Assembly (NCBI GenBank): GCA_964636855.1
Contig: CAZWVD010000001.1
Coordinates: forward strand, 1-39,997
Length of the DNA stretch: 39,997 nucleotides
Origin: an uncultured Gammaproteobacteria bacterium
GTDB lineage: Bacteria; Patescibacteriota; Patescibacteriia; UBA1558; S5-K13
Reading direction: 5' to 3'
Part shown: piece by piece, positions 1-39,997 of the stretch
Position numbering within the stretch: position 1 is the first letter of the stretch
Layout: every line of letters starts with the position of its first letter
Program-made: the position numbers and the translations under genes
Notes under the pieces: generated by a model
The model's input: the letters and a program-made list of their open reading frames with translations, nothing else
What the model was told of the DNA's origin: nothing
The model's database searches: none

Positions 1-389
1 TTAGACTTACAAATAAAACAGGAGGTAACTCAGTTAAAGGAAATATCGTATCATTTTCGGGTGCAACTAACAATGCATTTATACTTTCTGTAAAAGACAT
101 ACCAGACCCAATTGGAGCAGTATATGAGGAAGGAATTGCTGATGGTGCAGAGTGCTGGGTAGTTATTTCAGGTATTGCAGACGTATACTTTACAGGAAAT
201 ACAACAAGGGGAATGTTAGCTAGAGGATATTTAACCGCAGATGGTGCTGGTTATGTAGCAGGTCGGGCATTAGCAGAAGTAGTACCAACGAGCCCATTTG
301 CATCGGATAAACATTTTTATGAAATTGGCCATGTGTTAGAGAGTAGAACGGGAGCGGGCTTAGCCAAAGTAGTATTACATTTCAATTAA
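1..389 (+). CDS. 3' end of a virion-module gene truncated by the window edge (...GIADGAECWVVISGIADVYF...LAKVVLHFN*)
   Basis: My own translation: the frame starting at nt 3 is open to TAA at 387-389. Absent from the ORF track because it has no start in the window. Confidence 0.6.
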   Translation, partial: RLTNKTGGNSVKGNIVSFSGATNNAFILSVKDIPDPIGAVYEEGIADGAECWVVISGIADVYFTGNTTRGMLARGYLTADGAGYVAGRALAEVVPTSPFASDKHFYEIGHVLESRTGAGLAKVVLHFN

Positions 390-393
390 CGAT

Positions 394-645
394 ATGTCTT
401 TTACTGATATAACATATACAACAACTGAATTTGAAGACTTAACAAACACGTTAACTAATATTGACGACGTTGAAATATTAACGATTGACAAATTGTCAGA
501 TAGTTCGTCAAATATTAGAGGAATTGAATTAGAAACAGAGGATTTAGAAATCTTAGAAACAGAAGATTTAGAAGTATTATATATAGAAGGTACATATCCA
601 ATGACGGATAGTATCTATACAATAACAGAATTTATTGACTTATGA
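394..645 (+). CDS. small acidic repeat protein (ELETEDLEILETEDLEVL)
   Basis: 83-aa ORF. Its stop overlaps the next start (ATGA). Same strand as the structural block. Confidence 0.5.
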   Translation: MSFTDITYTTTEFEDLTNTLTNIDDVEILTIDKLSDSSSNIRGIELETEDLEILETEDLEVLYIEGTYPMTDSIYTITEFIDL

Positions 646-1802
646 AAAGAATAACTGAACTTACAGCGATAACGGATAGTGCTAGTGTAGATATACTACC
701 AATAGTAGACGTATCTGATTTAACACAATCAACTGCAGGTTCTACTAGAAAAATAACGATAGCAAACGTAATGAAGTTTATTAATGATATGACGTCTACG
801 TTAACCAATAAAATATTAACAGACAATGTATTGGCTAGTTTCTATCAGGATGTATCAAAAACTAAAAAGATTACAGTACCTGCAGCTACTGATACATTAG
901 TTGGAAAAACTACTACCGATGTATTCAGTAATAAGACAATAGATACCGCAAGTAGCAATGTGATTAAAGTTAATGGGAATACATTAGCGGCCACAGCAGG
1001 TACAGCAACATTAACATTTCCGAACTCTACAGATACACTCGTAGGTAGGAACACTACAGATACATTGACTAATAAAACAATGTCCAGCCCCTTATATACT
1101 GGGGCTATATCAGGCTGGATTGCTTCGGGAGAAACTTGGACATATGCGTCAGCAGATTCTCCAACATTTACATTCACAGTTGCTGCAGATGTAACAACTA
1201 AATATTGTCCTGGAATGAGAATTAAACTCACTCAGACTACAGATAAATATTTTATAATAACGGCAGTATCATCATATAGTGGTGGTAATACAACTATAAC
1301 AATTTATGGTGGAACTGACTATACATTAACGAGTGCTACTATAACAAACCCGTATTATTCCATAGCGAAAGCTCCGTTTGGGTTTCCATTATCAAAAACT
1401 AAATGGACGGTATCTTATTCCGGTACGGCTGGAAATCAAGGCTCTCCAGTAGGAGGTACTTGGTATAACGTAGCAACCAATAAGATAACTATTCCTATAG
1501 GAGATTGGAATTTATACTATAACACAAGAATAGCCGCAACTGGGCCTGGTACAGGGTATTTAGAATGTTTTGCAACCCTTTCAACTGCAAATAACTCGGA
1601 GAGTGATTCTGCTATGACTACTACCATAAATCTATCTGCAGGGCCTACTCAATTTGGATATGTTTCGGTTAGTGCAATGAAAGAATATGCGGTAGCAAGT
1701 AAGACAGATTACTATCTAAATTTAAAGACAACAGTTGCAGGAACGACCACAATATATGTAGCAACGCCAGTATTAATTAAGGCAGTGTGTAATTATTTAT
1801 AA
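642..1802 (+). CDS. tail fibre-like protein
   Basis: N-terminus ELTAITDSASVDILPIVDVSDLTQSTAGSTRKITIANV is typical of phage fibre N-termini. Repeated T-D-T-L-V-G-K/R..T.D...NKT units. T/S/G-rich. Confidence 0.65.
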   Translation: MKRITELTAITDSASVDILPIVDVSDLTQSTAGSTRKITIANVMKFINDMTSTLTNKILTDNVLASFYQDVSKTKKITVPAATDTLVGKTTTDVFSNKTIDTASSNVIKVNGNTLAATAGTATLTFPNSTDTLVGRNTTDTLTNKTMSSPLYTGAISGWIASGETWTYASADSPTFTFTVAADVTTKYCPGMRIKLTQTTDKYFIITAVSSYSGGNTTITIYGGTDYTLTSATITNPYYSIAKAPFGFPLSKTKWTVSYSGTAGNQGSPVGGTWYNVATNKITIPIGDWNLYYNTRIAATGPGTGYLECFATLSTANNSESDSAMTTTINLSAGPTQFGYVSVSAMKEYAVASKTDYYLNLKTTVAGTTTIYVATPVLIKAVCNYL

Positions 1803-1827
1803 TATTTATTAGATTTGTTTGACATAA

Positions 1828-3333
1828 ATGGCAAGTAGTATATTTAGAAGATACGATTTAACTGGAACAATGAATCAGTCTGTGAATCCGTTTTTGGTTC
1901 AAGACAAGGATTTTACATATCTATTAAACGTAAATCAAGACGAATTCGGAACAATACAAAAAGACGGTGGCTATTCAAAATATGGAAGTACAGAAGTTGG
2001 TGCGGGGTATATAGAAGGTGGAATAGATTATGTTACTACTGCCGGTGTCCATACTCCGGTAAGAATATGCAACGGAAGTCTACAATCGGCAAGTGGAACT
2101 ACTTGGTCAGATATAGACGCAGGAGAATTTACAGCGGGTAAAACTCCAAGTTTCGCTAATTTCTTAGATAGAGTATATATAGCTACTGACGATAAAAATG
2201 TAAGATATTCAAGTGGAGGTGCTTGTACAACGATAGATGCAGATAATGGTGGTGCAAATGTAAGGGGAAAATACCTAGCATTAAATGAGCAAGTTTTATA
2301 CCTTGCCAACTTAACAACGGTATATTCTGGTAACGAAATAGTATACTCAAAGGTTGGAACTCATCAGTTTTATAATGACGGTGAAACATATGCAACTACC
2401 AGAAGAAAAATAAGAATAGACGGAGAAATAACTGGAATAAGAATATTCCAAGGACTTGTTATGATATTTACAAACGAGGCGTTATGGTATCATAATCCAT
2501 CGACTTTAGAGACTAAGGTATTCTATAATCACGGTACTACAAGTAACGATTCAATCAGAGAAATTTACGGTAATTTAATATGGGCTGATAGAGATGGCAT
2601 TCATATGTTTACAGGGAGTGGAAATCCAGAAAATATTTCTAGAACCATCAATAATCCAACAATACCTTCTGTTTGGTCTTCTATTAATGGCGTTAATTGG
2701 ACTCAACTCAAATCGGAAGTAGTAGGCGATAAATATTATTTATACATAGGAGATTTAACACAAGCCCTGCCAGGCGATTCAGTAGCATTGAACGATATAG
2801 TAATAGTATACGACAACGCAAAGCAATCATTTACAATTCTCGATGAGTACCCTGTATCCTGCATGTTTAAGATTATAACTTCTGGAGGGGATCAGAAACT
2901 TTTATTCGGAAGTAAAGATACTAGAACTACATATGTTAAAGACTTTTCATATACTCACGATACATCTGCGTTTAATTCAATAATAAGAACAAAATATTAT
3001 GACATGGGAACTCCAGAGTTTGGCAAGATGTTTGGGAGAATGTATGTTACTTATAGACCACAGAATCAGACTGGAAAATATTTAACCCTAAAGGTGGCAC
3101 TAGACGGAAGTAATTCATACATAGCCAAGGTTGGCAGCGCTACAGACACTAGAATGGAACTTAGTGGACTTACTACAATATCTCACGTATTTAAAAGGGT
3201 TTCTACGGGAAGTACAAATGCTAAATCTATATCATACGAATTTAGTCAAGCAGACGCAGGAGTAAACTATGCGTTGCTTGGAATAGCACAGGAGTTTACA
3301 GAGGGAAGATTTACTTCTAATGTTAGTGTATAA
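1828..3333 (+). CDS. hypothetical tail/virion protein (501 aa)
   Basis: Long ORF in the structural block. No motif recognised. Confidence 0.7.
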   Translation: MASSIFRRYDLTGTMNQSVNPFLVQDKDFTYLLNVNQDEFGTIQKDGGYSKYGSTEVGAGYIEGGIDYVTTAGVHTPVRICNGSLQSASGTTWSDIDAGEFTAGKTPSFANFLDRVYIATDDKNVRYSSGGACTTIDADNGGANVRGKYLALNEQVLYLANLTTVYSGNEIVYSKVGTHQFYNDGETYATTRRKIRIDGEITGIRIFQGLVMIFTNEALWYHNPSTLETKVFYNHGTTSNDSIREIYGNLIWADRDGIHMFTGSGNPENISRTINNPTIPSVWSSINGVNWTQLKSEVVGDKYYLYIGDLTQALPGDSVALNDIVIVYDNAKQSFTILDEYPVSCMFKIITSGGDQKLLFGSKDTRTTYVKDFSYTHDTSAFNSIIRTKYYDMGTPEFGKMFGRMYVTYRPQNQTGKYLTLKVALDGSNSYIAKVGSATDTRMELSGLTTISHVFKRVSTGSTNAKSISYEFSQADAGVNYALLGIAQEFTEGRFTSNVSV

Positions 3334-3548
3334 TGAATAACGGAATATTTAATGAAAAAGGTGAAAAGGTAGCAACTATAAACCAAGGGGTATGGCAAGG
3401 ATTTAATCCATTTACGCTTAAAATGCCAAGTATGCTTCCTTCTCCAGTTGGATTAATGGACAGGGTTGGTTCGTCAACTTACGTTCAAAGGATAGTAATT
3501 AGAGACGAACAGGATGCTAGGGTAATAATTGGAAACTTAAATATATGA
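3333..3548 (+). CDS. hypothetical protein (71 aa)
   Basis: Start overlaps the upstream stop (TAATG) and its end overlaps the next start, i.e. translational coupling. Confidence 0.55.
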   Translation: MNNGIFNEKGEKVATINQGVWQGFNPFTLKMPSMLPSPVGLMDRVGSSTYVQRIVIRDEQDARVIIGNLNI

Positions 3549-3919
3549 CAACGAGTGGAATAGAAGTATCCAGAAAAGGAAAGAGTGCGTTCTATTGTCC
3601 AGAAAAACAACTGGCGTTTACTTCTGAGAGAGAGAATATAAGGGTAGCTATTAACGATACATTTACAACTGATGTAGACGGATATTTCACAATTAATCAC
3701 AACTTAGGATATGTTCCACAGGTGATAATATTTGCGGAAAATACAGACCCTGCATGGGGAAAGGCGACGAAGCTTCCGGTAGACTGGAACAATAGAACAG
3801 AGTACGGTTTTTCGGCGTCGTATTCAGTAGACAATTACGATTTAATTTTACAAGTAAATTTTGTAGCACCAGTAAGTAGTGTTACTTTTAATTATTTTTT
3901 GTTAGTCAATGAGCAGTAG
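3545..3919 (+). CDS. hypothetical virion protein with H-x-L-G-Y-x-P domain
   Basis: 124 aa. Motif FTINHNLGYVPQVIIF is shared with the next gene. Confidence 0.65.
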   Translation: MTTSGIEVSRKGKSAFYCPEKQLAFTSERENIRVAINDTFTTDVDGYFTINHNLGYVPQVIIFAENTDPAWGKATKLPVDWNNRTEYGFSASYSVDNYDLILQVNFVAPVSSVTFNYFLLVNEQ

Positions 3920-4715
3920 CTATGGAATATCAGTCTCGCAAATCGGAGACGTTATGAATGCAACACAACAGAATACAACACTTGACTCAATTAAAAAGAG
4001 TTTAAAGTACGTTAAAAATGTAAAGATTACGGTACTTGCAAATACTTGGACATCATTCTCGCATGGATTAAATTGGACCCCTATGTGTTGGGCTTGGACA
4101 GAAGATAACGATGGCTGGTATATGAAAGGAAGTACGGCCCTGTTCTATCCAGCAAGCACATCTACCGGTACTCCAATATCGGTGTTGTGTTATTCAACAA
4201 GTAGTGCTATATTTGTTAAATGCGATAAGGCTGGGGATATTTACGTAGAATATTTATACGATAGAGGACTTAACGATACAGGAGAAAAGGTTACATCAAA
4301 TGAATTTGGAATATCTATAACTGGGGAAGGAACTGATGCATTTTGGGGAAGTGAATATTTAAACACTTATCTTTCTGCATCTACGGCTTACAAAATAGCT
4401 TCAAGAGGATCTGAAACTATTTCTTGGGCCGTTGATGAGAACGGATGGAAATACATAGATATACCCCACGGACTTGGATACAAGCCAAAGGCAATTGTAT
4501 TTGAATCCGGAACAGGAACAGAAATACCAAACCATGTTTCTGTCGGGTATTCTGGAAATGAAATAGGAATGTGGTATGTTAATGATACATACCTTAGAAT
4601 AGTTGGATATAGAGACATGTCTCCGGATCCGATAGATGGAGTAATACCAAGTGGGGTAATAGCAGTAGACTATACAATATTTTTAGATGAAATCACCGAT
4701 ACTGATTTTATATAA
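3909..4715 (+). CDS. hypothetical virion protein with two copies of the H-x-L-x-x-x-P domain
   Basis: 268 aa. SFSHGLNWTPMCWAW and IDIPHGLGYKPKAIVF are paralogous to the 3545-3919 product. Confidence 0.7.
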   Translation: MSSSYGISVSQIGDVMNATQQNTTLDSIKKSLKYVKNVKITVLANTWTSFSHGLNWTPMCWAWTEDNDGWYMKGSTALFYPASTSTGTPISVLCYSTSSAIFVKCDKAGDIYVEYLYDRGLNDTGEKVTSNEFGISITGEGTDAFWGSEYLNTYLSASTAYKIASRGSETISWAVDENGWKYIDIPHGLGYKPKAIVFESGTGTEIPNHVSVGYSGNEIGMWYVNDTYLRIVGYRDMSPDPIDGVIPSGVIAVDYTIFLDEITDTDFI

Positions 4716-4725
4716 TTAAAATAGA

Positions 4726-5469
4726 ATGACATTAGAAACAATTAGAGACGACCTTGGTTCTATAATAAACCAAGTAACTGATAGCACCGGAGAATTTGTA
4801 TCGGCGGAAATCTCAACAGCAGAAGCAACAAGATGGATAAATGAAGCATATGAAAGTGCCTACATGCAATATGCTTTTCATAATAAAGACAGATTTACAA
4901 AAGAAACCAAAGGAGACGTTGTAGACGGACAGAAGGTATACACCTTTGCAGATGGTAGTGGAAATTCTCTTGGTATCCTAGGAATATTATGGTTGGGATT
5001 AAAGATTAATTCTACGGATACAGAATATACAAGGGCTACCCCAAGAGATTATCCAGATTTATACCTACAAGGCGGAGAGTCATTTCCAGAAAAGAACCCA
5101 GTGTATTTTAGAACTTCGGCAGTAGTAAGCGGAACTTTATACGACGGATTTGAATTAGCAGAGCCAATATCTGAAGATATAACAGATGGTATATACATGA
5201 GGTATATAAAGAGACCAACATTATTATCTGCGGACGCAGACATTCCACAATACATACCAACAGAAATGCATCAATTTCTAAGTTTAGGAGCTGCAGTTAA
5301 GGCATATCTAAAACTTGGAGATACAGAAACAGCTGACAAGATGGATTCTATGTTTAACGGAAAGATACAAGGATATTTTGCAAGAGACGAAATGGTAAAA
5401 AGTGATAGGCCTAGACGTATTAGATTGGCTAGAGACTTTGTTAATAAATTTTATTTACGTAGAGCATAA
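4726..5469 (+). CDS. hypothetical virion protein (247 aa)
   Basis: ORF in the structural block. Stop overlaps the next start (TAATG). Confidence 0.7.
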   Translation: MTLETIRDDLGSIINQVTDSTGEFVSAEISTAEATRWINEAYESAYMQYAFHNKDRFTKETKGDVVDGQKVYTFADGSGNSLGILGILWLGLKINSTDTEYTRATPRDYPDLYLQGGESFPEKNPVYFRTSAVVSGTLYDGFELAEPISEDITDGIYMRYIKRPTLLSADADIPQYIPTEMHQFLSLGAAVKAYLKLGDTETADKMDSMFNGKIQGYFARDEMVKSDRPRRIRLARDFVNKFYLRRA

Positions 5470-6188
5470 TGAGTACATATACAGTCCAAGGAGGAGACTC
5501 ACTATCCGCCATAGCAAGAAAACTAGGGTTATCTAGTTGGCAAGAATTATACAATGCAAACAGAGAAATAATAGGTTCTAATGCTAATTATATAAGGCCG
5601 GGTCAAACATTGACCATACCGGGAACTCAGACAAATTATTCTGTTACAAATAACGATCCTGCACAACAAATAGCATCTGGTATAACGGCTAATATAAAGA
5701 CTCCTGAAAAGAATTTTAGCGAATTATATCCTAGTTCTTCGCTATTCCCAGTTCAGTCAATGCAACAATTTGCAGAGTCACAGGTTAACCCAGAATATCT
5801 GAGGGAAGCTCAAGCCAAGACTTCTGCATATGATACCGGAGCGAATATAAGTGGTGCATATAGAACTGGAGAATCTGCATTACAAAGGCAAAGCTTGTTA
5901 GACTCAATAGAAAGGGCTAGAAAGGCAGAGGCTACTGGATATGTAACAACTCAATCTGATTTATTCAATGATTGGTACAACAGAGAAATGTTAAGTTATA
6001 GTACAGATCCAAGTAAGTATGTAATGACTGGATACGAAAATCAACCTTGGTATACAGACGTAAAAGCCGCAACATCAACTCCTGCTAATTATACGTATAC
6101 TCCATTAGATATTTCAAAGATGTTCGGATATGGAATTTATGATACTGGTCAGATGAATAATCCGTACAGTGCGATAACTAAAATTTAA
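5469..6188 (+). CDS. LysM domain-containing protein
   Basis: N-terminal YTVQGGDSLSAIARKLGLSSWQELYNANREIIGSNANYIRPGQTLTIPG matches the LysM peptidoglycan-binding consensus. Confidence 0.75.
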   Translation: MSTYTVQGGDSLSAIARKLGLSSWQELYNANREIIGSNANYIRPGQTLTIPGTQTNYSVTNNDPAQQIASGITANIKTPEKNFSELYPSSSLFPVQSMQQFAESQVNPEYLREAQAKTSAYDTGANISGAYRTGESALQRQSLLDSIERARKAEATGYVTTQSDLFNDWYNREMLSYSTDPSKYVMTGYENQPWYTDVKAATSTPANYTYTPLDISKMFGYGIYDTGQMNNPYSAITKI

Positions 6189-6198
6189 TTAAAATGAA

Positions 6199-6900
6199 AT
6201 GACACCAGAAGAGACACTGAAAGCTTACGAATCATCGGCACCAACAGCAGAGCAGACAATCAGAAGTGCTATAACCGCAGCATATAAGAATCTAGAACCT
6301 GAATTAAGACAGATTAGAACTTATGAAAATCAGCAATTACCAGAGTTCTATAATACATTTACTAGCGGATATGGACTCGGAACATCGGCATCAGATCTTA
6401 GTCCAGCACAGAAACTTGCATTAGCAGCTTCTAAAGTTGCACAACAATCTACAAATGCACAAACTGCAAGAGACATACTTGGAGTTAGAAAAGCTAGTTT
6501 AGAAGACTTGGTTACACAAGGTAACGAATCTTTTAAGACAGGATATGGCGCGGCACAAAACGCATGGGATAGATACTTTAAAGAAAAGCAATTAGCAGAA
6601 CAACAAAGGCAATTTAATGCGTCTCAGGCATCATCTGCTTCCGGAATTAATTGGGAAACTACAAGTATAGATAAGATTATGGAAGCATATAATAAATATC
6701 TAGCTGATAAAAAAGCAAAAGAAAATGCCGTTGTAACAGGAAGTACCCCAGGACCTTGGTCTACTGGATACGTAAGTTATCCAACACCAACCCCTGCATT
6801 ATCTACTACATCTAAATCAGCTGCTAATCAGTATATTTCTAGTATAGCACCAAAGACTACTAATGTGTCAAATTTCATTAAAAGTAGTTACGGATTTTAA
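6199..6900 (+). CDS. hypothetical A/Q/S/T-rich virion protein
   Basis: 233-aa low-complexity ORF in the structural block. Confidence 0.6.
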   Translation: MTPEETLKAYESSAPTAEQTIRSAITAAYKNLEPELRQIRTYENQQLPEFYNTFTSGYGLGTSASDLSPAQKLALAASKVAQQSTNAQTARDILGVRKASLEDLVTQGNESFKTGYGAAQNAWDRYFKEKQLAEQQRQFNASQASSASGINWETTSIDKIMEAYNKYLADKKAKENAVVTGSTPGPWSTGYVSYPTPTPALSTTSKSAANQYISSIAPKTTNVSNFIKSSYGF

Positions 6901-6917
6901 TTTATAATATAAAGTAT

Positions 6918-7487
6918 ATGAACGAAGAAGTAATGGCATGGTTAAATTCACCAGAATCACAGCCATATCTACAACAAGTAGGAATATCGCAAAAACCAAC
7001 TGTAACTGGGTACGAATCTGATCCATACGTAATGGTATTGAATAAGCTTATATCTGGAAATAGTCAAAATCCTACGTTTCAGAAATCGTTAATAGGAGAA
7101 TATTTAAACTATATTAACCCCTATAATAGCGATGCAATGAATACCGCATCTGCGCAAGAAGAGTTGTTAACTAAAAAGAAAGAATCCGATATTAATGCAG
7201 CATTTGATATGATAGATGTAGGAACTAGCACTGGAGACGCAGAAATGGTAGCAACTGGAAAATCAATATTAAATCAAGCATATGGTGGATATAATATTCC
7301 AACTCCTACACAACAAACTACAACTCCAGTTACATCTAGTGCTCAGACAACATCCGGATATTCTTCAGTCCCAAGCGTGTTTGATGTTATAGGAGATGTA
7401 GCATCTGGTAGAAAAGGATTAATACAAGCACCGTTAGAAGCAACCGGAAGAAGCTTAGCATCGTTAGGAAGTCTTATTTGGAAATAA
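6918..7487 (+). CDS. hypothetical virion protein
   Basis: 189-aa ORF in the structural block. Confidence 0.6.
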   Translation: MNEEVMAWLNSPESQPYLQQVGISQKPTVTGYESDPYVMVLNKLISGNSQNPTFQKSLIGEYLNYINPYNSDAMNTASAQEELLTKKKESDINAAFDMIDVGTSTGDAEMVATGKSILNQAYGGYNIPTPTQQTTTPVTSSAQTTSGYSSVPSVFDVIGDVASGRKGLIQAPLEATGRSLASLGSLIWK

Positions 7488-7503
7488 TATTATTATAAAA
7501 TAA

Positions 7504-10467
7504 ATGGCTTTAGGTAGTAGTAGAAGAAGTAAAAATAGAAATACGTCTGCAACTTCACAGAAAGAACTTCTTTCTCAAATACAACAAAATATAAATACTG
7601 AGCCACAGGCTAATTTCTTAGAGAGATTGTTAGCCCCCTTAATGGCAATAGGAAGTGTACCAGATGTAATATATAGGTCTAATTACGAAGGTGCAAATCC
7701 TGCTTTGGCGTATCTGGAAAACCTTGCCCAGGCTGGAAAGACTACTTTTATGGGAGAGAAGGACAAGACTCCGTTAAAACAAACCTCTGATATATTAGAA
7801 AAATCTGGAGTGATATCAGGATCAGATACTGGATCTAGAATAGCTAGAGGAGCACTTGGGTTTGCAGGAGACGTACTATTGGATCCTACTACATATTTAT
7901 CATTCGGAGCTGGGGGAGTTGCAAAACAGACCGCACAAAAAGCAGGTGCAAAAGGTGCACAGGTATTGGCAGAACAGACAGCTAAAAACATCGGAAAATC
8001 GGCAGCTGAAAAGTTAGCTACAGAATCAGCAGAAAAAGCTGCGGGAACGGTAGCAAAGTTTGGAATAGGTAAGTTATCTGCAGAGATAACAAATCCTACT
8101 GCCGTAAAGGCATTGCAAATAGCAACTAATCCATTATGGGAAGGTACTAAGGCAGTTACTGGATTAGGAATGAAAGGGCTAGATAAAGCAGCACCAGAAT
8201 TATCTACTGCAATAAAGGAGACTGCGGCTAAAGTATTTAAGCCTCAGAAATACGCAGAAATGAAAGGTATGGGTAATTTCTATGATACCATACAGAATTA
8301 TGTTAATAAACAGAACGCAGTTCCACAGACTGTAATGGCAGAATCTGGAGCTATAATAAAGAAGATAAAATCATTACCAGAAGAACTTCAGGCCAATATA
8401 GGTAAATACATAGAGAATCCGTCGAGTATACCAGAAGAAAGTGCGTCTATTATAAAGCCAGTATTACAAGAGATAACAAATATTAACGCTCCACTAACTA
8501 AAACCCTTGTAGACAACAAGTTATTAGACGGTGCGATAGAAAATTATTTCCCTAGAAGCGTAATGGGATTTGATAAGAATTTTATTGATGAAAAATTTAA
8601 GAATGCCACAAGTATCACTAGCGACCCGCTAGTTTCTAAGGAATTAGAAAAGAATGGATATGTAAGTACAAAGACATTATCAGAAGTATTAAACGGAAGA
8701 CCAATGATTAAAGGTCGTCAAACTGCGTTTAAGGTTTCGGATAATCTCCTTGAGGGTTCAGACATGGCTAGGGTATTTGACACGTTATCAGAAGGAGAGG
8801 CAAAGGGAGTTGTTTATGATAAAAACGCTGCTAGGCTATTTGGATTAGGACAAGTAAGAGGAAAAGCGGCTGTGCAAAGACTTGATTTTGCAAGAGGATT
8901 ACAAGACGTAACTGACGACTCAGGAAATAGACTGTTTTTAAACAGTAAAGAAGCGATGGAATCTTTCGGCAAAGGAAAAATTCCACAGAACATGGAGAAG
9001 CTAAAGATTGATGGCGTGGGTACATACTACGCCCCAAGGGAGGCGGTGTCATTACTAAAGAATTATACAAAAGACTTCTTTGGAGATGAAGGTATGAACC
9101 AGTTGGTTAAGTTATACGATATCGGACTCGGAAGCTTTAAGAAATTTGTAACTGGTCAAGGCCCTGCGTTTGTCGGATACAATGTAAGAAATGCAATCGG
9201 AGACATGACCAATATGTATCTAAATGGATTCAGGAATCCTAAAAATCTTGAAAAGGGATTTAATGTGATGAAGTTTAGTAGGATGGCTACAACAGATGGT
9301 ATAGAAGAAGCCACTAAAAAATACGGAACAGATATAGCAAATCTTTATAAGGAGGCATTAAATAGGGGTGTATTAACATCTGGTACTCAATTAGAAGACG
9401 CTACTGGAAAAGCATCTGACGCAGTATCAAAACTCATAGGACAAACAACATTAAAAGAAAAAGCTGGTAATATAATAAAAACCATAACTAATCCTGCTAA
9501 TATATTCTCAGACAGAGAAACTGGAATGAAAGTAGCTATGATGGCAGATAGTTTTGAAAGAAATGGAAACTGGGCTCAAGCAGCAAAAGATGCATTTGTT
9601 AGCAACTTCGATTATAACAATCTTTCTGCGGTAGAGAAGAATGTATTTAAAAGAATCGTTCCTTTCTATTCATTTATGAGAAAAAATCTAGAGTTTCAAC
9701 TAGAAAATATTGCAAAGAATCCTAGTAAATATACTTCTCTTATGCATTTGCAGAATAACATAAAGAGTAGCATTGGTGCCGATATGTCACAAGAAGATTG
9801 GGACGCATTACCTTCATGGATGAAAGAAGGAATATCAATACCTATATCTAAAGACGGACAAGACGTTAGCGTTATAACTGGGTTTGGATTACCAACTGAG
9901 TCTATTAATAATGTAATAGGTGGAAACGAAGGACTTTTAAAAGGAACACTTAATAATGTATTAAGCTCAATGAGTCCTGCATTAAAGGTTCCAATAGAGG
10001 TAGGTACAGGAACCAGTCTTTTTACTGGTAAGCCAATATCTGAAAACAGGTCTGGAAATTCCTATGAAAATGCTCCAGAATTTATAAAACAATTATTAGG
10101 ATATACATCGTATGATAAGATTAATAAGCAAACTGGTGAAAAGTATAAGAGGCAAACGGTCAATCCATATATGGCTTATGCTCTTAGCAATTTACCTTTT
10201 GTTAGTTCTTTTAACACACAGGCTAAGAGAATTGGCGAACTAAGTCAAGGCCCAAAGGTAGGAAATATTCCATTAAATATATTAAATCTTACTAGTGGAG
10301 GAAGAGTATACACAAAGAATGTTCAGGAAGAAAAAGCAAATAGGCAAGTAGAAGCTCAAAAGAGATTAGAAGAATACTTATTACAACAAGGACTCGGAGA
10401 AACATATAAGAGTTTCTATATACCGAACGAATTAAGGCAGAAAGTATTAGAAACATATACTAAATAA
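7504..10467 (+). CDS. large virion protein (987 aa), possibly an internal/ejection or tail protein
   Basis: Largest ORF in the window. Ala/Lys-rich N-terminal third. The role is inferred from position in the structural block only. Confidence 0.7.
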   Translation: MALGSSRRSKNRNTSATSQKELLSQIQQNINTEPQANFLERLLAPLMAIGSVPDVIYRSNYEGANPALAYLENLAQAGKTTFMGEKDKTPLKQTSDILEKSGVISGSDTGSRIARGALGFAGDVLLDPTTYLSFGAGGVAKQTAQKAGAKGAQVLAEQTAKNIGKSAAEKLATESAEKAAGTVAKFGIGKLSAEITNPTAVKALQIATNPLWEGTKAVTGLGMKGLDKAAPELSTAIKETAAKVFKPQKYAEMKGMGNFYDTIQNYVNKQNAVPQTVMAESGAIIKKIKSLPEELQANIGKYIENPSSIPEESASIIKPVLQEITNINAPLTKTLVDNKLLDGAIENYFPRSVMGFDKNFIDEKFKNATSITSDPLVSKELEKNGYVSTKTLSEVLNGRPMIKGRQTAFKVSDNLLEGSDMARVFDTLSEGEAKGVVYDKNAARLFGLGQVRGKAAVQRLDFARGLQDVTDDSGNRLFLNSKEAMESFGKGKIPQNMEKLKIDGVGTYYAPREAVSLLKNYTKDFFGDEGMNQLVKLYDIGLGSFKKFVTGQGPAFVGYNVRNAIGDMTNMYLNGFRNPKNLEKGFNVMKFSRMATTDGIEEATKKYGTDIANLYKEALNRGVLTSGTQLEDATGKASDAVSKLIGQTTLKEKAGNIIKTITNPANIFSDRETGMKVAMMADSFERNGNWAQAAKDAFVSNFDYNNLSAVEKNVFKRIVPFYSFMRKNLEFQLENIAKNPSKYTSLMHLQNNIKSSIGADMSQEDWDALPSWMKEGISIPISKDGQDVSVITGFGLPTESINNVIGGNEGLLKGTLNNVLSSMSPALKVPIEVGTGTSLFTGKPISENRSGNSYENAPEFIKQLLGYTSYDKINKQTGEKYKRQTVNPYMAYALSNLPFVSSFNTQAKRIGELSQGPKVGNIPLNILNLTSGGRVYTKNVQEEKANRQVEAQKRLEEYLLQQGLGETYKSFYIPNELRQKVLETYTK

Positions 10468-10484
10468 TTTATTATTAATATAAC

Positions 10485-10700
10485 ATGGCAAAAGCTAAAA
10501 CATATAAAGGAAAGTCAATGAGACTAGGAGGTGGAGGACAATTCGCTAAAATGGTAGATGCAATAAAGAAATCCGGAAAATCAGAAAAAGCCGCAAAGGC
10601 AATAGCTGCATCTGTAGGTAGGAAAAAATACGGCAAAAAAAGATTTGCTAAAATGGCTTCTACTGGAAGAAAGAGATCATCGAGGAAGAAATCTAAATAA
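10485..10700 (+). CDS. small polybasic protein (25 of 71 residues K/R, 2 acidic)
   Basis: Residues counted from the translation MAKAKTYKGK...GRKRSSRKKSK. Confidence 0.6.
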   Translation: MAKAKTYKGKSMRLGGGGQFAKMVDAIKKSGKSEKAAKAIAASVGRKKYGKKRFAKMASTGRKRSSRKKSK

Positions 10701-10717
10701 ATTTTTAATAGCCGCAT

Positions 10718-11164
10718 GTGGCAAAGGATAGAGAAATGTTAACCATAGACCGCAACGAGTTACAATCAATGGTTGAAAGTGCAACTAATAGAGCGGTGGA
10801 TACAAAATTAGTAAAATTAGATAAGATATATGACTTCTTAATGGACGATTTGGAATTTAAAAAAGAAGGGCTTATATCTAAAGTAACTAGAATAGACTGT
10901 GAGAATGAAGAATTTAGGGCAGAAAAGGAGACTAGAAAAGAACTTATAGCAGATTATAAAATCCACGGTGTTGGATGGAATATGGCAGCAGAAGTATTCG
11001 ACGATAAAGAAAAAGCTACCACTATTAAGGAAATGGTAAGTGACTACAAGGGTTTTAAATGGTCATCTAAAACATTAGGTGTTACATCGGTAGCTTCTTT
11101 ACTAGCAACCCTAACATTAGTTATAGCGTTCGTAGGATACATAACAAATATACCACCAAAATGA
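10718..11164 (+). CDS. membrane-anchored protein, holin/spanin-like candidate
   Basis: C-terminal hydrophobic helix LGVTSVASLLATLTLVIAFVGYI. Lies immediately upstream of, and overlaps, the M23 gene. GTG start at 10718, alternative ATG at 10736. Confidence 0.5.
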   Translation: MAKDREMLTIDRNELQSMVESATNRAVDTKLVKLDKIYDFLMDDLEFKKEGLISKVTRIDCENEEFRAEKETRKELIADYKIHGVGWNMAAEVFDDKEKATTIKEMVSDYKGFKWSSKTLGVTSVASLLATLTLVIAFVGYITNIPPK

Positions 11165-12105
11165 GAAGGCCTTATAATGGATATTATCCAATAACAAGTA
11201 CATTTCAACAACATATGTCCGACGGTAGGGCTTCTCAGGCAGGCGTAGATTACGGTCTTCCAACTGGTACTCCCCTATACGCAGTTGTTTCTGGTATAAT
11301 GTATGTATGGGTAGACCCAAAATCAGGTAATGCTAGGGGTATAGATTTACAAGGAAATGATGGAAGACTATATAAATATGTCCATTTATCTAGTTTTGCA
11401 AGAGGAGATGGAAAAGTTAATGAAGGAGATTTGGTAGGGTACTCAGGTGCCACGGGAAACGTAACTGGTCCGCACTTATGTTTTGCCGTAAAACAAAATG
11501 GAGTAAGAATAGATGCGGAATTAATTTTTAATGGCTTATTAAGCCAAGAAAGAATGTTTAAAACAAAAGATAAAGTAATATTAACAAAAGAGTCAATTGG
11601 AGACTCCTCAAATGGAATATTACAAGCTTTTACAGGAACTGTGGGTATAATAATAGATGGGCCTAGAACCATTAATGGCGAATCGTATTATGATATACAG
11701 TGTTCTAATGGTACTGGCTGGGTAAATTCAATGGGAATAGGTTTGACAGATCAATCTGTAAACGCAATTGGTCCAGATTACACCGTTGAGCAAATTAAAA
11801 TACAAGAACAGAACAATATATTACAGGCTTCATTTAAAGATTTGTCTGAACAGGTTCAGATATTAAAAGATAACATGGCTAATATGCAAAGCCAAAACGA
11901 AAAACAAATATCAAGTATAACTAATAGTTACAAGGATGAAATTAATAGATTAGAAACATTGAATGCACAGTTATCTGCTGGAGTACAACCGGTAATAGTT
12001 GTTCAAGACGTTAATGCATTTAGTAGAACCGAATTAGTACTTGCATTATTAGGAAGTTGGTTTCCTAGTTTAAGACCAAAAACTACGGAAAAGAATAATT
12101 TATAA
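11161..12105 (+). CDS. M23/LytM-family peptidase-like protein (putative lysin) with a coiled-coil C-terminus
   Basis: ITSTF..(x)..GVDYGLPTGTPLYAVVSG, YKYVHL and GYSGATGNVTGPHLCF follow the M23 pattern. Two metal-ligand positions are substituted (see findings). Confidence 0.7.
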   Translation: MRRPYNGYYPITSTFQQHMSDGRASQAGVDYGLPTGTPLYAVVSGIMYVWVDPKSGNARGIDLQGNDGRLYKYVHLSSFARGDGKVNEGDLVGYSGATGNVTGPHLCFAVKQNGVRIDAELIFNGLLSQERMFKTKDKVILTKESIGDSSNGILQAFTGTVGIIIDGPRTINGESYYDIQCSNGTGWVNSMGIGLTDQSVNAIGPDYTVEQIKIQEQNNILQASFKDLSEQVQILKDNMANMQSQNEKQISSITNSYKDEINRLETLNAQLSAGVQPVIVVQDVNAFSRTELVLALLGSWFPSLRPKTTEKNNL

Positions 12106-12115
12106 TTACTTAATT

Positions 12116-12382
12116 ATGTTCGACAAATATAACAAATTTATAGACTCTAAAATAGAGAATAATGTTTTAAAGTCTGTCTTAAAATATGATATATTCGTAT
12201 TGATAGGAAGCGTACTTCCATTTATAATCATGTTAATTCCTCAGATTGACATAGACCCAACCATAAAGTCTGGAATATCTTTAATAATTGGTATAGTATT
12301 TAAAATACTAGTAACTAATTTTGACAAGGACGGAGACGGAAATCTCGATAGCGATGATATCAAATCAGAGGATATTAAATAA
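12116..12382 (+). CDS. small two-TM membrane protein with EF-hand-like loop (holin candidate)
   Basis: Hydrophobic segments IFVLIGSVLPFIIMLIP and GISLIIGIVFKILV. C-terminal DKDGDGNLDSDD. Last gene of the lysis cluster. Confidence 0.55.
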   Translation: MFDKYNKFIDSKIENNVLKSVLKYDIFVLIGSVLPFIIMLIPQIDIDPTIKSGISLIIGIVFKILVTNFDKDGDGNLDSDDIKSEDIK

Positions 12383-12392
12383 TCCTCTGATT
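12363..12392. terminator. bidirectional hairpin between convergent gene blocks
   Basis: Perfect 11-bp inverted repeat aatcagaggat/atcctctgatt with an 8-nt loop, located where the + and - blocks converge. Confidence 0.6.
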
Positions 12393-12405
12393 ACCGACAT
12401 TATTT

Positions 12406-12609
12406 CTAATTAAATCCCATTCTCCTTGGCGACTTATAGCATTTCAATTCTCCGGGTCTAAACCAATAAAGAATGTTCTTATCGTCTACACATCCATACA
12501 ATATAGAATTATCTATATTAATCTGTATACTTGACACCATAAACTTAGAGCTTCTATCTAACACTGTACTTATGTATTCCCCTAGTTTAAATTGGTTATT
12601 TACAAACAT
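12406..12609 (-). CDS. hypothetical protein (67 aa)
   Basis: ORF at the end of the minus block. Its start overlaps the methyltransferase stop. Confidence 0.5.
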   Translation of the reverse strand: MFVNNQFKLGEYISTVLDRSSKFMVSSIQINIDNSILYGCVDDKNILYWFRPGELKCYKSPRRMGFN

Positions 12610-13814
12610 TTTACATTAACTATTTTATCTAATAAATAATCTACACAATTAACAACAACTCCATTTCCGCAAAGTTTATATCTTTGTGTGTCTGAGATAA
12701 CTCCGTCACATGAAGTCCAACCATCTTCTAGACCCATCAATCTTTCGCACTCAACTGGGGTAAGTCTGCGGATGCGGAAACCTTGTTTTAGCATTGGTAG
12801 ATTATCAGATGTAGGATTGGCAGAAAGACAACCTACTTCACTAGACTCCCTATACTTTCTCTTATCGACATCGCCAGAAGGTCTTATCATTACCCCGTTC
12901 CTATCCTGAGTATTAAGTGTGAAACTAGGTTCTCCGTTCTCTTTGAACCTTCTGCCATTCTGTCTCTTTTCTAACCTATCAGGTGTTAAAACTGGTATCG
13001 CTACCCCCACCGTACAGGCGGTATCTATTGTATAAGTAAGTCCGTCTTCTCTTTGTAAATGTCCATAGCCTCCTGCATTTTTATTCTTTAATAAACTAGG
13101 TCTATTAGCCGAACGTGGTTGCAGATTATGAACTATCGGCTCGGCTTTAGAAGTTACTGCATACAACCCTGTCTTTGCTCCAACTCTACCTGCTTGACTC
13201 GCCTGTGCTGTAGCTAACCCCTCTGAACTATAGACCCTGTAGCCCTGGCTTTGCCCTGTTGTAAGTTCTCTAAGAGTTTGTTTTGTATTTTCTCTGAAAG
13301 GTAGTATTTCTCGTTCACTTCCGTTTCTAATACCGATGATAAAGATACGCTCTCTATTTTGTGGAACTCCAAAGTCTTTGGCATTGAGTACAACCCATTC
13401 GAGAGAATACCCTGCTTGTTCCATTTCAATTTGCACCCTTGCAAAGTCCCAGCCCCCATTTGATGATAAAGCTCCTTTAACATTCTCCCAGATAAAATAC
13501 TCAGGCTTAACGTCTTTGACCGCTCTGATATACTCAAAGAATAGTCCTGACCTTGCACCAATAAGTCCTTTTCGCTTTCCAGCCACAGACAAGTCTTGGC
13601 AAGGACTTCCCCCCGTAACGAGGTCGACCTTTCCGTTGAACTGTTTAAAATCAATTTGGGATATATCTCCATAGTTTTTAATATTTGGATAATGATAATT
13701 TAAAACTTGAATTGCATACTTATCTATCTCGCTAAAACCTACTGTTTCCATCCCATGCCTTTTTGCCGAAATAGTAAACCCACCGTAACCTGAAAACAAA
13801 TCTAAATGCTTCAT
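12600..13814 (-). CDS. DNA (cytosine-5)-methyltransferase
   Basis: C5-MTase motifs read in order: DLFSGYGGF (I), GGSPCQDLS (IV, PCQ), ENVKG (VI), QNRERIFIIG (VIII), GNGVVV (X). Confidence 0.9.
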   Translation of the reverse strand: MKHLDLFSGYGGFTISAKRHGMETVGFSEIDKYAIQVLNYHYPNIKNYGDISQIDFKQFNGKVDLVTGGSPCQDLSVAGKRKGLIGARSGLFFEYIRAVKDVKPEYFIWENVKGALSSNGGWDFARVQIEMEQAGYSLEWVVLNAKDFGVPQNRERIFIIGIRNGSEREILPFRENTKQTLRELTTGQSQGYRVYSSEGLATAQASQAGRVGAKTGLYAVTSKAEPIVHNLQPRSANRPSLLKNKNAGGYGHLQREDGLTYTIDTACTVGVAIPVLTPDRLEKRQNGRRFKENGEPSFTLNTQDRNGVMIRPSGDVDKRKYRESSEVGCLSANPTSDNLPMLKQGFRIRRLTPVECERLMGLEDGWTSCDGVISDTQRYKLCGNGVVVNCVDYLLDKIVNVKCL

Positions 13815-14140
13815 GCTATATCCCTTTCATGCACATAGTCAACACAAGGTTCGTATCCCGTGTTAAGCCAAACCACAAGTGAGAACTTAAAATTAGGGTC
13901 GCTAGTTTCTCCAACGAGAACGCCGTCCATTTCAATACCCCCAAATCTCATGCAACGACCATGTACACTTCTGTATTGCTCGGGACTATAAAAGAAACAA
14001 TTAAGTCCGTGTCTTGAAGGTTCAACGCCTAGGTCTTCGTCATAAAACAATCGACCTGAGGCTTGTTCGTCTATCTCTGCATCGGATAAATGATTAAAAT
14101 TAGTTTGAGGACCTAATTGTTGTTCTGCTCCAGTTGGCAT
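13811..14140 (-). CDS. hypothetical protein (109 aa)
   Basis: ORF coupled (ATGA-type overlap) to the methyltransferase gene. Confidence 0.6.
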   Translation of the reverse strand: MPTGAEQQLGPQTNFNHLSDAEIDEQASGRLFYDEDLGVEPSRHGLNCFFYSPEQYRSVHGRCMRFGGIEMDGVLVGETSDPNFKFSLVVWLNTGYEPCVDYVHERDIA

Positions 14141-14178
14141 ATTTATATAATTAAAAATTATTTACAATCGTATTGTTT

Positions 14179-14361
14179 TTACTTATTTTTTCTACCGTTA
14201 TTATCGAACTCTAATACAGGCTCTTCATATATTGCTGGCGGTACAAATAATGTTCTCATCTTAAACTCTGCTAACTTTCCGTCGTTCCATTGAGTTATTG
14301 GTCTAATATACCCTACAATGCGAGAAAATATCTCGCAACGGGTTCGTTTACTGTTCTCCAT
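14179..14361 (-). CDS. NrdD C-terminal (glycyl-radical loop)-like mini-protein
   Basis: SRIVGYIRPITQWNDGKLAEFKMR resembles the class III RNR C-terminus (R-V-x-G-Y-L....N-x-G-K..E...R). Confidence 0.5.
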   Translation of the reverse strand: MENSKRTRCEIFSRIVGYIRPITQWNDGKLAEFKMRTLFVPPAIYEEPVLEFDNNGRKNK

Positions 14362-15430
14362 TTAACATATTTAACATTTTAGTAGCTTTGTCAACTCCAA
14401 TTACAGGGGTAATGTCTTTCTTTTTAGGATCTAGAATAAAGCACGTAGCTCCAGTTTGCCATACTGGATATCCAAGTCCTGCTGAATATCTATCATATGC
14501 CTTATAACTTCCTGTCTTAGCAAAATATACATTCCTAGACTTTCCGTCTCTTTTAAACGCCCATTCTTCTACTCCTAATTCGTGCGTATGGCCGCTTAGT
14601 ACAATGTCTGAATTTGGAGCATGCATCTCGAACTGTCTATGATTGGAATGCTGAGGATTAATTGTCGAATTGTATTTAGTCCTATGGGAACCAAATATAT
14701 TATAAACAACATTGCCTACTTTCCAATGTACATTTCCACCTTCTCTCAAATGTGGAACTATATTATTATATCCAAACGCAAGTGTAAAGAACTCTATTCC
14801 GGCGTTCTTAATAAGCCATTCACTATCATGGTTTCCAGATATTGTTGCTAGCATTTTATTATTATCTAACATTTCTTTAGCCCAAGAATTAATAATATTT
14901 ACTTGTTCTTGAGGATTCATAACCTGTTCGTAAACTCCCGGAGCCCAAGTAAAGTTATCTACTAAATCTCCAAGAGATAATAAATGTGAGTTTGGATTTT
15001 CTAAGATTAAATTACTGTCCCTTAAAAATGTAGCCCAGTCAAAATATTCACAACCCATGTGAATATCTCCTGAGCATACTAATAACTGATACTTATCTGT
15101 ATTCGTTTCTATAGAAACATCGTTTGTACTAGTTTCTATTTCTTTTCTAAAACCTTGTCTTCTTTGCAATTCTTCCAGTTGTTCTCTCCATTCGGAACTT
15201 CTATTAACTGTCGGAGATACATTAAATGTCTCTGGACTATTGCCTAAAATAGTTCTTTCGGTGCCTCTTTCGTCTATGACTAATCTCATTTTTTTAGTTC
15301 GTCTTTTAATTACGGAATTAACTCCACTCTCGAACGCTTTTTTAAGTAGTATTTCAAGTGGTAGGTCGGAATTAGTGTTGTCGGAACTACTTGTATTCTT
15401 TCTTGGTCTTCCTCTCTTTCTTGTCGGCAT
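14348..15430 (-). CDS. calcineurin-like metallophosphoesterase with N-terminal AT-hook
   Basis: Motifs GDIHMG, GDLVDN, GNHD and GHTHE. N-terminal RKRGRPRKN. Confidence 0.8.
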   Translation of the reverse strand: MPTRKRGRPRKNTSSSDNTNSDLPLEILLKKAFESGVNSVIKRRTKKMRLVIDERGTERTILGNSPETFNVSPTVNRSSEWREQLEELQRRQGFRKEIETSTNDVSIETNTDKYQLLVCSGDIHMGCEYFDWATFLRDSNLILENPNSHLLSLGDLVDNFTWAPGVYEQVMNPQEQVNIINSWAKEMLDNNKMLATISGNHDSEWLIKNAGIEFFTLAFGYNNIVPHLREGGNVHWKVGNVVYNIFGSHRTKYNSTINPQHSNHRQFEMHAPNSDIVLSGHTHELGVEEWAFKRDGKSRNVYFAKTGSYKAYDRYSAGLGYPVWQTGATCFILDPKKKDITPVIGVDKATKMLNMLNGEQ

Positions 15431-16172
15431 TGTTTTTATTTAATAATTTAACTCTATTCTCGGCATCATATAACCAATTCTTATTATTAGTACATTTGTC
15501 GTGGCAAGGACAATATTTAGAAACCCAGTTTACAACATACTTGCCAGTCTCTTCGTCGACGATAACGTCTTCGGTACCCGGCATAGTATTGGAGTCAATA
15601 CATGTTCTAAGATTATTAAAATAATCATATGCCTCGTTAGTTCTTTTCTCTATATTATCTACAAAAGAAGCCTTAAGACATGCATCATCCTTACTGATAT
15701 AAACTATCATAGGGATTAATTCTTCTGAGAACAATGGTTGTAGCTCTGATTTATATATACAGACTTGTCTAGCATGATGGGGTTTAGCATATTCAATTCT
15801 GCTACCTCCTCCTTTATGGAATCCCATACTATTCATAGTTTTGAAGTCTACTATATATAATTTATTATCCTGTCTAATAATAGCATCACACCTTCCTTTT
15901 AAATTAAGTTTACTATTATTGAACGACAATTCGCTACTAACCAAATCTCCTGAGTTTCTAAATACCCCCTCTATCCAATCGTGAATCTGCGTACCAATTT
16001 CAAACACTCTAAGTGTCCTGCTATCGTATTCTGGTACGAATCCATTTACAATCCTTTGATAAACAAACCCTGGGCATACGCCTAAATCGGAAGCGTGTAG
16101 GCAGGTATTATCCCGCACACTGTCTTTTCTGGAATCTTTAATCTGTTTGTCTAATATTGTTTGTATATCCAC
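15387..16172 (-). CDS. PD-(D/E)XK nuclease, Cas4/RecB-exonuclease-like
   Basis: CDAII..(x)..LYIVDFK core, N-terminal Cys and C-terminal YCPCHDKC cluster. GTG start. Confidence 0.6.
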   Translation of the reverse strand: MDIQTILDKQIKDSRKDSVRDNTCLHASDLGVCPGFVYQRIVNGFVPEYDSRTLRVFEIGTQIHDWIEGVFRNSGDLVSSELSFNNSKLNLKGRCDAIIRQDNKLYIVDFKTMNSMGFHKGGGSRIEYAKPHHARQVCIYKSELQPLFSEELIPMIVYISKDDACLKASFVDNIEKRTNEAYDYFNNLRTCIDSNTMPGTEDVIVDEETGKYVVNWVSKYCPCHDKCTNNKNWLYDAENRVKLLNKNNADKKERKTKKEYK

Positions 16173-16191
16173 GTCGGTATAAATGTATTAA

Positions 16192-16488
16192 TTAAAATGG
16201 AAAATCATCATTGGCACAGATGGACTTATTAACCTGATTAATATCATCCGAGAACTTCTCTTTGTCAGCTTCTTTTCCTATCTTATTATATGTACCAATA
16301 TCTGCATTTGGCTTCCAAGGTTCTCTTTCTGTATCAATAACGGTTGAAAAATATGGCTTACCCTTTGTATCCAATTTAGATACGCTAAACATACTATCTA
16401 CCCATTCTCCGTTAGTATTCTTATATGATAATAAGAATCTATCTTTCCCCTTGATCTCTTTTACCTTTAAGGTAACTGGAATTTCCAT
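16192..16488 (-). CDS. hypothetical protein (98 aa)
   Basis: ORF in the minus block. No motif recognised. Confidence 0.6.
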   Translation of the reverse strand: MEIPVTLKVKEIKGKDRFLLSYKNTNGEWVDSMFSVSKLDTKGKPYFSTVIDTEREPWKPNADIGTYNKIGKEADKEKFSDDINQVNKSICANDDFPF

Positions 16489-16524
16489 TTTAACATGTAT
16501 TTATAAATTATTACTAATATAATA

Positions 16525-16869
16525 TCAGCTATTGTTGTTATTGTCAATATCCACAAGCTTATATTCCGAATAAAAGCCGTCCTTGCCAGGTCTTTTAATA
16601 AAAGTTCTCTTTCCATATTGAGTTTCTAGTACGGACAAGAAACATGCAATTTTCCACCACCACATGGATTTAGTCATAAAGCGTTTGTCTGGATATAAAT
16701 CCCTAGATTGTTCAAGCCACTCTTTAGATCTAGCAATCCATAGTTTGTTCCTTCTGGCTATTTCTGTCATATCATCTATACTCCTCCATTTCGTAGGACT
16801 CATTAATAGATATACTATATTCCAAGATTTTTCAGGTTTAAATGTTTTATCGTTGCTCATATGCATCAA
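16525..16869 (-). CDS. hypothetical protein (114 aa)
   Basis: ORF in the minus block. Confidence 0.6.
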   Translation of the reverse strand: MMHMSNDKTFKPEKSWNIVYLLMSPTKWRSIDDMTEIARRNKLWIARSKEWLEQSRDLYPDKRFMTKSMWWWKIACFLSVLETQYGKRTFIKRPGKDGFYSEYKLVDIDNNNNS

Positions 16870-17170
16870 TTAATCTTATCAGCTTTTTCCACGGTAATAT
16901 AGCCATTGGTTCTAATCTATCGCCCGCGGTAACCACAATCGGTATATACATTTCCGTTACATTCTGTATCTCATTAATAGTATTAACCGGAACATAGTCG
17001 GCGTGTTTTTTACACTGTATGAGAAAATCTCCGGTATTTGCTATATCAACGCCGTACGCTTCACCGTCTTGATACTCTAAATGCCTCCTAGCCTCTGGAA
17101 AGATATGTTTAATATCATTAACTACCTTTCTCTCGAAACTATGTCCCTTTGTCCTTTGATATTTACCCAT
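16847..17170 (-). CDS. Hjc/archaeal-type Holliday junction resolvase-like nuclease
   Basis: KGHSFERKVVNDI ... YGVDIANTGDFLIQCKK fits the E...D...(E/Q)xK PD-(D/E)XK resolvase layout. Confidence 0.5.
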   Translation of the reverse strand: MGKYQRTKGHSFERKVVNDIKHIFPEARRHLEYQDGEAYGVDIANTGDFLIQCKKHADYVPVNTINEIQNVTEMYIPIVVTAGDRLEPMAILPWKKLIRLIDAYEQR

Positions 17171-17178
17171 ATATAGTA

Positions 17179-17373
17179 TTATCTATTAGCAAAAAGATAT
17201 CCAGCTAATATTCCTAAAATAAAAATTATTAACATAACAAATACTGCTAAAATTGCATCTGCACCATTCTCGACTTGACTTATGTTCTGAATATCACATT
17301 TATCTACAGTTTGTACTATGTACTGTTTGTTATCTGAATGTTCTTCGTTAGTATTGAATATTTGTGTTTCCAT
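17179..17373 (-). CDS. small membrane protein (64 aa)
   Basis: C-terminal TM ILAVFVMLIIFILGILAGYLF. Confidence 0.55.
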   Translation of the reverse strand: METQIFNTNEEHSDNKQYIVQTVDKCDIQNISQVENGADAILAVFVMLIIFILGILAGYLFANR

Positions 17374-17407
17374 AATTATTAAAATTATAAATTAATTTCA
17401 TTAATCT

Positions 17408-17893
17408 TTATGATTCCAATGAACGCTCAGTTAATAAACTATCAATGTAAGATTCTAAATGTTGTTTACATTCAAGGTCTTGTTCTTTTGTAAGTCTCTT
17501 AGCACCCTGTTCTACGCTTATAAAGAAGCTATCCATCCCGTATAGAAAATGTCCTATTCCAAAATGTACGGCACATCTTTTAAGTGCATCACTTACTGCG
17601 TCTTTCATGGGTTCTTTACTAAGTTCACTATTAGGATATCCCACATCTTCTCTAATACAATTGCTAATTTCTAGCTTTCCATGTACAAATCCATTAGCTT
17701 CCTCAAATTTAAACGACCATCCAAAAATTCCCAAGGCATCGTTAAGTCTTTTCTGTACTGCCCTAGCATCTATGTGGTACGTAATCATTGCGAATGTTCC
17801 TCTTTGCGTAGTCATAATGTTATTAATCTTCCAAGAAATGTCCTCAACTGCAAACGGAGCTGTAAGCAATTTTGAGATATCGGTATTTGGCAT
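17408..17893 (-). CDS. Rad52/Sak-like single-strand annealing protein
   Basis: YHIDARAVQKRLNDALGIFGWSF and AVSDALKRCAVHFGIGHFLY resemble Rad52-family SSAP signatures. Confidence 0.55.
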   Translation of the reverse strand: MPNTDISKLLTAPFAVEDISWKINNIMTTQRGTFAMITYHIDARAVQKRLNDALGIFGWSFKFEEANGFVHGKLEISNCIREDVGYPNSELSKEPMKDAVSDALKRCAVHFGIGHFLYGMDSFFISVEQGAKRLTKEQDLECKQHLESYIDSLLTERSLES

Positions 17894-18033
17894 TTAGTTA
17901 TAAATAATAATTTAATCAACCCATAGTACTACTAATCAACAAATATGTCAATAGATTCCATACAAATAATTTTGATTTATGTACTTGACTTATTTTGATT
18001 AGTATGATAATAGATATTATATATTATACTAAT

Positions 18034-18061
18034 GAGACAGAGATCTCGCAATCTCTGTCTC
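18034..18061. promoter_or_regulatory. perfect 11-bp palindrome hairpin in the divergent control region
   Basis: gagacagagat-ctcgca-atctctgtctc read directly. Lies between the divergently transcribed blocks. Confidence 0.5.
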
Positions 18062-18133
18062 AATTGAGCTAATTATATCATATTATTAGAAATTGTCAAT
18101 AGTTGTTTGTAATATTTTTAGATGAAATGATTA

Positions 18134-18162
18134 TTGACTTTGTTTGGTAAATAACCTATACT
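18134..18162 (+). promoter_or_regulatory. sigma70-type promoter TTGACT-17 nt-TATACT
   Basis: Spacer counted by hand. The -10 element ends 19 nt before the ATG at 18182. Confidence 0.5.
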
Positions 18163-18181
18163 TTTGTTTAGTTAAATTTTA

Positions 18182-18445
18182 ATGACTATCTGTATGGAAT
18201 TATCTGTAGAGCAATTAGAAGACAAGAGTATTTTCTTGACGTTACGTTTAGATATAAAAGACATAGAGGAATGTCCAATATCTGGTGAGGAGAAGAAACT
18301 TGCAGAGCAATTAACGGCCTCTGAAGGGGTTGGGAATAGAATGGCGGGATATGCGATTATTTGTAAAGTAATAGAAAATTCGCAATTAAAAGCGAAGAAG
18401 AAATCTAAAAACAAAATAGAGATTCCTTCATCTATAATACTTTAA
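18182..18445 (+). CDS. hypothetical early protein (87 aa)
   Basis: First ORF after the promoter. Preferred over the antisense 18172-18414 ORF on strand context. Confidence 0.5.
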   Translation: MTICMELSVEQLEDKSIFLTLRLDIKDIEECPISGEEKKLAEQLTASEGVGNRMAGYAIICKVIENSQLKAKKKSKNKIEIPSSIIL

Positions 18446-18464
18446 TTGTTAAGAATTTATTAAA

Positions 18465-19766
18465 ATGGTGGACGCTCAGATTGAGAGGTCTGTTATTTCT
18501 GCAGCAATATCAGATCCTAAAATTATGTATGAAGCCGTGTTATCTTTAAAGCCAGAGTATCTGTCTGATGGGAATGCAAGGACAACGTGGGAATACATAC
18601 AGCCTATAGTAAGAGGTGGCGGTACGGTAGATTGGTTAGATATGAGTTCTAGCGAAAAACTAATGTATTTAGAAGATCCGATTACAAAGAAAGATCTGAT
18701 TGAAGGGGTTGATTATAGTAGCAAATTAGAGTCTATAGTTCAAGACGGAAAGGCATACGAATTATACTCCGTGCTTATTGACCAGACCGTAGATATAAAT
18801 GGAGCTAACTTACAACAGAAATTATCTAACATACAAGAAGCAATATCCAAAGCATATGTAGGAGATGACGATTCTGACAATGTTGATAATCTACTTACAC
18901 TATGGGGAGATTTACATAATCAATTTTCCGAGAACGGTAAGTTGGCCGTGTTTGGTATAAAATCAATAGATTCTGTAGTTGGAGGAATTGCACCTGGATG
19001 GGTGTGTACTGTAGTATCTGCGCCCGGGGTAGGAAAGTCTGCATTGGCAATACAATCGTTTTTAGAATCAATGAAGCTTGGAGTATCATCGGTATTGATC
19101 TCTACGGAAATGTCAAGAGAAGAAAACTTGGCTAGAATGATTGCAAGGGAGTCTGGAGTTGATACAACCAGTTGTATAACGGGGAGATTCTCTGGTCCAG
19201 ACGATGAACGTAAAGCGAAAGAAACTGCTGCTAAAATAGTTGAACTATTAAAATCTACTAAATCTAGAATATATGATAAATATATAAATATAAATGATAT
19301 TGTATGGACATGTAAGTTATGTAAAATGAAGTTAGGTACAAAATATTTTATCATTGACCACATGCATGAAATACAACACGATAAATCTGCCTCTGAATAT
19401 GAAAGGTTAACCTATATAGCAAATGAAATAAAAGTATTGGCAAAGAATGAGAAACTTGCGATAATGTTGCTAGGACAAGTATCTGTATCTTCTAAATCAA
19501 TGAAGGATAGCGACAATATAGATGCTAAAGGTACTGGTGCAGTGAAGGAAAAGGCAACTATGTTTGTTAGGCTTAGAAGAAATACATTAGACCCGCAGGA
19601 CAAGGAATACATGACATTCTCGCTTATAAAAAATAGGTTTGGCTCTACTATGGAACAACCAGTTAAGATAAGCCTTAGGACCGGAAACCTTACTGAGACC
19701 GCATACAGAGTTCCAGAACCAGAAGAGCACTTGGATAGATATAGAAATACTTTTAATGGAATGTAA
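18465..19766 (+). CDS. dnaB: DnaB-like replicative helicase
   Basis: GIKSIDSVVGGIAPGWVCTVVSAPGVGKSALAIQ (Walker A), FIIDHMHE (Walker B-like). Size is 433 aa. Confidence 0.8.
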   Translation: MVDAQIERSVISAAISDPKIMYEAVLSLKPEYLSDGNARTTWEYIQPIVRGGGTVDWLDMSSSEKLMYLEDPITKKDLIEGVDYSSKLESIVQDGKAYELYSVLIDQTVDINGANLQQKLSNIQEAISKAYVGDDDSDNVDNLLTLWGDLHNQFSENGKLAVFGIKSIDSVVGGIAPGWVCTVVSAPGVGKSALAIQSFLESMKLGVSSVLISTEMSREENLARMIARESGVDTTSCITGRFSGPDDERKAKETAAKIVELLKSTKSRIYDKYININDIVWTCKLCKMKLGTKYFIIDHMHEIQHDKSASEYERLTYIANEIKVLAKNEKLAIMLLGQVSVSSKSMKDSDNIDAKGTGAVKEKATMFVRLRRNTLDPQDKEYMTFSLIKNRFGSTMEQPVKISLRTGNLTETAYRVPEPEEHLDRYRNTFNGM

Positions 19767-19768
19767 AC

Positions 19769-20338
19769 ATGGTAGAAAAGGAATGGTATAAAAACGAAGA
19801 CGGTACAATAAACAAAGAGCAGATATCTGTATTGCTTAATGGGTTAAATAGTAATCTAAGGGAATTTATGCTTCAAAGAAATAAACTGGTTAATAAATTT
19901 AATATGGAAAAACGGCTTTCTACAAATCCTGTTAAGAAAGACTTGATTGGCATAGAATTTGGTGCGTATTCTGATAAAGATGGCATAGGTTGGCTTAACA
20001 ATAGAATTGAATCAATCAGAAAAGATATTAAGTTCTTGACTAAAGAAGTAGTTAGTCCAAATAGAATAGATAGAATAGATTTTAACGCACTAAAATGTGT
20101 AGACCCAGAACCAATATTACAATCATTTAACATCCAATTTAAGCGGGGTCATAACTTACTAATGATTAATTGTCCGTTTCATAATGAAAAGACTGCATCA
20201 TGTGCAGTTTATAGCGGAAATAGAAACGGATTTTATTGTTTTGGATGTGGGGCGAGTGGAGATATAATAACATTCGTATCAAAGATAACCGGAAAAAATG
20301 CAGTAGACTCCGCAAAATACATAAAACAGTTGACATAG
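19769..20338 (+). CDS. primase-type CHC2 zinc-finger protein (no TOPRIM domain)
   Basis: CPFHNEKTASCAVY...FYCFGCGASGDIITF near the C-terminus. Only 189 aa. Confidence 0.7.
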   Translation: MVEKEWYKNEDGTINKEQISVLLNGLNSNLREFMLQRNKLVNKFNMEKRLSTNPVKKDLIGIEFGAYSDKDGIGWLNNRIESIRKDIKFLTKEVVSPNRIDRIDFNALKCVDPEPILQSFNIQFKRGHNLLMINCPFHNEKTASCAVYSGNRNGFYCFGCGASGDIITFVSKITGKNAVDSAKYIKQLT

Positions 20339-20388
20339 TGTATTGTAATTGATATATTAAATCTAATAAGTTATTATACATAGTATAT

Positions 20389-22236
20389 ATGCCTAGAACA
20401 TTAAGATCAATGGCTCATCCGATTACAACATGTGAATGGGAACCGTTCGCTATCAATATGGAAGCACTGTCTTCGCTAACTAGAACCAGTTTAGACCTTG
20501 AAGATAATTTTATTGGAACAGCTGAAACACTTATTAATCAATATCGCGGATATAGCAAATCTGAATCAGAAATTAACCGTGTCAAAAATGAAAGTAAAAG
20601 AAGGTGTATAGATGCCAAGGGTATAATAGACTTTGCTTATTCAAAAATTAACGAGTCTACGTCAATTTGTTTTAAGATTTCAGATGCTATTTACCAAGGA
20701 AATAGATTGTATATAAATATAACATCCAATAATGCCGAACTTAAAAATATGGCAATTGATTTAGTCCAATCATATTACGCTGGTGTAGTTATAAAATGGG
20801 GAGATAGAATAATCAGCAATGCTGATTATGAGTTAAGTTCTGCGATTGGAAATCAGATAGTATCACGGGATAATAACTTCTTTAACTTGAGAATTAGAAT
20901 AATTCCAAGTCTAAATATGAAAGTAATTAAAAATTATCTAGAAAAACTATATAATAATTGTAATCGTGAATATTTAAATGTATGTGGGGAATGTAAGGCA
21001 AAGTTTATGTCTAATAATAATGTAAGGTCAATTGATAATGATTTACCAATTTGCAATCAATGTTTGTCTAGAATGGACAGGGTTCTTACTAGTGACATGA
21101 AATTAGCCGTTGTTTCAAATATCAGAAAAGCTTATAAGAAGATAGGGCTCAAAGATGTAGTATTTAATGGATGTATAATACCTGCTACGTCTGCTGCATC
21201 AGATGCGCTTCCATATACGTGTAAAAGATGTAACATAAAATGTGATTATTTACATACGGACGGATGTTGTTCGGATTGTAATAATAGTGAATGGAGAAGA
21301 ACAATGCATAATATAGATAATGTTACTGGACCAATAGAATTAGATAGTGTTTTAGATAATGATTTTCTGTATGGCTTCGAAGTAGAGATGGAATCAAATG
21401 GAAGAGTATCATTTAATAAAAAGAATTTGGATATTATAAATAACCTGTGTTCGATTGAGCATGACGGAAGTTTAAGTAACGGAATAGAAATTACTACTCC
21501 CCCTATTACAGGAAAAAATGGAGAGGATTTATTAAACGGTGTATATTCTGACTTGCGTGGATTAGGATTTATACCTAAAAAAACGTGTGGTGCACATGTT
21601 CATATATCATATCCTAAACTTACTGAGGAGTTATATCCAAGACTGTATTTTACACTTAAAAATATAGAAAATCTTATATTTGGATTAGTTCCTTCTCACA
21701 GAAAGAAAAATAGATATTCGTATAAATTAGACTTGAATGATAAAAGCAAAAACTTAGAAATATTAGACCAAAAGTCGTTTGACAAGATGTATTACAGTAG
21801 AGATGCGATTTCCGATCCGGAAATAGATAGAATAAAAGGATACAGAAGGCCATCTTGTAGGTATTACTGGGCTAATTTCCACTCATTATATTATAGGGGA
21901 ACGTTCGAAAATAGATTATTAGAAGCTGATTCAACTGCGGAAACTTCTATTTTATGGGCAAGGCTTAATAGTGATATTATTAAATGGGTATGTAGTGATA
22001 AATTTAGCAAAGACAAAATTATATCGGTATGTAAAGATGACAATCTTGATAGCCTGATTAAGCTACTAGAAATAATCGGAAATAACAATATGGATTTCTG
22101 GGTAAAGAGATTTAAAGAATATTGCGGTAAAACTTGCAATGAAAGCAATAGAGAACACCCCGTAAGTATGAATAACGGGCGTTTGACAGCCGCAGATAAT
22201 GGAGAATTGGTGTGGTACGTTAATCCGTGGATATAA
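20389..22236 (+). CDS. amidoligase (GS-like COOH-NH2 ligase, Amidoligase_2-type) with N-terminal extension and two zinc ribbons
   Basis: YGFEVEME, IEHDGSLSNGIEITTPPITG, CGAHVHISY, YYRGTFENRL. CGEC-x19-CNQC and CKRC-x12-CSDC. Confidence 0.7.
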   Translation: MPRTLRSMAHPITTCEWEPFAINMEALSSLTRTSLDLEDNFIGTAETLINQYRGYSKSESEINRVKNESKRRCIDAKGIIDFAYSKINESTSICFKISDAIYQGNRLYINITSNNAELKNMAIDLVQSYYAGVVIKWGDRIISNADYELSSAIGNQIVSRDNNFFNLRIRIIPSLNMKVIKNYLEKLYNNCNREYLNVCGECKAKFMSNNNVRSIDNDLPICNQCLSRMDRVLTSDMKLAVVSNIRKAYKKIGLKDVVFNGCIIPATSAASDALPYTCKRCNIKCDYLHTDGCCSDCNNSEWRRTMHNIDNVTGPIELDSVLDNDFLYGFEVEMESNGRVSFNKKNLDIINNLCSIEHDGSLSNGIEITTPPITGKNGEDLLNGVYSDLRGLGFIPKKTCGAHVHISYPKLTEELYPRLYFTLKNIENLIFGLVPSHRKKNRYSYKLDLNDKSKNLEILDQKSFDKMYYSRDAISDPEIDRIKGYRRPSCRYYWANFHSLYYRGTFENRLLEADSTAETSILWARLNSDIIKWVCSDKFSKDKIISVCKDDNLDSLIKLLEIIGNNNMDFWVKRFKEYCGKTCNESNREHPVSMNNGRLTAADNGELVWYVNPWI

Positions 22237-22272
22237 ATTAATATATAAATATTAAACAAGAAAGGAATAAAT

Positions 22273-23328
22273 ATGTGTGGAATATGTGGATTTATAACTG
22301 CCAATCCTAGCGTGGAAAACTCTAGGGTATTCAGATACTTGTTAGAAGGAAACTCTGCAAGGGGAACCGACAGTTTTGGAATAGCCAGTCTAGATAATGA
22401 TGGCGAGGTTAATATAATAAAACACCTAGGTTCTTCAAAAAACTGTACTGAAGCAGACTTTGATTATGCTAATACTGCAAAAATATGTATAGGGCATACT
22501 AGGTTAGCAACCCATGGTGCGGTTACAGAAGACAATGCCCATCCTATTAGGTTTAATAACATTATAGGGGTGCACAATGGAGTTATTCAAAACTATTTAG
22601 ATTTAATGCCGGACGCAGAAGTAGACAGTAGTTCTATATTTTATTTATTAGATAAAAATAACGGGGACGCAGAATGTCTGAAAAAGGTTTCTGGTAGTGT
22701 TGCAACTGCATGGATTGATATATGTAATAATTCTCTATCTTTAATAAGAAACTCTAACCCTATTAAGGCGTTTGTTAGTTTTAGAAGCGGAACTATTTTC
22801 TTCTCTAGTCTGGAATTTGATATTTTGGAATGGGAGTGGGCTAGCGGAGGACTTACAGATATGCTAGAAATTTCTATTCCAAGCGATGAACTAATTACAT
22901 TTAGCATGGATAAGGTATTAAGTATTTCTAGGCAAAAGATAAAGCTTGGTTCTAATGTAAAGTCCGAGATGTCTCTTTCTAAGATTTTCAATTCTTCTAA
23001 GAATTTTTCTAAGGTAGAAACTATAAAGCCAATTGGTAGCCTTAAAAAGATGGGTTGGTCTAGAAGAGCTATAAAGGCAGATAAGTGCGGTTATTGTGGA
23101 AATATAATGAAGGAAGAAAGATTCTATATCCCAACGGTTACTACATTACTATGTAAACAATGTATGCTTAAAAAATCTATAGAAGTACAAGTTTCAATTA
23201 ACGATATTTGCAAAGTAGGGGGGTCGAAGAAGGGTTTTATTTATCCCCTATCCGATACCGATTTTGCTTTGTTAAGTAATTATATGTATCAAAATTTTTT
23301 AGACGAAGCACAAATGAATTATTTGTAG
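22273..23328 (+). CDS. class-II (Ntn) glutamine amidotransferase domain protein with C-terminal zinc ribbon
   Basis: MCGICGF (Cys after Met1), HTRLATHG, HNGVIQN, EVDSSSIF. CGYC-x18-CKQC. Confidence 0.8.
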   Translation: MCGICGFITANPSVENSRVFRYLLEGNSARGTDSFGIASLDNDGEVNIIKHLGSSKNCTEADFDYANTAKICIGHTRLATHGAVTEDNAHPIRFNNIIGVHNGVIQNYLDLMPDAEVDSSSIFYLLDKNNGDAECLKKVSGSVATAWIDICNNSLSLIRNSNPIKAFVSFRSGTIFFSSLEFDILEWEWASGGLTDMLEISIPSDELITFSMDKVLSISRQKIKLGSNVKSEMSLSKIFNSSKNFSKVETIKPIGSLKKMGWSRRAIKADKCGYCGNIMKEERFYIPTVTTLLCKQCMLKKSIEVQVSINDICKVGGSKKGFIYPLSDTDFALLSNYMYQNFLDEAQMNYL

Positions 23329-23333
23329 GTATT

Positions 23334-23387
23334 CCCCTTGTACGGCGTACTTGCTTCCCCACATAGAGCAAGTGCGTCGTTTGGGGG
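23334..23387 (+). terminator. long GC-rich imperfect hairpin just after the GATase-1 stop (terminator or structured RNA)
   Basis: 14-bp stem 23342-23355/23367-23380 with two G-U pairs that form only on the + strand, flanked by CCCC/GGGGG. Confidence 0.45.
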
Positions 23388-23636
23388 TTACAGAGCTAGT
23401 TCCATATTATCCTATAGTATTTCTCTATAAGTTCAATATTATATACACAGACGTGTTTTCGACTTATAGTTATCTCACTATTGATAGCATTTTAATAGCA
23501 CCCATGCAACGCTAGAGGATATATTTTACATATCGGACCTATAGTTTTGAACGACAATAAGTTTTACTATAGCTATTTGACCTATTACAGTTCGAAGAGT
23601 AGATTATAAATATCTAAATTTTAATAAGTTTCTTAT

Positions 23637-25139
23637 ATGTGGTTAAATACATATATTAGCAAGCAAGAAAACCCAAAAATCATTGAAAGATTATTTGATG
23701 ATTACGAGTATAATAACAATGCTGAAGCGTATGTGTTAAAGGAGTGGAATAATATTTATAATCTGCGATATGATTCCGTAGATACGTCGCAGATTATGGA
23801 AGTTTCACATCCAAGAAACGGAGATCTAGAAATAATATTTAATTTTTCATACTCTACTAACCCCTTACATAAAATAGTATATAGAAATGTTCCCAGAGAA
23901 TTTTCTACATTAATAAAAGATAGATTTTTGAGAAGAGTAGCAGGCACACGCAAGTGTAAATGTGGAAGAGTAGTCGACCATATATTATCACGCGATTTTA
24001 AATCTGAAACCATTTGTTATCACTGCTATTGCGAAAAAATAAATATAGAACCAAGTCAATTAGTAAATTGTAATTATTGCAATAGAATTTGTGAGCAATC
24101 ACATTGTACTAACGGATTATGTGAGGAATGCTCTAGTAAATATGGCGTATGTTCAAACTGTGGTAGAACCGTTGTAAGAAGCACCCTTCAAGAACGCGGT
24201 GGAAAACTACTTTGCGAGTCGTGCCGATATGTTTCGCTCGGTACTATAATGTCGTCAAATCCTAATGATGACGACGATTTCCCGCCAGTAATTGGCAATG
24301 TAAAAGGATTGTTTACAGACAATAATTATACATATGGTTTTGAGATTGAAAGGGAGCAGACTAGAAAACTTACAACTGACGACGCCGATGCTATGAAAAC
24401 TATTAAGGACTTCACATATTTCACATATGATGGAAGCTTAAGAAATGGGATCGAAGTTGTTACGCTTCCATTTACAGGTCTTAAAGGTGAAAGACTATTC
24501 AAAAAAACATTTGACGTGTTAGATAGTTGCAAATTGAAAGGTGAGGAAACCTGTGGCTTACATTGCCATGTATCCCCAATTGATATAGATAAGCTTGAAA
24601 AATTAAAGACTGACAAGTATCTAAAAAGACTTTACAGACTCTGTTTTTTCATAGAAAGTTCACTAGCAGATATTACAGGGGATAGAATAAATAACAGGTA
24701 TTGTAAATCACTCAGAAAATTATTATCCCCTAAAAAAGCAAGGCAAGTTCCGTTTGATGTTCTATTCTATAATCAATTAGGCTCTTCTACAGATGTTAGA
24801 ACAATTAAATCGGAAATGGAAGCCCTGAAAGAAAATGCCAAATACGGCAAGGAGGAAGGACATCCATCGTGTAGATACCACTGGATCAATTTTCATTCAT
24901 TGTTCTACAGGGGAACGCTTGAAAATAGATTGTGTCCCGCCAACGTAACATATAAACAAGCCTTAGCATGGGCTAGGTTAACAAGCACCATTATAGATAT
25001 AGCACTACTTAGTGATTATAGATGGTATTCAAAAGCTAAACAGTTATCAGTATTTGAAGGCGTTGCCGATCCAGTAACTGTATTTTCAATAATGGGATTG
25101 CCTAAAAATACAACTAATCAACTACTTAGCATGAAATAA
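23637..25139 (+). CDS. amidoligase paralogue 2 with three N-terminal zinc ribbons
   Basis: YGFEIERE, FTYDGSLRNGIEVVTLPFTG, CGLHCHVSP, FYRGTLENRL. CKC-x17-CYHC, CNYC-x13-CEEC, CSNC-x17-CESC. Confidence 0.7.
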   Translation: MWLNTYISKQENPKIIERLFDDYEYNNNAEAYVLKEWNNIYNLRYDSVDTSQIMEVSHPRNGDLEIIFNFSYSTNPLHKIVYRNVPREFSTLIKDRFLRRVAGTRKCKCGRVVDHILSRDFKSETICYHCYCEKINIEPSQLVNCNYCNRICEQSHCTNGLCEECSSKYGVCSNCGRTVVRSTLQERGGKLLCESCRYVSLGTIMSSNPNDDDDFPPVIGNVKGLFTDNNYTYGFEIEREQTRKLTTDDADAMKTIKDFTYFTYDGSLRNGIEVVTLPFTGLKGERLFKKTFDVLDSCKLKGEETCGLHCHVSPIDIDKLEKLKTDKYLKRLYRLCFFIESSLADITGDRINNRYCKSLRKLLSPKKARQVPFDVLFYNQLGSSTDVRTIKSEMEALKENAKYGKEEGHPSCRYHWINFHSLFYRGTLENRLCPANVTYKQALAWARLTSTIIDIALLSDYRWYSKAKQLSVFEGVADPVTVFSIMGLPKNTTNQLLSMK

Positions 25140-25167
25140 ATAGTTTAAGTTATTATAAATAAACACT

Positions 25168-26268
25168 ATGTGCGGAATATCAGGCTTTATATCAAATAGC
25201 CCAAACAGAAAAAACAGGGAAATTTTATTAAACCTATTGTTTAATAATACTGACAGAGGTACGGACAGTTTCGGAGTTTATGGCAGACTTCAAAACGGCA
25301 ACGGATACTTACAGAAAAACAAGGGCAGTGCATTTGATATTAATTTTAATAGTATAAATAAGCTGGACCAAGCGACCCTATGTTTATCCCATACTAGGTT
25401 AGCAACTCATGGAGCTATCACCGCACAAAATGCCCACCCGCTAAAGTTTGGTGATATTATTGGCGTTCATAATGGAATGATAAAAAATGCAGTTGAACTG
25501 TATCCAGAATTAAAAGGCGACGTTGACTCAAAGGCTATATTTAAAACATTAAAAGACAATAACAACGAGTTTAATAGTCTTGAACGATTAGCGGGTTCGA
25601 TGGCTATCGCCTGGACCTTCAATAATAATAAACTTTACTTGGCTAAAAATTCTAACCCTTTAAGCGTAGTCGTTGTGCCAGAACTTAAAACGTTATTCTT
25701 TAGCAGTCAAGACACCCAACTTTATAGTGCTATTATATCTAAAGGCTACGACATTGAATTTGTGCCTATTAAAAAGAATATAGTATACACCATTTATTTT
25801 GACGGTTCAAACGCTTCAATTCCAAAAATTGAGGAGTTTAAACAAAACCTACCAGAGTATAAAAAGTTTGAATGGGATTATAAAAATGATGCATATAAAT
25901 TCTCTGACCATTACGCCAGCCCGCATTATTATAACAGCGAGTGGGAAAATTACGAAGAAACAAAAATACTTATACCTAAAAAGGTTGATATTGATATTTC
26001 AAACGTCAACGTTGAAGATACCGAGGATGAAGAATTTGAAGAATGTTCTTATAATTTCGTTGATGTAATGAGCAAAAAGAATCAATTATGCTTACACTGT
26101 AAGCATTGTGGAAGAAAATGCGAATTTGATAGGTTTTACAATCAAAAAGATGACGAGATTATATGCAGTGACTGTTACGACCTACTATTAGACTCGGGAT
26201 TTGATATGTTACAAATTGGAGTCGTAGACGATCAGAACAAAATGGTAACGTTTTGGAAGCAACTATAG
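25168..26268 (+). CDS. class-II glutamine amidotransferase paralogue 2 with C-terminal zinc ribbon
   Basis: MCGISGF, HTRLATHG, HNGMIKN, DVDSKAIF. CKHC-x18-CSDC. Confidence 0.8.
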   Translation: MCGISGFISNSPNRKNREILLNLLFNNTDRGTDSFGVYGRLQNGNGYLQKNKGSAFDINFNSINKLDQATLCLSHTRLATHGAITAQNAHPLKFGDIIGVHNGMIKNAVELYPELKGDVDSKAIFKTLKDNNNEFNSLERLAGSMAIAWTFNNNKLYLAKNSNPLSVVVVPELKTLFFSSQDTQLYSAIISKGYDIEFVPIKKNIVYTIYFDGSNASIPKIEEFKQNLPEYKKFEWDYKNDAYKFSDHYASPHYYNSEWENYEETKILIPKKVDIDISNVNVEDTEDEEFEECSYNFVDVMSKKNQLCLHCKHCGRKCEFDRFYNQKDDEIICSDCYDLLLDSGFDMLQIGVVDDQNKMVTFWKQL

Positions 26269-26295
26269 CTATTTAATTTTTAATTATATAAATAA

Positions 26296-26448
26296 ATGAA
26301 AAATAGGAATAAACACCCTACAGGAACTGTAGTCACAGTACCTAAAGTTTTGAACGACTCAAAACCGACTCAAAACAAAAAGCCCTTTAAAGGGAGCTTC
26401 AAGACCTTTAAGGAGCTAGCGCAATTCTTAAGCAAAACAATTATTTAA
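26296..26448 (+). CDS. small basic protein (50 aa), hand-called
   Basis: ATG 26296 to TAA 26446-26448, translated as MKNRNKHPTGTVVTVPKVLNDSKPTQNKKPFKGSFKTFKELAQFLSKTII. Below the ORF-track cutoff. Confidence 0.4.
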   Translation: MKNRNKHPTGTVVTVPKVLNDSKPTQNKKPFKGSFKTFKELAQFLSKTII

Positions 26449-26468
26449 TTATAAACAAATCAAATCAA

Positions 26469-26906
26469 ATGACACACGAAGAAGTAAAGCATATCGTTAC
26501 ATACAAATTAATTCCAGAAGCAAACTCACACTTTAAATATAATAGGGTTATCTTTAAACTTACAGACAGTACAGTATTTTCAAGTATTGACAGATCTAAT
26601 AATCAAAGTGATAGCGTACAGGAATTAATCATGTATGTATTAACAGATCTTAGCAAAGTGAATGAAACAGGTGAATGTATTGAAAATAATTTCAAAACAT
26701 TATCTATTTCGAAAATGAAGCCAACTAACCCGAACTGGGTTTTCAATGACAATGCCATTTCAGATCGTGGATATCAAAATCCTATACAATTAAAAGTAGT
26801 ACTTAACCTATCCGATCTTGAGGCTGGATCGCCAGTAGCTGCAGAGTCTAGCGAACAAGGATCAAGTGAAGATAATCAGTATCCTTTTGACGATAGCGAT
26901 TTTTAG
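26469..26906 (+). CDS. hypothetical protein with acidic C-terminal tail (...SSEDNQYPFDDSDF)
   Basis: 145-aa ORF followed by a strong hairpin. Confidence 0.65.
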   Translation: MTHEEVKHIVTYKLIPEANSHFKYNRVIFKLTDSTVFSSIDRSNNQSDSVQELIMYVLTDLSKVNETGECIENNFKTLSISKMKPTNPNWVFNDNAISDRGYQNPIQLKVVLNLSDLEAGSPVAAESSEQGSSEDNQYPFDDSDF

Positions 26907-26913
26907 TAGCTCA

Positions 26914-26940
26914 AATGCAGGGGCAGTCAGCCCCTGCATT
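26914..26940 (+). terminator. GC-rich hairpin terminator
   Basis: aatgcagggg-cagtcag-cccctgcatt, a 10-bp perfect stem 8 nt after the stop. Confidence 0.6.
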
Positions 26941-26967
26941 ATATAATCTATAAATATAATTAATCGC

Positions 26968-27207
26968 ATGACTAATAAAAAGATAACAATTGATTATAAG
27001 GCAGACCAAGCCCCTTCAATTAAAAAGGGTAAAATAGGAAGCAGATATATTATAACCGCTTATTCTGATGATGACAGGCACAAGATAAGGGCCGTATTCT
27101 ACGCCACAAATGCTAAACAAGCCGAGACAAGAGCCATTAACTGGATTCATCACTTACCGTATACTATAACTATAATTTCTAAACTCATAGCAGATGATCA
27201 AAATTAA
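26968..27207 (+). CDS. hypothetical protein (79 aa)
   Basis: ORF on the + strand after the terminator. Confidence 0.55.
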   Translation: MTNKKITIDYKADQAPSIKKGKIGSRYIITAYSDDDRHKIRAVFYATNAKQAETRAINWIHHLPYTITIISKLIADDQN

Positions 27208-27349
27208 ACTATTCAATAGACATTACAATTTGTACGACGAAAACGAGATCAATGTAATAATACCCGCCGAACAACCAAGCCAATTAATATTTGTTAGCAA
27301 CCAGGATCAAGGCACTAATAAACAACACAACAAAACAAAAAAGGACTAG
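27194..27349 (+). CDS. hypothetical small protein (51 aa), hand-called
   Basis: ATG 27194 to TAG 27347-27349. Overlaps the upstream stop and ends inside the bidirectional terminator. Confidence 0.35.
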   Translation: MIKIKLFNRHYNLYDENEINVIIPAEQPSQLIFVSNQDQGTNKQHNKTKKD

Positions 27350-27363
27350 TGTTTACTAGTCCT
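27342..27363. terminator. bidirectional rho-independent-type terminator
   Basis: aggactagt-gttt-actagtcct (9-bp stem) with an A-tract upstream and a T-rich tract downstream, between convergent genes. Confidence 0.6.
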
Positions 27364-27384
27364 TTATATTTATTACAATCTATT

Positions 27385-27543
27385 CTATTGTATTTCTTTA
27401 ATCCTAATATTAATCTGTAGTCCTAAACTCTTTAATCTATCAAAAATTTCTTGAGCCATTGAGCTTGTCATAACCTCATTATTGACTTGCACCGTAGCCT
27501 TGGGAGTTACTAAATAGAATTGGAATATTTTTGTACTTTCCAT
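27385..27543 (-). CDS. hypothetical small protein (52 aa), hand-called
   Basis: MESTKIFQFYLVTPKATVQVNNEVMTSSMAQEIFDRLKSLGLQINIRIKEIQ*. Tightly packed with its neighbours. Confidence 0.45.
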   Translation of the reverse strand: MESTKIFQFYLVTPKATVQVNNEVMTSSMAQEIFDRLKSLGLQINIRIKEIQ

Positions 27544-27561
27544 GTTATTTATATTTAAAAC

Positions 27562-27723
27562 TTAAATCAAAACTAACACTTGGTGCAAGCCACTATTATT
27601 AATCTTTATTTTAGCGGTTAAAACCTTGTCGCATTTAACAGTTTGAACGACTGTTTTACTAGAATAATATTTTAGCTCCTTCATTTTTTTATTGAAGTAA
27701 GCTACAAGCAGTTGATTATCCAT
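27562..27723 (-). CDS. hypothetical small protein (53 aa), hand-called
   Basis: MDNQLLVAYFNKKMKELKYYSSKTVVQTVKCDKVLTAKIKINNSGLHQVLVLI*. Confidence 0.45.
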   Translation of the reverse strand: MDNQLLVAYFNKKMKELKYYSSKTVVQTVKCDKVLTAKIKINNSGLHQVLVLI

Positions 27724-27724
27724 T

Positions 27725-27883
27725 TTATTTTAAAATCCAGATTAATATACAAATACTTTCAGCACCAACAATTAATAACCCACACTCAAATAGTTCTAAC
27801 CATAAACCATTTAATATATTATCAATTCTCGACCTATTACAGGCTTTCATATTCAATTCTCTAAATGTTACTTGACCCTTCAT
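27725..27883 (-). CDS. hypothetical small protein (52 aa) with hydrophobic C-terminus, hand-called
   Basis: MKGQVTFRELNMKACNRSRIDNILNGLWLELFECGLLIVGAESICILIWILK*. Confidence 0.45.
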   Translation of the reverse strand: MKGQVTFRELNMKACNRSRIDNILNGLWLELFECGLLIVGAESICILIWILK

Positions 27884-27892
27884 AGTTTTTTA

Positions 27893-28132
27893 TTATAATA
27901 AATTATATTCCGTTTTGTACTCAAATTCCGAACCATCTACGGTGCACTCATTTAATTCAATGTCAACTTCAACATCTTTTAGGTTATTATCTACCCAATA
28001 AAATACCCCAGAACCCTTACCATCACAGGCCAGGTTCATTTCAAATTCTGCCAACCCCTCAGCCAATCCGTACGACTGGAAGCCTCTTGCTATAAGAGTA
28101 TTCAATAACTCTTGCTTTGCAGTACTATACAT
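27893..28132 (-). CDS. hypothetical acidic protein (79 aa)
   Basis: ORF-track entry. First gene after a minus-strand promoter. Confidence 0.6.
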   Translation of the reverse strand: MYSTAKQELLNTLIARGFQSYGLAEGLAEFEMNLACDGKGSGVFYWVDNNLKDVEVDIELNECTVDGSEFEYKTEYNLL

Positions 28133-28162
28133 AAAATATATTATTAATAACTTAATAATTAG

Positions 28163-28191
28163 ATTGAATCACATATACAAACCCTTGTCAA
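28163..28191 (-). promoter_or_regulatory. sigma70-type promoter TTGACA-17 nt-TTCAAT (minus strand)
   Basis: Read from the reverse complement. Spacer counted by hand. About 30 nt upstream of the ATG at 28132. Confidence 0.4.
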
Positions 28192-28350
28192 GTAATTCTA
28201 ATGTAAATTATCTCTAACTGCTATATTATATCTCCAAACCAAACATATAACAACTATTGTAAAGATATTACATACATTATCACACTGTATATATATGGAT
28301 CTATTCTAATCAAGAAGGATATTATTAATAGTATTAATCACTATACAACA

Positions 28351-28397
28351 ACTAATCTAATACTATCTAAAACTATATATTACTATTTAAATACTAC
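28351..28397. repeat. five helically phased ACTA(A/T/C) repeats
   Basis: ACTA starts at 28351, 28362, 28372, 28382 and 28393 (spacing 11, 10, 10, 11), followed by inverted AGTAT at 28405. Confidence 0.5.
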
Positions 28398-28626
28398 TTA
28401 TTATAGTATTCAATATGCATATAATGCTATTAGAGTAGTATTAGTTGTAGGGATTGATTGATATTGTTTGTTAAGAGGGATAGTTTAACATCTATTTTAT
28501 GTTATCAACTCAACACTTTCACTACTACCATCTACTACTATTTACTATGGGGTACCACAGTCAGATTCTGATTGTAGTATTATAGGTATCTTTTACTCAC
28601 TCATGGAATTTTCTGTATATTGTATA

Positions 28627-28653
28627 AAAGAGAGTAATGTATTTACTCTCTTT
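28627..28653. other. perfect 11-bp hairpin aaagagagtaa-tgtat-ttactctcttt
   Basis: Read directly. Lies in the ORF-free region. Confidence 0.5.
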
Positions 28654-29100
28654 ATCATATACTACAGTAATATTAGAGTAGAATAGTATTAGACGACAAG
28701 GATTAAATCCCTGTTAGGAGATGGCTAGTTGAGACACTAGTTTACCAGTTATAGATATTACCATTTATACTTACTAACTCTTTATTAAGAATTATCCAGT
28801 AATGGGCTCAGGTCTTCCTGTCTAGCCCTAGTAGTTAAAGACGGTCAATAGCTATTGCTATCACATCACTTGTAAACCCCCGTAGCGGTTTATTTCTTTG
28901 GGGACCAGACCTATAACCTTCGTGTTATATAACATCCTCGTCTGAGAGCTGACTTAATTCGCACTCATGTCAGGAATTTGTATTTTCTATGTTTAGAATA
29001 TATCAATACGTATACCGCTTGTCAATACCGTGTAATGCAAGGTACTGATTTATGTTGTTGTATAGGCATAAATATCTTTACCATTTGCCGTCACTATTAT

Positions 29101-29178
29101 TGGACTTGCCGAGAATCGAACTCGGGTATCTACTGCCACTCGTTTAAAGTCTTACAGTAGGCTATTCCTTTCAAGCCC
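29101..29178 (-). pseudogene. tRNA-like element: canonical acceptor stem and T-arm, aberrant D/anticodon region
   Basis: Minus strand GGGCTTG...CCGAG-TTCGATT-CTCGG-CAAGTCC-A. I could not fold a 5-bp/7-nt anticodon arm. Confidence 0.4.
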
Positions 29179-29293
29179 GTATTATAATATACTCACCCTT
29201 CAATTATATATCATTTCAAATTGAAGAGAATAATCAGCTCTCAACCACTATTTAAGGATAATGATTAAGGGTGAATATACTTTAATAATACAA

Positions 29294-29360
29294 TGTAGTT
29301 GACAATGGGATTTGAACCCATAAGTCTCACGGTTTAACCAGTTAACCTATATCAACTACA
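29294..29360 (-). pseudogene. tRNA-like element lacking an anticodon arm (three-way junction)
   Basis: 11-bp closing stem, D-like hairpin GGTT-AACTGGTTA-AACC and T-arm ATGGG-TTCAAAT-CCCAT. Only 8 nt lie between the D-like and T hairpins. Confidence 0.4.
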
Positions 29361-29508
29361 TTCTATTATTAATATACTTTATTATTTCATTTATTTTCAT
29401 ACCTATTAACCATAACATATAATGAATGCCACCCTTATTAATCGCACCCCATTTATAGCCTTCATCTACTGGTAGTAATTCAATCTTGTTATCTATCTGA
29501 TTAACCAT
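29356..29508 (-). CDS. hypothetical small protein (50 aa), hand-called
   Basis: MVNQIDNKIELLPVDEGYKWGAINKGGIHYMLWLIGMKINEIIKYINNRM*. Its stop lies inside the 5' flank of the tRNA-like element. Confidence 0.3.
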   Translation of the reverse strand: MVNQIDNKIELLPVDEGYKWGAINKGGIHYMLWLIGMKINEIIKYINNRM

Positions 29509-29610
29509 TTTTATTATTTCAAATAATTTAACTATACAATGTAATTGCTATTTCGTTACAGGAAATCACCCTGTTTACTTATACTCCCCCTTAAATTATC
29601 AAGGTCTATA

Positions 29611-29681
29611 TTCTGAGGCCTAGACTCGAACTAAGATTTTATGGTCCAGAGCCACATGTACTACCTTTATACTACCTTAGA
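29611..29681 (-). tRNA. tRNA-Gln (anticodon CTG)
   Basis: Hand-folded cloverleaf: acceptor TCTAAGG/CCTCAGA (one A-C mismatch, U1-A72), D-loop with GG, anticodon loop CTCTGGA, T-loop TTCGAGT. 71 nt. Confidence 0.75.
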
Positions 29682-29692
29682 TCATTGTACTC

Positions 29693-29766
29693 TGGCAGAC
29701 TACTGAGGAATCGAACCCCAACTAACTCTTTTGGAGAGAGTCGTCATACCATTAGACCAGTAATCT
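29693..29766 (-). tRNA. tRNA-Trp (anticodon CCA), CCA end encoded
   Basis: Acceptor AGATTAC/GTAGTCT, anticodon arm ACTCT-CTCCAAA-AGAGT, T-arm TGGGG-TTCGATT-CCTCA, discriminator G then CCA. 74 nt. Confidence 0.85.
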
Positions 29767-29769
29767 ATA

Positions 29770-29844
29770 AGCACAAAGTAGGATTTGAACCTACGGATAG
29801 AAGGGTTGCGGCCTACCGTGTTTACCAAACTTCACCATTTGTGC
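29770..29844 (-). tRNA. tRNA-Cys (anticodon GCA) with unusual C33
   Basis: Perfect acceptor GCACAAA/TTTGTGC, discriminator T (U73, as in E. coli tRNA-Cys), T-arm GTAGG-TTCAAAT-CCTAC. The anticodon loop is CCGCAAC and the stem has one T-T mismatch. Confidence 0.7.
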
Positions 29845-30123
29845 AAGGAGAGATACTCAGATATCTATTACAATGAAGTCGCTACATATCTCTCCGTATT
29901 GTTCATAAAGAACATATATTTGTAAGTCTTCATCATATAGTGGACTGTTGCCTGTATTGAGTTACTTCATAAACAGGACTTATTTAGTTGTTCGTTATAC
30001 CCAGTCCAAGTATAATATAATACAGCGCAAAGATGTAACCTATCCTGTATACGCGAATTAGTGCTCTATATTTCTAGAGAGCATACAAATGTTATTATAA
30101 AAGTTATATTTTGTCAAGAGCGA

Positions 30124-30276
30124 TTAAACGTGTTTATAAATCTTGGTTAGATTAGGTACCTTCTCAGGAGTTATATTTGTATTCTTTTCGCATTTCCTAC
30201 ACATTATAGTGTATTTACCGTTATATATCTTTCCGATAATCAGATAATCTTCTTCACCGCATAGTTCACACTTCAT
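30124..30276 (-). CDS. mini zinc-ribbon protein (50 aa), hand-called
   Basis: MKCELCGEEDYLIIGKIYNGKYTIMCRKCEKN..., i.e. CxxC-x19-CxxC. Confidence 0.55.
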   Translation of the reverse strand: MKCELCGEEDYLIIGKIYNGKYTIMCRKCEKNTNITPEKVPNLTKIYKHV

Positions 30277-30418
30277 TTTCACTTACTCTTTTTAATTTAT
30301 TAAAGCACTTATCACATACGGTAAGTTCTAATTTTCCTACCCTTATAGAACTTTTATATGATACTACTGTTTTTCCACAGTATTGACACTTAAACTCTAC
30401 TCTACCGCTTATATCCAT
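30266..30418 (-). CDS. mini zinc-ribbon protein (50 aa), hand-called
   Basis: MDISGRVEFKCQYCGKTVVSYKSSIRVGKLELTVCDKCFNKL..., i.e. CxxC-x20-CxxC. Its stop overlaps the next start by 11 nt. Confidence 0.55.
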   Translation of the reverse strand: MDISGRVEFKCQYCGKTVVSYKSSIRVGKLELTVCDKCFNKLKRVSENEV

Positions 30419-30422
30419 AAAG

Positions 30423-30608
30423 TTATTCATGCTCATTCTCTAACAAATTTATTTTATCGCTTAGATCTGTACTTGTCATACCAATTTGTTCTACTATGTT
30501 TATTGCCGATTCTAACGATATAGAACCGTCAATTACTAACTCCGCTATAAACTTTAATTTGATAGCTAATACTTCTTGTTCGCATTCTGGATTCATATAT
30601 TTACACAT
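30423..30608 (-). CDS. hypothetical acidic protein (61 aa, or 57 aa from the ATG at 30596)
   Basis: ORF directly downstream of the ATP-grasp gene. Confidence 0.55.
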   Translation of the reverse strand: MCKYMNPECEQEVLAIKLKFIAELVIDGSISLESAINIVEQIGMTSTDLSDKINLLENEHE

Positions 30609-31431
30609 TCATATAAATTACATTAAACGAAATAGGATGCATTCCATCCCATATAATACTGGAATCTTCATACAGATCAGAATCTTCCCACATATCTTCT
30701 TCGATTGCAATATTAAACGCACTGGCATATTTATGCGCTGTATATCCAGAAACTTTAGGAGCAGTATTTACTTCACATATTACAAACCCAAACTGATTTG
30801 ACATAATATCTACAGCACCAAAATCCAGTCCTAAAGAGGATACCGCATCAACCGCACTCTTTGCCATGTTAAGATTTATACTATTCCAATTTATGAGTTT
30901 AAAATTGAACCCAGTAGACTTATTCCATACCATCTGATTTTTATCTCCGCCCAGTTTTTCCTGTGCAAGGAGAACCTTGTTTCCCATAACATGAAACCGA
31001 TACTCTCTTTGTTTACTAAATAGATATGTAAAATCTGTACAGCCATGTATTTTGGCATTTTCTACATCAAGCATATTTTTACAAACAAAAAAATGTTTTC
31101 CACCGTAGTGTTTGTCTGGTCTACCTATAATAGTTCTGTTAATCATGTTATTAAAGTCTACGGTTTTTAGCGTAGGAACTCCGTTTTGTTCAAATAACTT
31201 TCTAGCCTTTGGCTTATTAGATGCTATCGCAATAGAATCCGTAGGATTAAATTCGGAATCACTAGGCGTAACCTGGGTTGTACATCCCCAATTAATTACA
31301 TTTCTAGGTTGCTTAAATCTAGATGGGGTTAAAACTCCTCTTTTAGAGTATATTACTTTTGCCTCCAATCCTTCTGCGTGAAGCTCCCTGATCGTCTCTT
31401 CACTGCATTTTTTTGCAACAATTGCATCCAT
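30601..31431 (-). CDS. ATP-grasp ligase (RimK-like)
   Basis: NKPKARKLFEQNGVPT, IGRPDKHYGGKHF, EYRFHVMGNKV and LGLDFGAVDIM...FVICEVNTAPKVSG follow the ATP-grasp layout. Confidence 0.65.
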   Translation of the reverse strand: MDAIVAKKCSEETIRELHAEGLEAKVIYSKRGVLTPSRFKQPRNVINWGCTTQVTPSDSEFNPTDSIAIASNKPKARKLFEQNGVPTLKTVDFNNMINRTIIGRPDKHYGGKHFFVCKNMLDVENAKIHGCTDFTYLFSKQREYRFHVMGNKVLLAQEKLGGDKNQMVWNKSTGFNFKLINWNSINLNMAKSAVDAVSSLGLDFGAVDIMSNQFGFVICEVNTAPKVSGYTAHKYASAFNIAIEEDMWEDSDLYEDSSIIWDGMHPISFNVIYMNV

Positions 31432-31500
31432 AAAAATATCGGTGTTGTAAACTTAAATATTCTATGATACCATTTAAACATTAATATGTCAATAGTATAA

Positions 31501-32115
31501 ATGGGAAAAAAGAGATTCTTTAAGGTACAGGAAGAAGACCGTGGAGAAATTAATGGAACAGTTGACAATTTATTAGACAATCAGTCGGAACTTAAAAGTT
31601 CTGCAGACAGATTAATGATAATAAGTCCAGAAGAAAGACGTAAGATTTTAACTAACTCTCACTGGTCTACACGTGGAAGACTGGTAGAACAAATGGTAGA
31701 AAATGCAATGCTGTCTGGATTCTATGATATTGATAGTATATTCGATTGGCTGGGAGGTTCTAAAGGAGTAAGAAGAGACTCTGTAGAGGTTGCATATAAA
31801 AAAGTTATAGACAAATGGTTAGAAGAAAGTAAGCAACCGGATTCTATGACCAATGTTGAGAGAACTAGGCTTGTTAAAACTGCTTGGAAACTTGTTAGAG
31901 AATGTCAGTCTAAAGCTAACGAGGCAAAAGAATTAAAGGACTGGGTAGCAGTTAAAAGATTGGAACTAGATACACAAGCAAGAATTGCCAAGCTTACATT
32001 CGTTGAAAAGATGATAGACCAAGGAAACGCACCTCTGTCAATTAATCTATTTGGTAGTAATACTCCAGATAATGTAGAACCGATAACTTTTGAAGCAGAG
32101 ATAACAAAGCAATAA
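31501..32115 (+). CDS. terS: putative terminase small subunit
   Basis: Called from position only: immediately upstream of TerL with a stop/start overlap (TAATG). 204 aa. Confidence 0.45.
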   Translation: MGKKRFFKVQEEDRGEINGTVDNLLDNQSELKSSADRLMIISPEERRKILTNSHWSTRGRLVEQMVENAMLSGFYDIDSIFDWLGGSKGVRRDSVEVAYKKVIDKWLEESKQPDSMTNVERTRLVKTAWKLVRECQSKANEAKELKDWVAVKRLELDTQARIAKLTFVEKMIDQGNAPLSINLFGSNTPDNVEPITFEAEITKQ

Positions 32116-33458
32116 TGGATGTTTATTTATTTGAAACCAAACAACCTGACGGTAGTATAACTAGAGCTCCACATGCGGGACAGAAACCCATAATGGAAGA
32201 CAATACTAGATTTAAGGTAGTAGTTTGTGGTAGGCGTTTTGGTAAAACATTAATGTCTATTGTAACGCTTATTGAGAAGGCATCGTCTGGTCCAAACAAG
32301 TTGGTTTGGTATATCGCACCAACCTATAGACAGGCTAAAATGATTGCATGGAGACTTCTAATGAGTAGAATAAGATTGTTTCCAGAGAAGTTCCAGCTTC
32401 AATGCAAGATTAACGAGTCTGCACTTTCTATTATGTTACCAAACGGTAGCTTTATAGAACTAAAAGGTGTTGACAATCCAGACTCACTTAGAGGACAGGG
32501 TGTAGATTACATGGTACTCGACGAATATGCAGACGATAACTATAGTAGAATACCTGTTTGGCAGGAAATTTTAAGACCCGCATTGTCAGATAAAATGGGA
32601 GGCGCAATATTCATATCAACGCCAAAGGGTTATAATCATTTATATGATTTGTTTGAATATGCAGACTCTAAAAAGGATGAGCAATGGAAGGCTTGGAGAA
32701 TGCCAACGTCTAGTAATCCGTACATTAGTAGAAAAGAATTATTGGACGCAAGAAAAGAGCTTGGAGAGGATGTATTTATACAAGAATACGAAGCACAGTT
32801 TACTAAGAAGTCTGGACTTATATACAAAGAATTTAATAGAGATATTCATGTCATAGATCCATTAATTCCAGATCAAATATCTGCACAGTGGTATATGGAA
32901 GTCGGAGTAGACTTTGGTGCGTCACACCCTACCGCCGGAATATTTGTACTGTTTAGTCATATAGATGATACCGCATATGTAGTTGACGAATATTATCAGG
33001 GGGAAAGCATGATTGAAGATAATGCTGCGGCTATGTTCGCAATAGAAAACAAATGGATGAAAAGACCAAATGTTAGATGGGGAGACAGTGCTGGGAAACA
33101 GGAGATACTTGAGTACGGGAGCAGAAAGAATAGGTACTTCCTTAGCCCTACAGTTAAGGGTGCGGGTAGCGTTGAAGTTGGAATTGACAAAGTTAAGAGT
33201 AGACTTAGGGATGATGTATTGACCAGAAAGCCTAAACTATACATATGTAGAAACTGCGTAAATCTAATAAAAGAATTTGAAAATTACAGATGGAGACAAA
33301 GCGAAGACGAAAACAAGAAAGCGGCAGACAGACCGGTTAAGGTTTACGATGATGCCATGGATGCACTACGATATGTTATATCCCACCACACTGTCAAGAC
33401 GGGAGTAACTAAATTACCTATGAGTAAACATAAGAGGAATCCTCTTACTGGATACTAA
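32115..33458 (+). CDS. terL: terminase large subunit
   Basis: Walker A VVCGRRFGKT, Walker B YMVLDEYAD, nuclease-domain VGVDFG and DDAMDALRY. Confidence 0.85.
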   Translation: MDVYLFETKQPDGSITRAPHAGQKPIMEDNTRFKVVVCGRRFGKTLMSIVTLIEKASSGPNKLVWYIAPTYRQAKMIAWRLLMSRIRLFPEKFQLQCKINESALSIMLPNGSFIELKGVDNPDSLRGQGVDYMVLDEYADDNYSRIPVWQEILRPALSDKMGGAIFISTPKGYNHLYDLFEYADSKKDEQWKAWRMPTSSNPYISRKELLDARKELGEDVFIQEYEAQFTKKSGLIYKEFNRDIHVIDPLIPDQISAQWYMEVGVDFGASHPTAGIFVLFSHIDDTAYVVDEYYQGESMIEDNAAAMFAIENKWMKRPNVRWGDSAGKQEILEYGSRKNRYFLSPTVKGAGSVEVGIDKVKSRLRDDVLTRKPKLYICRNCVNLIKEFENYRWRQSEDENKKAADRPVKVYDDAMDALRYVISHHTVKTGVTKLPMSKHKRNPLTGY

Positions 33459-33486
33459 ATATATAAATTTTTATACATAAACAGAC

Positions 33487-34155
33487 ATGAAATGTGTCAT
33501 AAAAAATTCTAGACTCTTAACAGAGTTTACGCTAGAAAGTCTAGCACAGGCAGACGATTCAAGACTTAAAGAAGTATGTAGGCGTTTGCAAATCGGTACA
33601 ACATATAAGAGTATAACCGATAAAGAAGTCTTTTCAAAGGGAAGAGCCATTATGCAAAAGGTAGAACAGCTACTACCAAAAACAAGGGGAATGATGGAAA
33701 CAGAGATTAGAAAAAGACTTACTATCATAATTGAAGTTCCAAAGGAGTTTTGGAGCGACGAACAAAGAGAGTTCTTTATAAAAAACAACATAGCAGAATT
33801 AAAGGATATTAATGAGGAACAAAAGTTAAAAGAAGAAGTTGGAATTAGAATTGTACTACAGCCATTTGAGAAAGCTAGGTCAAAACGTGAAGAGGCACTA
33901 TTGACCGCAGAAGTCTCGGCAGATGTTGCTGATTATATTAAAAGTGTTACCAATGTATCTTTTACTCCAAAATCTACAGACGAGAACGGCAGGATAACAG
34001 AATACAGAAATTCTGCGAGAAATTTTATATCCGTAATTGAAAAGATCGCAGAAACTCCAGAAGAAGAAGAAATTCTAAAAGAGGAAGAGATTAAAAAGCA
34101 GAGGAAGTCCGGTATTAAAGTTAAATCAGATTCTAAAGATGTCTCAGAAGAATAA
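33487..34155 (+). CDS. hypothetical K/E-rich protein (222 aa)
   Basis: ORF between the terminase and portal genes. Confidence 0.6.
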   Translation: MKCVIKNSRLLTEFTLESLAQADDSRLKEVCRRLQIGTTYKSITDKEVFSKGRAIMQKVEQLLPKTRGMMETEIRKRLTIIIEVPKEFWSDEQREFFIKNNIAELKDINEEQKLKEEVGIRIVLQPFEKARSKREEALLTAEVSADVADYIKSVTNVSFTPKSTDENGRITEYRNSARNFISVIEKIAETPEEEEILKEEEIKKQRKSGIKVKSDSKDVSEE

Positions 34156-34345
34156 AGAAAAGGTTGATTTGAGTACGTATCCAGAGGAGTTTTTCCTCTG
34201 GTTACATTCAAACGTTAAAGATTTACAATTTGGTAAAGTGGATATCACTATAGTAGAAGGCTCAATTGAATCCGTACATATAGTTAAAACATTTAAACCA
34301 GAGGTCGGTATTGACAAAAATTTGAAAACATGTATAGTATGTTAA
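34139..34345 (+). CDS. hypothetical protein (68 aa)
   Basis: ORF overlapping the upstream stop. Confidence 0.5.
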   Translation: MSQKNKEKVDLSTYPEEFFLWLHSNVKDLQFGKVDITIVEGSIESVHIVKTFKPEVGIDKNLKTCIVC

Positions 34346-34376
34346 TTACTATAGGATAATTTTTATTTATTATATA

Positions 34377-36641
34377 ATGAATCAAGAGGATATAGCCGAT
34401 AAATACATATCTAGAAATAAGGAATCTTACAAAAGAGACTCGTCTAAATGGAAGAATAAAAACGAGTGGGCAGTAGTAGGTGCAGTTAGAGATAGATTAC
34501 AAGAATTTTACAATGCAAGGTCTACATCTTGTTACCTGACATCTTTTACTGGTAGTAAAAGTTGGGATGTAAACTGGGATTTGGTAGAAAAGGATTATCT
34601 ACAATATGTAGGTGCTGTTGACCCAGACGATTTTAAGAGTAATCTTAAAAGTCCTATGGCATATAGAACCATATCGGCTATTGACGCAAGATACAGAAGG
34701 CAGGATTTAGAATTTTTAATAGACGCAAGAAACGAAGAAGATAAAGACAAGGCTACAATATTCAAATACATCTACAAGGATTATTTTAGAAGACACCCAG
34801 ATATAAGATACGAACTATTGGATGTATTTAAAATGACCGATGTATTGGGAACTGGCATAGCTTATATTCCATATACTAGAAAGACCAGAACTGTTAAAAT
34901 GCCAAATAGGACAGAGGGTTCTAAAGTAGGAGATATAGAAAATATAAAATACGAAAAGAAGGAAATCGTCGACTTTGACGATCCAGATTTTATGTATGTT
35001 AACCTTAAAGATTTTTATGTCGATCCAAATTGTAGAAATTTACATGGAAGAAACTATGCAGCTACTGATTGTGCATGGGTAACATATCCAACCATTGACC
35101 AATTCATGGACGAATTTGAAGGAGATCCAGAGGTGTTCAACTTAGATAAGGTTACTGCAGATAACAAGCAAGAACTTGCTACTAGTTTCTTTAAATTACC
35201 AAGAGATGTAGTTAAAGGAACAATAGAGTTAATAAGATATTATAATGTTTCTACTGATTCATTTATTGTAATAGCAAACGATGTATTGATTAGAAATACA
35301 CCACTCCCATACCAAGATAAGATGTTGCCATTTGTAAGATTTGTATGTGTAGAACATCCGGGACATTTTTATGGCAGAGGAATACCAGATATTATGCTTC
35401 AATTATCATCTGAAGACGCTGCAATTAGAAACCTACAATTAGACAGGGTCAAAATGACAATAGACGCACCAATACTTGCTGGTGCTACAGTATTTGGAGA
35501 TTTAGAAGAGCAATATCAAAGAATTGAACCAGGGCAAATTATTAAAGTAGGAGACATAAACCAAATAAAGACAATGGATTCTTCTACCATGCCATTTGAT
35601 TCATTTAGGCTTAGATCAGAACTTAAAGACGAGGCAGTTATGAGTACTGGCGTGAATCCTCAGGGAATGACACTCCCTATGGCATCTACACCCGCTACTA
35701 ACACTCTTACAATGAAGGAGACAATGCAGGATATGATTAACCTGTATTCAGATAACAAGATGAGAGGACTTAATTGGTATGGAATATTATTATTCTCAAG
35801 ATTTTGCGAGTTCTATTCTAGGCCTTCAAAACAAGAGTCTCTGAAATTAAACAAGAAGGCTTATAGAAAAATTAGATTAGAAGACATGGAGCTTCTAACA
35901 GATAAGAGTGGAAATCTACAGCAACATAAAATAAAGGGATACAAAACATTTGAGTTAAAACCTGAATACTTTAAATGGACTGCCGATCCAACTATTTATA
36001 TTTCTGCCGATTTTATAGCTCCTATATCAAAGGCTTGGCAAATGAGAAAGGCGCAGGAAATGTTGCCTCAGTTAGCACCTTTTGCGGGAGATCCTGATAC
36101 TCCTCTAAAAAATGGAGGGAAACCAATCATAAACATTAGAACTTTATTAAGAGAGTATGTAGACGTAATGGAATGGGGTGATAAGGACTTGTTAATAGAC
36201 GAAGACGAAGATAGAATAGATGAAATCACACAGGCACAGCAACAGCAAAAAGATATGCAAGACAATAAATTTGTTGCAGGACATCCGGGAGAACCAACTG
36301 CTCATAGATATACACATGCTGTAGAATTATTAGCATTAAACAATGCCGTGTCAAGCCAAGACTTTATAATGATGCCACCACAAATATCTCAACTTATGTT
36401 AAAATATAGAGATACTCTAGTAAAACATTTAGAGGAAGATAGTTTATTAACTTCAAATGCAGATATAGCAGCACTACAACAGGCTCAACCTCCAGTACAA
36501 CCAGAAGTTCCAATGAATAACGCAGTATCGGTTCCAACCGTTTCCGGTAATATGGGACTTCCAAACAGTGGAGGAATACCTGTTCCAAGTAAAATGGGCC
36601 CAGAAGATGTAATGGGACAAATGGCTGGACAAGCGTCTTAA
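34377..36641 (+). CDS. putative portal protein
   Basis: 754-aa ORF downstream of TerL in the head module. Called from size and synteny only. Confidence 0.55.
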   Translation: MNQEDIADKYISRNKESYKRDSSKWKNKNEWAVVGAVRDRLQEFYNARSTSCYLTSFTGSKSWDVNWDLVEKDYLQYVGAVDPDDFKSNLKSPMAYRTISAIDARYRRQDLEFLIDARNEEDKDKATIFKYIYKDYFRRHPDIRYELLDVFKMTDVLGTGIAYIPYTRKTRTVKMPNRTEGSKVGDIENIKYEKKEIVDFDDPDFMYVNLKDFYVDPNCRNLHGRNYAATDCAWVTYPTIDQFMDEFEGDPEVFNLDKVTADNKQELATSFFKLPRDVVKGTIELIRYYNVSTDSFIVIANDVLIRNTPLPYQDKMLPFVRFVCVEHPGHFYGRGIPDIMLQLSSEDAAIRNLQLDRVKMTIDAPILAGATVFGDLEEQYQRIEPGQIIKVGDINQIKTMDSSTMPFDSFRLRSELKDEAVMSTGVNPQGMTLPMASTPATNTLTMKETMQDMINLYSDNKMRGLNWYGILLFSRFCEFYSRPSKQESLKLNKKAYRKIRLEDMELLTDKSGNLQQHKIKGYKTFELKPEYFKWTADPTIYISADFIAPISKAWQMRKAQEMLPQLAPFAGDPDTPLKNGGKPIINIRTLLREYVDVMEWGDKDLLIDEDEDRIDEITQAQQQQKDMQDNKFVAGHPGEPTAHRYTHAVELLALNNAVSSQDFIMMPPQISQLMLKYRDTLVKHLEEDSLLTSNADIAALQQAQPPVQPEVPMNNAVSVPTVSGNMGLPNSGGIPVPSKMGPEDVMGQMAGQAS

Positions 36642-36658
36642 TTATAAATATATAGTAT

Positions 36659-36931
36659 ATGGAAATACCTAGAATAGCAGAAAAACCGTTAGAGTCATTA
36701 ACCAGAGAACAGAAATTAGCAATAGCTAGTTTAATAGACTCAGAAGGGTTTAAAGCTTTAAAAGAAATGACAGAATATTATGTTAGAGGTTCTGTTGTAG
36801 ACGAATTATTATCTAACGGTACTATGACACCAGAACAGTTGGTATATTATACAAGGGGTATGGCAATGGGTTCTAGATGGGTAATAGACCAAGTATCTAA
36901 GGCTAGTAAAATTGTAAATGACAAAAAGTGA
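36659..36931 (+). CDS. hypothetical protein (90 aa)
   Basis: ORF in the head module. Confidence 0.55.
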   Translation: MEIPRIAEKPLESLTREQKLAIASLIDSEGFKALKEMTEYYVRGSVVDELLSNGTMTPEQLVYYTRGMAMGSRWVIDQVSKASKIVNDKK

Positions 36932-37175
36932 AAGGAAAGAATACTTTGCTAAATGGTATAAAAAGAACCGTTCTAAAAAGATAGCGTATAGAAAAGCTCA
37001 TAAGGTAGACGACAAAATCAGACACAGGGCTAGACGTAAAATGGTAAAGAAACTTGGTAAGTCAAGAACGAATAATAAGGATATTCACCATGTAAATGGG
37101 AATCCAAAAGATAACAGTGACGGCAACCTACAAGTAGTAAAACGTTATCATAGCAAGGTTAATGGTAGACAATAA
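36918..37175 (+). CDS. small basic HNH-motif protein
   Basis: DIHHVNGNPKDNSDGNLQVVKRYH fits the H-N-(N)-H spacing. 85 aa. Confidence 0.55.
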   Translation: MTKSERKEYFAKWYKKNRSKKIAYRKAHKVDDKIRHRARRKMVKKLGKSRTNNKDIHHVNGNPKDNSDGNLQVVKRYHSKVNGRQ

Positions 37176-37185
37176 TTATGCGGTG

Positions 37186-37214
37186 TTGACAAAACGTTAA
37201 ACCCATAGTAATAT
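37186..37214 (+). promoter_or_regulatory. sigma70-type promoter TTGACA-17 nt-TAATAT
   Basis: Spacer counted by hand. Lies in the 177-bp gap before the scaffold/capsid genes. Confidence 0.5.
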
Positions 37215-37231
37215 TTTTATACCTGACTAGG

Positions 37232-37294
37232 AATAGAGGGCTATAATCTATGAATCGTTTGTCGGTGACGGTTCATAGGTTTAAGCTCTCTATT
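37232..37294 (+). ncRNA. nested-hairpin leader element upstream of the scaffold gene
   Basis: Outer stem AATAGAGGGCT/AGCTCTCTATT (one G-U pair, + strand only), inner stem CTATGAA/TTCATAG, followed by a T-rich tract. Confidence 0.4.
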
Positions 37295-37352
37295 TTCTAT
37301 TTAGTAGTAACCTCCGTAATGGAGCCCTACTTAATTTTTATACAATATAATT

Positions 37353-38237
37353 ATGCCAAATTTAGGCACATCTGTCAACCCATCGCTTTCCGATGATAAC
37401 TTGACAACAAACGTAAGTACCCCAGTCGCTGCGACTGATAACGTACAGGATACGTCAACTCCTAATAAACAATCGCAGCCTTCTGATCTTAGTGGAGATG
37501 CGGATTGGAAGAAAAGATACGACGATAGCTCTAAAGAAGCAAGAAGGATTAAAGCGGAAAAGGACAAACTTGAAGCAGACCTAAAAGCTTCTAACGAAAG
37601 AGAAATCAACTTTGCCTTAAAAAGTAAAGACAGATTTGTTGAGTACTTAGACTACGCAAACGTATCAGACCAAGAGAAGGAAAAATACATTCAGTGGTAT
37701 GACACCCAATATAAGTCGGACAATAGTGGGAAGGATATCAAGGAAAGTGTTGAGGCCAAAACTCCTGTAACTTCTCCATATAGAGAATCCGTCCTTAGTA
37801 GACTTGAAGAAGACGAGAAGGCTAGATACAACGAGAGACTTAGTGCATCACGTAATTTTTACGAAGCACCAGAAAACTCATCGTTAGACGATGCGACTAA
37901 AAAGCAGATTAATAACCTTGCTTACTTCTTGGATAATAAATACGGATTTGAGCCAATTAAAGCTTTAGAAGAAGCTAAAAAGAGAATTATAAGCCCAGAT
38001 ATGCTTAGAGACGAAGGATATTTACAAGGATTATCTGATAACAGATATATTGCAAGTAGGTCTAATCACGGAATTAACGGAAGAGGAACGAGTGGGTCTG
38101 GACAAGAGGATAGATTGCCATCTCAAGATGAAAAATTCTTGAAAACATACTTCCAAATGAAAGGATGGGAAGATAATTCAAAAGAGGCACAACAATATAA
38201 AAAGTACTACGTTGCAAGACTTGCAAGTAGGAATTGA
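37353..38237 (+). CDS. putative scaffolding protein
   Basis: Charged, helix-prone 294-aa ORF two genes upstream of the putative capsid gene. Called from position only. Confidence 0.45.
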   Translation: MPNLGTSVNPSLSDDNLTTNVSTPVAATDNVQDTSTPNKQSQPSDLSGDADWKKRYDDSSKEARRIKAEKDKLEADLKASNEREINFALKSKDRFVEYLDYANVSDQEKEKYIQWYDTQYKSDNSGKDIKESVEAKTPVTSPYRESVLSRLEEDEKARYNERLSASRNFYEAPENSSLDDATKKQINNLAYFLDNKYGFEPIKALEEAKKRIISPDMLRDEGYLQGLSDNRYIASRSNHGINGRGTSGSGQEDRLPSQDEKFLKTYFQMKGWEDNSKEAQQYKKYYVARLASRN

Positions 38238-38258
38238 TTTAATTAGAAATTTAAAAAT

Positions 38259-38792
38259 ATGTATATTGACAAATATGCAAACGGTGCTACAGGTAGACCT
38301 TTAGAAAAGGTTATTATCAATAATAGTTCCACAGTAAGAATTGGTGGAATGGTTAAATTAGTAGCAGGCGGTTGCGAACCAGCAGATGCAGTAAATGATA
38401 GGATTTACGGTATTTGCGTAGGTATCGTTACAAACGAAGGTAACGTTCAGATTCAGAACGCCTTACCTGCTCAATACGATGGAACATGGACAGAAGCCAC
38501 TAAATCTTATGCTGCTGCTTCAGACAACTTAACAGATAAAAAGGTAAAGGCATTAATAGAACCAGTAATTATGGGAGATACTCTCTTAGGATTATTAGAT
38601 GATACAAAAGCTACTACAACTGGATCTGGAACAGTAGGTTATTTCTTATCAGTATTAACAACTGATGAGTCAAAACTTGACGAGTCTACAGCTACAGCTA
38701 CACCAGAACAATTTATTATTGTTGATGGTGCACCTAAAAAGGGTGGTAACTGGGTTAGAGTTAAAGTTTGCGAATTACAAATAGCAAATTAA
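38259..38792 (+). CDS. hypothetical head-module protein (possible decoration or accessory protein)
   Basis: 177-aa ORF between the scaffold-like and capsid-like genes. Confidence 0.5.
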   Translation: MYIDKYANGATGRPLEKVIINNSSTVRIGGMVKLVAGGCEPADAVNDRIYGICVGIVTNEGNVQIQNALPAQYDGTWTEATKSYAAASDNLTDKKVKALIEPVIMGDTLLGLLDDTKATTTGSGTVGYFLSVLTTDESKLDESTATATPEQFIIVDGAPKKGGNWVRVKVCELQIAN

Positions 38793-38819
38793 TTATTTTA
38801 TTATTAGAACGTTTAGACA

Positions 38820-39818
38820 ATGGCAACAATGTTAACAACGAACATGGATAGACTCACAGTCCCAGGTGTAGAAGCTTGGATTGACGAAGAGGCTAAATTA
38901 TACAAACCAATGTTCACAAAATTGTTCACCCTTGAGACAACTTCAAGATTATATGAAGACGAGTCTTCATTCTCTGGAATTGACTTCCCAGAAGAAGTAG
39001 CAGAAAATGCTGCATCTCCTGAAAGTTCATTTAGTCTTGGTTATACTTGGAGGTACGAACAAAAGGTATTTAAAAGAAAAGTAGCAGTTTCAAAACTACT
39101 TGAAAAAACTGATTTATACGGCATTATTTCTGCAGAGAAGAACTCAAGAGCATTGGCTCAGGTTGCTGCTCAAGGTAGAGATGTAAATGCATTTTCAGTA
39201 TTTAGAAAAGCTTTTGATTCAACAGTTACATACGGAGACGGTGTATCTTTAGTTTCTGTAGCACATCCTAGAAAGAGTGGATCTGCGGTTCAAAGAAATA
39301 CATTCCTTGATGGTGTACAAAGAGTATTATCTTATGATAATGCTAAATTACTTGAAGATGTTTTAATCGAAGTATATTCAAACTCTGACATTCCATTGGA
39401 TGTAGCTATGAATAATAGGTTGGTACTTATGGTTCCTCCTTATTTGAGAGAGTCTGCATTACAAATCGCAGAGTGTGAAAAGATCCCAGGAACAGCAGAT
39501 GAGAGCATTAACTACTTCAAGGGTAGAAACTTTGACGTATTAGTTAACCCTTATATTTCTTGGAGATTCGCTTATAAGATGGGCGAAACAGCTTCAACAG
39601 ATAGAACTACTTTCGATAAGAGATGGTTCTTAATTGATCCTTCATTTGCTTCTAAGATTTTGAAATTCAAACAGATTCAAGATTTTGAGGTTAACGCTTG
39701 GGAAGATTACGATACTGATACTATGTATGCAAAAGTTGCAGACGTATATGCGGTAGGTACTTCTGGCTGGGTAGGCGTAGGCGGTTCACTAGGTGACGCA
39801 TCAACTTTAACTACATAG
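38820..39818 (+). CDS. putative major capsid protein
   Basis: 332-aa ORF at the end of the head module, followed by a hairpin terminator. Called from synteny only. Confidence 0.55.
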   Translation: MATMLTTNMDRLTVPGVEAWIDEEAKLYKPMFTKLFTLETTSRLYEDESSFSGIDFPEEVAENAASPESSFSLGYTWRYEQKVFKRKVAVSKLLEKTDLYGIISAEKNSRALAQVAAQGRDVNAFSVFRKAFDSTVTYGDGVSLVSVAHPRKSGSAVQRNTFLDGVQRVLSYDNAKLLEDVLIEVYSNSDIPLDVAMNNRLVLMVPPYLRESALQIAECEKIPGTADESINYFKGRNFDVLVNPYISWRFAYKMGETASTDRTTFDKRWFLIDPSFASKILKFKQIQDFEVNAWEDYDTDTMYAKVADVYAVGTSGWVGVGGSLGDASTLTT

Positions 39819-39836
39819 TTATAGTTCCGATTCATC

Positions 39837-39866
39837 GGGGAGTGGCTACCCTAAGTAGCCCCTTAT
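39837..39866 (+). terminator. hairpin terminator after the capsid gene
   Basis: ggctac-cctaa-gtagcc flanked by GGGG/CC, then ttattat. Confidence 0.5.
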
Positions 39867-39926
39867 TATCGGTTAGACTGCTTAGGTTAAAGCAGGTAAA
39901 TATTAAGATAAATAGATATAAATAGT

Positions 39927-39997
39927 ATGTCAGCAACACATTTTTCAGGACCAGTTGTATCCACAGACGGATTCACAGGTGCTGTAACAGGAAATGT
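39927..39997 (+). CDS. 5' end of the next structural gene (MSATHFSGPVVSTDGFTGAVTGN...), truncated by the window edge
   Basis: The frame from the ATG at 39927 stays open to the window end. Confidence 0.5.
   Translation, partial: MSATHFSGPVVSTDGFTGAVTGN

Follow-up and report, generated by a model that had tools for sequence, protein, structure and literature searches.

The amidoligase cassette of phages has been named in papers on LUZ24-like, phiEco32-like, Pseudoalteromonas and OM43 phages, and it is annotated in Kuravirus, Bruynoghevirus, Zobellviridae, Pseudoalteromonas and OM43 phages. Later papers trace it to Iyer, Abhiman, Burroughs & Aravind (2009, Mol Biosyst 5:1636), the study that the preliminary description of this locus had correctly named for the link between ligase and amidase families, and earlier authors viewed it as cell-wall or peptide chemistry. 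In the phiEco32/LUZ24-type cassette, an Amidoligase_2 ligase adjoins a class-II Ntn glutamine amidotransferase (GAT), and fuller cassettes carry further gamma-glutamyl enzymes (GGCT/GGACT and Peptidase_C26). In line with the preliminary description, no experimentally determined substrate for the cassette or the family was found in the searchable literature.

The window, which is the whole stretch of 39,997 nucleotides that was analysed, contains two diverged copies of the phage unit consisting of an Amidoligase_2 ligase and a stand-alone class-II Ntn amidase, LigA-GatA (pair A) and LigB-GatB (pair B) (Table 1). This doubled block is a stripped-down variant of the phiEco32/LUZ24-type cassette and not a new system. 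It shares with that cassette the ligase-GAT adjacency, a RimK-like ATP-grasp within the same genome, primase/helicase neighbours with an early or middle gene context, and a structural module related to SU10 (SU10_adaptor). In contrast, the pair is present twice in tandem, COOH-NH2_lig (PF14395), GGCT and Peptidase_C26 were not found in the window, and the ATP-grasp gene lies on the opposite strand, 4.3 kb off. The ligases also have long N-terminal extensions bearing zinc-ribbon arrays, and the GATs, 351 and 366 aa long against 486-562 aa, are short and terminate in a zinc ribbon. The ATP-grasp protein matches the NCBIfam RimK-family alpha-L-glutamate ligases (E 2.5e-9) and is homologous to the cassette ATP-grasp of the phages Paul (E 7e-11) and L001 (E 4e-13); it represents the canonical cassette's third component.

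Table 1. Features of the doubled amidoligase locus and its surroundings.
Feature	Position (nt)	Residues	Strand	Evidence
DnaB-family replicative helicase, upstream, same rightward gene block	18465..19766		+	PF03796 DnaB_C, E 1e-25
CHC2 primase zinc finger protein, 189 aa	19769..20338	finger 122-185	+	PF01807, E 1.8e-15; PHROG primase families
Sigma-70-like promoter match, TTGACA-17-TATATT with TG	20330..20358		+	11/12 positions
LigA, 615 aa	20389..22236		+	PF12224 Amidoligase_2, 44.5 bits; phrog_2443
LigA unassigned N-terminal region		1-190	+	
LigA two CxxC..CxxC zinc-ribbon-like motifs	20983-21063, 21220-21279	199-225, 278-297	+	Cys positions
LigA Amidoligase_2 catalytic domain	21355-22029	about 323-547	+	PF12224
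GatA, 351 aa	22273..23328		+	GATase_6, 51.5 bits
GatA class-II Ntn glutaminase-type domain		2-225	+	
GatA low-confidence linker		228-268	+	
GatA small C-terminal zinc-ribbon domain, CGYC..CKQC	23086-23163	272-297	+	
Very stable hairpin in the 308-nt spacer separating the two pairs	23329..23391		+	MFE -35.1 kcal/mol, z -5.7
Weak promoter-like site, after spacer hairpin	23577-23605		+	promoter scan
LigB, 500 aa	23637..25139		+	PF12224 Amidoligase_2, 52.4 bits
LigB Cys-rich zinc-ribbon array	23955-24224	107-196	+	
LigB Amidoligase_2 catalytic domain	24318-25052	about 228-472	+	
GatB, 366 aa, class-II Ntn domain and C-terminal zinc ribbon	25168..26268		+	GATase_6, 42.7 bits
GatB C-terminal zinc ribbon	26089-26175	308-336	+	Cys positions
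145-aa protein ending ...YPFDDSDF, SSB/gp2.5-like acidic tail	26469..26906		+	sequence
Bidirectional terminator-like hairpin, 11-bp stem	27340..27365		both	
RimK-family ATP-grasp ligase	30601..31431		-	phrog_2599, E 1.5e-30
Strong promoter match ahead of ATP-grasp, first gene of convergent leftward block	31492-31464		-	

The four open reading frames of the preliminary description were confirmed, together with all of the ligase and GATase motifs quoted for them, and profile searches agreed with both proposed families (cut-offs of 22 bits for PF12224 and 27 bits for GATase_6). The ligase motifs in LigA and LigB, respectively, are YGFEVE and YGFEIE, DGSLSNGIEITTPPITG and DGSLRNGIEVVTLPFTG, CGAHVHIS and CGLHCHVS, and YRGTFENRL and YRGTLENRL; LigA keeps the family-invariant E-x-E, DG, E, CGxHxH, R, N and E-x-R residues. 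The AF2 model of LigB (core pLDDT 80-95) has glutamine synthetases as its best PDB fold matches, although these are weak (E 4e-3, TM 0.26-0.31), and in BFVD it hits 44 models of phage 'amidoligase' proteins (E<=1e-3). All four proteins bear zinc-ribbon modules, and the zinc arrays show a weak resemblance (E 6e-4) to LIM domains, which are protein-binding modules.

Both amidases have the MCGI start, HTRLATHG and VDS motifs, with HNGVIQN in GatA and HNGMIKN in GatB. Foldseek matched the GatA model (pLDDT about 90 across residues 1-180) to the glutaminase domain of GlmS (E 1.6e-14, TM 0.71 to 1xff) and to structures of EgtC (E 3e-11, TM 0.67). As modelled, GatA has the GlmS/PurF/EgtC fold without a synthase domain, followed by the linker and zinc ribbon only. 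GatB could be aligned residue by residue to GlmS 1xff, with equivalents of Cys1, R26, R73, T76, N98 and G99, while its D123 equivalent, beyond the end of that alignment, is predicted from the VDS motif. The equivalents of Cys1, R26, R73, T76, N98/G99 and D123 are invariant across 24 homologues, which bears out the full Ntn catalytic set noted earlier. In sequence comparisons, the amidases score 73 bits with the true glutaminase domain of GlmS but just 20-24 bits with EgtC, a far more distant match.

Between the two ligases, identity is 35% across 249 aa (E 4e-32), and between the two amidases it is 44% across 181 aa (E 1e-46); by this measure LigA/LigB and GatA/GatB are true paralogues, with chance resemblance ruled out, and as clearly diverged as had been described. 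On the catalytic cores, the two ligases (130/200 NJ bootstraps) and the two amidases (89/200) are sisters with moderate support, which fits duplication of the pair as a single unit; each ligase-amidase pair appears to have been duplicated as one. The non-catalytic parts of the ligases can no longer be aligned, and the two specificities suggested earlier are therefore plausible on sequence grounds. In a survey of single versus double modules, GatA-like genes were present in 345 of 50,697 phage records, at 347 GAT places, indicating that doubling is rare among sequenced phages. Three metagenomic phage loci that likewise have several ligases show that it is not confined to this phage.

The promoter match just 5' of LigA is a consensus match only. 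The hairpin between the pairs was matched by none of 200 shuffles in folding, and the spacer, with this hairpin and then the weak promoter-like site, possibly forms a transcription-unit boundary. The hairpin at 27340..27365 marks the shared end of two gene blocks, a rightward one (about 18.1-27.3 kb) and a leftward one that converges on it.

For each pair, our tentative first choice is a gamma-glutamyl on/off unit (writer/eraser or protect/deprotect), in which the ligase gamma-glutamylates an amine with ATP and the Ntn partner strips the gamma-glutamyl group. The ligase would be a glutamine-synthetase/glutamate-cysteine-ligase (GS/GCL)-type enzyme that phosphorylates a carboxylate with ATP-Mg and joins it to an amine; L-glutamate with its gamma-carboxylate is the likeliest substrate for this step, and the product would then be a gamma-glutamyl amide. 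The conserved Arg and Asp of the cognate Ntn partner would hold the free alpha-amino and alpha-carboxylate groups of the glutamyl moiety, and Cys1 would cleave the gamma-amide. Small amines, peptides and protein lysines are all candidate acceptors, and selection among them would fall to the unalignable N-terminal regions and LIM-like zinc-finger arrays. Within the GS/GCL superfamily, the ligases that have been characterised activate the gamma-carboxylate of glutamate, and to our knowledge EgtC, a gamma-glutamyl amidohydrolase, is the sole stand-alone class-II GAT-like protein to have been characterised. Family membership, intact catalytic sets, the invariant pocket residues, the absence of a synthase domain in GatA, ligase-amidase adjacency and the sister relationships of the copies all argue for the gamma-glutamyl unit, as do GGCT/GGACT and Peptidase_C26 in fuller cassettes and the RimK alpha-L-glutamate-ligase family of the ATP-grasp. 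Of 37 other loci surveyed, 21 have the ligase gene next to an amidase gene, as do L038, L039, L041, L042 and Marvin (gp105/gp106). In Firmicutes phages (Bacillus phage PBC5, Evtepia phage) the ligase neighbour is a gamma-glutamyl cyclotransferase instead of a GAT-II, as also seen in PMC11318856. This enzyme cuts gamma-glutamyl amides and cannot supply ammonia, so the exchange of one partner for the other speaks for cleavage of gamma-glutamyl bonds. Against the gamma-glutamyl unit, making and then breaking one bond is futile without an intervening enzyme or event, and no enzyme acting between the two steps was identified in the window. The closeness of the amidases to GlmS, the lack of GGCT and Peptidase_C26, which would strengthen the case, the weak ligase match to glutamine synthetase, the moderate bootstraps and a whole family without known substrate or product also count against it.

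The same logic is known from EgtA/EgtC, PuuA/PuuD and BtrJ/BtrG, where a gamma-glutamyl group is installed and then removed. EgtA/EgtC likewise combine a GS/GCL-superfamily carboxylate-amine ligase with a stand-alone class-II Ntn amidohydrolase without synthase domain. However, the amidases are not orthologues of EgtC (EgtC equivalog cut-off 219 bits), the ligases belong to Amidoligase_2 and not to the GCS2/EgtA family, equivalents of the intermediate-step enzymes EgtB and EgtD are absent, and the phage setting and zinc-ribbon modules differ. PafA and Dop, a writer and an eraser with genes side by side, are GS/GCL-related carboxylate-amine ligases; a terminal glutamate gamma-carboxylate is phosphorylated and joined to lysine. 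Neither sequence nor fold comparison gave a match to PafA or Dop, the proposed eraser is an Ntn-fold protein and not a PafA homologue, and no Pup-like tag was identified. A small ORF ending in Glu, downstream of the ATP-grasp gene, is a lead only.

The main rival, possible but in our view doubtful, is a two-subunit glutamine-dependent amidotransferase, in which the Ntn subunit would hydrolyse free glutamine and the ammonia would pass to the ligase to make a carboxamide via an acyl phosphate, the two pairs amidating two different carboxylates. The complete, invariant GlmS-type glutamine pocket and the scores to GlmS fit this mechanism, the amidases have no synthase domain and so need a partner, and a strictly adjacent, often translationally coupled ligase duplicated together with its amidase would make the two-gene unit a complete enzyme. 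On the other hand, all characterised class-II amidotransferases that we know of have a fused synthase domain, so that a heteromeric enzyme would be the first of its kind; a search of 176 family members revealed no fusion of ligase and GAT. An apparent fusion in Marvin/Tesla was rejected as two separate genes. The cyclotransferase partner could not serve such an enzyme, and GGCT and Peptidase_C26 are left without a role. GatD is a class-I GATase. MurT/GatD, which amidate peptidoglycan iso-Glu, offer a split precedent encoded by two adjacent genes (PMC3267633), and a GAT-II domain is present on some CmoY homologues, predicted AsnB-like ligases acting on 5-carboxymethylcytosine (PMC12783734). These systems share ATP-dependent carboxylate activation coupled to an amine or glutamine-derived ammonia, but have Mur ligase and asparagine-synthetase PP-loop folds instead of the GS-like fold here.

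A cell-wall target, combinable with either chemistry, is improbable: ligases and amidase would make or alter gamma-glutamyl or amidated bonds in the stem peptides of peptidoglycan (e.g. D-iso-Glu, meso-DAP), for superinfection block or lysis tuning. Stem peptides have two carboxylates, amidated in some bacteria, which would fit two pairs, and the window encodes LysM and M23 proteins that bind or cut the cell wall. The same cassette has been interpreted this way (PMC5498523, PMC10580990, PMC11318856), later phage papers crediting Iyer et al. 2009, but the papers found offer no test and all rest on that one comparative-genomics study. In addition, the four proteins have no obvious signal peptide (by eye) or membrane segment and no Mur-ligase similarity, and their genes sit in the replication block, not the lysis block.

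The families, catalytic sets and literature of the preliminary description stood, whereas its target (phage DNA, tRNA or a replication protein, through amidation or amino-acid ligation on a nucleobase handle or the replisome) had gene position as its sole ground and is unlikely. The DnaB and CHC2 genes do lie directly upstream, but the 'primase' has a zinc finger only, with no Toprim domain detected in the window. Zinc-ribbon modules, the co-occurrence of Pfam amidoligase and amidotransferase domains with thymidine-hypermodification clusters on viral contigs, with putative function (PMC8989533), and ATP-dependent amide ligases acting on DNA 5-carboxymethylcytosine (PMC12783734) would favour such a target; the zinc arrays, however, are LIM-like, and CmoY is an asparagine-synthetase-type AMP-forming ligase of unlike fold. 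A DNA target finds no support within the window (40 of 43 kb): CmoA, 5-HMUDK, aGPT-Pplase, dUMP hydroxymethylase, TET/JBP and thymidine-hypermodification genes were not found, leaving no enzyme that installs a carboxyl or phosphorylated handle on DNA. The C5 methyltransferase was rejected as CmoX-like; it has GSPCQ and a motif X GNGV with the Asn kept and is HhaI-like (E 4e-40), so it departs from the CmoX signature. The 145-aa protein has no Pfam, PHROG or NCBIfam match and is, from its acidic tail, a possible SSB candidate; if so, replication genes flank the pairs on both sides. Primase/helicase genes also adjoin the cassette in very different phages (Kuravirus, Zobellviridae, several metagenomic phages), so this position is a conserved cassette feature, not special to this window, and may reflect merely early or middle gene timing. 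Since the cassette is known beside replication genes in many phages, the doubled locus is an uncommon form of something described long ago, and its two pairs, as gamma-glutamyl on/off units, would serve two amine acceptors or two positions.

The ligases LigA and LigB are each followed by a class-II glutamine amidotransferase of the Ntn type (GatA and GatB, respectively), forming two pairs, A and B, in tandem. The preliminary description of this DNA had placed the four reading frames correctly to the nucleotide, all on the forward strand, and each sequence motif it quoted is found in the window proteins. Its family assignments are borne out by profile searches against Pfam and PHROGs. The C-terminal halves of the ligases match Amidoligase_2 (PF12224; LigA 44.5 bits, LigB 52.4 bits; cut-off 22) and also phrog_2443, 'amidoligase', while NCBIfam gave no match for either. 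The N-terminal ~180 residues of the amidases match GATase_6 (GatA 51.5 bits, GatB 42.7 bits; cut-off 27); in addition, both match GATase_7, barely over its cut-off, and the GlmS-like phrog_4736.

Positions of the features discussed in the text, in the window and in related loci (L-numbers)
Sequence	Feature	Position	Strand	Remark
Window	C5 cytosine DNA methyltransferase	12600-13814	-	M.HhaI is best solved relative, E 4e-40
Window	NrdD-like ORF	14179-14361	-	60 aa
Window	DnaB-family helicase	18465-19766	+	
Window	'Primase': CHC2 zinc finger only, at C-terminus	19769-20338	+	189 aa
Window	Sigma-70-like promoter match just before LigA	20330-20358	+	11/12 positions
Window	LigA	20389-22236	+	615 aa
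Window	GatA	22273-23328	+	351 aa
Window	Hairpin in 308-nt spacer between pairs	23329-23391	+	-35.1 kcal/mol, z -5.7, 15-bp inner stem
Window	LigB	23637-25139	+	500 aa
Window	GatB	25168-26268	+	366 aa
Window	Protein with acidic tail	26469-26906	+	145 aa
Window	Bidirectional terminator-like hairpin, end of rightward block	27340-27365		
Window	Fourth tRNA-like element	29297-29356	-	60 nt, Rfam 42.8 bits
Window	Three small ORFs directly downstream of ATP-grasp gene	30124-30608	-	
Window	RimK-like ATP-grasp	30601-31431	-	phrog_2599 E 1.5e-30; NCBIfam RimK-family alpha-L-glutamate ligase
L010	RuvB gene beside cassette	11130-12119		
L038	RtcB RNA ligase gene by or within cassette	10817-12013		
L041	Peptidase_C26 gamma-glutamyl hydrolase gene by or within cassette	6251-6886		
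L045 (Mycobacterium phage Marvin)	gp105 and gp106	31627-33967		

The two pairs had been called diverged paralogues, and this is confirmed for both components: the catalytic domains of LigA and LigB share 35% identity (249 aa, E 4e-32), and the GATase domains of GatA and GatB share 44% (181 aa, E 1e-46). The N-terminal regions of the ligases (about 320 and 225 aa) align neither with each other nor with the other fetched sequences. In neighbour-joining trees built on the catalytic cores only, LigA and LigB cluster in 130 of 200 bootstraps and GatA and GatB in 89 of 200. These groupings, with their moderate support, are consistent with a pair that would have been duplicated long ago as one unit. 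The two diverged pairs and the unalignable ligase N-termini point to two acceptors, whichever chemistry is carried out, and the earlier proposal of two specificities is reasonable.

The survey of single versus double modules that had been proposed was run on loci seeded with the GAT alignment; LigB and the ligase alignments of two and of 25 sequences gave no loci. A tblastn search with the GatA domain found 347 places in 345 phage records, so that at most two sequenced phages can hold two copies. Among the 37 other loci surveyed, a ligase gene lies beside the GAT gene in 21, and more than one unit was found only in L010, which comes from a 157-kb contig and has the order GGACT, ligase, GAT, ..., GAT, x, ligase and with an adjoining RuvB gene. 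Two further loci carry several ligases: L040, in which two tandem Amidoligase_2 genes are followed by a GAT-like gene, and L042, which holds the closest GAT relative and has two ligases and one GAT. Two complete tandem pairs are a rare arrangement, and multiplication of the ligase recurs within the subfamily. Fusions of ligase and GAT, which would have spoken for physical coupling, are absent among 176 family members. A BFVD match from Mycobacterium phage Tesla, annotated 'Glutamine amidotransferase domain protein', was considered as such a fusion and rejected, as the corresponding parts are two separate genes in Marvin. In Marvin, gp105 is a weak match to Amidoligase_2 (E 1e-3, below cut-off), and gp106 encodes its GAT-II-like partner. 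The Tesla orthologue of gp105 resembles the LigB model in fold, and the name 'glutamine amidotransferase domain protein' under which gp105 is publicly annotated is misleading.

The ligase-GAT unit described here is a doubled version, with fewer parts, of a cassette known from phage annotations for more than ten years. According to phage papers that refer to their 2009 comparative genomics, Iyer and co-workers reportedly suggested a role in cell-wall or peptide modification or in secondary-metabolite synthesis. [quoted passage not shown] It has been described in genome papers on LUZ24-like phages (PMC3890496, PMC3517423), in Pseudoalteromonas phages, where conservation in phiEco32, 7-11, PA11, tf, LUZ24, PaP3, RIO-1 and CW02 was noted (PMC5498523), and in OM43 phages (PMC10580990).

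An Amidoligase_2 gene beside a GAT-II gene and near primase/helicase genes is found in the window and in L001, L004, L006 (Escherichia phage Paul), L007, L038 and L041. The Kuravirus Paul has the gene order COOH-NH2 ligase, x, Amidoligase_2, GAT, ..., ATP-grasp, ..., GGCT, ..., primase/helicase, and a Zobellviridae phage carries the same parts ahead of its primase/helicase. In the metagenomic loci L001, L038 and L041 a Toprim-DnaB gene lies directly downstream of the cassette, and in L004 DnaB follows the ligase-GAT pair by a few genes. The helicase/primase neighbourhood is thus a conserved property of the cassette, not a peculiarity of the window. The RtcB neighbour in L038 may point to a connection with RNA or tRNA.

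From the fuller cassette the window retains a RimK-like ATP-grasp, which has homologues in the cassette ATP-grasp enzymes of Paul (E 7e-11) and L001 (E 4e-13) and is not contiguous with the pairs. Matches to COOH-NH2_lig (PF14395), GGCT and Peptidase_C26 are absent among the window ORFs in Pfam and PHROGs. One of the three small ORFs by the ATP-grasp gene encodes 61 aa ending in ...LLENEHE, with a C-terminal Glu and no Pfam match, and the other two encode small proteins with a zinc ribbon, one of 56 aa (CQYCG..CDKC) and one of 52 aa (CELCG..CRKC). The LysX/LysW and RimK/S6 systems provide a precedent, a small zinc-ribbon carrier with a terminal Glu, and by this analogy the glutamate ligase could use the products of the small ORFs as carriers or substrates.

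At about 35% GC, the window is part of a phage genome and covers all but about 3 kb of a 43,221-bp contig. It has genes for terminase, portal and major capsid protein, and it also encodes an adaptor of the SU10 type, a LysM protein and an M23 peptidase. Rad52, a PD-(D/E)XK nuclease, a metallophosphoesterase and the C5 DNA methyltransferase belong to a block of recombination and repair genes that runs leftward. DnaB, the primase zinc-finger gene, both pairs and a few small genes lie in the rightward block, which extends from about 18.1 kb to about 27.3 kb; the pairs do lie directly after helicase and primase genes, as had been observed. Toprim, a primase catalytic domain and a DNA polymerase were not detected anywhere in the window. 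Related loci have a DnaB with a fused Toprim domain, and a small gene of its own for the zinc ribbon. The hairpin between the pairs lacks a T-run, which sets it apart from classical terminators, and it may serve in RNA processing or stability.

Three smaller features were also observed. The 145-aa protein downstream of GatB has no Pfam, PHROG or NCBIfam match and ends in ...NQYPFDDSDF; similar acidic tails with a terminal Phe are known from bacterial SSB and T7 gp2.5, and judged by this tail it may be the phage SSB. The 60-aa ORF matches NrdD, the anaerobic ribonucleotide reductase, at its extreme C-terminus only, in the region of the glycyl-radical motif (SRIVGYIRP...WNDGK; PF13597 E 5.6e-8, profile positions 531-562 of 562). 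Full-length NrdD is absent from the window, and the ORF may be either the remnant of a gene or a free-standing 'spare-part' glycyl-radical domain of the GrcA/YfiD kind. The fourth tRNA-like element adjoins the tRNA-Gln/Trp/Cys cluster and was not called by ARAGORN.

The phage has no close relative in the searched records. A megablast search of window positions 18000-27000 against 50,697 phage records gave zero matches, tblastn with TerL found no phage record above 35% identity, and tblastn with the ligases reached at best <=30% identity in phage records. A word-indexed homologue search with LigB returned LigB alone. In an exhaustive HMMER search of 1.84 billion cluster representatives (a 50%-identity library) with the ligase profile, 788 matches had E-values below 1e-10 and 4,593 below 1e-3, and those below 1e-30 were the two window ligases only. 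PADLOC gave no match.

In the ligases, 14 columns of the catalytic domain are invariant in 25 family members, including LigA and LigB: the two Glu of YGFE-x-E, DG, the Glu of GIE, C-G-x-H-x-H, Arg, Asn, E-x-R and Trp. The catalytic constellation E-x-E, DG(S), E, CG-x-H-x-H, R, N, E-x-R is also invariant in a 28-member set. In the AF2 model of LigB (mean pLDDT 69.5, core 80-95), the best PDB matches are glutamine synthetases (E 4e-3 to 3e-2, probability 0.87-0.93) with TM-scores of only 0.26-0.31, and plant glutamate-cysteine ligase (GCL) is matched at E 0.45. The low TM-scores make this weak but consistent support, at the level of fold, for a predicted glutamine-synthetase (GS)/GCL-like fold. 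The LigB model also matches 44 phage 'amidoligase' models in BFVD, with E-values down to 2.6e-11, and the top match is annotated 'LIM domain containing protein'. A PDB sequence search with the ligase profile gave no match for the catalytic domain and LIM-like zinc-finger matches to the N-terminal array only. A Toprim or primase domain hidden in the N-terminus of LigA was considered and found no support in Pfam or PHROGs. Literature searches found no characterised member of Amidoligase_2 and no experimental work on the function of the cassette.

All four window proteins carry CxxC..CxxC motifs outside the catalytic domain. Such motifs are common in the ligase relatives, with at least one in 126 of 176 and at least three in 80, and a C-terminal zinc ribbon is also present in the two closest GAT relatives. 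The zinc ribbons are a subfamily trait that extends beyond the window. The profile of the ligase zinc-ribbon region weakly matches LIM domains (E 6e-4, PDB sequence search), and LIM-like arrays lean weakly toward protein recognition.

Both amidases begin with MCGI, with the nucleophile Cys right behind Met1. C2, R30, H75-T76-R77, T80, N102-G103 and D118 are invariant in 24 homologues. The residue-by-residue alignment with GlmS (1xff) spans positions 1-113. Equivalents of GlmS Cys1, R26, R73, T76, N98/G99 and D123 are present, of which D118 is the putative counterpart of D123, read from the conserved VDS motif past the end of the alignment. These residues form the pocket for glutamine or for a gamma-glutamyl group whose alpha-amino group and alpha-carboxylate are free, and they do not separate a glutaminase from a gamma-glutamyl amidase. 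The GatA model (mean pLDDT 75.9; about 90 across residues 1-180) matches the GlmS glutaminase domain (E 1.6e-14, TM 0.71 to 1xff), PurF (E 1e-12) and EgtC (E 3e-11, TM 0.67), and the predicted fold is the Ntn alpha-beta-beta-alpha fold. Past residue 225, GatA consists of a low-confidence linker (residues 228-268) and a zinc-ribbon module of ~75 aa; the model contains no synthase domain, and no second Pfam domain was found.

Two chemistries can be considered for the pairs, and the one tentatively favoured, at somewhat less than even probability, is the addition and removal of gamma-glutamyl groups. A GS/GCL-type ligase would phosphorylate the gamma-carboxylate of glutamate and then join the activated glutamate to an amine, and the Ntn partner would later cleave the resulting gamma-amide. 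This chemistry is favoured because in Firmicutes phages a gamma-glutamyl cyclotransferase takes the place of GAT-II beside the ligase, and a cyclotransferase cuts gamma-glutamyl amides and cannot supply ammonia. It is also favoured because fuller cassettes hold extra gamma-glutamyl-specific enzymes (GGCT/GGACT and Peptidase_C26) and because the cassette ATP-grasp belongs to the alpha-L-glutamate ligase family. In addition, EgtC, a characterised stand-alone class-II GAT-like protein, is a gamma-glutamyl hydrolase. In GlmS, PurF, AsnB and GltS a synthase or acceptor domain is fused to the glutaminase domain, and to our knowledge the same is true of all characterised class-II amidotransferases, which likewise argues for gamma-glutamyl removal by a stand-alone protein.

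Against this, the pairs may be split amidotransferases, in which the Ntn protein would hydrolyze glutamine and pass ammonia to the ligase for amidation of an activated carboxylate; this is held to be somewhat less likely. In its favour, the window amidases are far nearer to GlmS than to EgtC, which they resemble only in fold and architecture: their scores with the EgtC equivalog TIGR03442 (NCBIfam), 19.6 and 24.0 bits, are well below the cut-off of 218.65. Also, the two genes are tightly coupled, and a two-gene unit would be a complete enzyme without a futile cycle. Under either chemistry the acceptor could be a protein lysine or a peptide, a small amine of the polyamine type, the stem peptides of peptidoglycan or a nucleic acid.

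A DNA, tRNA or replication-protein target, proposed earlier from the location of the genes, found no support beyond that location. A DNA target is made conceivable by two papers. Pfam amidoligase and amidotransferase domains are co-associated with thymidine-hypermodification clusters (Lee et al., PMC8989533). Yang et al. showed that the C5-methyltransferase homologue CmoX installs 5-carboxymethylcytosine, which the asparagine-synthetase-type CmoY amidates with glycine; a GAT-II domain is present in some CmoY homologues, and CmoX is recognized by an SPPC motif and an Arg replacing HhaI Asn304 (PMC12783734). CmoY is AsnB-type and AMP-forming, whereas the window ligases are predicted to be GS-like. 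The C5 methyltransferase of the window was considered as a CmoX that would give the DNA a carboxyl handle, and this was rejected on motif X and the SPPC motif: it has GGSPCQ and CGNGV, with the Asn retained. A long insertion lies between its motifs VIII and IX. 8YF3 is absent from its structure matches. Its motif X (GNGV) points to a conventional SAM-type methyltransferase, so that 5mC is probably present in the phage DNA at some motif. CmoA was not found in the window, and 5-HMUDK, aGPT-Pplase, dUMP hydroxymethylase and TET/JBP were found neither in the window nor in the ligase-GAT loci examined. Without the CmoX signature and handle enzymes, the DNA reading is left with the position of the genes.

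The Amidoligase_2 and Ntn-GAT unit is widespread in phages, yet biochemically uncharacterised. The window adds no evidence on the identity of the substrate, and the cassette itself was already known, the tandem doubling being a rare variant of it. As the pair is doubled and diverged while most accessory enzymes are missing, the arrangement suggests that the pair itself is the functional unit; it also suggests that specificity sits in the ligase N-terminal region and the zinc-ribbon modules. The doubled genome can therefore guide designs that compare cognate with cross pairs or swap domains. The substrate question is family-wide, and the cultured relatives phiEco32, SU10 and LUZ24 are easier to attack than the window phage. 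A slim chance is given to the full reading, in which the pairs would be the first heteromeric class-II glutamine amidotransferases or gamma-glutamyl writer/eraser pairs, directed by their LIM-like arrays to the replisome, phage DNA or tRNA, or a host protein. If true, such zinc-array-directed pairs would explain the persistence of the cassette by primase and helicase genes across unrelated phage families and would reveal a novel amidation or glutamylation of a macromolecule during phage infection.

Follow-up and report, generated by a model that had tools for sequence, protein, structure and literature searches.

Zinc ribbons on a duplicated ligase–GATase pair of a phage cassette look like inherited accessory modules

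The window analysed here, a 39,997-nucleotide stretch of DNA, encodes a cassette of two Amidoligase_2 ligases (Lig1 and Lig2), two class-II glutamine amidotransferases (GATases; GAT1 and GAT2) and one RimK-like ATP-grasp. All four ligases and GATases carry zinc ribbons, as do two small proteins (mini52 and mini56). The four ribbon-bearing enzymes very likely trace back to two older fusions followed by one duplication of the Lig-GAT pair in this phage's lineage, and the ribbons resemble accessory modules passed down by descent more than a single special ribbon common to all. Their most likely role would be that of tethered protein-protein docking modules. As a whole, the reading of two fusions, a pair duplication and tethered docking ribbons on a known phage cassette is given a probability of roughly 55%.

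Organization of the cassette

The window covers most of a phage genome, with a portal and an adaptor distantly similar to those of SU10/phiEco32 (Pfam matches to SU10_portal and SU10_adaptor), and helicase and primase genes directly precede the cassette (Table 1). The enzyme identities assigned in the initial annotation were right, as both ligases and both GATases scored above the Pfam cut-offs (22 bits for Amidoligase_2, 27 bits for GATase_6). Foldseek matched the fold of Lig2 to YbdK (1r8g, E = 1.1e-5) and to glutamine synthetases, and GlmS-like proteins were among the distant matches of GAT1. Ligase and GATase are separated by 36 and 28 nt within the two pairs, with 308 nt between the pairs. 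The ATP-grasp gene lies 4.3 kb from the pairs on the opposite strand, in its own operon of small genes that overlap by 8, 14 and 17 nt, the 8-nt overlap being that of p61 with the ATP-grasp stop. The ATP-grasp scored 17.8 bits against Pfam RimK, below the 21-bit cut-off, and shares 32% identity with its counterpart in a related cassette (L013). No family match was found for p61 in Pfam or PHROGs.

Table 1. Features of the cassette (positions in the window)
Feature	Position	Strand	Evidence
Lig1, 615-aa Amidoligase_2 carboxylate-amine ligase; long N-terminal region, two ribbons, catalytic domain	20389..22236	+	PF12224 44.5 bits, residues 362-530
Lig1 ribbon CGEC-x19-CNQC, residues 199-225	20983..21063	+	motif scan
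Lig1 second Cys4 site CKRC-x12-CSDC, residues 278-297	21220..21279	+	motif scan
GAT1, 351-aa class-II (Ntn, N-terminal MCGI) GATase, ribbon C-terminal	22273..23328	+	GATase_6 51.5 bits
GAT1 ribbon CGYC-x18-CKQC, residues 272-297	23086..23163	+	Cys columns invariant in alignment
Lig2, 500-aa Amidoligase_2 ligase; three tandem N-terminal ribbons, disordered linker, catalytic domain	23637..25139	+	PF12224 52.4 bits
Lig2 ribbon array CKC-x17-CYHC (107-130), CNYC-x13-CEEC (145-165), CSNC-x17-CESC (172-196)	23955..24224	+	
GAT2, 366-aa class-II GATase; catalytic domain, ~70-residue disordered linker, C-terminal ribbon	25168..26268	+	GATase_6 42.7 bits
GAT2 ribbon CKHC-x18-CSDC, residues 311-336	26098..26175	+	motif scan, AF2
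mini52, stand-alone ribbon protein, CELC-x19-CRKC at 30190-30270	30124..30282	-	
mini56, stand-alone ribbon protein, CQYC-x20-CDKC at 30305-30388	30266..30436	-	
p61, acidic 61-aa ORF, net charge -8, C-terminal Glu, no ribbon	30423..30608	-	
RimK-like ATP-grasp, 276 aa, no ribbon, first gene of operon	30601..31431	-	phrog_2599 E = 1.5e-30
Candidate promoter TTGACA-17-TATCAT upstream of ATP-grasp operon	31464..31492	-	consensus match alone, 11/12 + TG

Genuine ribbons without a common signature

The initial annotation had described a CxxC-x17-20-CxxC motif in six proteins; each was found as described, as were the two further ribbons of Lig2. The second Cys4 site of Lig1 is an addition to that list. 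For the two small proteins the motifs stood, but the reported 50-residue extents begin at internal ATGs and longer ORFs are equally possible (56 aa from an ATG for mini56, 52 aa from a GTG for mini52). The pattern C..C.{15,22}C..C occurred in 6 of the 176 six-frame window ORFs of at least 40 aa, exactly the six named. Across the whole 1.04 Mb assembly, 27 of 5988 ORFs (35 aa or longer) carried it, so that six of the 27 motif ORFs fall within ~1% of the DNA. When the residues of each protein were shuffled, the motif arose with a probability of 0.0004-0.0086. The pattern exceeds chance, and the motifs are very probably genuine Cys4 zinc ribbons.

The proposal that the same ribbon recurs in every component was not supported, since the four cysteines alone are invariant across 50 units. 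Single units matched a scatter of 78 generic Pfam zinc-finger families, in each case below the family's cut-off, and in leave-one-out HMM searches the ribbons did not retrieve one another ahead of other ribbons, ranking 22, 7, 7, 5, 31 and 3 against 68 background ribbons and never first. HMMs built from other loci placed the six window ribbons weakly above background (p = 0.022 and 0.030), while the full set of nine window ribbons did not exceed it (p = 0.18 and 0.41). With these HMMs the GAT1 ribbon ranked 53 and 59 of 68. Within the window the GATase-ribbon HMM gave its highest score to the GAT2 ribbon, which at 20.7 bits outscored each of the 68 background ribbons. The two sequence features thought to unite the copies are real but not discriminating: a glycine follows the first knuckle in five of six by eye (four by regex), but also in 33/68 background ribbons and in just 19-25% of related enzyme ribbons, and the hydrophobic residue before the third cysteine, present in 6/6, is found in 39/68 of the background (Fisher p = 0.075).

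Two fusions and a probable pair duplication

Two ribbon fusions recur widely in this enzyme system. In one, the ligase carries a LIM-like tandem array on its N-terminal side; in the other, the very end of the GATase bears one ribbon, attached through a long disordered linker. Among IMG/VR loci, ribbons were present in 23 of 80 GATases, always C-terminal, and in 14 of 37 first-round ligases, always N-terminal. In the ATP-grasp-anchored loci no GATase ribbon lay at a relative position below 0.81. Of the database homologs of GAT1, the closest two also have the ribbon and the 45 more distant ones lack it, and the cultured Cronobacter phage GAP52 encodes a GATase with three C-terminal ribbons. A search of 1.84 billion proteins with a 35-position profile of the ribbon unit produced 1133 matches at E <= 0.001; of the best 150, 85 matched the ligase catalytic-domain HMM and 48 matched Pfam Amidoligase_2 at E <= 1e-6. 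Where the match spans the catalytic domain, the array-bearing amidoligases have 4-7 ribbons N-terminal to it.

Lig1 and Lig2 are 35% identical over 249 aa. The ligase tree places them as sisters (SH-aLRT 99) in a clade with three other loci (L016, L011 and L025). GAT1 and GAT2 are 44% identical over 181 aa and are likewise sisters (SH-aLRT 95), and the same three loci are nearest in both trees. The presence of ribbons on all four enzymes thus reduces to two fusions plus one duplication: four enzymes carry ribbons very probably because the whole Lig-GAT pair was duplicated after both fusions. GAT1 forms a singleton cluster whose next match is 33% identical, and Lig2 had no tblastn match among 50,697 phage records.

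A proposed tethered docking role for the enzyme ribbons

AF2 models predict that the ribbons are folded modules tethered by disordered linkers. For GAT2, pLDDT was ~95 for residues 1-230, below 50 for the linker (237-307) and 76-83 for the ribbon blocks. For Lig2 the mean pLDDT was 75, with 60-66 for the first ribbon, 83-92 for residues 130-190 and disorder at 200-215. The ribbons of related enzymes are acidic, with a median net charge per 35 residues of -4.6 (GATase) and -5.1 (ligase), compared with 0 to +1.9 for background ribbons; those of the window differ from their relatives in being mildly basic (median +2). Acidic ribbons in relatives, together with folded modules on linkers and with arrays that score as LIM-like or double zinc ribbons, favour protein docking over nucleic-acid binding. 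The initial annotation had suggested a docking or nucleic-acid-binding module that recruits all components to one target. The docking part is plausible, as tethered folded modules are kept in very divergent relatives, while nucleic-acid binding as the conserved role is disfavoured by the acidic relatives. We regard docking as an evenly balanced call and one common target for all six proteins as doubtful.

The ribbons would keep the GATase, as the source of ammonia, in contact with the ATP-dependent ligase, or would fix both to their peptide or protein substrate, and docking of this kind could couple glutamine hydrolysis to carboxylate amidation or ligation. Contact between ribbons cannot be the general mechanism, because in 31 of 53 ATP-grasp-anchored loci (against 5 ligase-only and 4 with both), and in GAP52 and Bjorn, a GATase ribbon accompanies a ribbon-less ligase. 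No coupling between GATase and ligase ribbons was detected beyond shared ancestry (sign test p = 1, on 2-3 independent contrasts), the ribbon trait having changed just 3-4 times on the tree.

Small ribbon proteins and alternative roles

mini52 and mini56 are 31% identical over 32 aa (E = 0.011), and mini56 matched DUF7685 at 23.6 bits, below the 27-bit cut-off. Small ribbon ORFs are enriched 8-11-fold within 1 kb downstream of ATP-grasp genes in two separate collections (12 per 74 kb versus 12 per 816.5 kb elsewhere, and 16 per 60.2 kb versus 10 per 314.4 kb in a metagenome set), an enrichment that rests on just about 3-4 sequence families. The loci L013/L087 and L088 mirror the window, with two ligases, a GATase and an ATP-grasp followed by a two-ribbon small protein. 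No downstream ribbon ORF was found beside the nearest ATP-grasp relatives (L166, 43% identical, L168, L171 and L177), and a test for replacement of the GATase ribbon by stand-alone ribbons was negative at cluster level (p = 0.65). The small proteins of the window show no clear homology to those of relatives and no demonstrable homology to the enzyme ribbons. They sit at the same position as the small ribbon proteins that recur in related cassettes, and by analogy are probably accessory partners or substrates of the ATP-grasp operon.

That the ribbons share no function, being generic structural zinc sites with a local role or none and the small proteins being unrelated neighbours, is the strongest alternative, albeit an unlikely one. 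It would account for the invariance of the cysteines alone, the generic family matches and the failed leave-one-out retrieval, and it fits the independence of GATase and ligase ribbons, an atlas search with mini56 that returned generic small zinc-finger clusters alone, and the closest ATP-grasp relatives lacking downstream ribbon ORFs. It does not readily explain why lineages that differ by more than one substitution per site keep their ribbons at the same terminus, why the ligase-array profile retrieves mainly amidoligases or why small ribbon ORFs are enriched downstream of ATP-grasp, and a long disordered tether would be unusual if the site served structure alone.

It is improbable that p61, mini56 and mini52 are carriers or substrates for an amino-acid tag built or amidated by the ATP-grasp and ligases, in an architecture resembling the LysW/LysX amino-group carrier system, with the enzyme ribbons docking onto the carrier. 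A conserved family does lie downstream of ATP-grasp genes, with 19 unique members, nine invariant non-Cys columns (among them the start Met and D-x-E-x-T-R-K in the ribbon) and tails of net charge -5 to -15 (leaving aside two contig-end members); the ATP-grasp is RimK/LysX-like, and p61 is acidic and ends in Glu. However, C-terminal Glu occurs in just 7/19 family members, mini52 and mini56 end in Val with basic tails, and hhalign ties them to the family weakly (probability 23% and 57%, respectively). Zn_ribbon_LysW did not match mini52 or mini56 at E <= 10 and reached at best E = 0.0019 for any downstream small protein, as one among 45 generic families, and LysW did not turn up in a profile search of the PDB (best match E = 0.21). 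In the loci that have small ribbon proteins, the count of their ribbons equals that of the ligases (two each for the window and L087/L088, one each for the single-ligase loci), a correspondence that comes from two independent lineages.

Zinc ribbons often bind nucleic acid. A role in bringing the enzymes to DNA or RNA, with base hypermodification as one possible purpose, would suit the mildly basic window ribbons, the position directly after helicase and primase genes and the co-occurrence of amidoligase and amidotransferase genes with thymidine-hypermodification genes reported for some viral contigs (PMC8989533), but it is the least likely reading, given the strongly acidic ribbons of relatives, a window ribbon charge in line with the background of its Lys-rich genome (+1.9) and a search of 45 window ORFs in Pfam and 37 in PHROGs that found no 5-hmdU kinase, aGPT-Pplase or dUMP hydroxymethylase, a C5 cytosine methylase being the sole DNA-modifying enzyme.

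Comparison with known systems

The cassette is closest to the phiEco32/LUZ24 type, which comprises Amidoligase_2 (PF12224), a class-II GATase and a RimK-like ATP-grasp and may further include a PF14395 ligase and a GGCT-like protein. According to papers that cite it, this type was predicted by Iyer, Abhiman, Burroughs and Aravind (2009), and no experimental test of its function was found in the literature covered. The window shares the three enzyme families, a ligase adjoining the GATase and the SU10-like portal and adaptor, and the C-terminal GATase ribbon is shared with the phiEco32-like phage GAP52. In contrast, the whole Lig-GAT pair is duplicated in the window, the ATP-grasp stands apart in its distant operon, neither a PF14395 ligase nor a GGCT-like gene turned up, and the proteins are without close relatives. 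The ligases of GAP52, Bjorn and Vibrio phage 1.208.B do not have the N-terminal ribbon arrays of the window.

The arrays resemble the LIM domain (PF00412) and the double zinc ribbon (DZR, PF12773), both of them modules for protein interaction, in being tandem CxxC-x16-23-CxxC zinc modules. LIM exceeded its 22.9-bit cut-off in 22/68 and 6/85 array-bearing proteins searched whole, and was the family most often matched by single units (7/50). The linkers between Lig2 fingers are 6-13 residues rather than 2, however, the ligands are all Cys, and the window's best unit scored 16.9 bits, below the cut-off, such weak matches being common to many zinc-finger families.

In the LysW/LysX amino-group carrier system, a RimK-family ATP-grasp is paired with a carrier, which is a small zinc-ribbon protein whose tail is acidic. 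The window is similar in that small proteins with a zinc ribbon and/or an acidic character follow its RimK-like ATP-grasp, but sequence membership is lacking, mini52 and mini56 have no acidic tail or terminal Glu, and the setting is a phage without lysine or arginine biosynthesis genes.

In asparagine synthetase B and GlmS, a class-II (Ntn) glutaminase is fused to an ATP-dependent or sugar-phosphate synthetase and supplies it with ammonia. The window GATases have the same glutaminase domain and N-terminal catalytic Cys, but here glutaminase and ligase are separate polypeptides, so that coupling would need non-covalent contact, which is the role proposed for the ribbon.

A duplicated amidoligase cassette on a phage-like contig

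The window makes up most of a phage-like contig (C1) of 43.2 kb, in an assembly of 1.04 Mb in 103 contigs; it has 35.1% GC, the remaining assembly 34.7%. Gene order runs from a DnaB-like helicase and then a primase zinc-ribbon protein to the two ligases and the two class-II glutamine amidotransferases (GATases), arranged as Lig1 (615 aa), GAT1 (351 aa), Lig2 (500 aa) and GAT2 (366 aa). These are followed by a small-ORF block, three tRNAs (Gln, Trp, Cys), a minus-strand operon encoding the RimK-like ATP-grasp enzyme with the small proteins p61, mini56 and mini52, and lastly the terminase and structural genes. A phage tRNA-Cys near unusually Cys-rich genes is a curiosity.

Coordinates of features in the window and in two related loci
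Feature	Location	Strand	Remarks
Adaptor	window 4726-5469		phage SU10 family match, SU10_adaptor E = 4.8e-13
C5 cytosine DNA methylase	window 12600-13814	-	PF00145 E = 4.6e-70; neighbours form a recombination/nuclease block (Rad52/Erf-like, RusA-like, PD-(D/E)XK and Metallophos genes)
Hairpin	window 27340-27365		perfect 11-bp stem, T-runs on both strands, bidirectional terminator-like; meeting point of plus-strand and minus-strand gene blocks
ORF-free stretch	window 28133-29355		about 1.2 kb without an ORF of at least 40 aa on the expected strand, between small-ORF block and tRNA cluster; several promoter-like sites
tRNA cluster	window 29611-29844	-	tRNA-Gln(CTG), tRNA-Trp(CCA), tRNA-Cys(GCA); follows the mini-gene operon after a few hundred bases
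Portal	window 34377-36641		SU10_portal E = 3.9e-7, slightly below family cut-off
GATase of Cronobacter phage GAP52 (L083)	JN882286.1 6001-7974		657 aa, three C-terminal ribbons
Stand-alone ribbon protein of locus L015	L015 11710-11985		91 aa, ligase-type ribbons, right after the GATase

Both ligases matched Amidoligase_2 (PF12224), at 44.5 and 52.4 bits against a Pfam cut-off of 22 bits, and a glutamine-synthetase-like fold was recovered with Foldseek, which retrieved YbdK, gamma-glutamylcysteine ligase and glutamine synthetases (E 1e-5 to 1e-3). GAT1 and GAT2 both begin MCGI, with the catalytic Cys right behind the Met, and matched GATase_6 at 51.5 and 42.7 bits (cut-off 27 bits). The ATP-grasp enzyme matched phrog_2599 (E = 1.5e-30) and shares 32% identity with the ATP-grasp from the cassette at locus L013; against Pfam RimK it scored 17.8 bits, below the 21-bit cut-off. 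Through its SU10-type portal and adaptor this phage is linked in structure to the phiEco32/SU10-like podoviruses, in which the cassette is also found. The Pfam, phrog_2599 and SU10-family matches make the window's cassette a divergent representative of the phiEco32/LUZ24-type amidoligase cassette, whose defining features are present. Iyer et al. 2009 is reportedly the founding paper of this cassette.

Each GATase adjoins its upstream ligase, with gaps of 36 and 28 nt inside the pairs and 308 nt between them, a spacing that fits tandem duplication of the ligase-GATase unit. The catalytic domains of Lig1 and Lig2 share 35% identity; for GAT1 and GAT2 the figure is 44%. In quick IQ-TREE searches the window paralogs were sisters in both the ligase tree (39 rows, SH-aLRT 99) and the GATase tree (60 rows, SH-aLRT 95, flagged for long branches), and the nearest loci common to both pairs were L011, L016 and L025. 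The initial annotation had pointed to a zinc ribbon in all four enzymes. A ribbon was indeed found in each, but the sister relationship and the spacing reduce the four ribbon-bearing enzymes to two inherited fusions that were later copied, rather than four independent events.

The ribbons are real, but sequence tests do not show one family

All motifs listed in the initial annotation are present, and one extra Cys4 site was found in Lig1. Among the window's 176 six-frame ORFs the pattern C..C.{15,22}C..C is restricted to the four enzymes, mini56 and mini52; across the assembly 27 of 5988 ORFs contain it, six of them within these 10 kb, and when each protein was shuffled the pattern recurred with a probability of at most 0.0086. 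A Gly after the first knuckle and a hydrophobic residue before the second, which had also been remarked on, do occur, but as ordinary zinc-ribbon traits (49% and 57% of 68 background ribbons) they do not discriminate.

The proposal that one shared ribbon recurs across these proteins was not borne out by the sequence tests. In mutual retrieval, the check suggested in the initial annotation, leave-one-out HMMs placed the six ribbons at ranks 22, 7, 7, 5, 31 and 3 of 68, with background ribbons always scoring higher, and among 50 aligned units no column beyond the four invariant Cys reached 50% consensus. Single units matched 78 Pfam zinc-finger families, none over its own cut-off, the commonest being LIM (7/50). 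For LIM itself (PF00412) the best window unit scored 16.9 bits, below the 22.9-bit cut-off, and whereas LIM has a finger linker of 2 residues, the inter-ribbon linkers of Lig2 are 14 and 6 residues long. Mini56 and mini52 likewise remained below the 27-bit cut-off of DUF7685 (PF24734), at 23.6 and 13.3 bits; this family was matched by the array-bearing protein P0159 (E = 1.8e-9).

There may be a weak resemblance between ligase and GATase ribbons. Cross-HMMs made from ligase or GATase ribbons outside the window placed the ribbons of the other enzyme modestly higher than the 68 background ribbons, with medians of 10.6 versus 5.8 (p = 0.005) and 7.3 versus 5.2 (p = 0.012). By the same cross-HMMs the six named window ribbons lay weakly above background (p = 0.022 and 0.030). 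Pooled, the nine ribbons of the window did not exceed background (p = 0.18 and 0.41), and the GAT1 ribbon ranked 53 and 59 of 68. The weak effect could reflect shared acidic composition.

Ribbon fusions are widespread in related cassettes

Among 80 IMG/VR loci found via the GATase, 23 of the 80 GATases bear C-terminal ribbons. N-terminal ribbons are present on 14 of 37 first-round ligases, mostly as two to five in tandem; a second HMM round yielded 31 additional ligases. In the 80 loci found via the ATP-grasp the relative position of the GATase ribbon is always at least 0.81, and of 47 other database proteins retrieved with GAT1 only the two nearest contain a ribbon. The GATase of the cultured phiEco32-like Cronobacter phage GAP52 carries its ribbons behind a long low-complexity linker, and this phage is a practical system in which to test what the ribbons do. 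In Pseudomonas phage Bjorn the ribbon is a variant with longer spacing, and no GATase ribbon was found in Vibrio phage 1.208.B.

Fifty ribbon units were condensed into a 35-position profile, which at E <= 0.001 matched 1133 of 1.84 billion proteins. The best 150 of these 1133 each contain 3-14 matched units, and 85 of the 150 were recognised by the ligase catalytic-domain HMM (82, then 3 more), 48 of the 85 also by Pfam Amidoligase_2 at E <= 1e-6; the GATase and ATP-grasp HMMs recognised none of the 150. Since most of the units in the profile came from ligases, the conclusion is confined to ligase arrays: the search shows the array to be a family-wide appendage of the ligases and does not make all ribbons one family.

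One further protein among the best 150 is a phiEco32-type ligase of the PF14395 family that bears ribbons at its C-terminus, and three more array families in this set, to which no function is assigned, have 10, 9 and 5 members (P0060, P0183 and eight others; P0053 and eight others; P0054 and four others). Their proteins, of 430-740 aa, combine an unannotated N-terminal domain with four to nine tandem C-terminal ribbons of the ligase-array type, and the first family partially matches phrog_18912. All three are absent from the first 80 loci (L003-L082) and from the window's genome.

Locus L015 encodes a stand-alone protein with ligase-type ribbons, its GATase and ligase both being free of them. 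In a 'ribbon-less' clade (L019, L021, L030, L039, L041, L048) the ligase N-termini keep Cys in other spacings, for example CxxCxxC-x15-C, and the GATases have acidic, aromatic-rich tails free of Cys; the same terminal modules may be present here in another version.

Ribbons on ligase and GATase are not coupled

Co-evolution of the two ribbons was considered from their co-occurrence. A first set of 65 loci looked strongly coupled: 41 had neither ribbon, 13 both, 10 the GATase ribbon only and one the ligase ribbon only. Co-occurrence was rejected as evidence on the GATase tree, with three to four trait changes giving two to three independent contrasts (sign test p = 1). The ATP-grasp-anchored set spoke against coupling, with no positive association: 31 of its 53 loci were GATase-only, 13 neither, five ligase-only and four both, and as 34 GATase clusters (>=50% identity) the counts were 23 GATase-only, five neither, three ligase-only and three both. 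Ribbon-to-ribbon pairing cannot be a general mechanism. A Rosetta-stone reading, by which stand-alone ribbon proteins replace the GATase-fused ribbon, gave 11/25 versus 7/46 at the locus level and was unsupported at the cluster level (2/12 versus 4/33, p = 0.65).

Small proteins encoded after the ATP-grasp

The genes for the ATP-grasp, p61, mini56 and mini52 overlap by 8, 14 and 17 nt, with a promoter-like site in front. Mini52 and mini56 share a weak likeness (31% over 32 aa, E = 0.011) and may be tandem duplicates. Searches with mini52, mini56 and p61 gave no phmmer match among the ORFs of the first 80 loci, and a protein atlas search with mini56 returned generic clusters only. A relationship between p61 and the acidic 75-aa ORF after the closest ATP-grasp relative (L166) was rejected, the two having no similarity.

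In relatives, ribbon ORFs of up to 130 aa are concentrated within 1 kb after the ATP-grasp. In 73 de-duplicated IMG/VR loci there were 12 in 74 kb downstream versus 12 in 816.5 kb elsewhere, and in 76 metagenome loci 16 in 60.2 kb versus 10 in 314.4 kb; the downstream ORFs comprise only about three to four families. None was found downstream of the ATP-grasp in its nearest relatives. L013/L087 and L088 mirror the window in having two ligases and a small two-ribbon protein after the ATP-grasp. One downstream family is well conserved, with 19 unique members that combine a ribbon containing an invariant D-x-E-x-T-R-K stretch with an acidic tail; it had no Pfam or PDB match and is a candidate for the cassette's carrier or substrate. 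The window's minis resemble it weakly (hhalign probability 57% for mini56 and 23% for mini52) and do not share its acidic tail. Its proteins are 59-91 aa long with an N-terminal CxxC-x21/22-CxxC, and their ORFs lie 120-650 nt downstream of the ATP-grasp (L114, L116, L123, L154, L199, L209, L213, L222, L227, L235, L237, L245).

Possible roles of the ribbons

In the AF2 model of GAT2 the catalytic domain (1-230, pLDDT about 95) is separated by a linker of about 70 residues (237-307, pLDDT < 50) from a ribbon that folds separately (76-83). In the Lig2 model the ribbon array is structured (pLDDT up to 92), and a disordered segment (200-215) precedes the confident YbdK/glutamine-synthetase-like domain. 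The ribbons of relatives are strongly acidic, with a median net charge per 35 residues of -4.6 on GATases and -5.1 on ligases, against 0 to +1.9 for background ribbons; those of the window, at +2, are at the background level of their own genome. No DNA-hypermodification partner genes were found among the window ORFs scanned with PHROGs and Pfam. Separately folded ribbons on tethers, the acidity of those in relatives and the lack of hypermodification genes lead us to favour a role as tethered protein-protein docking modules. The docking idea of the initial annotation is thus, judging by architecture and composition, our best guess. The ribbons would draw glutaminase and ligase, which are separate proteins, to each other or, alternatively, both enzymes to a protein or peptide substrate.

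A more specific reading takes the cassette as a carrier-protein pathway, a phage counterpart to the amino-group carrier system of LysW; we consider it improbable, at about one chance in eight. The small proteins after the ATP-grasp (p61, mini56 and mini52, and the conserved family elsewhere) would be dedicated carriers or substrates, bearing an amino-acid or gamma-glutamyl tag assembled and amidated by the ATP-grasp and the ligase/GATase pairs. The enzyme-borne ribbons would serve to dock each enzyme on the carrier, which would have one ribbon for every ligase. Position and analogy putatively link the mini-proteins to the cassette. LysW has an acidic tail ending in Glu, whereas mini56 and mini52 are net positive and end in Val, and among the window's small proteins only the ribbon-less p61 is acidic with a terminal Glu. 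Membership of the LysW family itself was not supported by sequence: Zn_ribbon_LysW (PF21344) did not match mini52 or mini56 at E <= 10, and the best related small protein (E = 0.0019, 18.2 bits) was below the 27-bit cut-off. If true, the carrier reading would give a very widespread phage cassette its first named substrate.

Nucleic-acid binding, which had been suggested as an alternative to docking, is disfavoured by the acidity of the relatives' ribbons and by the absence of hypermodification partners among the scanned window ORFs.

Significance and comparison with the known cassette

The amidoligase/GATase/ATP-grasp cassette is among the commonest phage enzyme modules without a known substrate. 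The GAT1 catalytic domain alone has matches in 345 phage records; as a single-protein locus query the ATP-grasp found no loci, and the alignment used instead matched 522 IMG/VR stretches. In the later literature, as far as its accessible text extends, the function of the cassette is still prediction only. Among the papers listed by full-text search, neither the titles and abstracts nor the accessible passages describe ribbon fusions on it.

By itself the window contributes one more divergent member, its cassette duplicated, and no new principle, and the ribbon finding is real yet ordinary for this cassette. In place of the vague impression of a ribbon on every enzyme, three results give testable constructs: the GATase ribbon on its disordered tether, the LIM-like, family-wide ligase array and the conserved small acidic ribbon protein behind the ATP-grasp of many relatives. 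Some of these constructs are feasible in cultured phiEco32-like phages.

Like the phiEco32/LUZ24-type cassette, the closest known system, the window combines an Amidoligase_2 ligase, a class-II GATase and a RimK-like ATP-grasp. PF14395 (COOH-NH2 ligase type 2) and GGCT/AIG2-like genes, which are optional components, occur in L020-group loci and, according to the accessible parts of the literature, in LUZ24-like phages; neither was found by Pfam among 45 window ORFs. The window differs from the known cassette in being without these two genes, and further in its duplication, in the ribbon arrays on its ligases and in the placement of the ATP-grasp in a separate operon.

Follow-up and report, generated by a model that had tools for sequence, protein, structure and literature searches.

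The window analysed here is a 39,997-nt stretch of a phage contig, and a coverage scan finds in it just one region of at least 300 nt, at 28133-28977, that is free of ORFs of 50 aa or more on both strands. This gap is followed on the minus strand by a row of four very small genes and preceded on the same strand by three tRNA genes and two tRNA-like elements, all of them within 750 nt. Read in the direction of the minus strand, its surroundings are:

30089-30117, minus strand: promoter-like site TTGACA-17-TAACAT (10/12), ahead of the tRNA cluster
29611-29844, minus strand: tRNA-Gln(CTG), tRNA-Trp(CCA) and tRNA-Cys(GCA), upstream of the gap (ARAGORN; 54-55 bits in Rfam)
29297-29356, minus strand: tRNA-like element 1, with acceptor, D and T arms and ~9 nt in the place of the anticodon arm
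29182-29290, minus strand: branched hairpin domain of ~107 nt between the two tRNA-like elements, including a stem of 15 bp whose G-U pairs exist on the minus strand only
29098-29178, minus strand: tRNA-like element 2, with a 7-bp acceptor stem containing G3:U70, a discriminator A and a T-arm
27385-28132, minus strand: four tiny genes of 79, 52, 53 and 52 aa (ORF list), downstream of the gap
27340-27365, both directions: strong bidirectional terminator at the end of the four tiny genes (terminator scan)

The gap is genuine non-coding DNA. Stops are dense in all of its frames, and no ORF of 12 aa or more within it is preceded by an SD motif. Translation with TAG read as Q, or with TGA read as W (table 4), opens no credible ORF, which rules out hidden coding under an alternative genetic code; the rest of the phage reads well with table 11. 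A search of the six-frame translation (with X at stops) against PHROG returned no match at E ≤ 1, and a pseudogene was rejected as well. The statement of the first-pass annotation that about 1 kb lacks long ORFs thus survives the coverage scan, three genetic codes, the SD scan and the PHROG search. The ORF list likewise agrees with it that a single ORF of at least 60 aa lies in 28133-29100, namely 28978-29160 on the plus strand, which begins with TTG and runs antisense to a tRNA-like element.

Because phage genomes are tightly packed, a gene-free stretch of 1 kb probably does something. The contrary view is that the gap is a non-functional remnant, i.e., the debris of tRNA genes or of a protein gene in a tRNA cluster whose genes come and go, with hairpins that are relics or products of chance. 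Two aberrant tRNA-like elements do lie directly upstream, related phages carry differing tRNA sets at differing places, and the folding signal described below is merely moderate. However, we find no match to the tRNA model at E ≤ 10 anywhere in 28133-29097, which leads us to reject decayed tRNAs within the gap, and the empty six-frame search and the dense stops argue in the same way against a lost protein gene. The remnant would also have to contain an intact and strong promoter, and phages seldom keep 1 kb of junk, of which this would be the sole instance in 40 kb. We therefore regard decay as very unlikely.

The true structural outlier of this neighbourhood is 29098-29360, just outside the gap. 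On the minus strand, 29151-29300 has the most extreme folding score of all 150-nt windows of the contig (z = -5.2), and 29090-29360 reaches z = -5.57 with 0 of 200 shuffled sequences being as stable. Element 1 scores 42.8 bits against the Rfam tRNA model, with 4 nt replacing 17 model positions. In the predicted fold of element 2 the place of the anticodon arm is taken by a long stem capped by a 5-nt loop, and its acceptor stem combines G3:U70 with A73, which we take to be the alanine identity pair. ARAGORN calls neither element. The single match of the Rfam tmRNA model (RF00023) is at 29098-29178, where it aligns at its ends only and gives 28.4 bits against a cut-off of 47; ARAGORN reports no tmRNA either. 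An origin from host tRNAs was also rejected, as the two elements have T-loop words alone in common with them.

These elements invite a bolder proposal, which we consider unlikely though not far-fetched: that 29360-28620 is one modular phage RNA locus of a kind absent from RNA databases, where host RNase P and RNase Z would recognise the two tRNA mimics as places to cut. The stable products set free in this way would be a branched hairpin RNA of 107 nt and a hairpin-rich RNA of ~475 nt, both serving the infection, for example as decoys for host defence or as regulators.

The gap itself most likely consists of two unlike parts, a right part at ~29097-28620, read on the minus strand, and a left part at 28133-28620. 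Their features are:

28620-29097, minus strand: candidate non-coding RNA, with no terminator over 29098-28652, no coding potential and no Rfam match
28997-29025, minus strand: sigma-70-type promoter TTGACA-17-TATATT with a TG extended -10 (11/12), predicted start ~28990
28690-28975, minus strand: hairpin-rich segment of ~9 short hairpins (local fold, span up to 40), the core of what the first-pass annotation had observed
28620-28652, minus strand: terminator-like hairpin AAAGAGAGUAA-AUACA-UUACUCUCUUU followed by UAUAC, dG -16.6 kcal/mol
28133-28619, no strand assigned: AT-rich left half with the contig GC minimum, period-10 arrays and promoter-like sites, presumed control region for the four tiny genes
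28357-28365 (minus strand), 28436-28444 (plus strand) and 28684-28692 (plus strand): cluster of the word TAGTATTAG, candidate protein-binding word

The strong promoter at 29025-28997 belongs to the class found at the start of the ATP-grasp operon and of further operons in this phage. Most other TG promoter matches of equal quality lie just upstream of correctly oriented operons, at 31492 (minus), 18099 (minus), 20330 (plus) and 16547 (minus). At the other end of the candidate RNA, the hairpin at 28620-28652 is far more stable than expected from its composition (z = -5.9, 0/200 shuffles as stable), and the 150-nt window around it, 28551-28700, has z = -2.9. The consensus terminator scan missed this hairpin because its T-run is short; read as an 8-bp stem, it has the tail UUUUAUAC. 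The same scan finds no terminator-like site between 29098 and 28652. Measured against what is expected of a stand-alone small RNA gene, a promoter in the right orientation is thus present and the 3' hairpin is stable, with a U-tract that is short. Within the contig the candidate RNA finds no complementary target stretch as long as 19 nt.

Taken together, the lack of coding, the location downstream of the tRNAs and on their strand, the absence of a terminator in between, a folding excess specific to the minus strand and a hairpin at the boundary make a minus-strand non-coding transcript plausible, possibly one that is co-transcribed with the tRNAs. The first-pass annotation had gone further and suggested a large minus-strand RNA co-transcribed with the tRNAs; the points just named agree with it, but none of them shows a large ornate RNA of a known class.

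Specifically, we propose that the right part, ~29097-28620, is transcribed from the minus strand and not translated. Polymerase would enter in two ways. It may read through from the cluster of tRNAs and tRNA-like elements, which is possible because no terminator separates that cluster from the right part, and it may start at ~28990 from the internal sigma-70 promoter at 29025-28997. The hairpin and U-tract at 28652-28620 would then stop transcription, in full or in part. From the internal promoter a hairpin-rich RNA of ~370 nt would result, and if host tRNA-processing enzymes cut behind tRNA-like element 2, the product would be a 3' trailer of ~475 nt. Either would probably be an orphan phage small RNA, as yet without an assigned target, placed comparably to RNAs C and D, the stable RNAs from the tRNA region of T4. 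The absence of coding, the promoter and hairpin sequences, the base composition and the folding statistics are shown directly; we infer the synthesis, the processing site, the stability and any function of the candidate RNA from its sequence and surroundings.

Because the U-tract is short and was not flagged by the scan, some transcripts may read through the hairpin into the small genes. If that were the normal course of events, the promoter at 29025 would drive the four tiny genes (28132-27385), and the ~370-nt RNA with the hairpin at 28652-28620 would be a long cis-acting leader with a conditional terminator, subject to attenuation or to antitermination under phage control as in the early operons of lambdoid phages. 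The weak U-tract fits such a leader, as do the location of the next strong classic terminator beyond the small genes (27340-27365) and the lower quality of the promoter-like sites between 28620 and 28133, none of which exceeds 10/12. However, such a leader would put ~860 untranslated nt ahead of the first gene, a great length for a compact phage, with ~490 nt of DNA of 20-25% GC separating the hairpin from that gene, and we recognised no antiterminator gene and no nut- or put-like motif; Rfam is empty here as well. On this evidence a leader appears improbable.

How structured would the candidate RNA be? The hairpins reported by the first-pass annotation all fold individually where it had placed them, among them the helix at 28696-28714, whose 8 bp include a single G-U on the minus strand. 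When only pairs spanning up to 40 nt are allowed, the minus strand of 28690-28975 gives E = -67.0 and z = -3.07, and 1 of 300 shuffles is as stable; the plus strand gives -1.4. This local statistic places the segment 6th among 300 windows of the contig, and in absolute energy it is the lowest of them. Whole-segment folds compared with shuffles agree, with z = -3.2 to -3.4 for the minus strand and -0.4 to -1.5 for the plus strand; whole-segment and local folds together span -3.1 to -3.4 and -0.4 to -1.6, respectively. Against the contig's own background, using a 375-nt statistic, 28618-28992 on the minus strand has z = -2.4 and ranks 10th of 114 windows. The boundaries of the fold test were picked with the hairpins already in view, a source of bias, and coding windows of the contig attain comparable z-scores. 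The 150-nt windows 28701-28850 (z = -0.95) and 28851-29000 (z = +0.09) show no folding excess. The impression of many local hairpins is thus correct in that nine are present, but shuffled sequences average 8.6. We conclude that the excess stability of the minus strand is moderate and the structure not statistically compelling.

A covariance-model scan against Rfam, the check that the first-pass annotation had itself put forward, matched no family to the gap at E ≤ 10, and the main result is negative: the gap belongs to no catalogued RNA family. Specifically, neither GOLLD (RF01998) nor ROOL (RF03087) reaches its gathering score anywhere in the whole window, and no Rfam model, these two included, matches inside the gap at E ≤ 10 in scans of 27800-30000 and, with lax filters, of the 541 nt at 28560-29100. 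The matches that lax scans did return are chance eukaryotic ones far below cut-off. These results bear directly on the idea, raised in the first-pass annotation, of a large RNA of the GOLLD or ROOL kind co-transcribed with the tRNAs, which would mean one folded, ornate RNA of 500-1000 nt with a sophisticated function. Its premise, that these phage-associated classes often occur beside tRNA genes, is correct (PMC5737381), and the gap has such a position beside phage tRNAs. The folding excess is moreover confined to the minus strand, and the structured stretch grows to ~740 nt when 29098-29360 is added. Nevertheless, with Rfam empty even under lax filters, what single-sequence folding predicts is mostly a row of some nine short hairpins of moderate statistical standing and not a set of multistem junctions. 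A strong promoter would lie inside the putative RNA, no homologues back any long-range pair, and the left half shows no excess of local folding (z = -0.6 to -0.8 for pairs of up to 40 nt; z = -0.4 to +1.6 for 150-nt windows between 28101 and 28400). The idea was not borne out, and we give it a very low probability.

The search for homologues was extended to the DNA itself. Against phage records, blastn of the gap region returned a match to tRNA-Trp only; the rest of the MAG gave no match and 100 related genomes gave noise only. Relatives found through the terminase (53-64% identity) have the structural module in common, and the loci compared, from phages with 53-62% identical terminase, contain no DNA similar to the gap by blastn or nhmmer. 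Neighbours of the ATP-grasp gene reach no more than 40% identity and lack synteny. The hairpins, written as exact and as degenerate patterns, produced a single chance match in IMG/VR and a metagenome collection, in a coding region of high GC. Among the data searched (phage records, the MAG, the 100 related genomes, IMG/VR and metagenomes) the gap sequence is thus a singleton.

The left part differs in character. At 20.3% GC, 28126-28425 is the global minimum of a contig that averages 35%. The right half had been described as richer in GC than its flanks, and the contrast is real, though one-sided: 28700-28999 has 38% GC, just the 78th percentile of the contig, whereas the left half contains the minimum. 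TRF finds period-10 arrays at 28355-28396 and 28522-28547, and the promoter-like sites on the minus strand include TTGTTA-17-TATAAT at 28253-28225 (10/12). The word TAGTATTAG has all three of its copies in the 40-kb window confined to 336 nt, in mixed orientation and with irregular spacing (79 and 248 nt from start to start). Two of the three are embedded in exact copies of a 14-mer, TAGARTAGTATTAG, at 28431 and 28679, and the 8-mer TAGTATTA occurs 5 times in 570 nt compared with 3 times in the other 42.6 kb. Region-wide phasing of AA/TT at 10-11 bp is absent, the gap being no outlier in this respect, and DNA bent by such helical phasing was accordingly rejected. Beyond the left part, the 79-aa protein has no homologue among 5.8 billion proteins.

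Such features could also belong to an element that acts as DNA throughout, either a replication origin or a virion DNA end with a cluster of early promoters as at the left end of T7-type genomes, with the AT-rich left half as its main component. An AT-rich unwinding region would account for the global GC minimum, the TAGTATTAG and TAGARTAGTATTAG words are clustered in both orientations, there are short period-10 arrays, and tiny orphan genes of the kind typical of early regions come next. The contig is unclosed, without terminal overlap of its ends, which leaves room for a genome end here. However, good copies of the word number just two to three and are irregularly spaced, the region-wide phasing is missing, and GC skew merely tracks gene orientation. 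The gene for a DnaB-like helicase (18465-19766) lies ~8 kb off, and the gap has tRNAs and tiny orphan genes for neighbours. Nor would such an element explain the right half, with its normal GC, its hairpins and its promoter. An origin is tenable for the AT-rich left half only; as an account of the gap, a DNA-level element seems doubtful, with a low probability.

We favour a division of labour, in which the right part would encode the untranslated RNA and the left part, 28620-28133, would work at the DNA level as the promoter/operator of the four tiny genes, with the TAGTATTAG words as candidate binding sites for a protein. That the gap is functional non-coding DNA of this composite kind, i.e., an untranslated RNA of ~370-475 nt plus an AT-rich promoter/operator region, is a tentative reading to which we assign a probability a little short of even. 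In sum, an orphan non-coding RNA with an adjoining control region is plausible and the large-ornate-RNA reading unproven.

Several known systems offer points of comparison. The tRNA gene region of phage T4 produces two non-coding RNAs of unknown function, RNAC and RNAD (PMC3014915). The present gap likewise comes right after phage tRNAs and shares their strand, a likeness of position only. RNAC and RNAD are ~120-140 nt long, whereas the candidate here has 370-475 nt and a predicted promoter of its own. To our knowledge they have gone unexplained for decades.

Prophages and the vicinity of tRNAs are frequent locations of GOLLD and ROOL (PMC5737381). The likeness to them is contextual and not diagnostic, consisting of a long ORF-free stretch near tRNAs in a phage, whereas the gap has no covariance-model match at E ≤ 10 and shows a mere row of short hairpins with moderate statistics. 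We know of no function for either class to date. A generic small RNA gene bounded by a promoter and a terminator is another comparison: a strong sigma-70 promoter precedes the ORF-free segment here, and a hairpin with U residues after it closes the segment, although 370 nt would be long for such a gene.

In the left genome end of T7-type phages, a cluster of early promoters precedes tiny early genes. In the gap, too, ORF-free DNA of very high AT content contains several promoter-like sites and leads into tiny orphan genes that end at a strong terminator, but the best promoter (29025) stands 860 nt before the first gene with the hairpin in between.

Finally, tRNA-shaped elements that lack a functional anticodon arm border other pieces of RNA in two further systems, mascRNA of MALAT1 and the tRNA-like/hairpin units of murid herpesvirus 68. 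In the phage, the 107-nt hairpin has such an element on either side (29098-29178 and 29297-29356), with the candidate RNA coming after them, and by analogy tRNA-shaped elements of this sort could recruit tRNA-processing enzymes and so define RNA ends. Those examples are from eukaryotes or eukaryotic viruses, whereas for the phage we infer the processing. At present the gap is valuable as a lead and not as a discovery. If the candidate RNA is real, it would be an orphan example among the poorly understood non-coding RNAs that phages encode beside their tRNAs, and together with the adjoining anticodon-less tRNA mimics it could serve to test whether tRNA-shaped elements act as processing signals in the transcripts of phages.

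The gene-free stretch beside the tRNA genes (nt 28133-29100, hereafter the gap) is real and unusual for this phage, and it is non-coding by every test run, which bears out the first-pass annotation on the lack of long open reading frames. In a coverage scan of both strands, 28133-28977 is the only stretch of at least 300 nt in the window that is free of ORFs of at least 50 aa, and the one ORF of at least 60 aa in the gap, 28978-29160, is antisense and starts with TTG. No credible ORF opens in the gap when TAG is read as Gln or TGA as Trp, a Shine-Dalgarno motif is absent before every gap ORF of at least 12 aa, and the six-frame translation of the gap has no PHROG family match at E ≤ 1.

The window makes up the first 39,997 nt of a 43.2-kb contig, binned in a 1.04-Mb genome assembly of 103 contigs, that is a tailed phage carrying genes for a large terminase, an SU10-type portal, a DnaB-type helicase, amidoligase/amidotransferase pairs and a cytosine methylase. 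It is not closed; ORFs run off at either end. The gap belongs to a minus-strand block headed by a strong promoter:

31492-31464, minus: strong promoter at the head of the block
following this promoter, minus: ATP-grasp ligase gene and three tiny genes, first in the block
30117-30089, minus: promoter-like site between the tiny genes and the tRNA cluster
29844-29611, minus: tRNA-Cys, tRNA-Trp and tRNA-Gln, in transcription order
29356-29508, minus: 50-aa ORF between tRNA-Gln and the tRNA-like elements
29356-29098, minus: pair of aberrant tRNA-like elements separated by a hairpin, namely
29297-29356, minus: tRNA-like element 1, 60 nt, with acceptor, D and T arms and without an anticodon arm (Rfam tRNA model, 42.8 bits)
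between the two elements, minus: branched hairpin, 107 nt, with a 15-bp stem
29098-29178, minus: tRNA-like element 2, in whose predicted fold a long stem capped by a 5-nt loop replaces the anticodon arm
28132-27385, minus: four tiny genes downstream of the gap
27340-27365: strong bidirectional terminator, 3' end of the block after the four tiny genes

The 50-aa ORF is a candidate gene whose TAG stop takes in the first base of tRNA-like element 1; neither a Shine-Dalgarno motif nor a PHROG hit was found for it.

The gap had been proposed to encode a large structured minus-strand RNA of the GOLLD or ROOL kind. Both classes do often lie close to tRNAs and in prophages (PMC5737381), as the proposal stated. 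The covariance-model check was run against Rfam release 15, at the gathering score and at E ≤ 10, with one scan confined to 541 nt and its filters therefore lax. No family was found inside the gap at the gathering score or as a credible match at E ≤ 10; the few listings (a miRNA, snoRNAs, NEAT1) belong to eukaryotic families and fall far short of the respective cut-offs. Because the scans came back empty, lax filters included, GOLLD and ROOL are excluded as families.

The hairpins named for the gap are all present, and in whole-segment folds the minus strand reaches z = -3.2 to -3.4, the plus strand -0.4 to -1.5. Comparable values also occur in coding DNA, and backgrounds were therefore built from the contig itself. 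Among non-overlapping 150-nt windows, 28701-28850 (z = -0.95) and 28851-29000 (z = +0.09) are unremarkable, and the only one in the gap to stand out is 28551-28700 (z = -2.9), which contains a terminator-like hairpin. Among 375-nt windows, 28618-28992 (minus) ranks 10th of 114 (z = -2.4). With pairs restricted to spans of at most 40 nt, 28690-28975 (minus) has z = -3.07, an optimistic estimate since the limits were set after the hairpins had been seen; 1 of 300 shuffles is as stable, and the segment ranks 6th of 300 contig windows while having the lowest absolute energy of all. The plus strand gives z = -1.4 to -1.6. The segment has 9 hairpins against a shuffle mean of 8.6, so the excess over chance lies in how stable they are and not in how many there are. 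The signal is thus suggestive and strand-specific, and does not make the gap a structural outlier. With no Rfam match either, a large RNA of the GOLLD or ROOL kind is not supported, and we regard a genuine large ornate RNA as quite improbable.

The real structural outlier is just outside the gap, at 29098-29360. Of all 150-nt windows on the contig, 29151-29300 (minus, z = -5.2) is the most extreme, and among the 375-nt windows, scored from 21,493 onward, it is 28993-29367 (minus, z = -6.2); 29090-29360 (minus, z = -5.57) is predicted to fold into three adjacent domains. Alanine tRNA and tmRNA take their identity from G3:U70 together with discriminator A. tRNA-like element 2 carries this set, in keeping with its hit to the tmRNA model, which covers the two model ends only and stays below threshold (28.4 bits; cut-off 47).

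The region's best sigma-70-type promoter, TTGACA-17-TATATT with a TG extended -10 (29025-28997, minus, 11/12), is probably real, with a predicted start near 28990, because the contig has six TG-bearing matches that score this well and four of the five others stand immediately before genes or operons and point towards them. From the tRNA-like elements down to 28652 the terminator scan found nothing terminator-like, and read-through from the tRNA cluster is therefore also expected. At 28652-28620 (minus) lies the hairpin AAAGAGAGUAA-AUACA-UUACUCUCUUU (ΔG = -16.6, z = -5.9), which shares its A-tract/stem/T-tract style with the strong terminator at 27340-27365, but was not flagged by the scan because its T-run is shorter. 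Such a hairpin could belong to a long leader with a conditional terminator, a reading we consider unlikely. Over 24 nt, 28979-29002 (the -10 and start of the 29025 promoter) and 28638-28661 (the 5' arm of the hairpin) are 79% alike, sharing TATAT..AAA.A.AG.AAATACA on the minus strand, which may be chance.

The right half of the gap had been described as richer in GC than its flanks. The contrast is real, but its reading is reversed: at 38% GC the right half is ordinary for the phage (78th percentile of the contig), while the left half holds the contig-wide minimum (20.3%, mean 35%). The stretch 28620-28133 (20-25% GC) contains short period-10 arrays and several promoter-like sites (9-10/12). 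All three window copies of TAGTATTAG lie in the gap within 336 nt, two of them inside exact copies of TAGARTAGTATTAG. Region-wide 10-11-bp AA/TT phasing was not found in the gap. An origin or genome terminus with a cluster of early promoters would be one account of these features; we rate its chances as low. An alternative candidate for the origin or main control region is 17876-18200, a divergent intergenic region that ranks second on the contig in AT-richness (22.7% GC) and carries the inverted repeat GAGACAGAGATCTCGCAATCTCTGTCTC and a perfect 12/12 promoter (18099-18072, minus) immediately ahead of the helicase block.

No homologous DNA of the gap was found by any route searched. Phage records gave only tRNA-Trp matches, the remainder of the assembly and 100 related genomes only noise, and exact and degenerate hairpin patterns in IMG/VR and a metagenome collection a single hit, ascribed to chance, within coding sequence of high GC content. 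The ATP-grasp gene has its nearest relative at 40% identity, in unrelated gene contexts, and the downstream 79-aa gene is an orphan among 5.8 billion proteins. Terminase relatives (53-64% identical) share the structural module, with tRNAs and gaps placed elsewhere; neither blastn nor nhmmer finds anything in them that resembles the gap. That the gap is a decayed remnant seems to us very doubtful.

Two related phages, L023 and L027 (own coordinates), each carry some 500 nt of gene-free DNA next to tRNA-Trp (L023 3260-3860, L027 2770-3215), full of the G-run/C-run words GGGGTATTTCCCC, TAGGGGGTRCCACA and GGTGAGGTGAGGTGAGGTG, which look like repeated protein-binding sites. These regions may be the functional counterpart of the window's putative control region, with which they have no sequence similarity. 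In both, a plus-strand ORF with a weak NikA/RHH-like hit (L023 3862-4170, L027 3216-3542) spans tRNA-Trp(CCA) (4013-4087 and 3373-3447, respectively); either it is over-called or gene and tRNA overlap. In L027 (terminase 53% identical), at 3543-3780 (plus), a TTGACT-17-TATAAT promoter precedes some 150 nt that a 9-bp long-range helix, ATCTGGGTG...CACCCAGAT, closes, ahead of a small ribbon-helix-helix-like gene. This element, which L023 lacks at the homologous position, could be a structured leader or small RNA.

What plausibly remains is a candidate orphan non-coding transcription unit and an AT-rich control region. The reading we tentatively prefer, at somewhat under even chances, is a composite: the right part would be transcribed as an untranslated RNA, of about 370 nt if started at its own promoter or about 475 nt if made as a trailer behind tRNA-like element 2, and the left part would be a DNA-level control region serving the four tiny genes. 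In its position the candidate RNA would be comparable to RNAC and RNAD, the small stable RNAs without a known role from the tRNA region of T4 (PMC3014915).

Follow-up and report, generated by a model that had tools for sequence, protein, structure and literature searches.

RimK is the poly-alpha-L-glutamate ligase of ribosomal protein S6, which it extends, and LysX loads the carrier protein LysW. A cassette of an amidoligase, a class-II amidotransferase (GATase) and an ATP-grasp ligase is among the commonest enzyme sets of lytic phages, has been found in hundreds of phages and was reportedly flagged by Iyer et al. in 2009. PMC6256558, PMC10580990 and PMC3890496 cite Iyer et al. 2009 for this phage cassette. 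PMC6256558 and PMC10580990 quote a proposal that the cassette modifies peptidoglycan, citing Iyer et al. 2009, and PMC6256558 alone also cites Hardies et al. 2013 for the peptidoglycan idea. No product or target of the cassette has been determined in the literature searched.

The window analysed here is the whole stretch of 39,997 nucleotides of phage DNA. It carries a gene for a 276-aa protein (30601-31431, minus strand), which is probably the ATP-grasp ligase of this widespread cassette. The protein matches phrog_2599 with an E-value of 1.5e-30. Its AF2 model (pLDDT 89.4, pTM 0.88) has the three-domain ATP-grasp fold, and a Foldseek search with this model found RimK (TM 0.68-0.71; for 5zct an E-value of 2.8e-13 and a TM of 0.71 across the whole length), LysX/ArgX (TM 0.65-0.67) and, also close, PsnB. 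The family profile matched RimK chains at 5.8e-14 to 2e-12 and, more weakly, AMdnB at 4e-9 and D-Ala-D-Ala ligase at 1e-7. By fold and profile RimK is closest, followed by LysX/ArgX, PsnB and cyanophycin synthetase. The residues K73, R104, E143, R145, H147, K159, D208, E220 and N222 are invariant across 52 homologues, and the Mg-ATP residues D208, E220 and N222 align with VDIL...EVN of RimK. Identity to RimK is about 17%, and the gathering score of the Pfam RimK family (PF08443) was missed with 17.8 bits at a cut-off of 21. Judged by sequence and predicted structure, the 276-aa protein is an intact ATP-grasp carboxylate-amine ligase that is RimK-like and belongs to the phage-specific family phrog_2599.

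A housekeeping ligase was rejected, as RimK is a far better match than D-Ala-D-Ala ligase or the purine enzymes. The location of the family also speaks against a housekeeping role: one conserved-motif scan of 185,579 species genomes gave only 24 loci, all on MAG contigs, of which about half were phage-sized (41-55 kb).

Four overlapping ORFs follow each other on the minus strand. The ATP-grasp gene is followed by an ORF for an acidic protein of 61 aa (30423-30608, alternative start at 30596) and by two ORFs for basic zinc-ribbon proteins, one of 56 aa with the motif CQYC-x20-CDKC (znr56, 30266-30436) and one of 52 aa with a GTG start and the motif CELC-x19-CRKC (znr52, 30124-30282). The successive overlaps are 8, 14 and 11 (or 17) nt, and the start of the 61-aa ORF overlaps the stop of the ATP-grasp gene (ATGTGTAA). 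An alternative ATG for znr52 at 30276 gives an overlap with znr56 of exactly 11 nt. The codon-usage scores of the 61-aa, 56-aa and 52-aa ORFs were 0.41, 0.35 and 0.15, against means of -0.17 (at most 0.21) for spurious ORFs of similar size and 0.39 for pieces of real genes. For every mini-gene the annotated frame scores best of the six. The 61-aa and 56-aa ORFs thus look like real genes, and znr52, whose score exceeds that of 97% of the spurious ORFs, is probably a real gene as well.

About 30 nt 5' of the ATP-grasp start lies a predicted sigma-70-type promoter (31464-31492, minus strand; TTGACA-17-TATCAT with a TG extension). With 11 of 12 consensus matches it is joint best in the 4.2-kb region scanned, and it diverges from plus-strand packaging genes starting at 31501. 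A second promoter-like site on the minus strand (30089-30117; TTGACA-17-TAACAT, 10 of 12 matches) is found directly past the last mini-gene and 245 nt ahead of a tRNA-Cys gene. Neither a terminator nor unusual RNA structure (z -1.18) was found in 29845-30123. The tRNA genes were located with ARAGORN and, with 54-55 bits each, with the Rfam tRNA model; they are tRNA-Cys(GCA) at 29770-29844, tRNA-Trp(CCA) at 29693-29766 and tRNA-Gln(CTG) at 29611-29681, all on the minus strand. The initial annotation had placed the four minus-strand ORFs and the tRNA genes correctly, with matching ORF coordinates. Its 11-nt overlap of the zinc-ribbon ORFs holds if the ATG at 30276 is used, and the same-strand tRNA genes that it set about 280 nt beyond the mini-genes begin 279 nt past the last of them.

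The partner enzymes are encoded at 20389-26268 on the plus strand, in the order amidoligase (615 aa), class-II GATase (351 aa), amidoligase (500 aa) and class-II GATase (366 aa). The assignments come from Pfam (Amidoligase_2 and GATase_6/7), with which PHROGs agree, and all four enzymes bear CxxC..CxxC ribbons. This confirms the two amidoligases and the two class-II amidotransferases of the 20-26 kb region. With the intact ATP-grasp enzyme, the phage encodes three ATP-dependent carboxylate-amine ligases, as had been proposed. The cassette genes are neither contiguous nor co-oriented in the window, the partner gene nearest to the ATP-grasp gene being 4333 nt off on the opposite strand. The module stands directly after helicase and primase; elsewhere the cassette is found directly before primase/helicase. 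Searches of the window, the full contig and the rest of the bin gave no match for the COOH-NH2 ligase (PF14395) or for a GGACT/AIG2 gamma-glutamyl cyclotransferase. Both the separation of the genes and the absence of these two enzymes, which are common in the cassette, count against the cassette reading.

Co-occurrence was evaluated on 63 non-redundant related loci, chosen by ATP-grasp alone and considered over a range of 7 kb. A class-II GATase was found within this range in 59 loci, Amidoligase_2 in 50, the phiEco32-like COOH-NH2 ligase (PF14395) in 43 and GGACT in 17, and three loci had neither amidoligase nor GATase. The gap to the nearest amidoligase or GATase in the relatives has a median of 167 nt and a maximum of 4731 nt. 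In a replication with 52 further loci, 17 of the 20 having at least 10 kb of flank carried a partner enzyme. Because its relatives so regularly lie near a GATase or amidoligase, and at so short a median distance, we regard the ATP-grasp enzyme as the probable third ligase of the known cassette.

Homologues of the ATP-grasp enzyme occur in 120 phage records and in at least 551 IMG/VR stretches. The closest cassette found, locus L007, has the gene order amidoligase, amidotransferase, 60-aa ORF, ATP-grasp and zinc-ribbon ORF. Both window amidoligases have the L007 amidoligase as their best outside match, the GATases of L007, L008 and L009 are the best outside matches of both window GATases, and the L007 ATP-grasp (40% identity) ranks with the best outside matches of the window ATP-grasp. 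No relatives of the phage above about 40% identity were found in IMG/VR, GTDB genomes, JGI metagenomes or a set of 5.8 billion proteins. The GATase and Amidoligase_2 counts give strong backing to one suggestion of the initial annotation, cooperation of the ligase with the 20-26 kb module. The initial annotation had named clustering with a housekeeping family and no co-occurrence with the amidoligase module as what would refute it, and neither was observed.

The same figures bear on the idea that the ATP-grasp enzyme alone modifies a host protein, for example ribosomal protein S6, as part of a translation takeover beside the phage tRNA genes. RimK is its best match in both sequence and fold, PHROGs labels the family 'ribosomal protein S6 glutaminyl transferase', three tRNA genes adjoin the operon, and the three loci lacking both partner enzymes would fit an enzyme acting alone. 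However, the distance from RimK in identity and Pfam score counts against this, the PHROG label was transferred by name, and tRNA adjacency is absent from the related loci whose gene lists were examined. The tight and widespread linkage to amidoligase and amidotransferase argues for a shared pathway, and we consider sole action on a host protein highly improbable.

The acidic 61-aa protein has a pI of 4.3, a net charge of -8 and the C-terminus LLENEHE. Single-sequence AF2 gave a three-helix model (pLDDT 86.7), which had no fold match at E <1. No relatives of the protein were found among 5.8 billion or 1.84 billion proteins. A match to a 5489-aa protein (E-value 3e-14) was rejected, as it sums nine weak matches over a tandem repeat. 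Kinship with the small helical ORFs beside related ATP-grasps (60-62 aa in L007 and L009; 49 aa in the L049 type) was likewise rejected with an hhalign probability below 1%.

The C-terminal 'LENE' was considered as a conserved modification tail and rejected as a junction sequence. In Citrobacter phage CVT22, 20 small ORFs spread over the whole early region end in a LENE-like way (18 in LENE/LENK and 2 in INE), and a conserved junction, TTGGAGAATGAATAA(ATG), encodes these ends. The 'ENE' ends of the 61-aa and 56-aa proteins of the window are junction sequences too, since the ATG of the next gene lies inside them (GAR-AAT-GAR).

These properties were weighed for the possibility that the ATP-grasp enzyme modifies a protein of its own operon, namely the 61-aa protein at its C-terminal glutamate, much as RimK does with S6 or LysX with LysW, the ribbons serving as helpers. 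The nearest solved structures use carboxylates of proteins or peptides (RimK-S6, LysX/ArgX-LysW and PsnB-precursor), the four genes are translationally coupled, the strongly acidic 61-aa protein ends in ...ENEHE, and the 60-aa ORF just upstream of the L007 ATP-grasp also ends in Glu. Besides the lack of relatives of the 61-aa protein, it counts against this that no small neighbour family occurs in more than 7 of the 63 loci, the C-termini of the neighbours are unconserved, and the conserved partners of the family are enzymes and not a small protein. The ribbons are basic, unlike LysW, and gave no LysW match. The initial annotation had raised the possibility of a substrate among the co-transcribed small proteins; because the 61-aa protein and znr52 have no detectable relatives, a co-encoded protein substrate is unsupported, and we find it quite improbable. 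The probable role of the 61-aa protein is that of an accessory specific to this lineage or of an unrelated early protein.

Both ribbon proteins have a pI of about 9 and end in Val. The znr56 protein matches a 51-aa ribbon ORF directly after the ATP-grasp gene in L007 and L008 (phmmer E-value 0.0024, 8561 ORFs), and znr52 is weakly similar to znr56 (BLASTP E-value 0.011); no relatives of znr52 were found other than this weak match. The best Pfam match of znr56, DUF7685, was rejected, as its 23.6 bits are under the 27-bit cut-off and as 10 of 14 control genomes also give sub-threshold matches to the model.

Ribbon-like mini-ORFs flank the ATP-grasp gene in the closest sub-clade (L007, L009, L119, L116/L118 and L011). 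A small ribbon ORF starts at most 1 kb downstream of the ATP-grasp gene in 17 of 62 loci, compared with 15 of 625 control windows (p 4e-11), and in 9 of 43 loci of a second set, compared with 5 of 272 controls; this enrichment comes mostly from one family of ribbons with an acidic tail that has no match to znr56 or znr52. Membership of znr56 and znr52 in this 'MRCxxCD + acidic tail' family was rejected, there being no match at E <10. The family sits between the cassette and primase/helicase. In phage MEP402 it adjoins the primase, with no ATP-grasp annotated in the region inspected, and it may belong to the replication module.

Conceivably, the three mini-genes have no functional tie to the ATP-grasp and are early genes, for instance for host takeover or anti-defence, which merely share its promoter. 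Two of the three have no relatives, small lineage-specific genes abound in phage early regions, small zinc ribbons are common in phages, and there is a promoter-like site within the 61-aa gene (30479-30451, minus strand). This is unlikely in view of the positional homologue of znr56 after the ATP-grasp of the closest cassette, the recurrence of ribbon-like mini-ORFs in the closest sub-clade and the overlap of all four genes.

Ribbons were also counted in the large proteins of the related loci. They are carried by 36 of 63 GATases and 13 of 53 amidoligases, by none of 68 ATP-grasps and by 20 of 348 other large proteins. Fusion of the ribbon to amidotransferases and amidoligases, but in no case to the ATP-grasp, suggests a shared docking module. 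When free ribbons were compared with enzyme ribbons by profile, probabilities of 52-87% were obtained; these comparisons rest on very short motifs, and unrelated control ribbons score nearly as well (90th percentile 71%, maximum 92%). It is a tentative and unlikely extension that znr56 and znr52 are dedicated docking subunits, which would provide the ATP-grasp in trans with the ribbon fused to the other cassette enzymes and let all of them assemble on a common partner or substrate. In a weaker variant, the ligase would have the 61-aa protein as an acceptor resembling LysW or S6.

The ribbons may also be taken as nucleic-acid-binding modules, in which case the whole cassette, including the ATP-grasp, would modify DNA or a nucleotide and not the cell wall. 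Zinc ribbons commonly bind nucleic acid, both mini-ribbons are basic, and most phages have the cassette embedded in their replication module. The searches made gave no domain that recognises a nucleotide or base, though, and the nearest enzyme relatives all use amino-acid or peptide carboxylates. Furthermore, the frequent GGACT partner suggests gamma-glutamyl chemistry, and a link between the cassette and DNA modification is absent from the literature searched. We therefore regard DNA or nucleotide modification as very improbable.

For the preferred reading, in which the 276-aa protein is the cassette ligase, we infer the following course from family chemistry and gene order. An ancestral contiguous cassette would have split, so that the ATP-grasp gene and its zinc-ribbon companion became a separate operon under a sigma-70-type promoter; a duplication of the ribbon gene is possible, and an acidic mini-gene specific to the lineage would have been added. 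The ATP-grasp enzyme would convert a terminal carboxylate on a peptide-like acceptor to the activated acyl-phosphate and then, like RimK, attach an amino acid, probably one of the glutamate type. The amidoligase-amidotransferase pairs would turn carboxylates of the same product into amides with ammonia from glutamine. Following the published proposal, the target may be host peptidoglycan or another envelope precursor. In this scheme the ribbon mini-proteins would most likely supply in trans the module that is fused to amidotransferases and amidoligases, so that all five enzymes would dock on one partner.

The phage brings no new enzyme and shows the cassette in a dissected form, in which the ATP-grasp would have moved out together with a zinc-ribbon companion; in L007, the closest cassette that is intact, this companion likewise comes after the ATP-grasp. 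Since the ribbon pattern suggests a shared docking module, the ribbon could serve as a cheap pull-down bait for the cassette target. The docking-subunit or acceptor version, if true, would give the first experimental handle on this target. If the ribbon link merely reflects conserved gene order, the locus is simply a further divergent example of a cassette already known.

Several described systems can be compared with this locus. The graspetide ligases (MdnB/C and PsnB of the microviridin/plesiocin type) resemble it in having an ATP-grasp, among the top fold matches (TM about 0.6), that adjoins small ORFs. The window enzyme is however nearer to RimK, its conserved partners are enzymes and not precursor peptides, and a reading of the mini-proteins turned up no repeat pattern of the leader/core kind.

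The LysX/ArgX-LysW system has a similar ATP-grasp fold and, as in the window, an ATP-grasp adjoining small zinc ribbons and a small acidic protein ending in Glu. In LysW the ribbon and the acidic tail are combined, whereas in the window they are on separate proteins, and the window ribbons are basic and gave no match to LysW in a search of PDB sequences. The acidic 61-aa protein differs from LysW in having no ribbon and no relatives, and the small proteins of the window are not conserved across the ATP-grasp family. No LysZ/Y/J/K-type enzymes were present among the subset of window ORFs scanned against PHROGs and Pfam, which had replication, recombination, methylase, lysis, packaging or amidoligase/GATase functions or no match.

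RimK has the three-domain architecture and the Mg-ATP D/E/N residues in common with the window enzyme, which differs from it by the low identity, the missed Pfam cut-off, the phage-specific family and the linkage to amidoligase and amidotransferase. The likeness is greatest to the cassettes of the phiEco32, LUZ24-PaP3, PA11 and RIO-1 type. These also have a phrog_2599 ATP-grasp, Amidoligase_2, a class-II GATase with a C-terminal zinc ribbon, a site near replication genes and a total of three ATP-dependent ligases. Compared with these cassettes, the window lacks the PF14395 COOH-NH2 ligase and GGACT/AIG2, and its amidoligase-amidotransferase pair is doubled. Its ATP-grasp gene is detached by 4.3 kb, lies on the opposite strand under a predicted promoter of its own and is followed by three overlapping mini-genes.

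The window is a phage contig with tail, lysis, methylase, exonuclease, Erf-like, helicase, primase, terminase and portal genes, and is part of C1, a 43.2-kb contig in a bin of 1.04 Mb (79% complete, 35% GC). On the minus strand the ORF listing gives a run of four ORFs, each overlapping the next: the ATP-grasp gene (30601-31431, 276 aa), a 61-aa ORF (30423-30608), znr56 (a 56-aa zinc-ribbon ORF, 30266-30436, CxxC-x20-CxxC) and znr52 (a 52-aa zinc-ribbon ORF, 30124-30282, CxxC-x19-CxxC). On the same strand, 31492-31464 reads as a putative sigma-70-type promoter close to consensus (TTGACA-17-TATCAT, TG-extended). The genes for tRNA-Cys, tRNA-Trp and tRNA-Gln (29844-29611, minus strand) follow the last mini-gene after a gap of 279 nt, in which neither a terminator nor an unusually stable structure (z -1.18) was found up to tRNA-Cys, and which holds a second promoter-like site by consensus match (30117-30089, minus strand).

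Scored by codon usage, with 22 long window genes as the training set, the 61-aa ORF reached 0.41, znr56 0.35 and znr52 0.15; the mean was -0.17 for spurious ORFs (maximum 0.21) and 0.39 for chunks of real genes. With the ATG at 30276 as its start, znr52 overlaps znr56 by 11 nt, as in the initial annotation, whose layout of an ATP-grasp gene, three mini-genes and a tRNA cluster on one strand is borne out by the ORF coordinates, this overlap, the tRNA genes and the coding scores.

Several further features were observed in this region. A promoter-like site inside the 61-aa gene (30451-30479, minus strand, ATGACA-17-TAAAAT, 10/12) could drive both ribbon genes separately. The mini-gene leaders are A/T-rich and without a Shine-Dalgarno motif, like those of other window genes; the same was seen in the 25-nt stretches that precede 26 gene starts, which suggests a host that initiates translation without SD pairing. 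Downstream of the three tRNAs, on their strand, are a 60-nt element at 29297-29356 (Rfam tRNA 42.8 bits, above gathering, no ARAGORN call) and a tRNA-like element at 29098-29178 whose sub-gathering hit to the tmRNA model (28.4 bits) is confined to the ends of that model. The 61-aa protein ends in ENEHE and the 56-aa protein in SENEV, and at both junctions (30423-30440 and 30266-30285) the GAR-AAT-GAR codons include the ATG of the next gene, so that one kind of overlapping junction occurs twice running, from the 61-aa ORF to znr56 and from znr56 to znr52. In Citrobacter phage CVT22 (NC_027988.2, 24811-43503) 20 small ORFs of about 60-120 aa with LENE-like C-termini (LENE or LENK in 18, INE in 2) occur throughout the early region, encoded by the near-invariant junction TTGGAGAATGAATAA(ATG), and the enzymes of that region are without such ends. 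The junction appears to be a conserved cassette for gene boundaries or translational coupling, or else a recombination joint through which small genes are shuffled.

The ATP-grasp matches Pfam RimK below threshold (17.8 versus 21 bits) and PHROG family 2599 at 1.5e-30. Using tblastn, homologues were found in 120 records of phages that infect many different hosts, every one below 60% identity, and K73, R104, E143, R145, H147, K159, D208, E220 and N222 stay invariant when 52 homologues are aligned. In the PDB the confident AF2 model (pLDDT 89.4) comes closest to RimK (TM 0.68-0.71, the RimK-S6 complex among the matches), to LysX/ArgX with LysW (0.65-0.67) and to PsnB, a graspetide ligase; D-Ala-D-Ala ligases rank lower. 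For the family profile the strongest match is RimK (5.8e-14), followed by cyanophycin synthetase (about 5e-11), AMdnB (4e-9), Ddl (1e-7) and ArgX/LysX (about 1e-6). When 185,579 species genomes were scanned with a single motif, only 24 loci with the family turned up. The ATP-grasp thus belongs to a phage-specific family within the RimK-like clade. A housekeeping ligase was rejected on the RimK-closest profile, the weaker Ddl match and the nature of the 24 loci, all MAG contigs and about half of them 41-55 kb.

The RimK-S6, LysW and PsnB neighbours would be in keeping with a ligase acting on a protein. The initial annotation had named a small co-encoded protein as one possible substrate, and the results do not support this. 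The acidic 61-aa protein (pI 4.3) is a three-helix fold in a single-sequence model (pLDDT 86.7) for which no fold match was found; it has no relatives among 5.8 billion proteins, and in profile comparison it does not resemble the small helical ORFs found beside related ATP-grasps. Its sole match among 1.84 billion representatives was discarded as a repeat artefact. We regard a co-encoded substrate as improbable.

The other possibility, cooperation with the 20-26 kb module of two amidoligases and two class-II amidotransferases (GATases; 20389-26268, plus strand), is supported by gene neighbourhood. Loci were gathered by ATP-grasp similarity alone (10 from the protein collection and 80 from IMG/VR), and iterated profiles, with the amidoligases and amidotransferases of the window as seeds, were run against the six-frame ORFs of these loci. 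ATP-grasps more than 60% identical were collapsed into 63 groups, and a partner was counted if at most 7 kb from the ATP-grasp. A class-II GATase was found in 59/63 groups, Amidoligase_2 in 50, a PF14395-type COOH-NH2 ligase in 43 and a GGACT enzyme in 17, and the closest amidoligase or GATase lay at a median distance of 167 nt. An independent second set, 52 new groups drawn from GTDB genomes and JGI metagenomes, agrees in 17 of the 20 loci with enough flank. With such company, a stand-alone S6-type modifier of the host, as the RimK-S6 neighbour might suggest, is the least probable reading considered.

The window is the extreme case: its ATP-grasp is 4333 nt from the nearest partner, which is encoded on the other strand. 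Elsewhere in the contig and bin there is no COOH-NH2 ligase, GGACT enzyme or second ATP-grasp of this family. Both window amidoligases have their best outside match in the amidoligase of L007, the closest intact cassette found, and both GATases in those of L007 and two related loci, L008 and L009; for the window ATP-grasp, that of L007 (40% identity) ranks among the top outside matches. The order in L007 is amidoligase (four ribbons), GATase (C-terminal ribbon), 60-aa ORF, ATP-grasp and 51-aa ribbon ORF. The window amidoligases are 35% identical to each other and the amidotransferases 44% in the catalytic domain. Copy numbers agree, with two amidoligases, two amidotransferases and two free ribbon mini-genes beside a single ATP-grasp, and each free ribbon may pair with one amidoligase-amidotransferase pair.

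CxxC..CxxC ribbons are present in 36/63 GATases, 13/53 amidoligases and 0/68 ATP-grasps (20/348 other proteins of at least 200 aa), so fusion to the other enzymes is a family trait and the ATP-grasp is without a ribbon. In 17/62 loci the first 1 kb downstream of the ATP-grasp contains the start of a small ribbon ORF, against 15/625 for other 1-kb windows on the same strand (odds ratio 15, p 4e-11), and in the second set the counts are 9/43 versus 5/272 (p 9e-6). The majority of these ORFs belong to one family of 31 (MRCxxC[DN]...C..C plus an acidic tail), which does not match znr56 or znr52 and in many phages is sited between the cassette and primase/helicase. In OM43 phage MEP402 it stands directly before the primase, and the 9.7 kb inspected there have no annotated ATP-grasp. 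Conserved gene order, or a role in replication, may therefore account for the enrichment.

Members of this family (50-90 aa, N-terminal ribbon, strongly acidic C-terminal tail, several aromatic-ended) occur across loci L022-L170, for example L059 7924-8175, and as MEP402 gp10 (L197 4567-4743); every copy seen in a phage record carries the annotation hypothetical. The tail is reminiscent of the acidic ones of SSB and T7 gp2.5. In two Bacillota-MAG relatives (L001 3021-3902, L002 6696-7604) the ATP-grasp is followed by a gene of 293-302 aa with an acidic DDDF-type tail, whose product may be SSB-like.

In the closest sub-clade of the window, ribbon-like mini-ORFs flank the ATP-grasp with no primase nearby: in L007/L008, in L009 (C-x6-C...CxxH), in L119 (CxxC...CxxH) and in L116/L118/L011 (double ribbon with acidic stretch). 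znr56 matches the ORF directly 3' of the L007/L008 ATP-grasp (phmmer E 0.0024 among 8561 ORFs; FKCQYCGK...LELTVCDKCF versus FRCSNCGK...LEIEFCKKCF). znr52 resembles znr56 alone and weakly (E 0.011), and neither matched in a further 104 loci. Profile comparison of GATase ribbons with free ribbons gave 52-87% probability; with a 90th percentile of 71% for control ribbons and motifs this short, homology between the two is no more than a possibility. That the mini-genes are functionally unrelated to the ATP-grasp, which overlaps with our main reading, is unlikely, though less so than the other alternatives.

We consider it likely that this is the ATP-grasp of a known cassette, split off with a ribbon companion and acting on a single amide-linked product together with the doubled amidoligase-amidotransferase module. 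Judging from the families, the ATP-grasp would make an acyl-phosphate at a terminal carboxylate and then join a glutamate-type amino acid, and the amidoligases would amidate carboxylates with ammonia from glutamine. The mini-ribbons plausibly supply in trans the ribbon that other enzymes have in cis.

No experimental identification of the cassette's product was found in the literature searched. The cassette has been reported from phiEco32, LUZ24-like phages, PA11, RIO-1 and OM43 phages, with host peptidoglycan modification as the proposed target (PMC3890496, PMC6209634, PMC6256558, PMC10580990). Modification of DNA or a nucleotide is improbable, marginally more so than a co-encoded substrate. 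Compared with the published systems the enzyme set is already catalogued; the window is a variant in which the cassette is split, the pairs are doubled, two common members are missing and ribbon mini-genes are added, and the one new lead is a ribbon recurring beside the sole cassette enzyme without its own.
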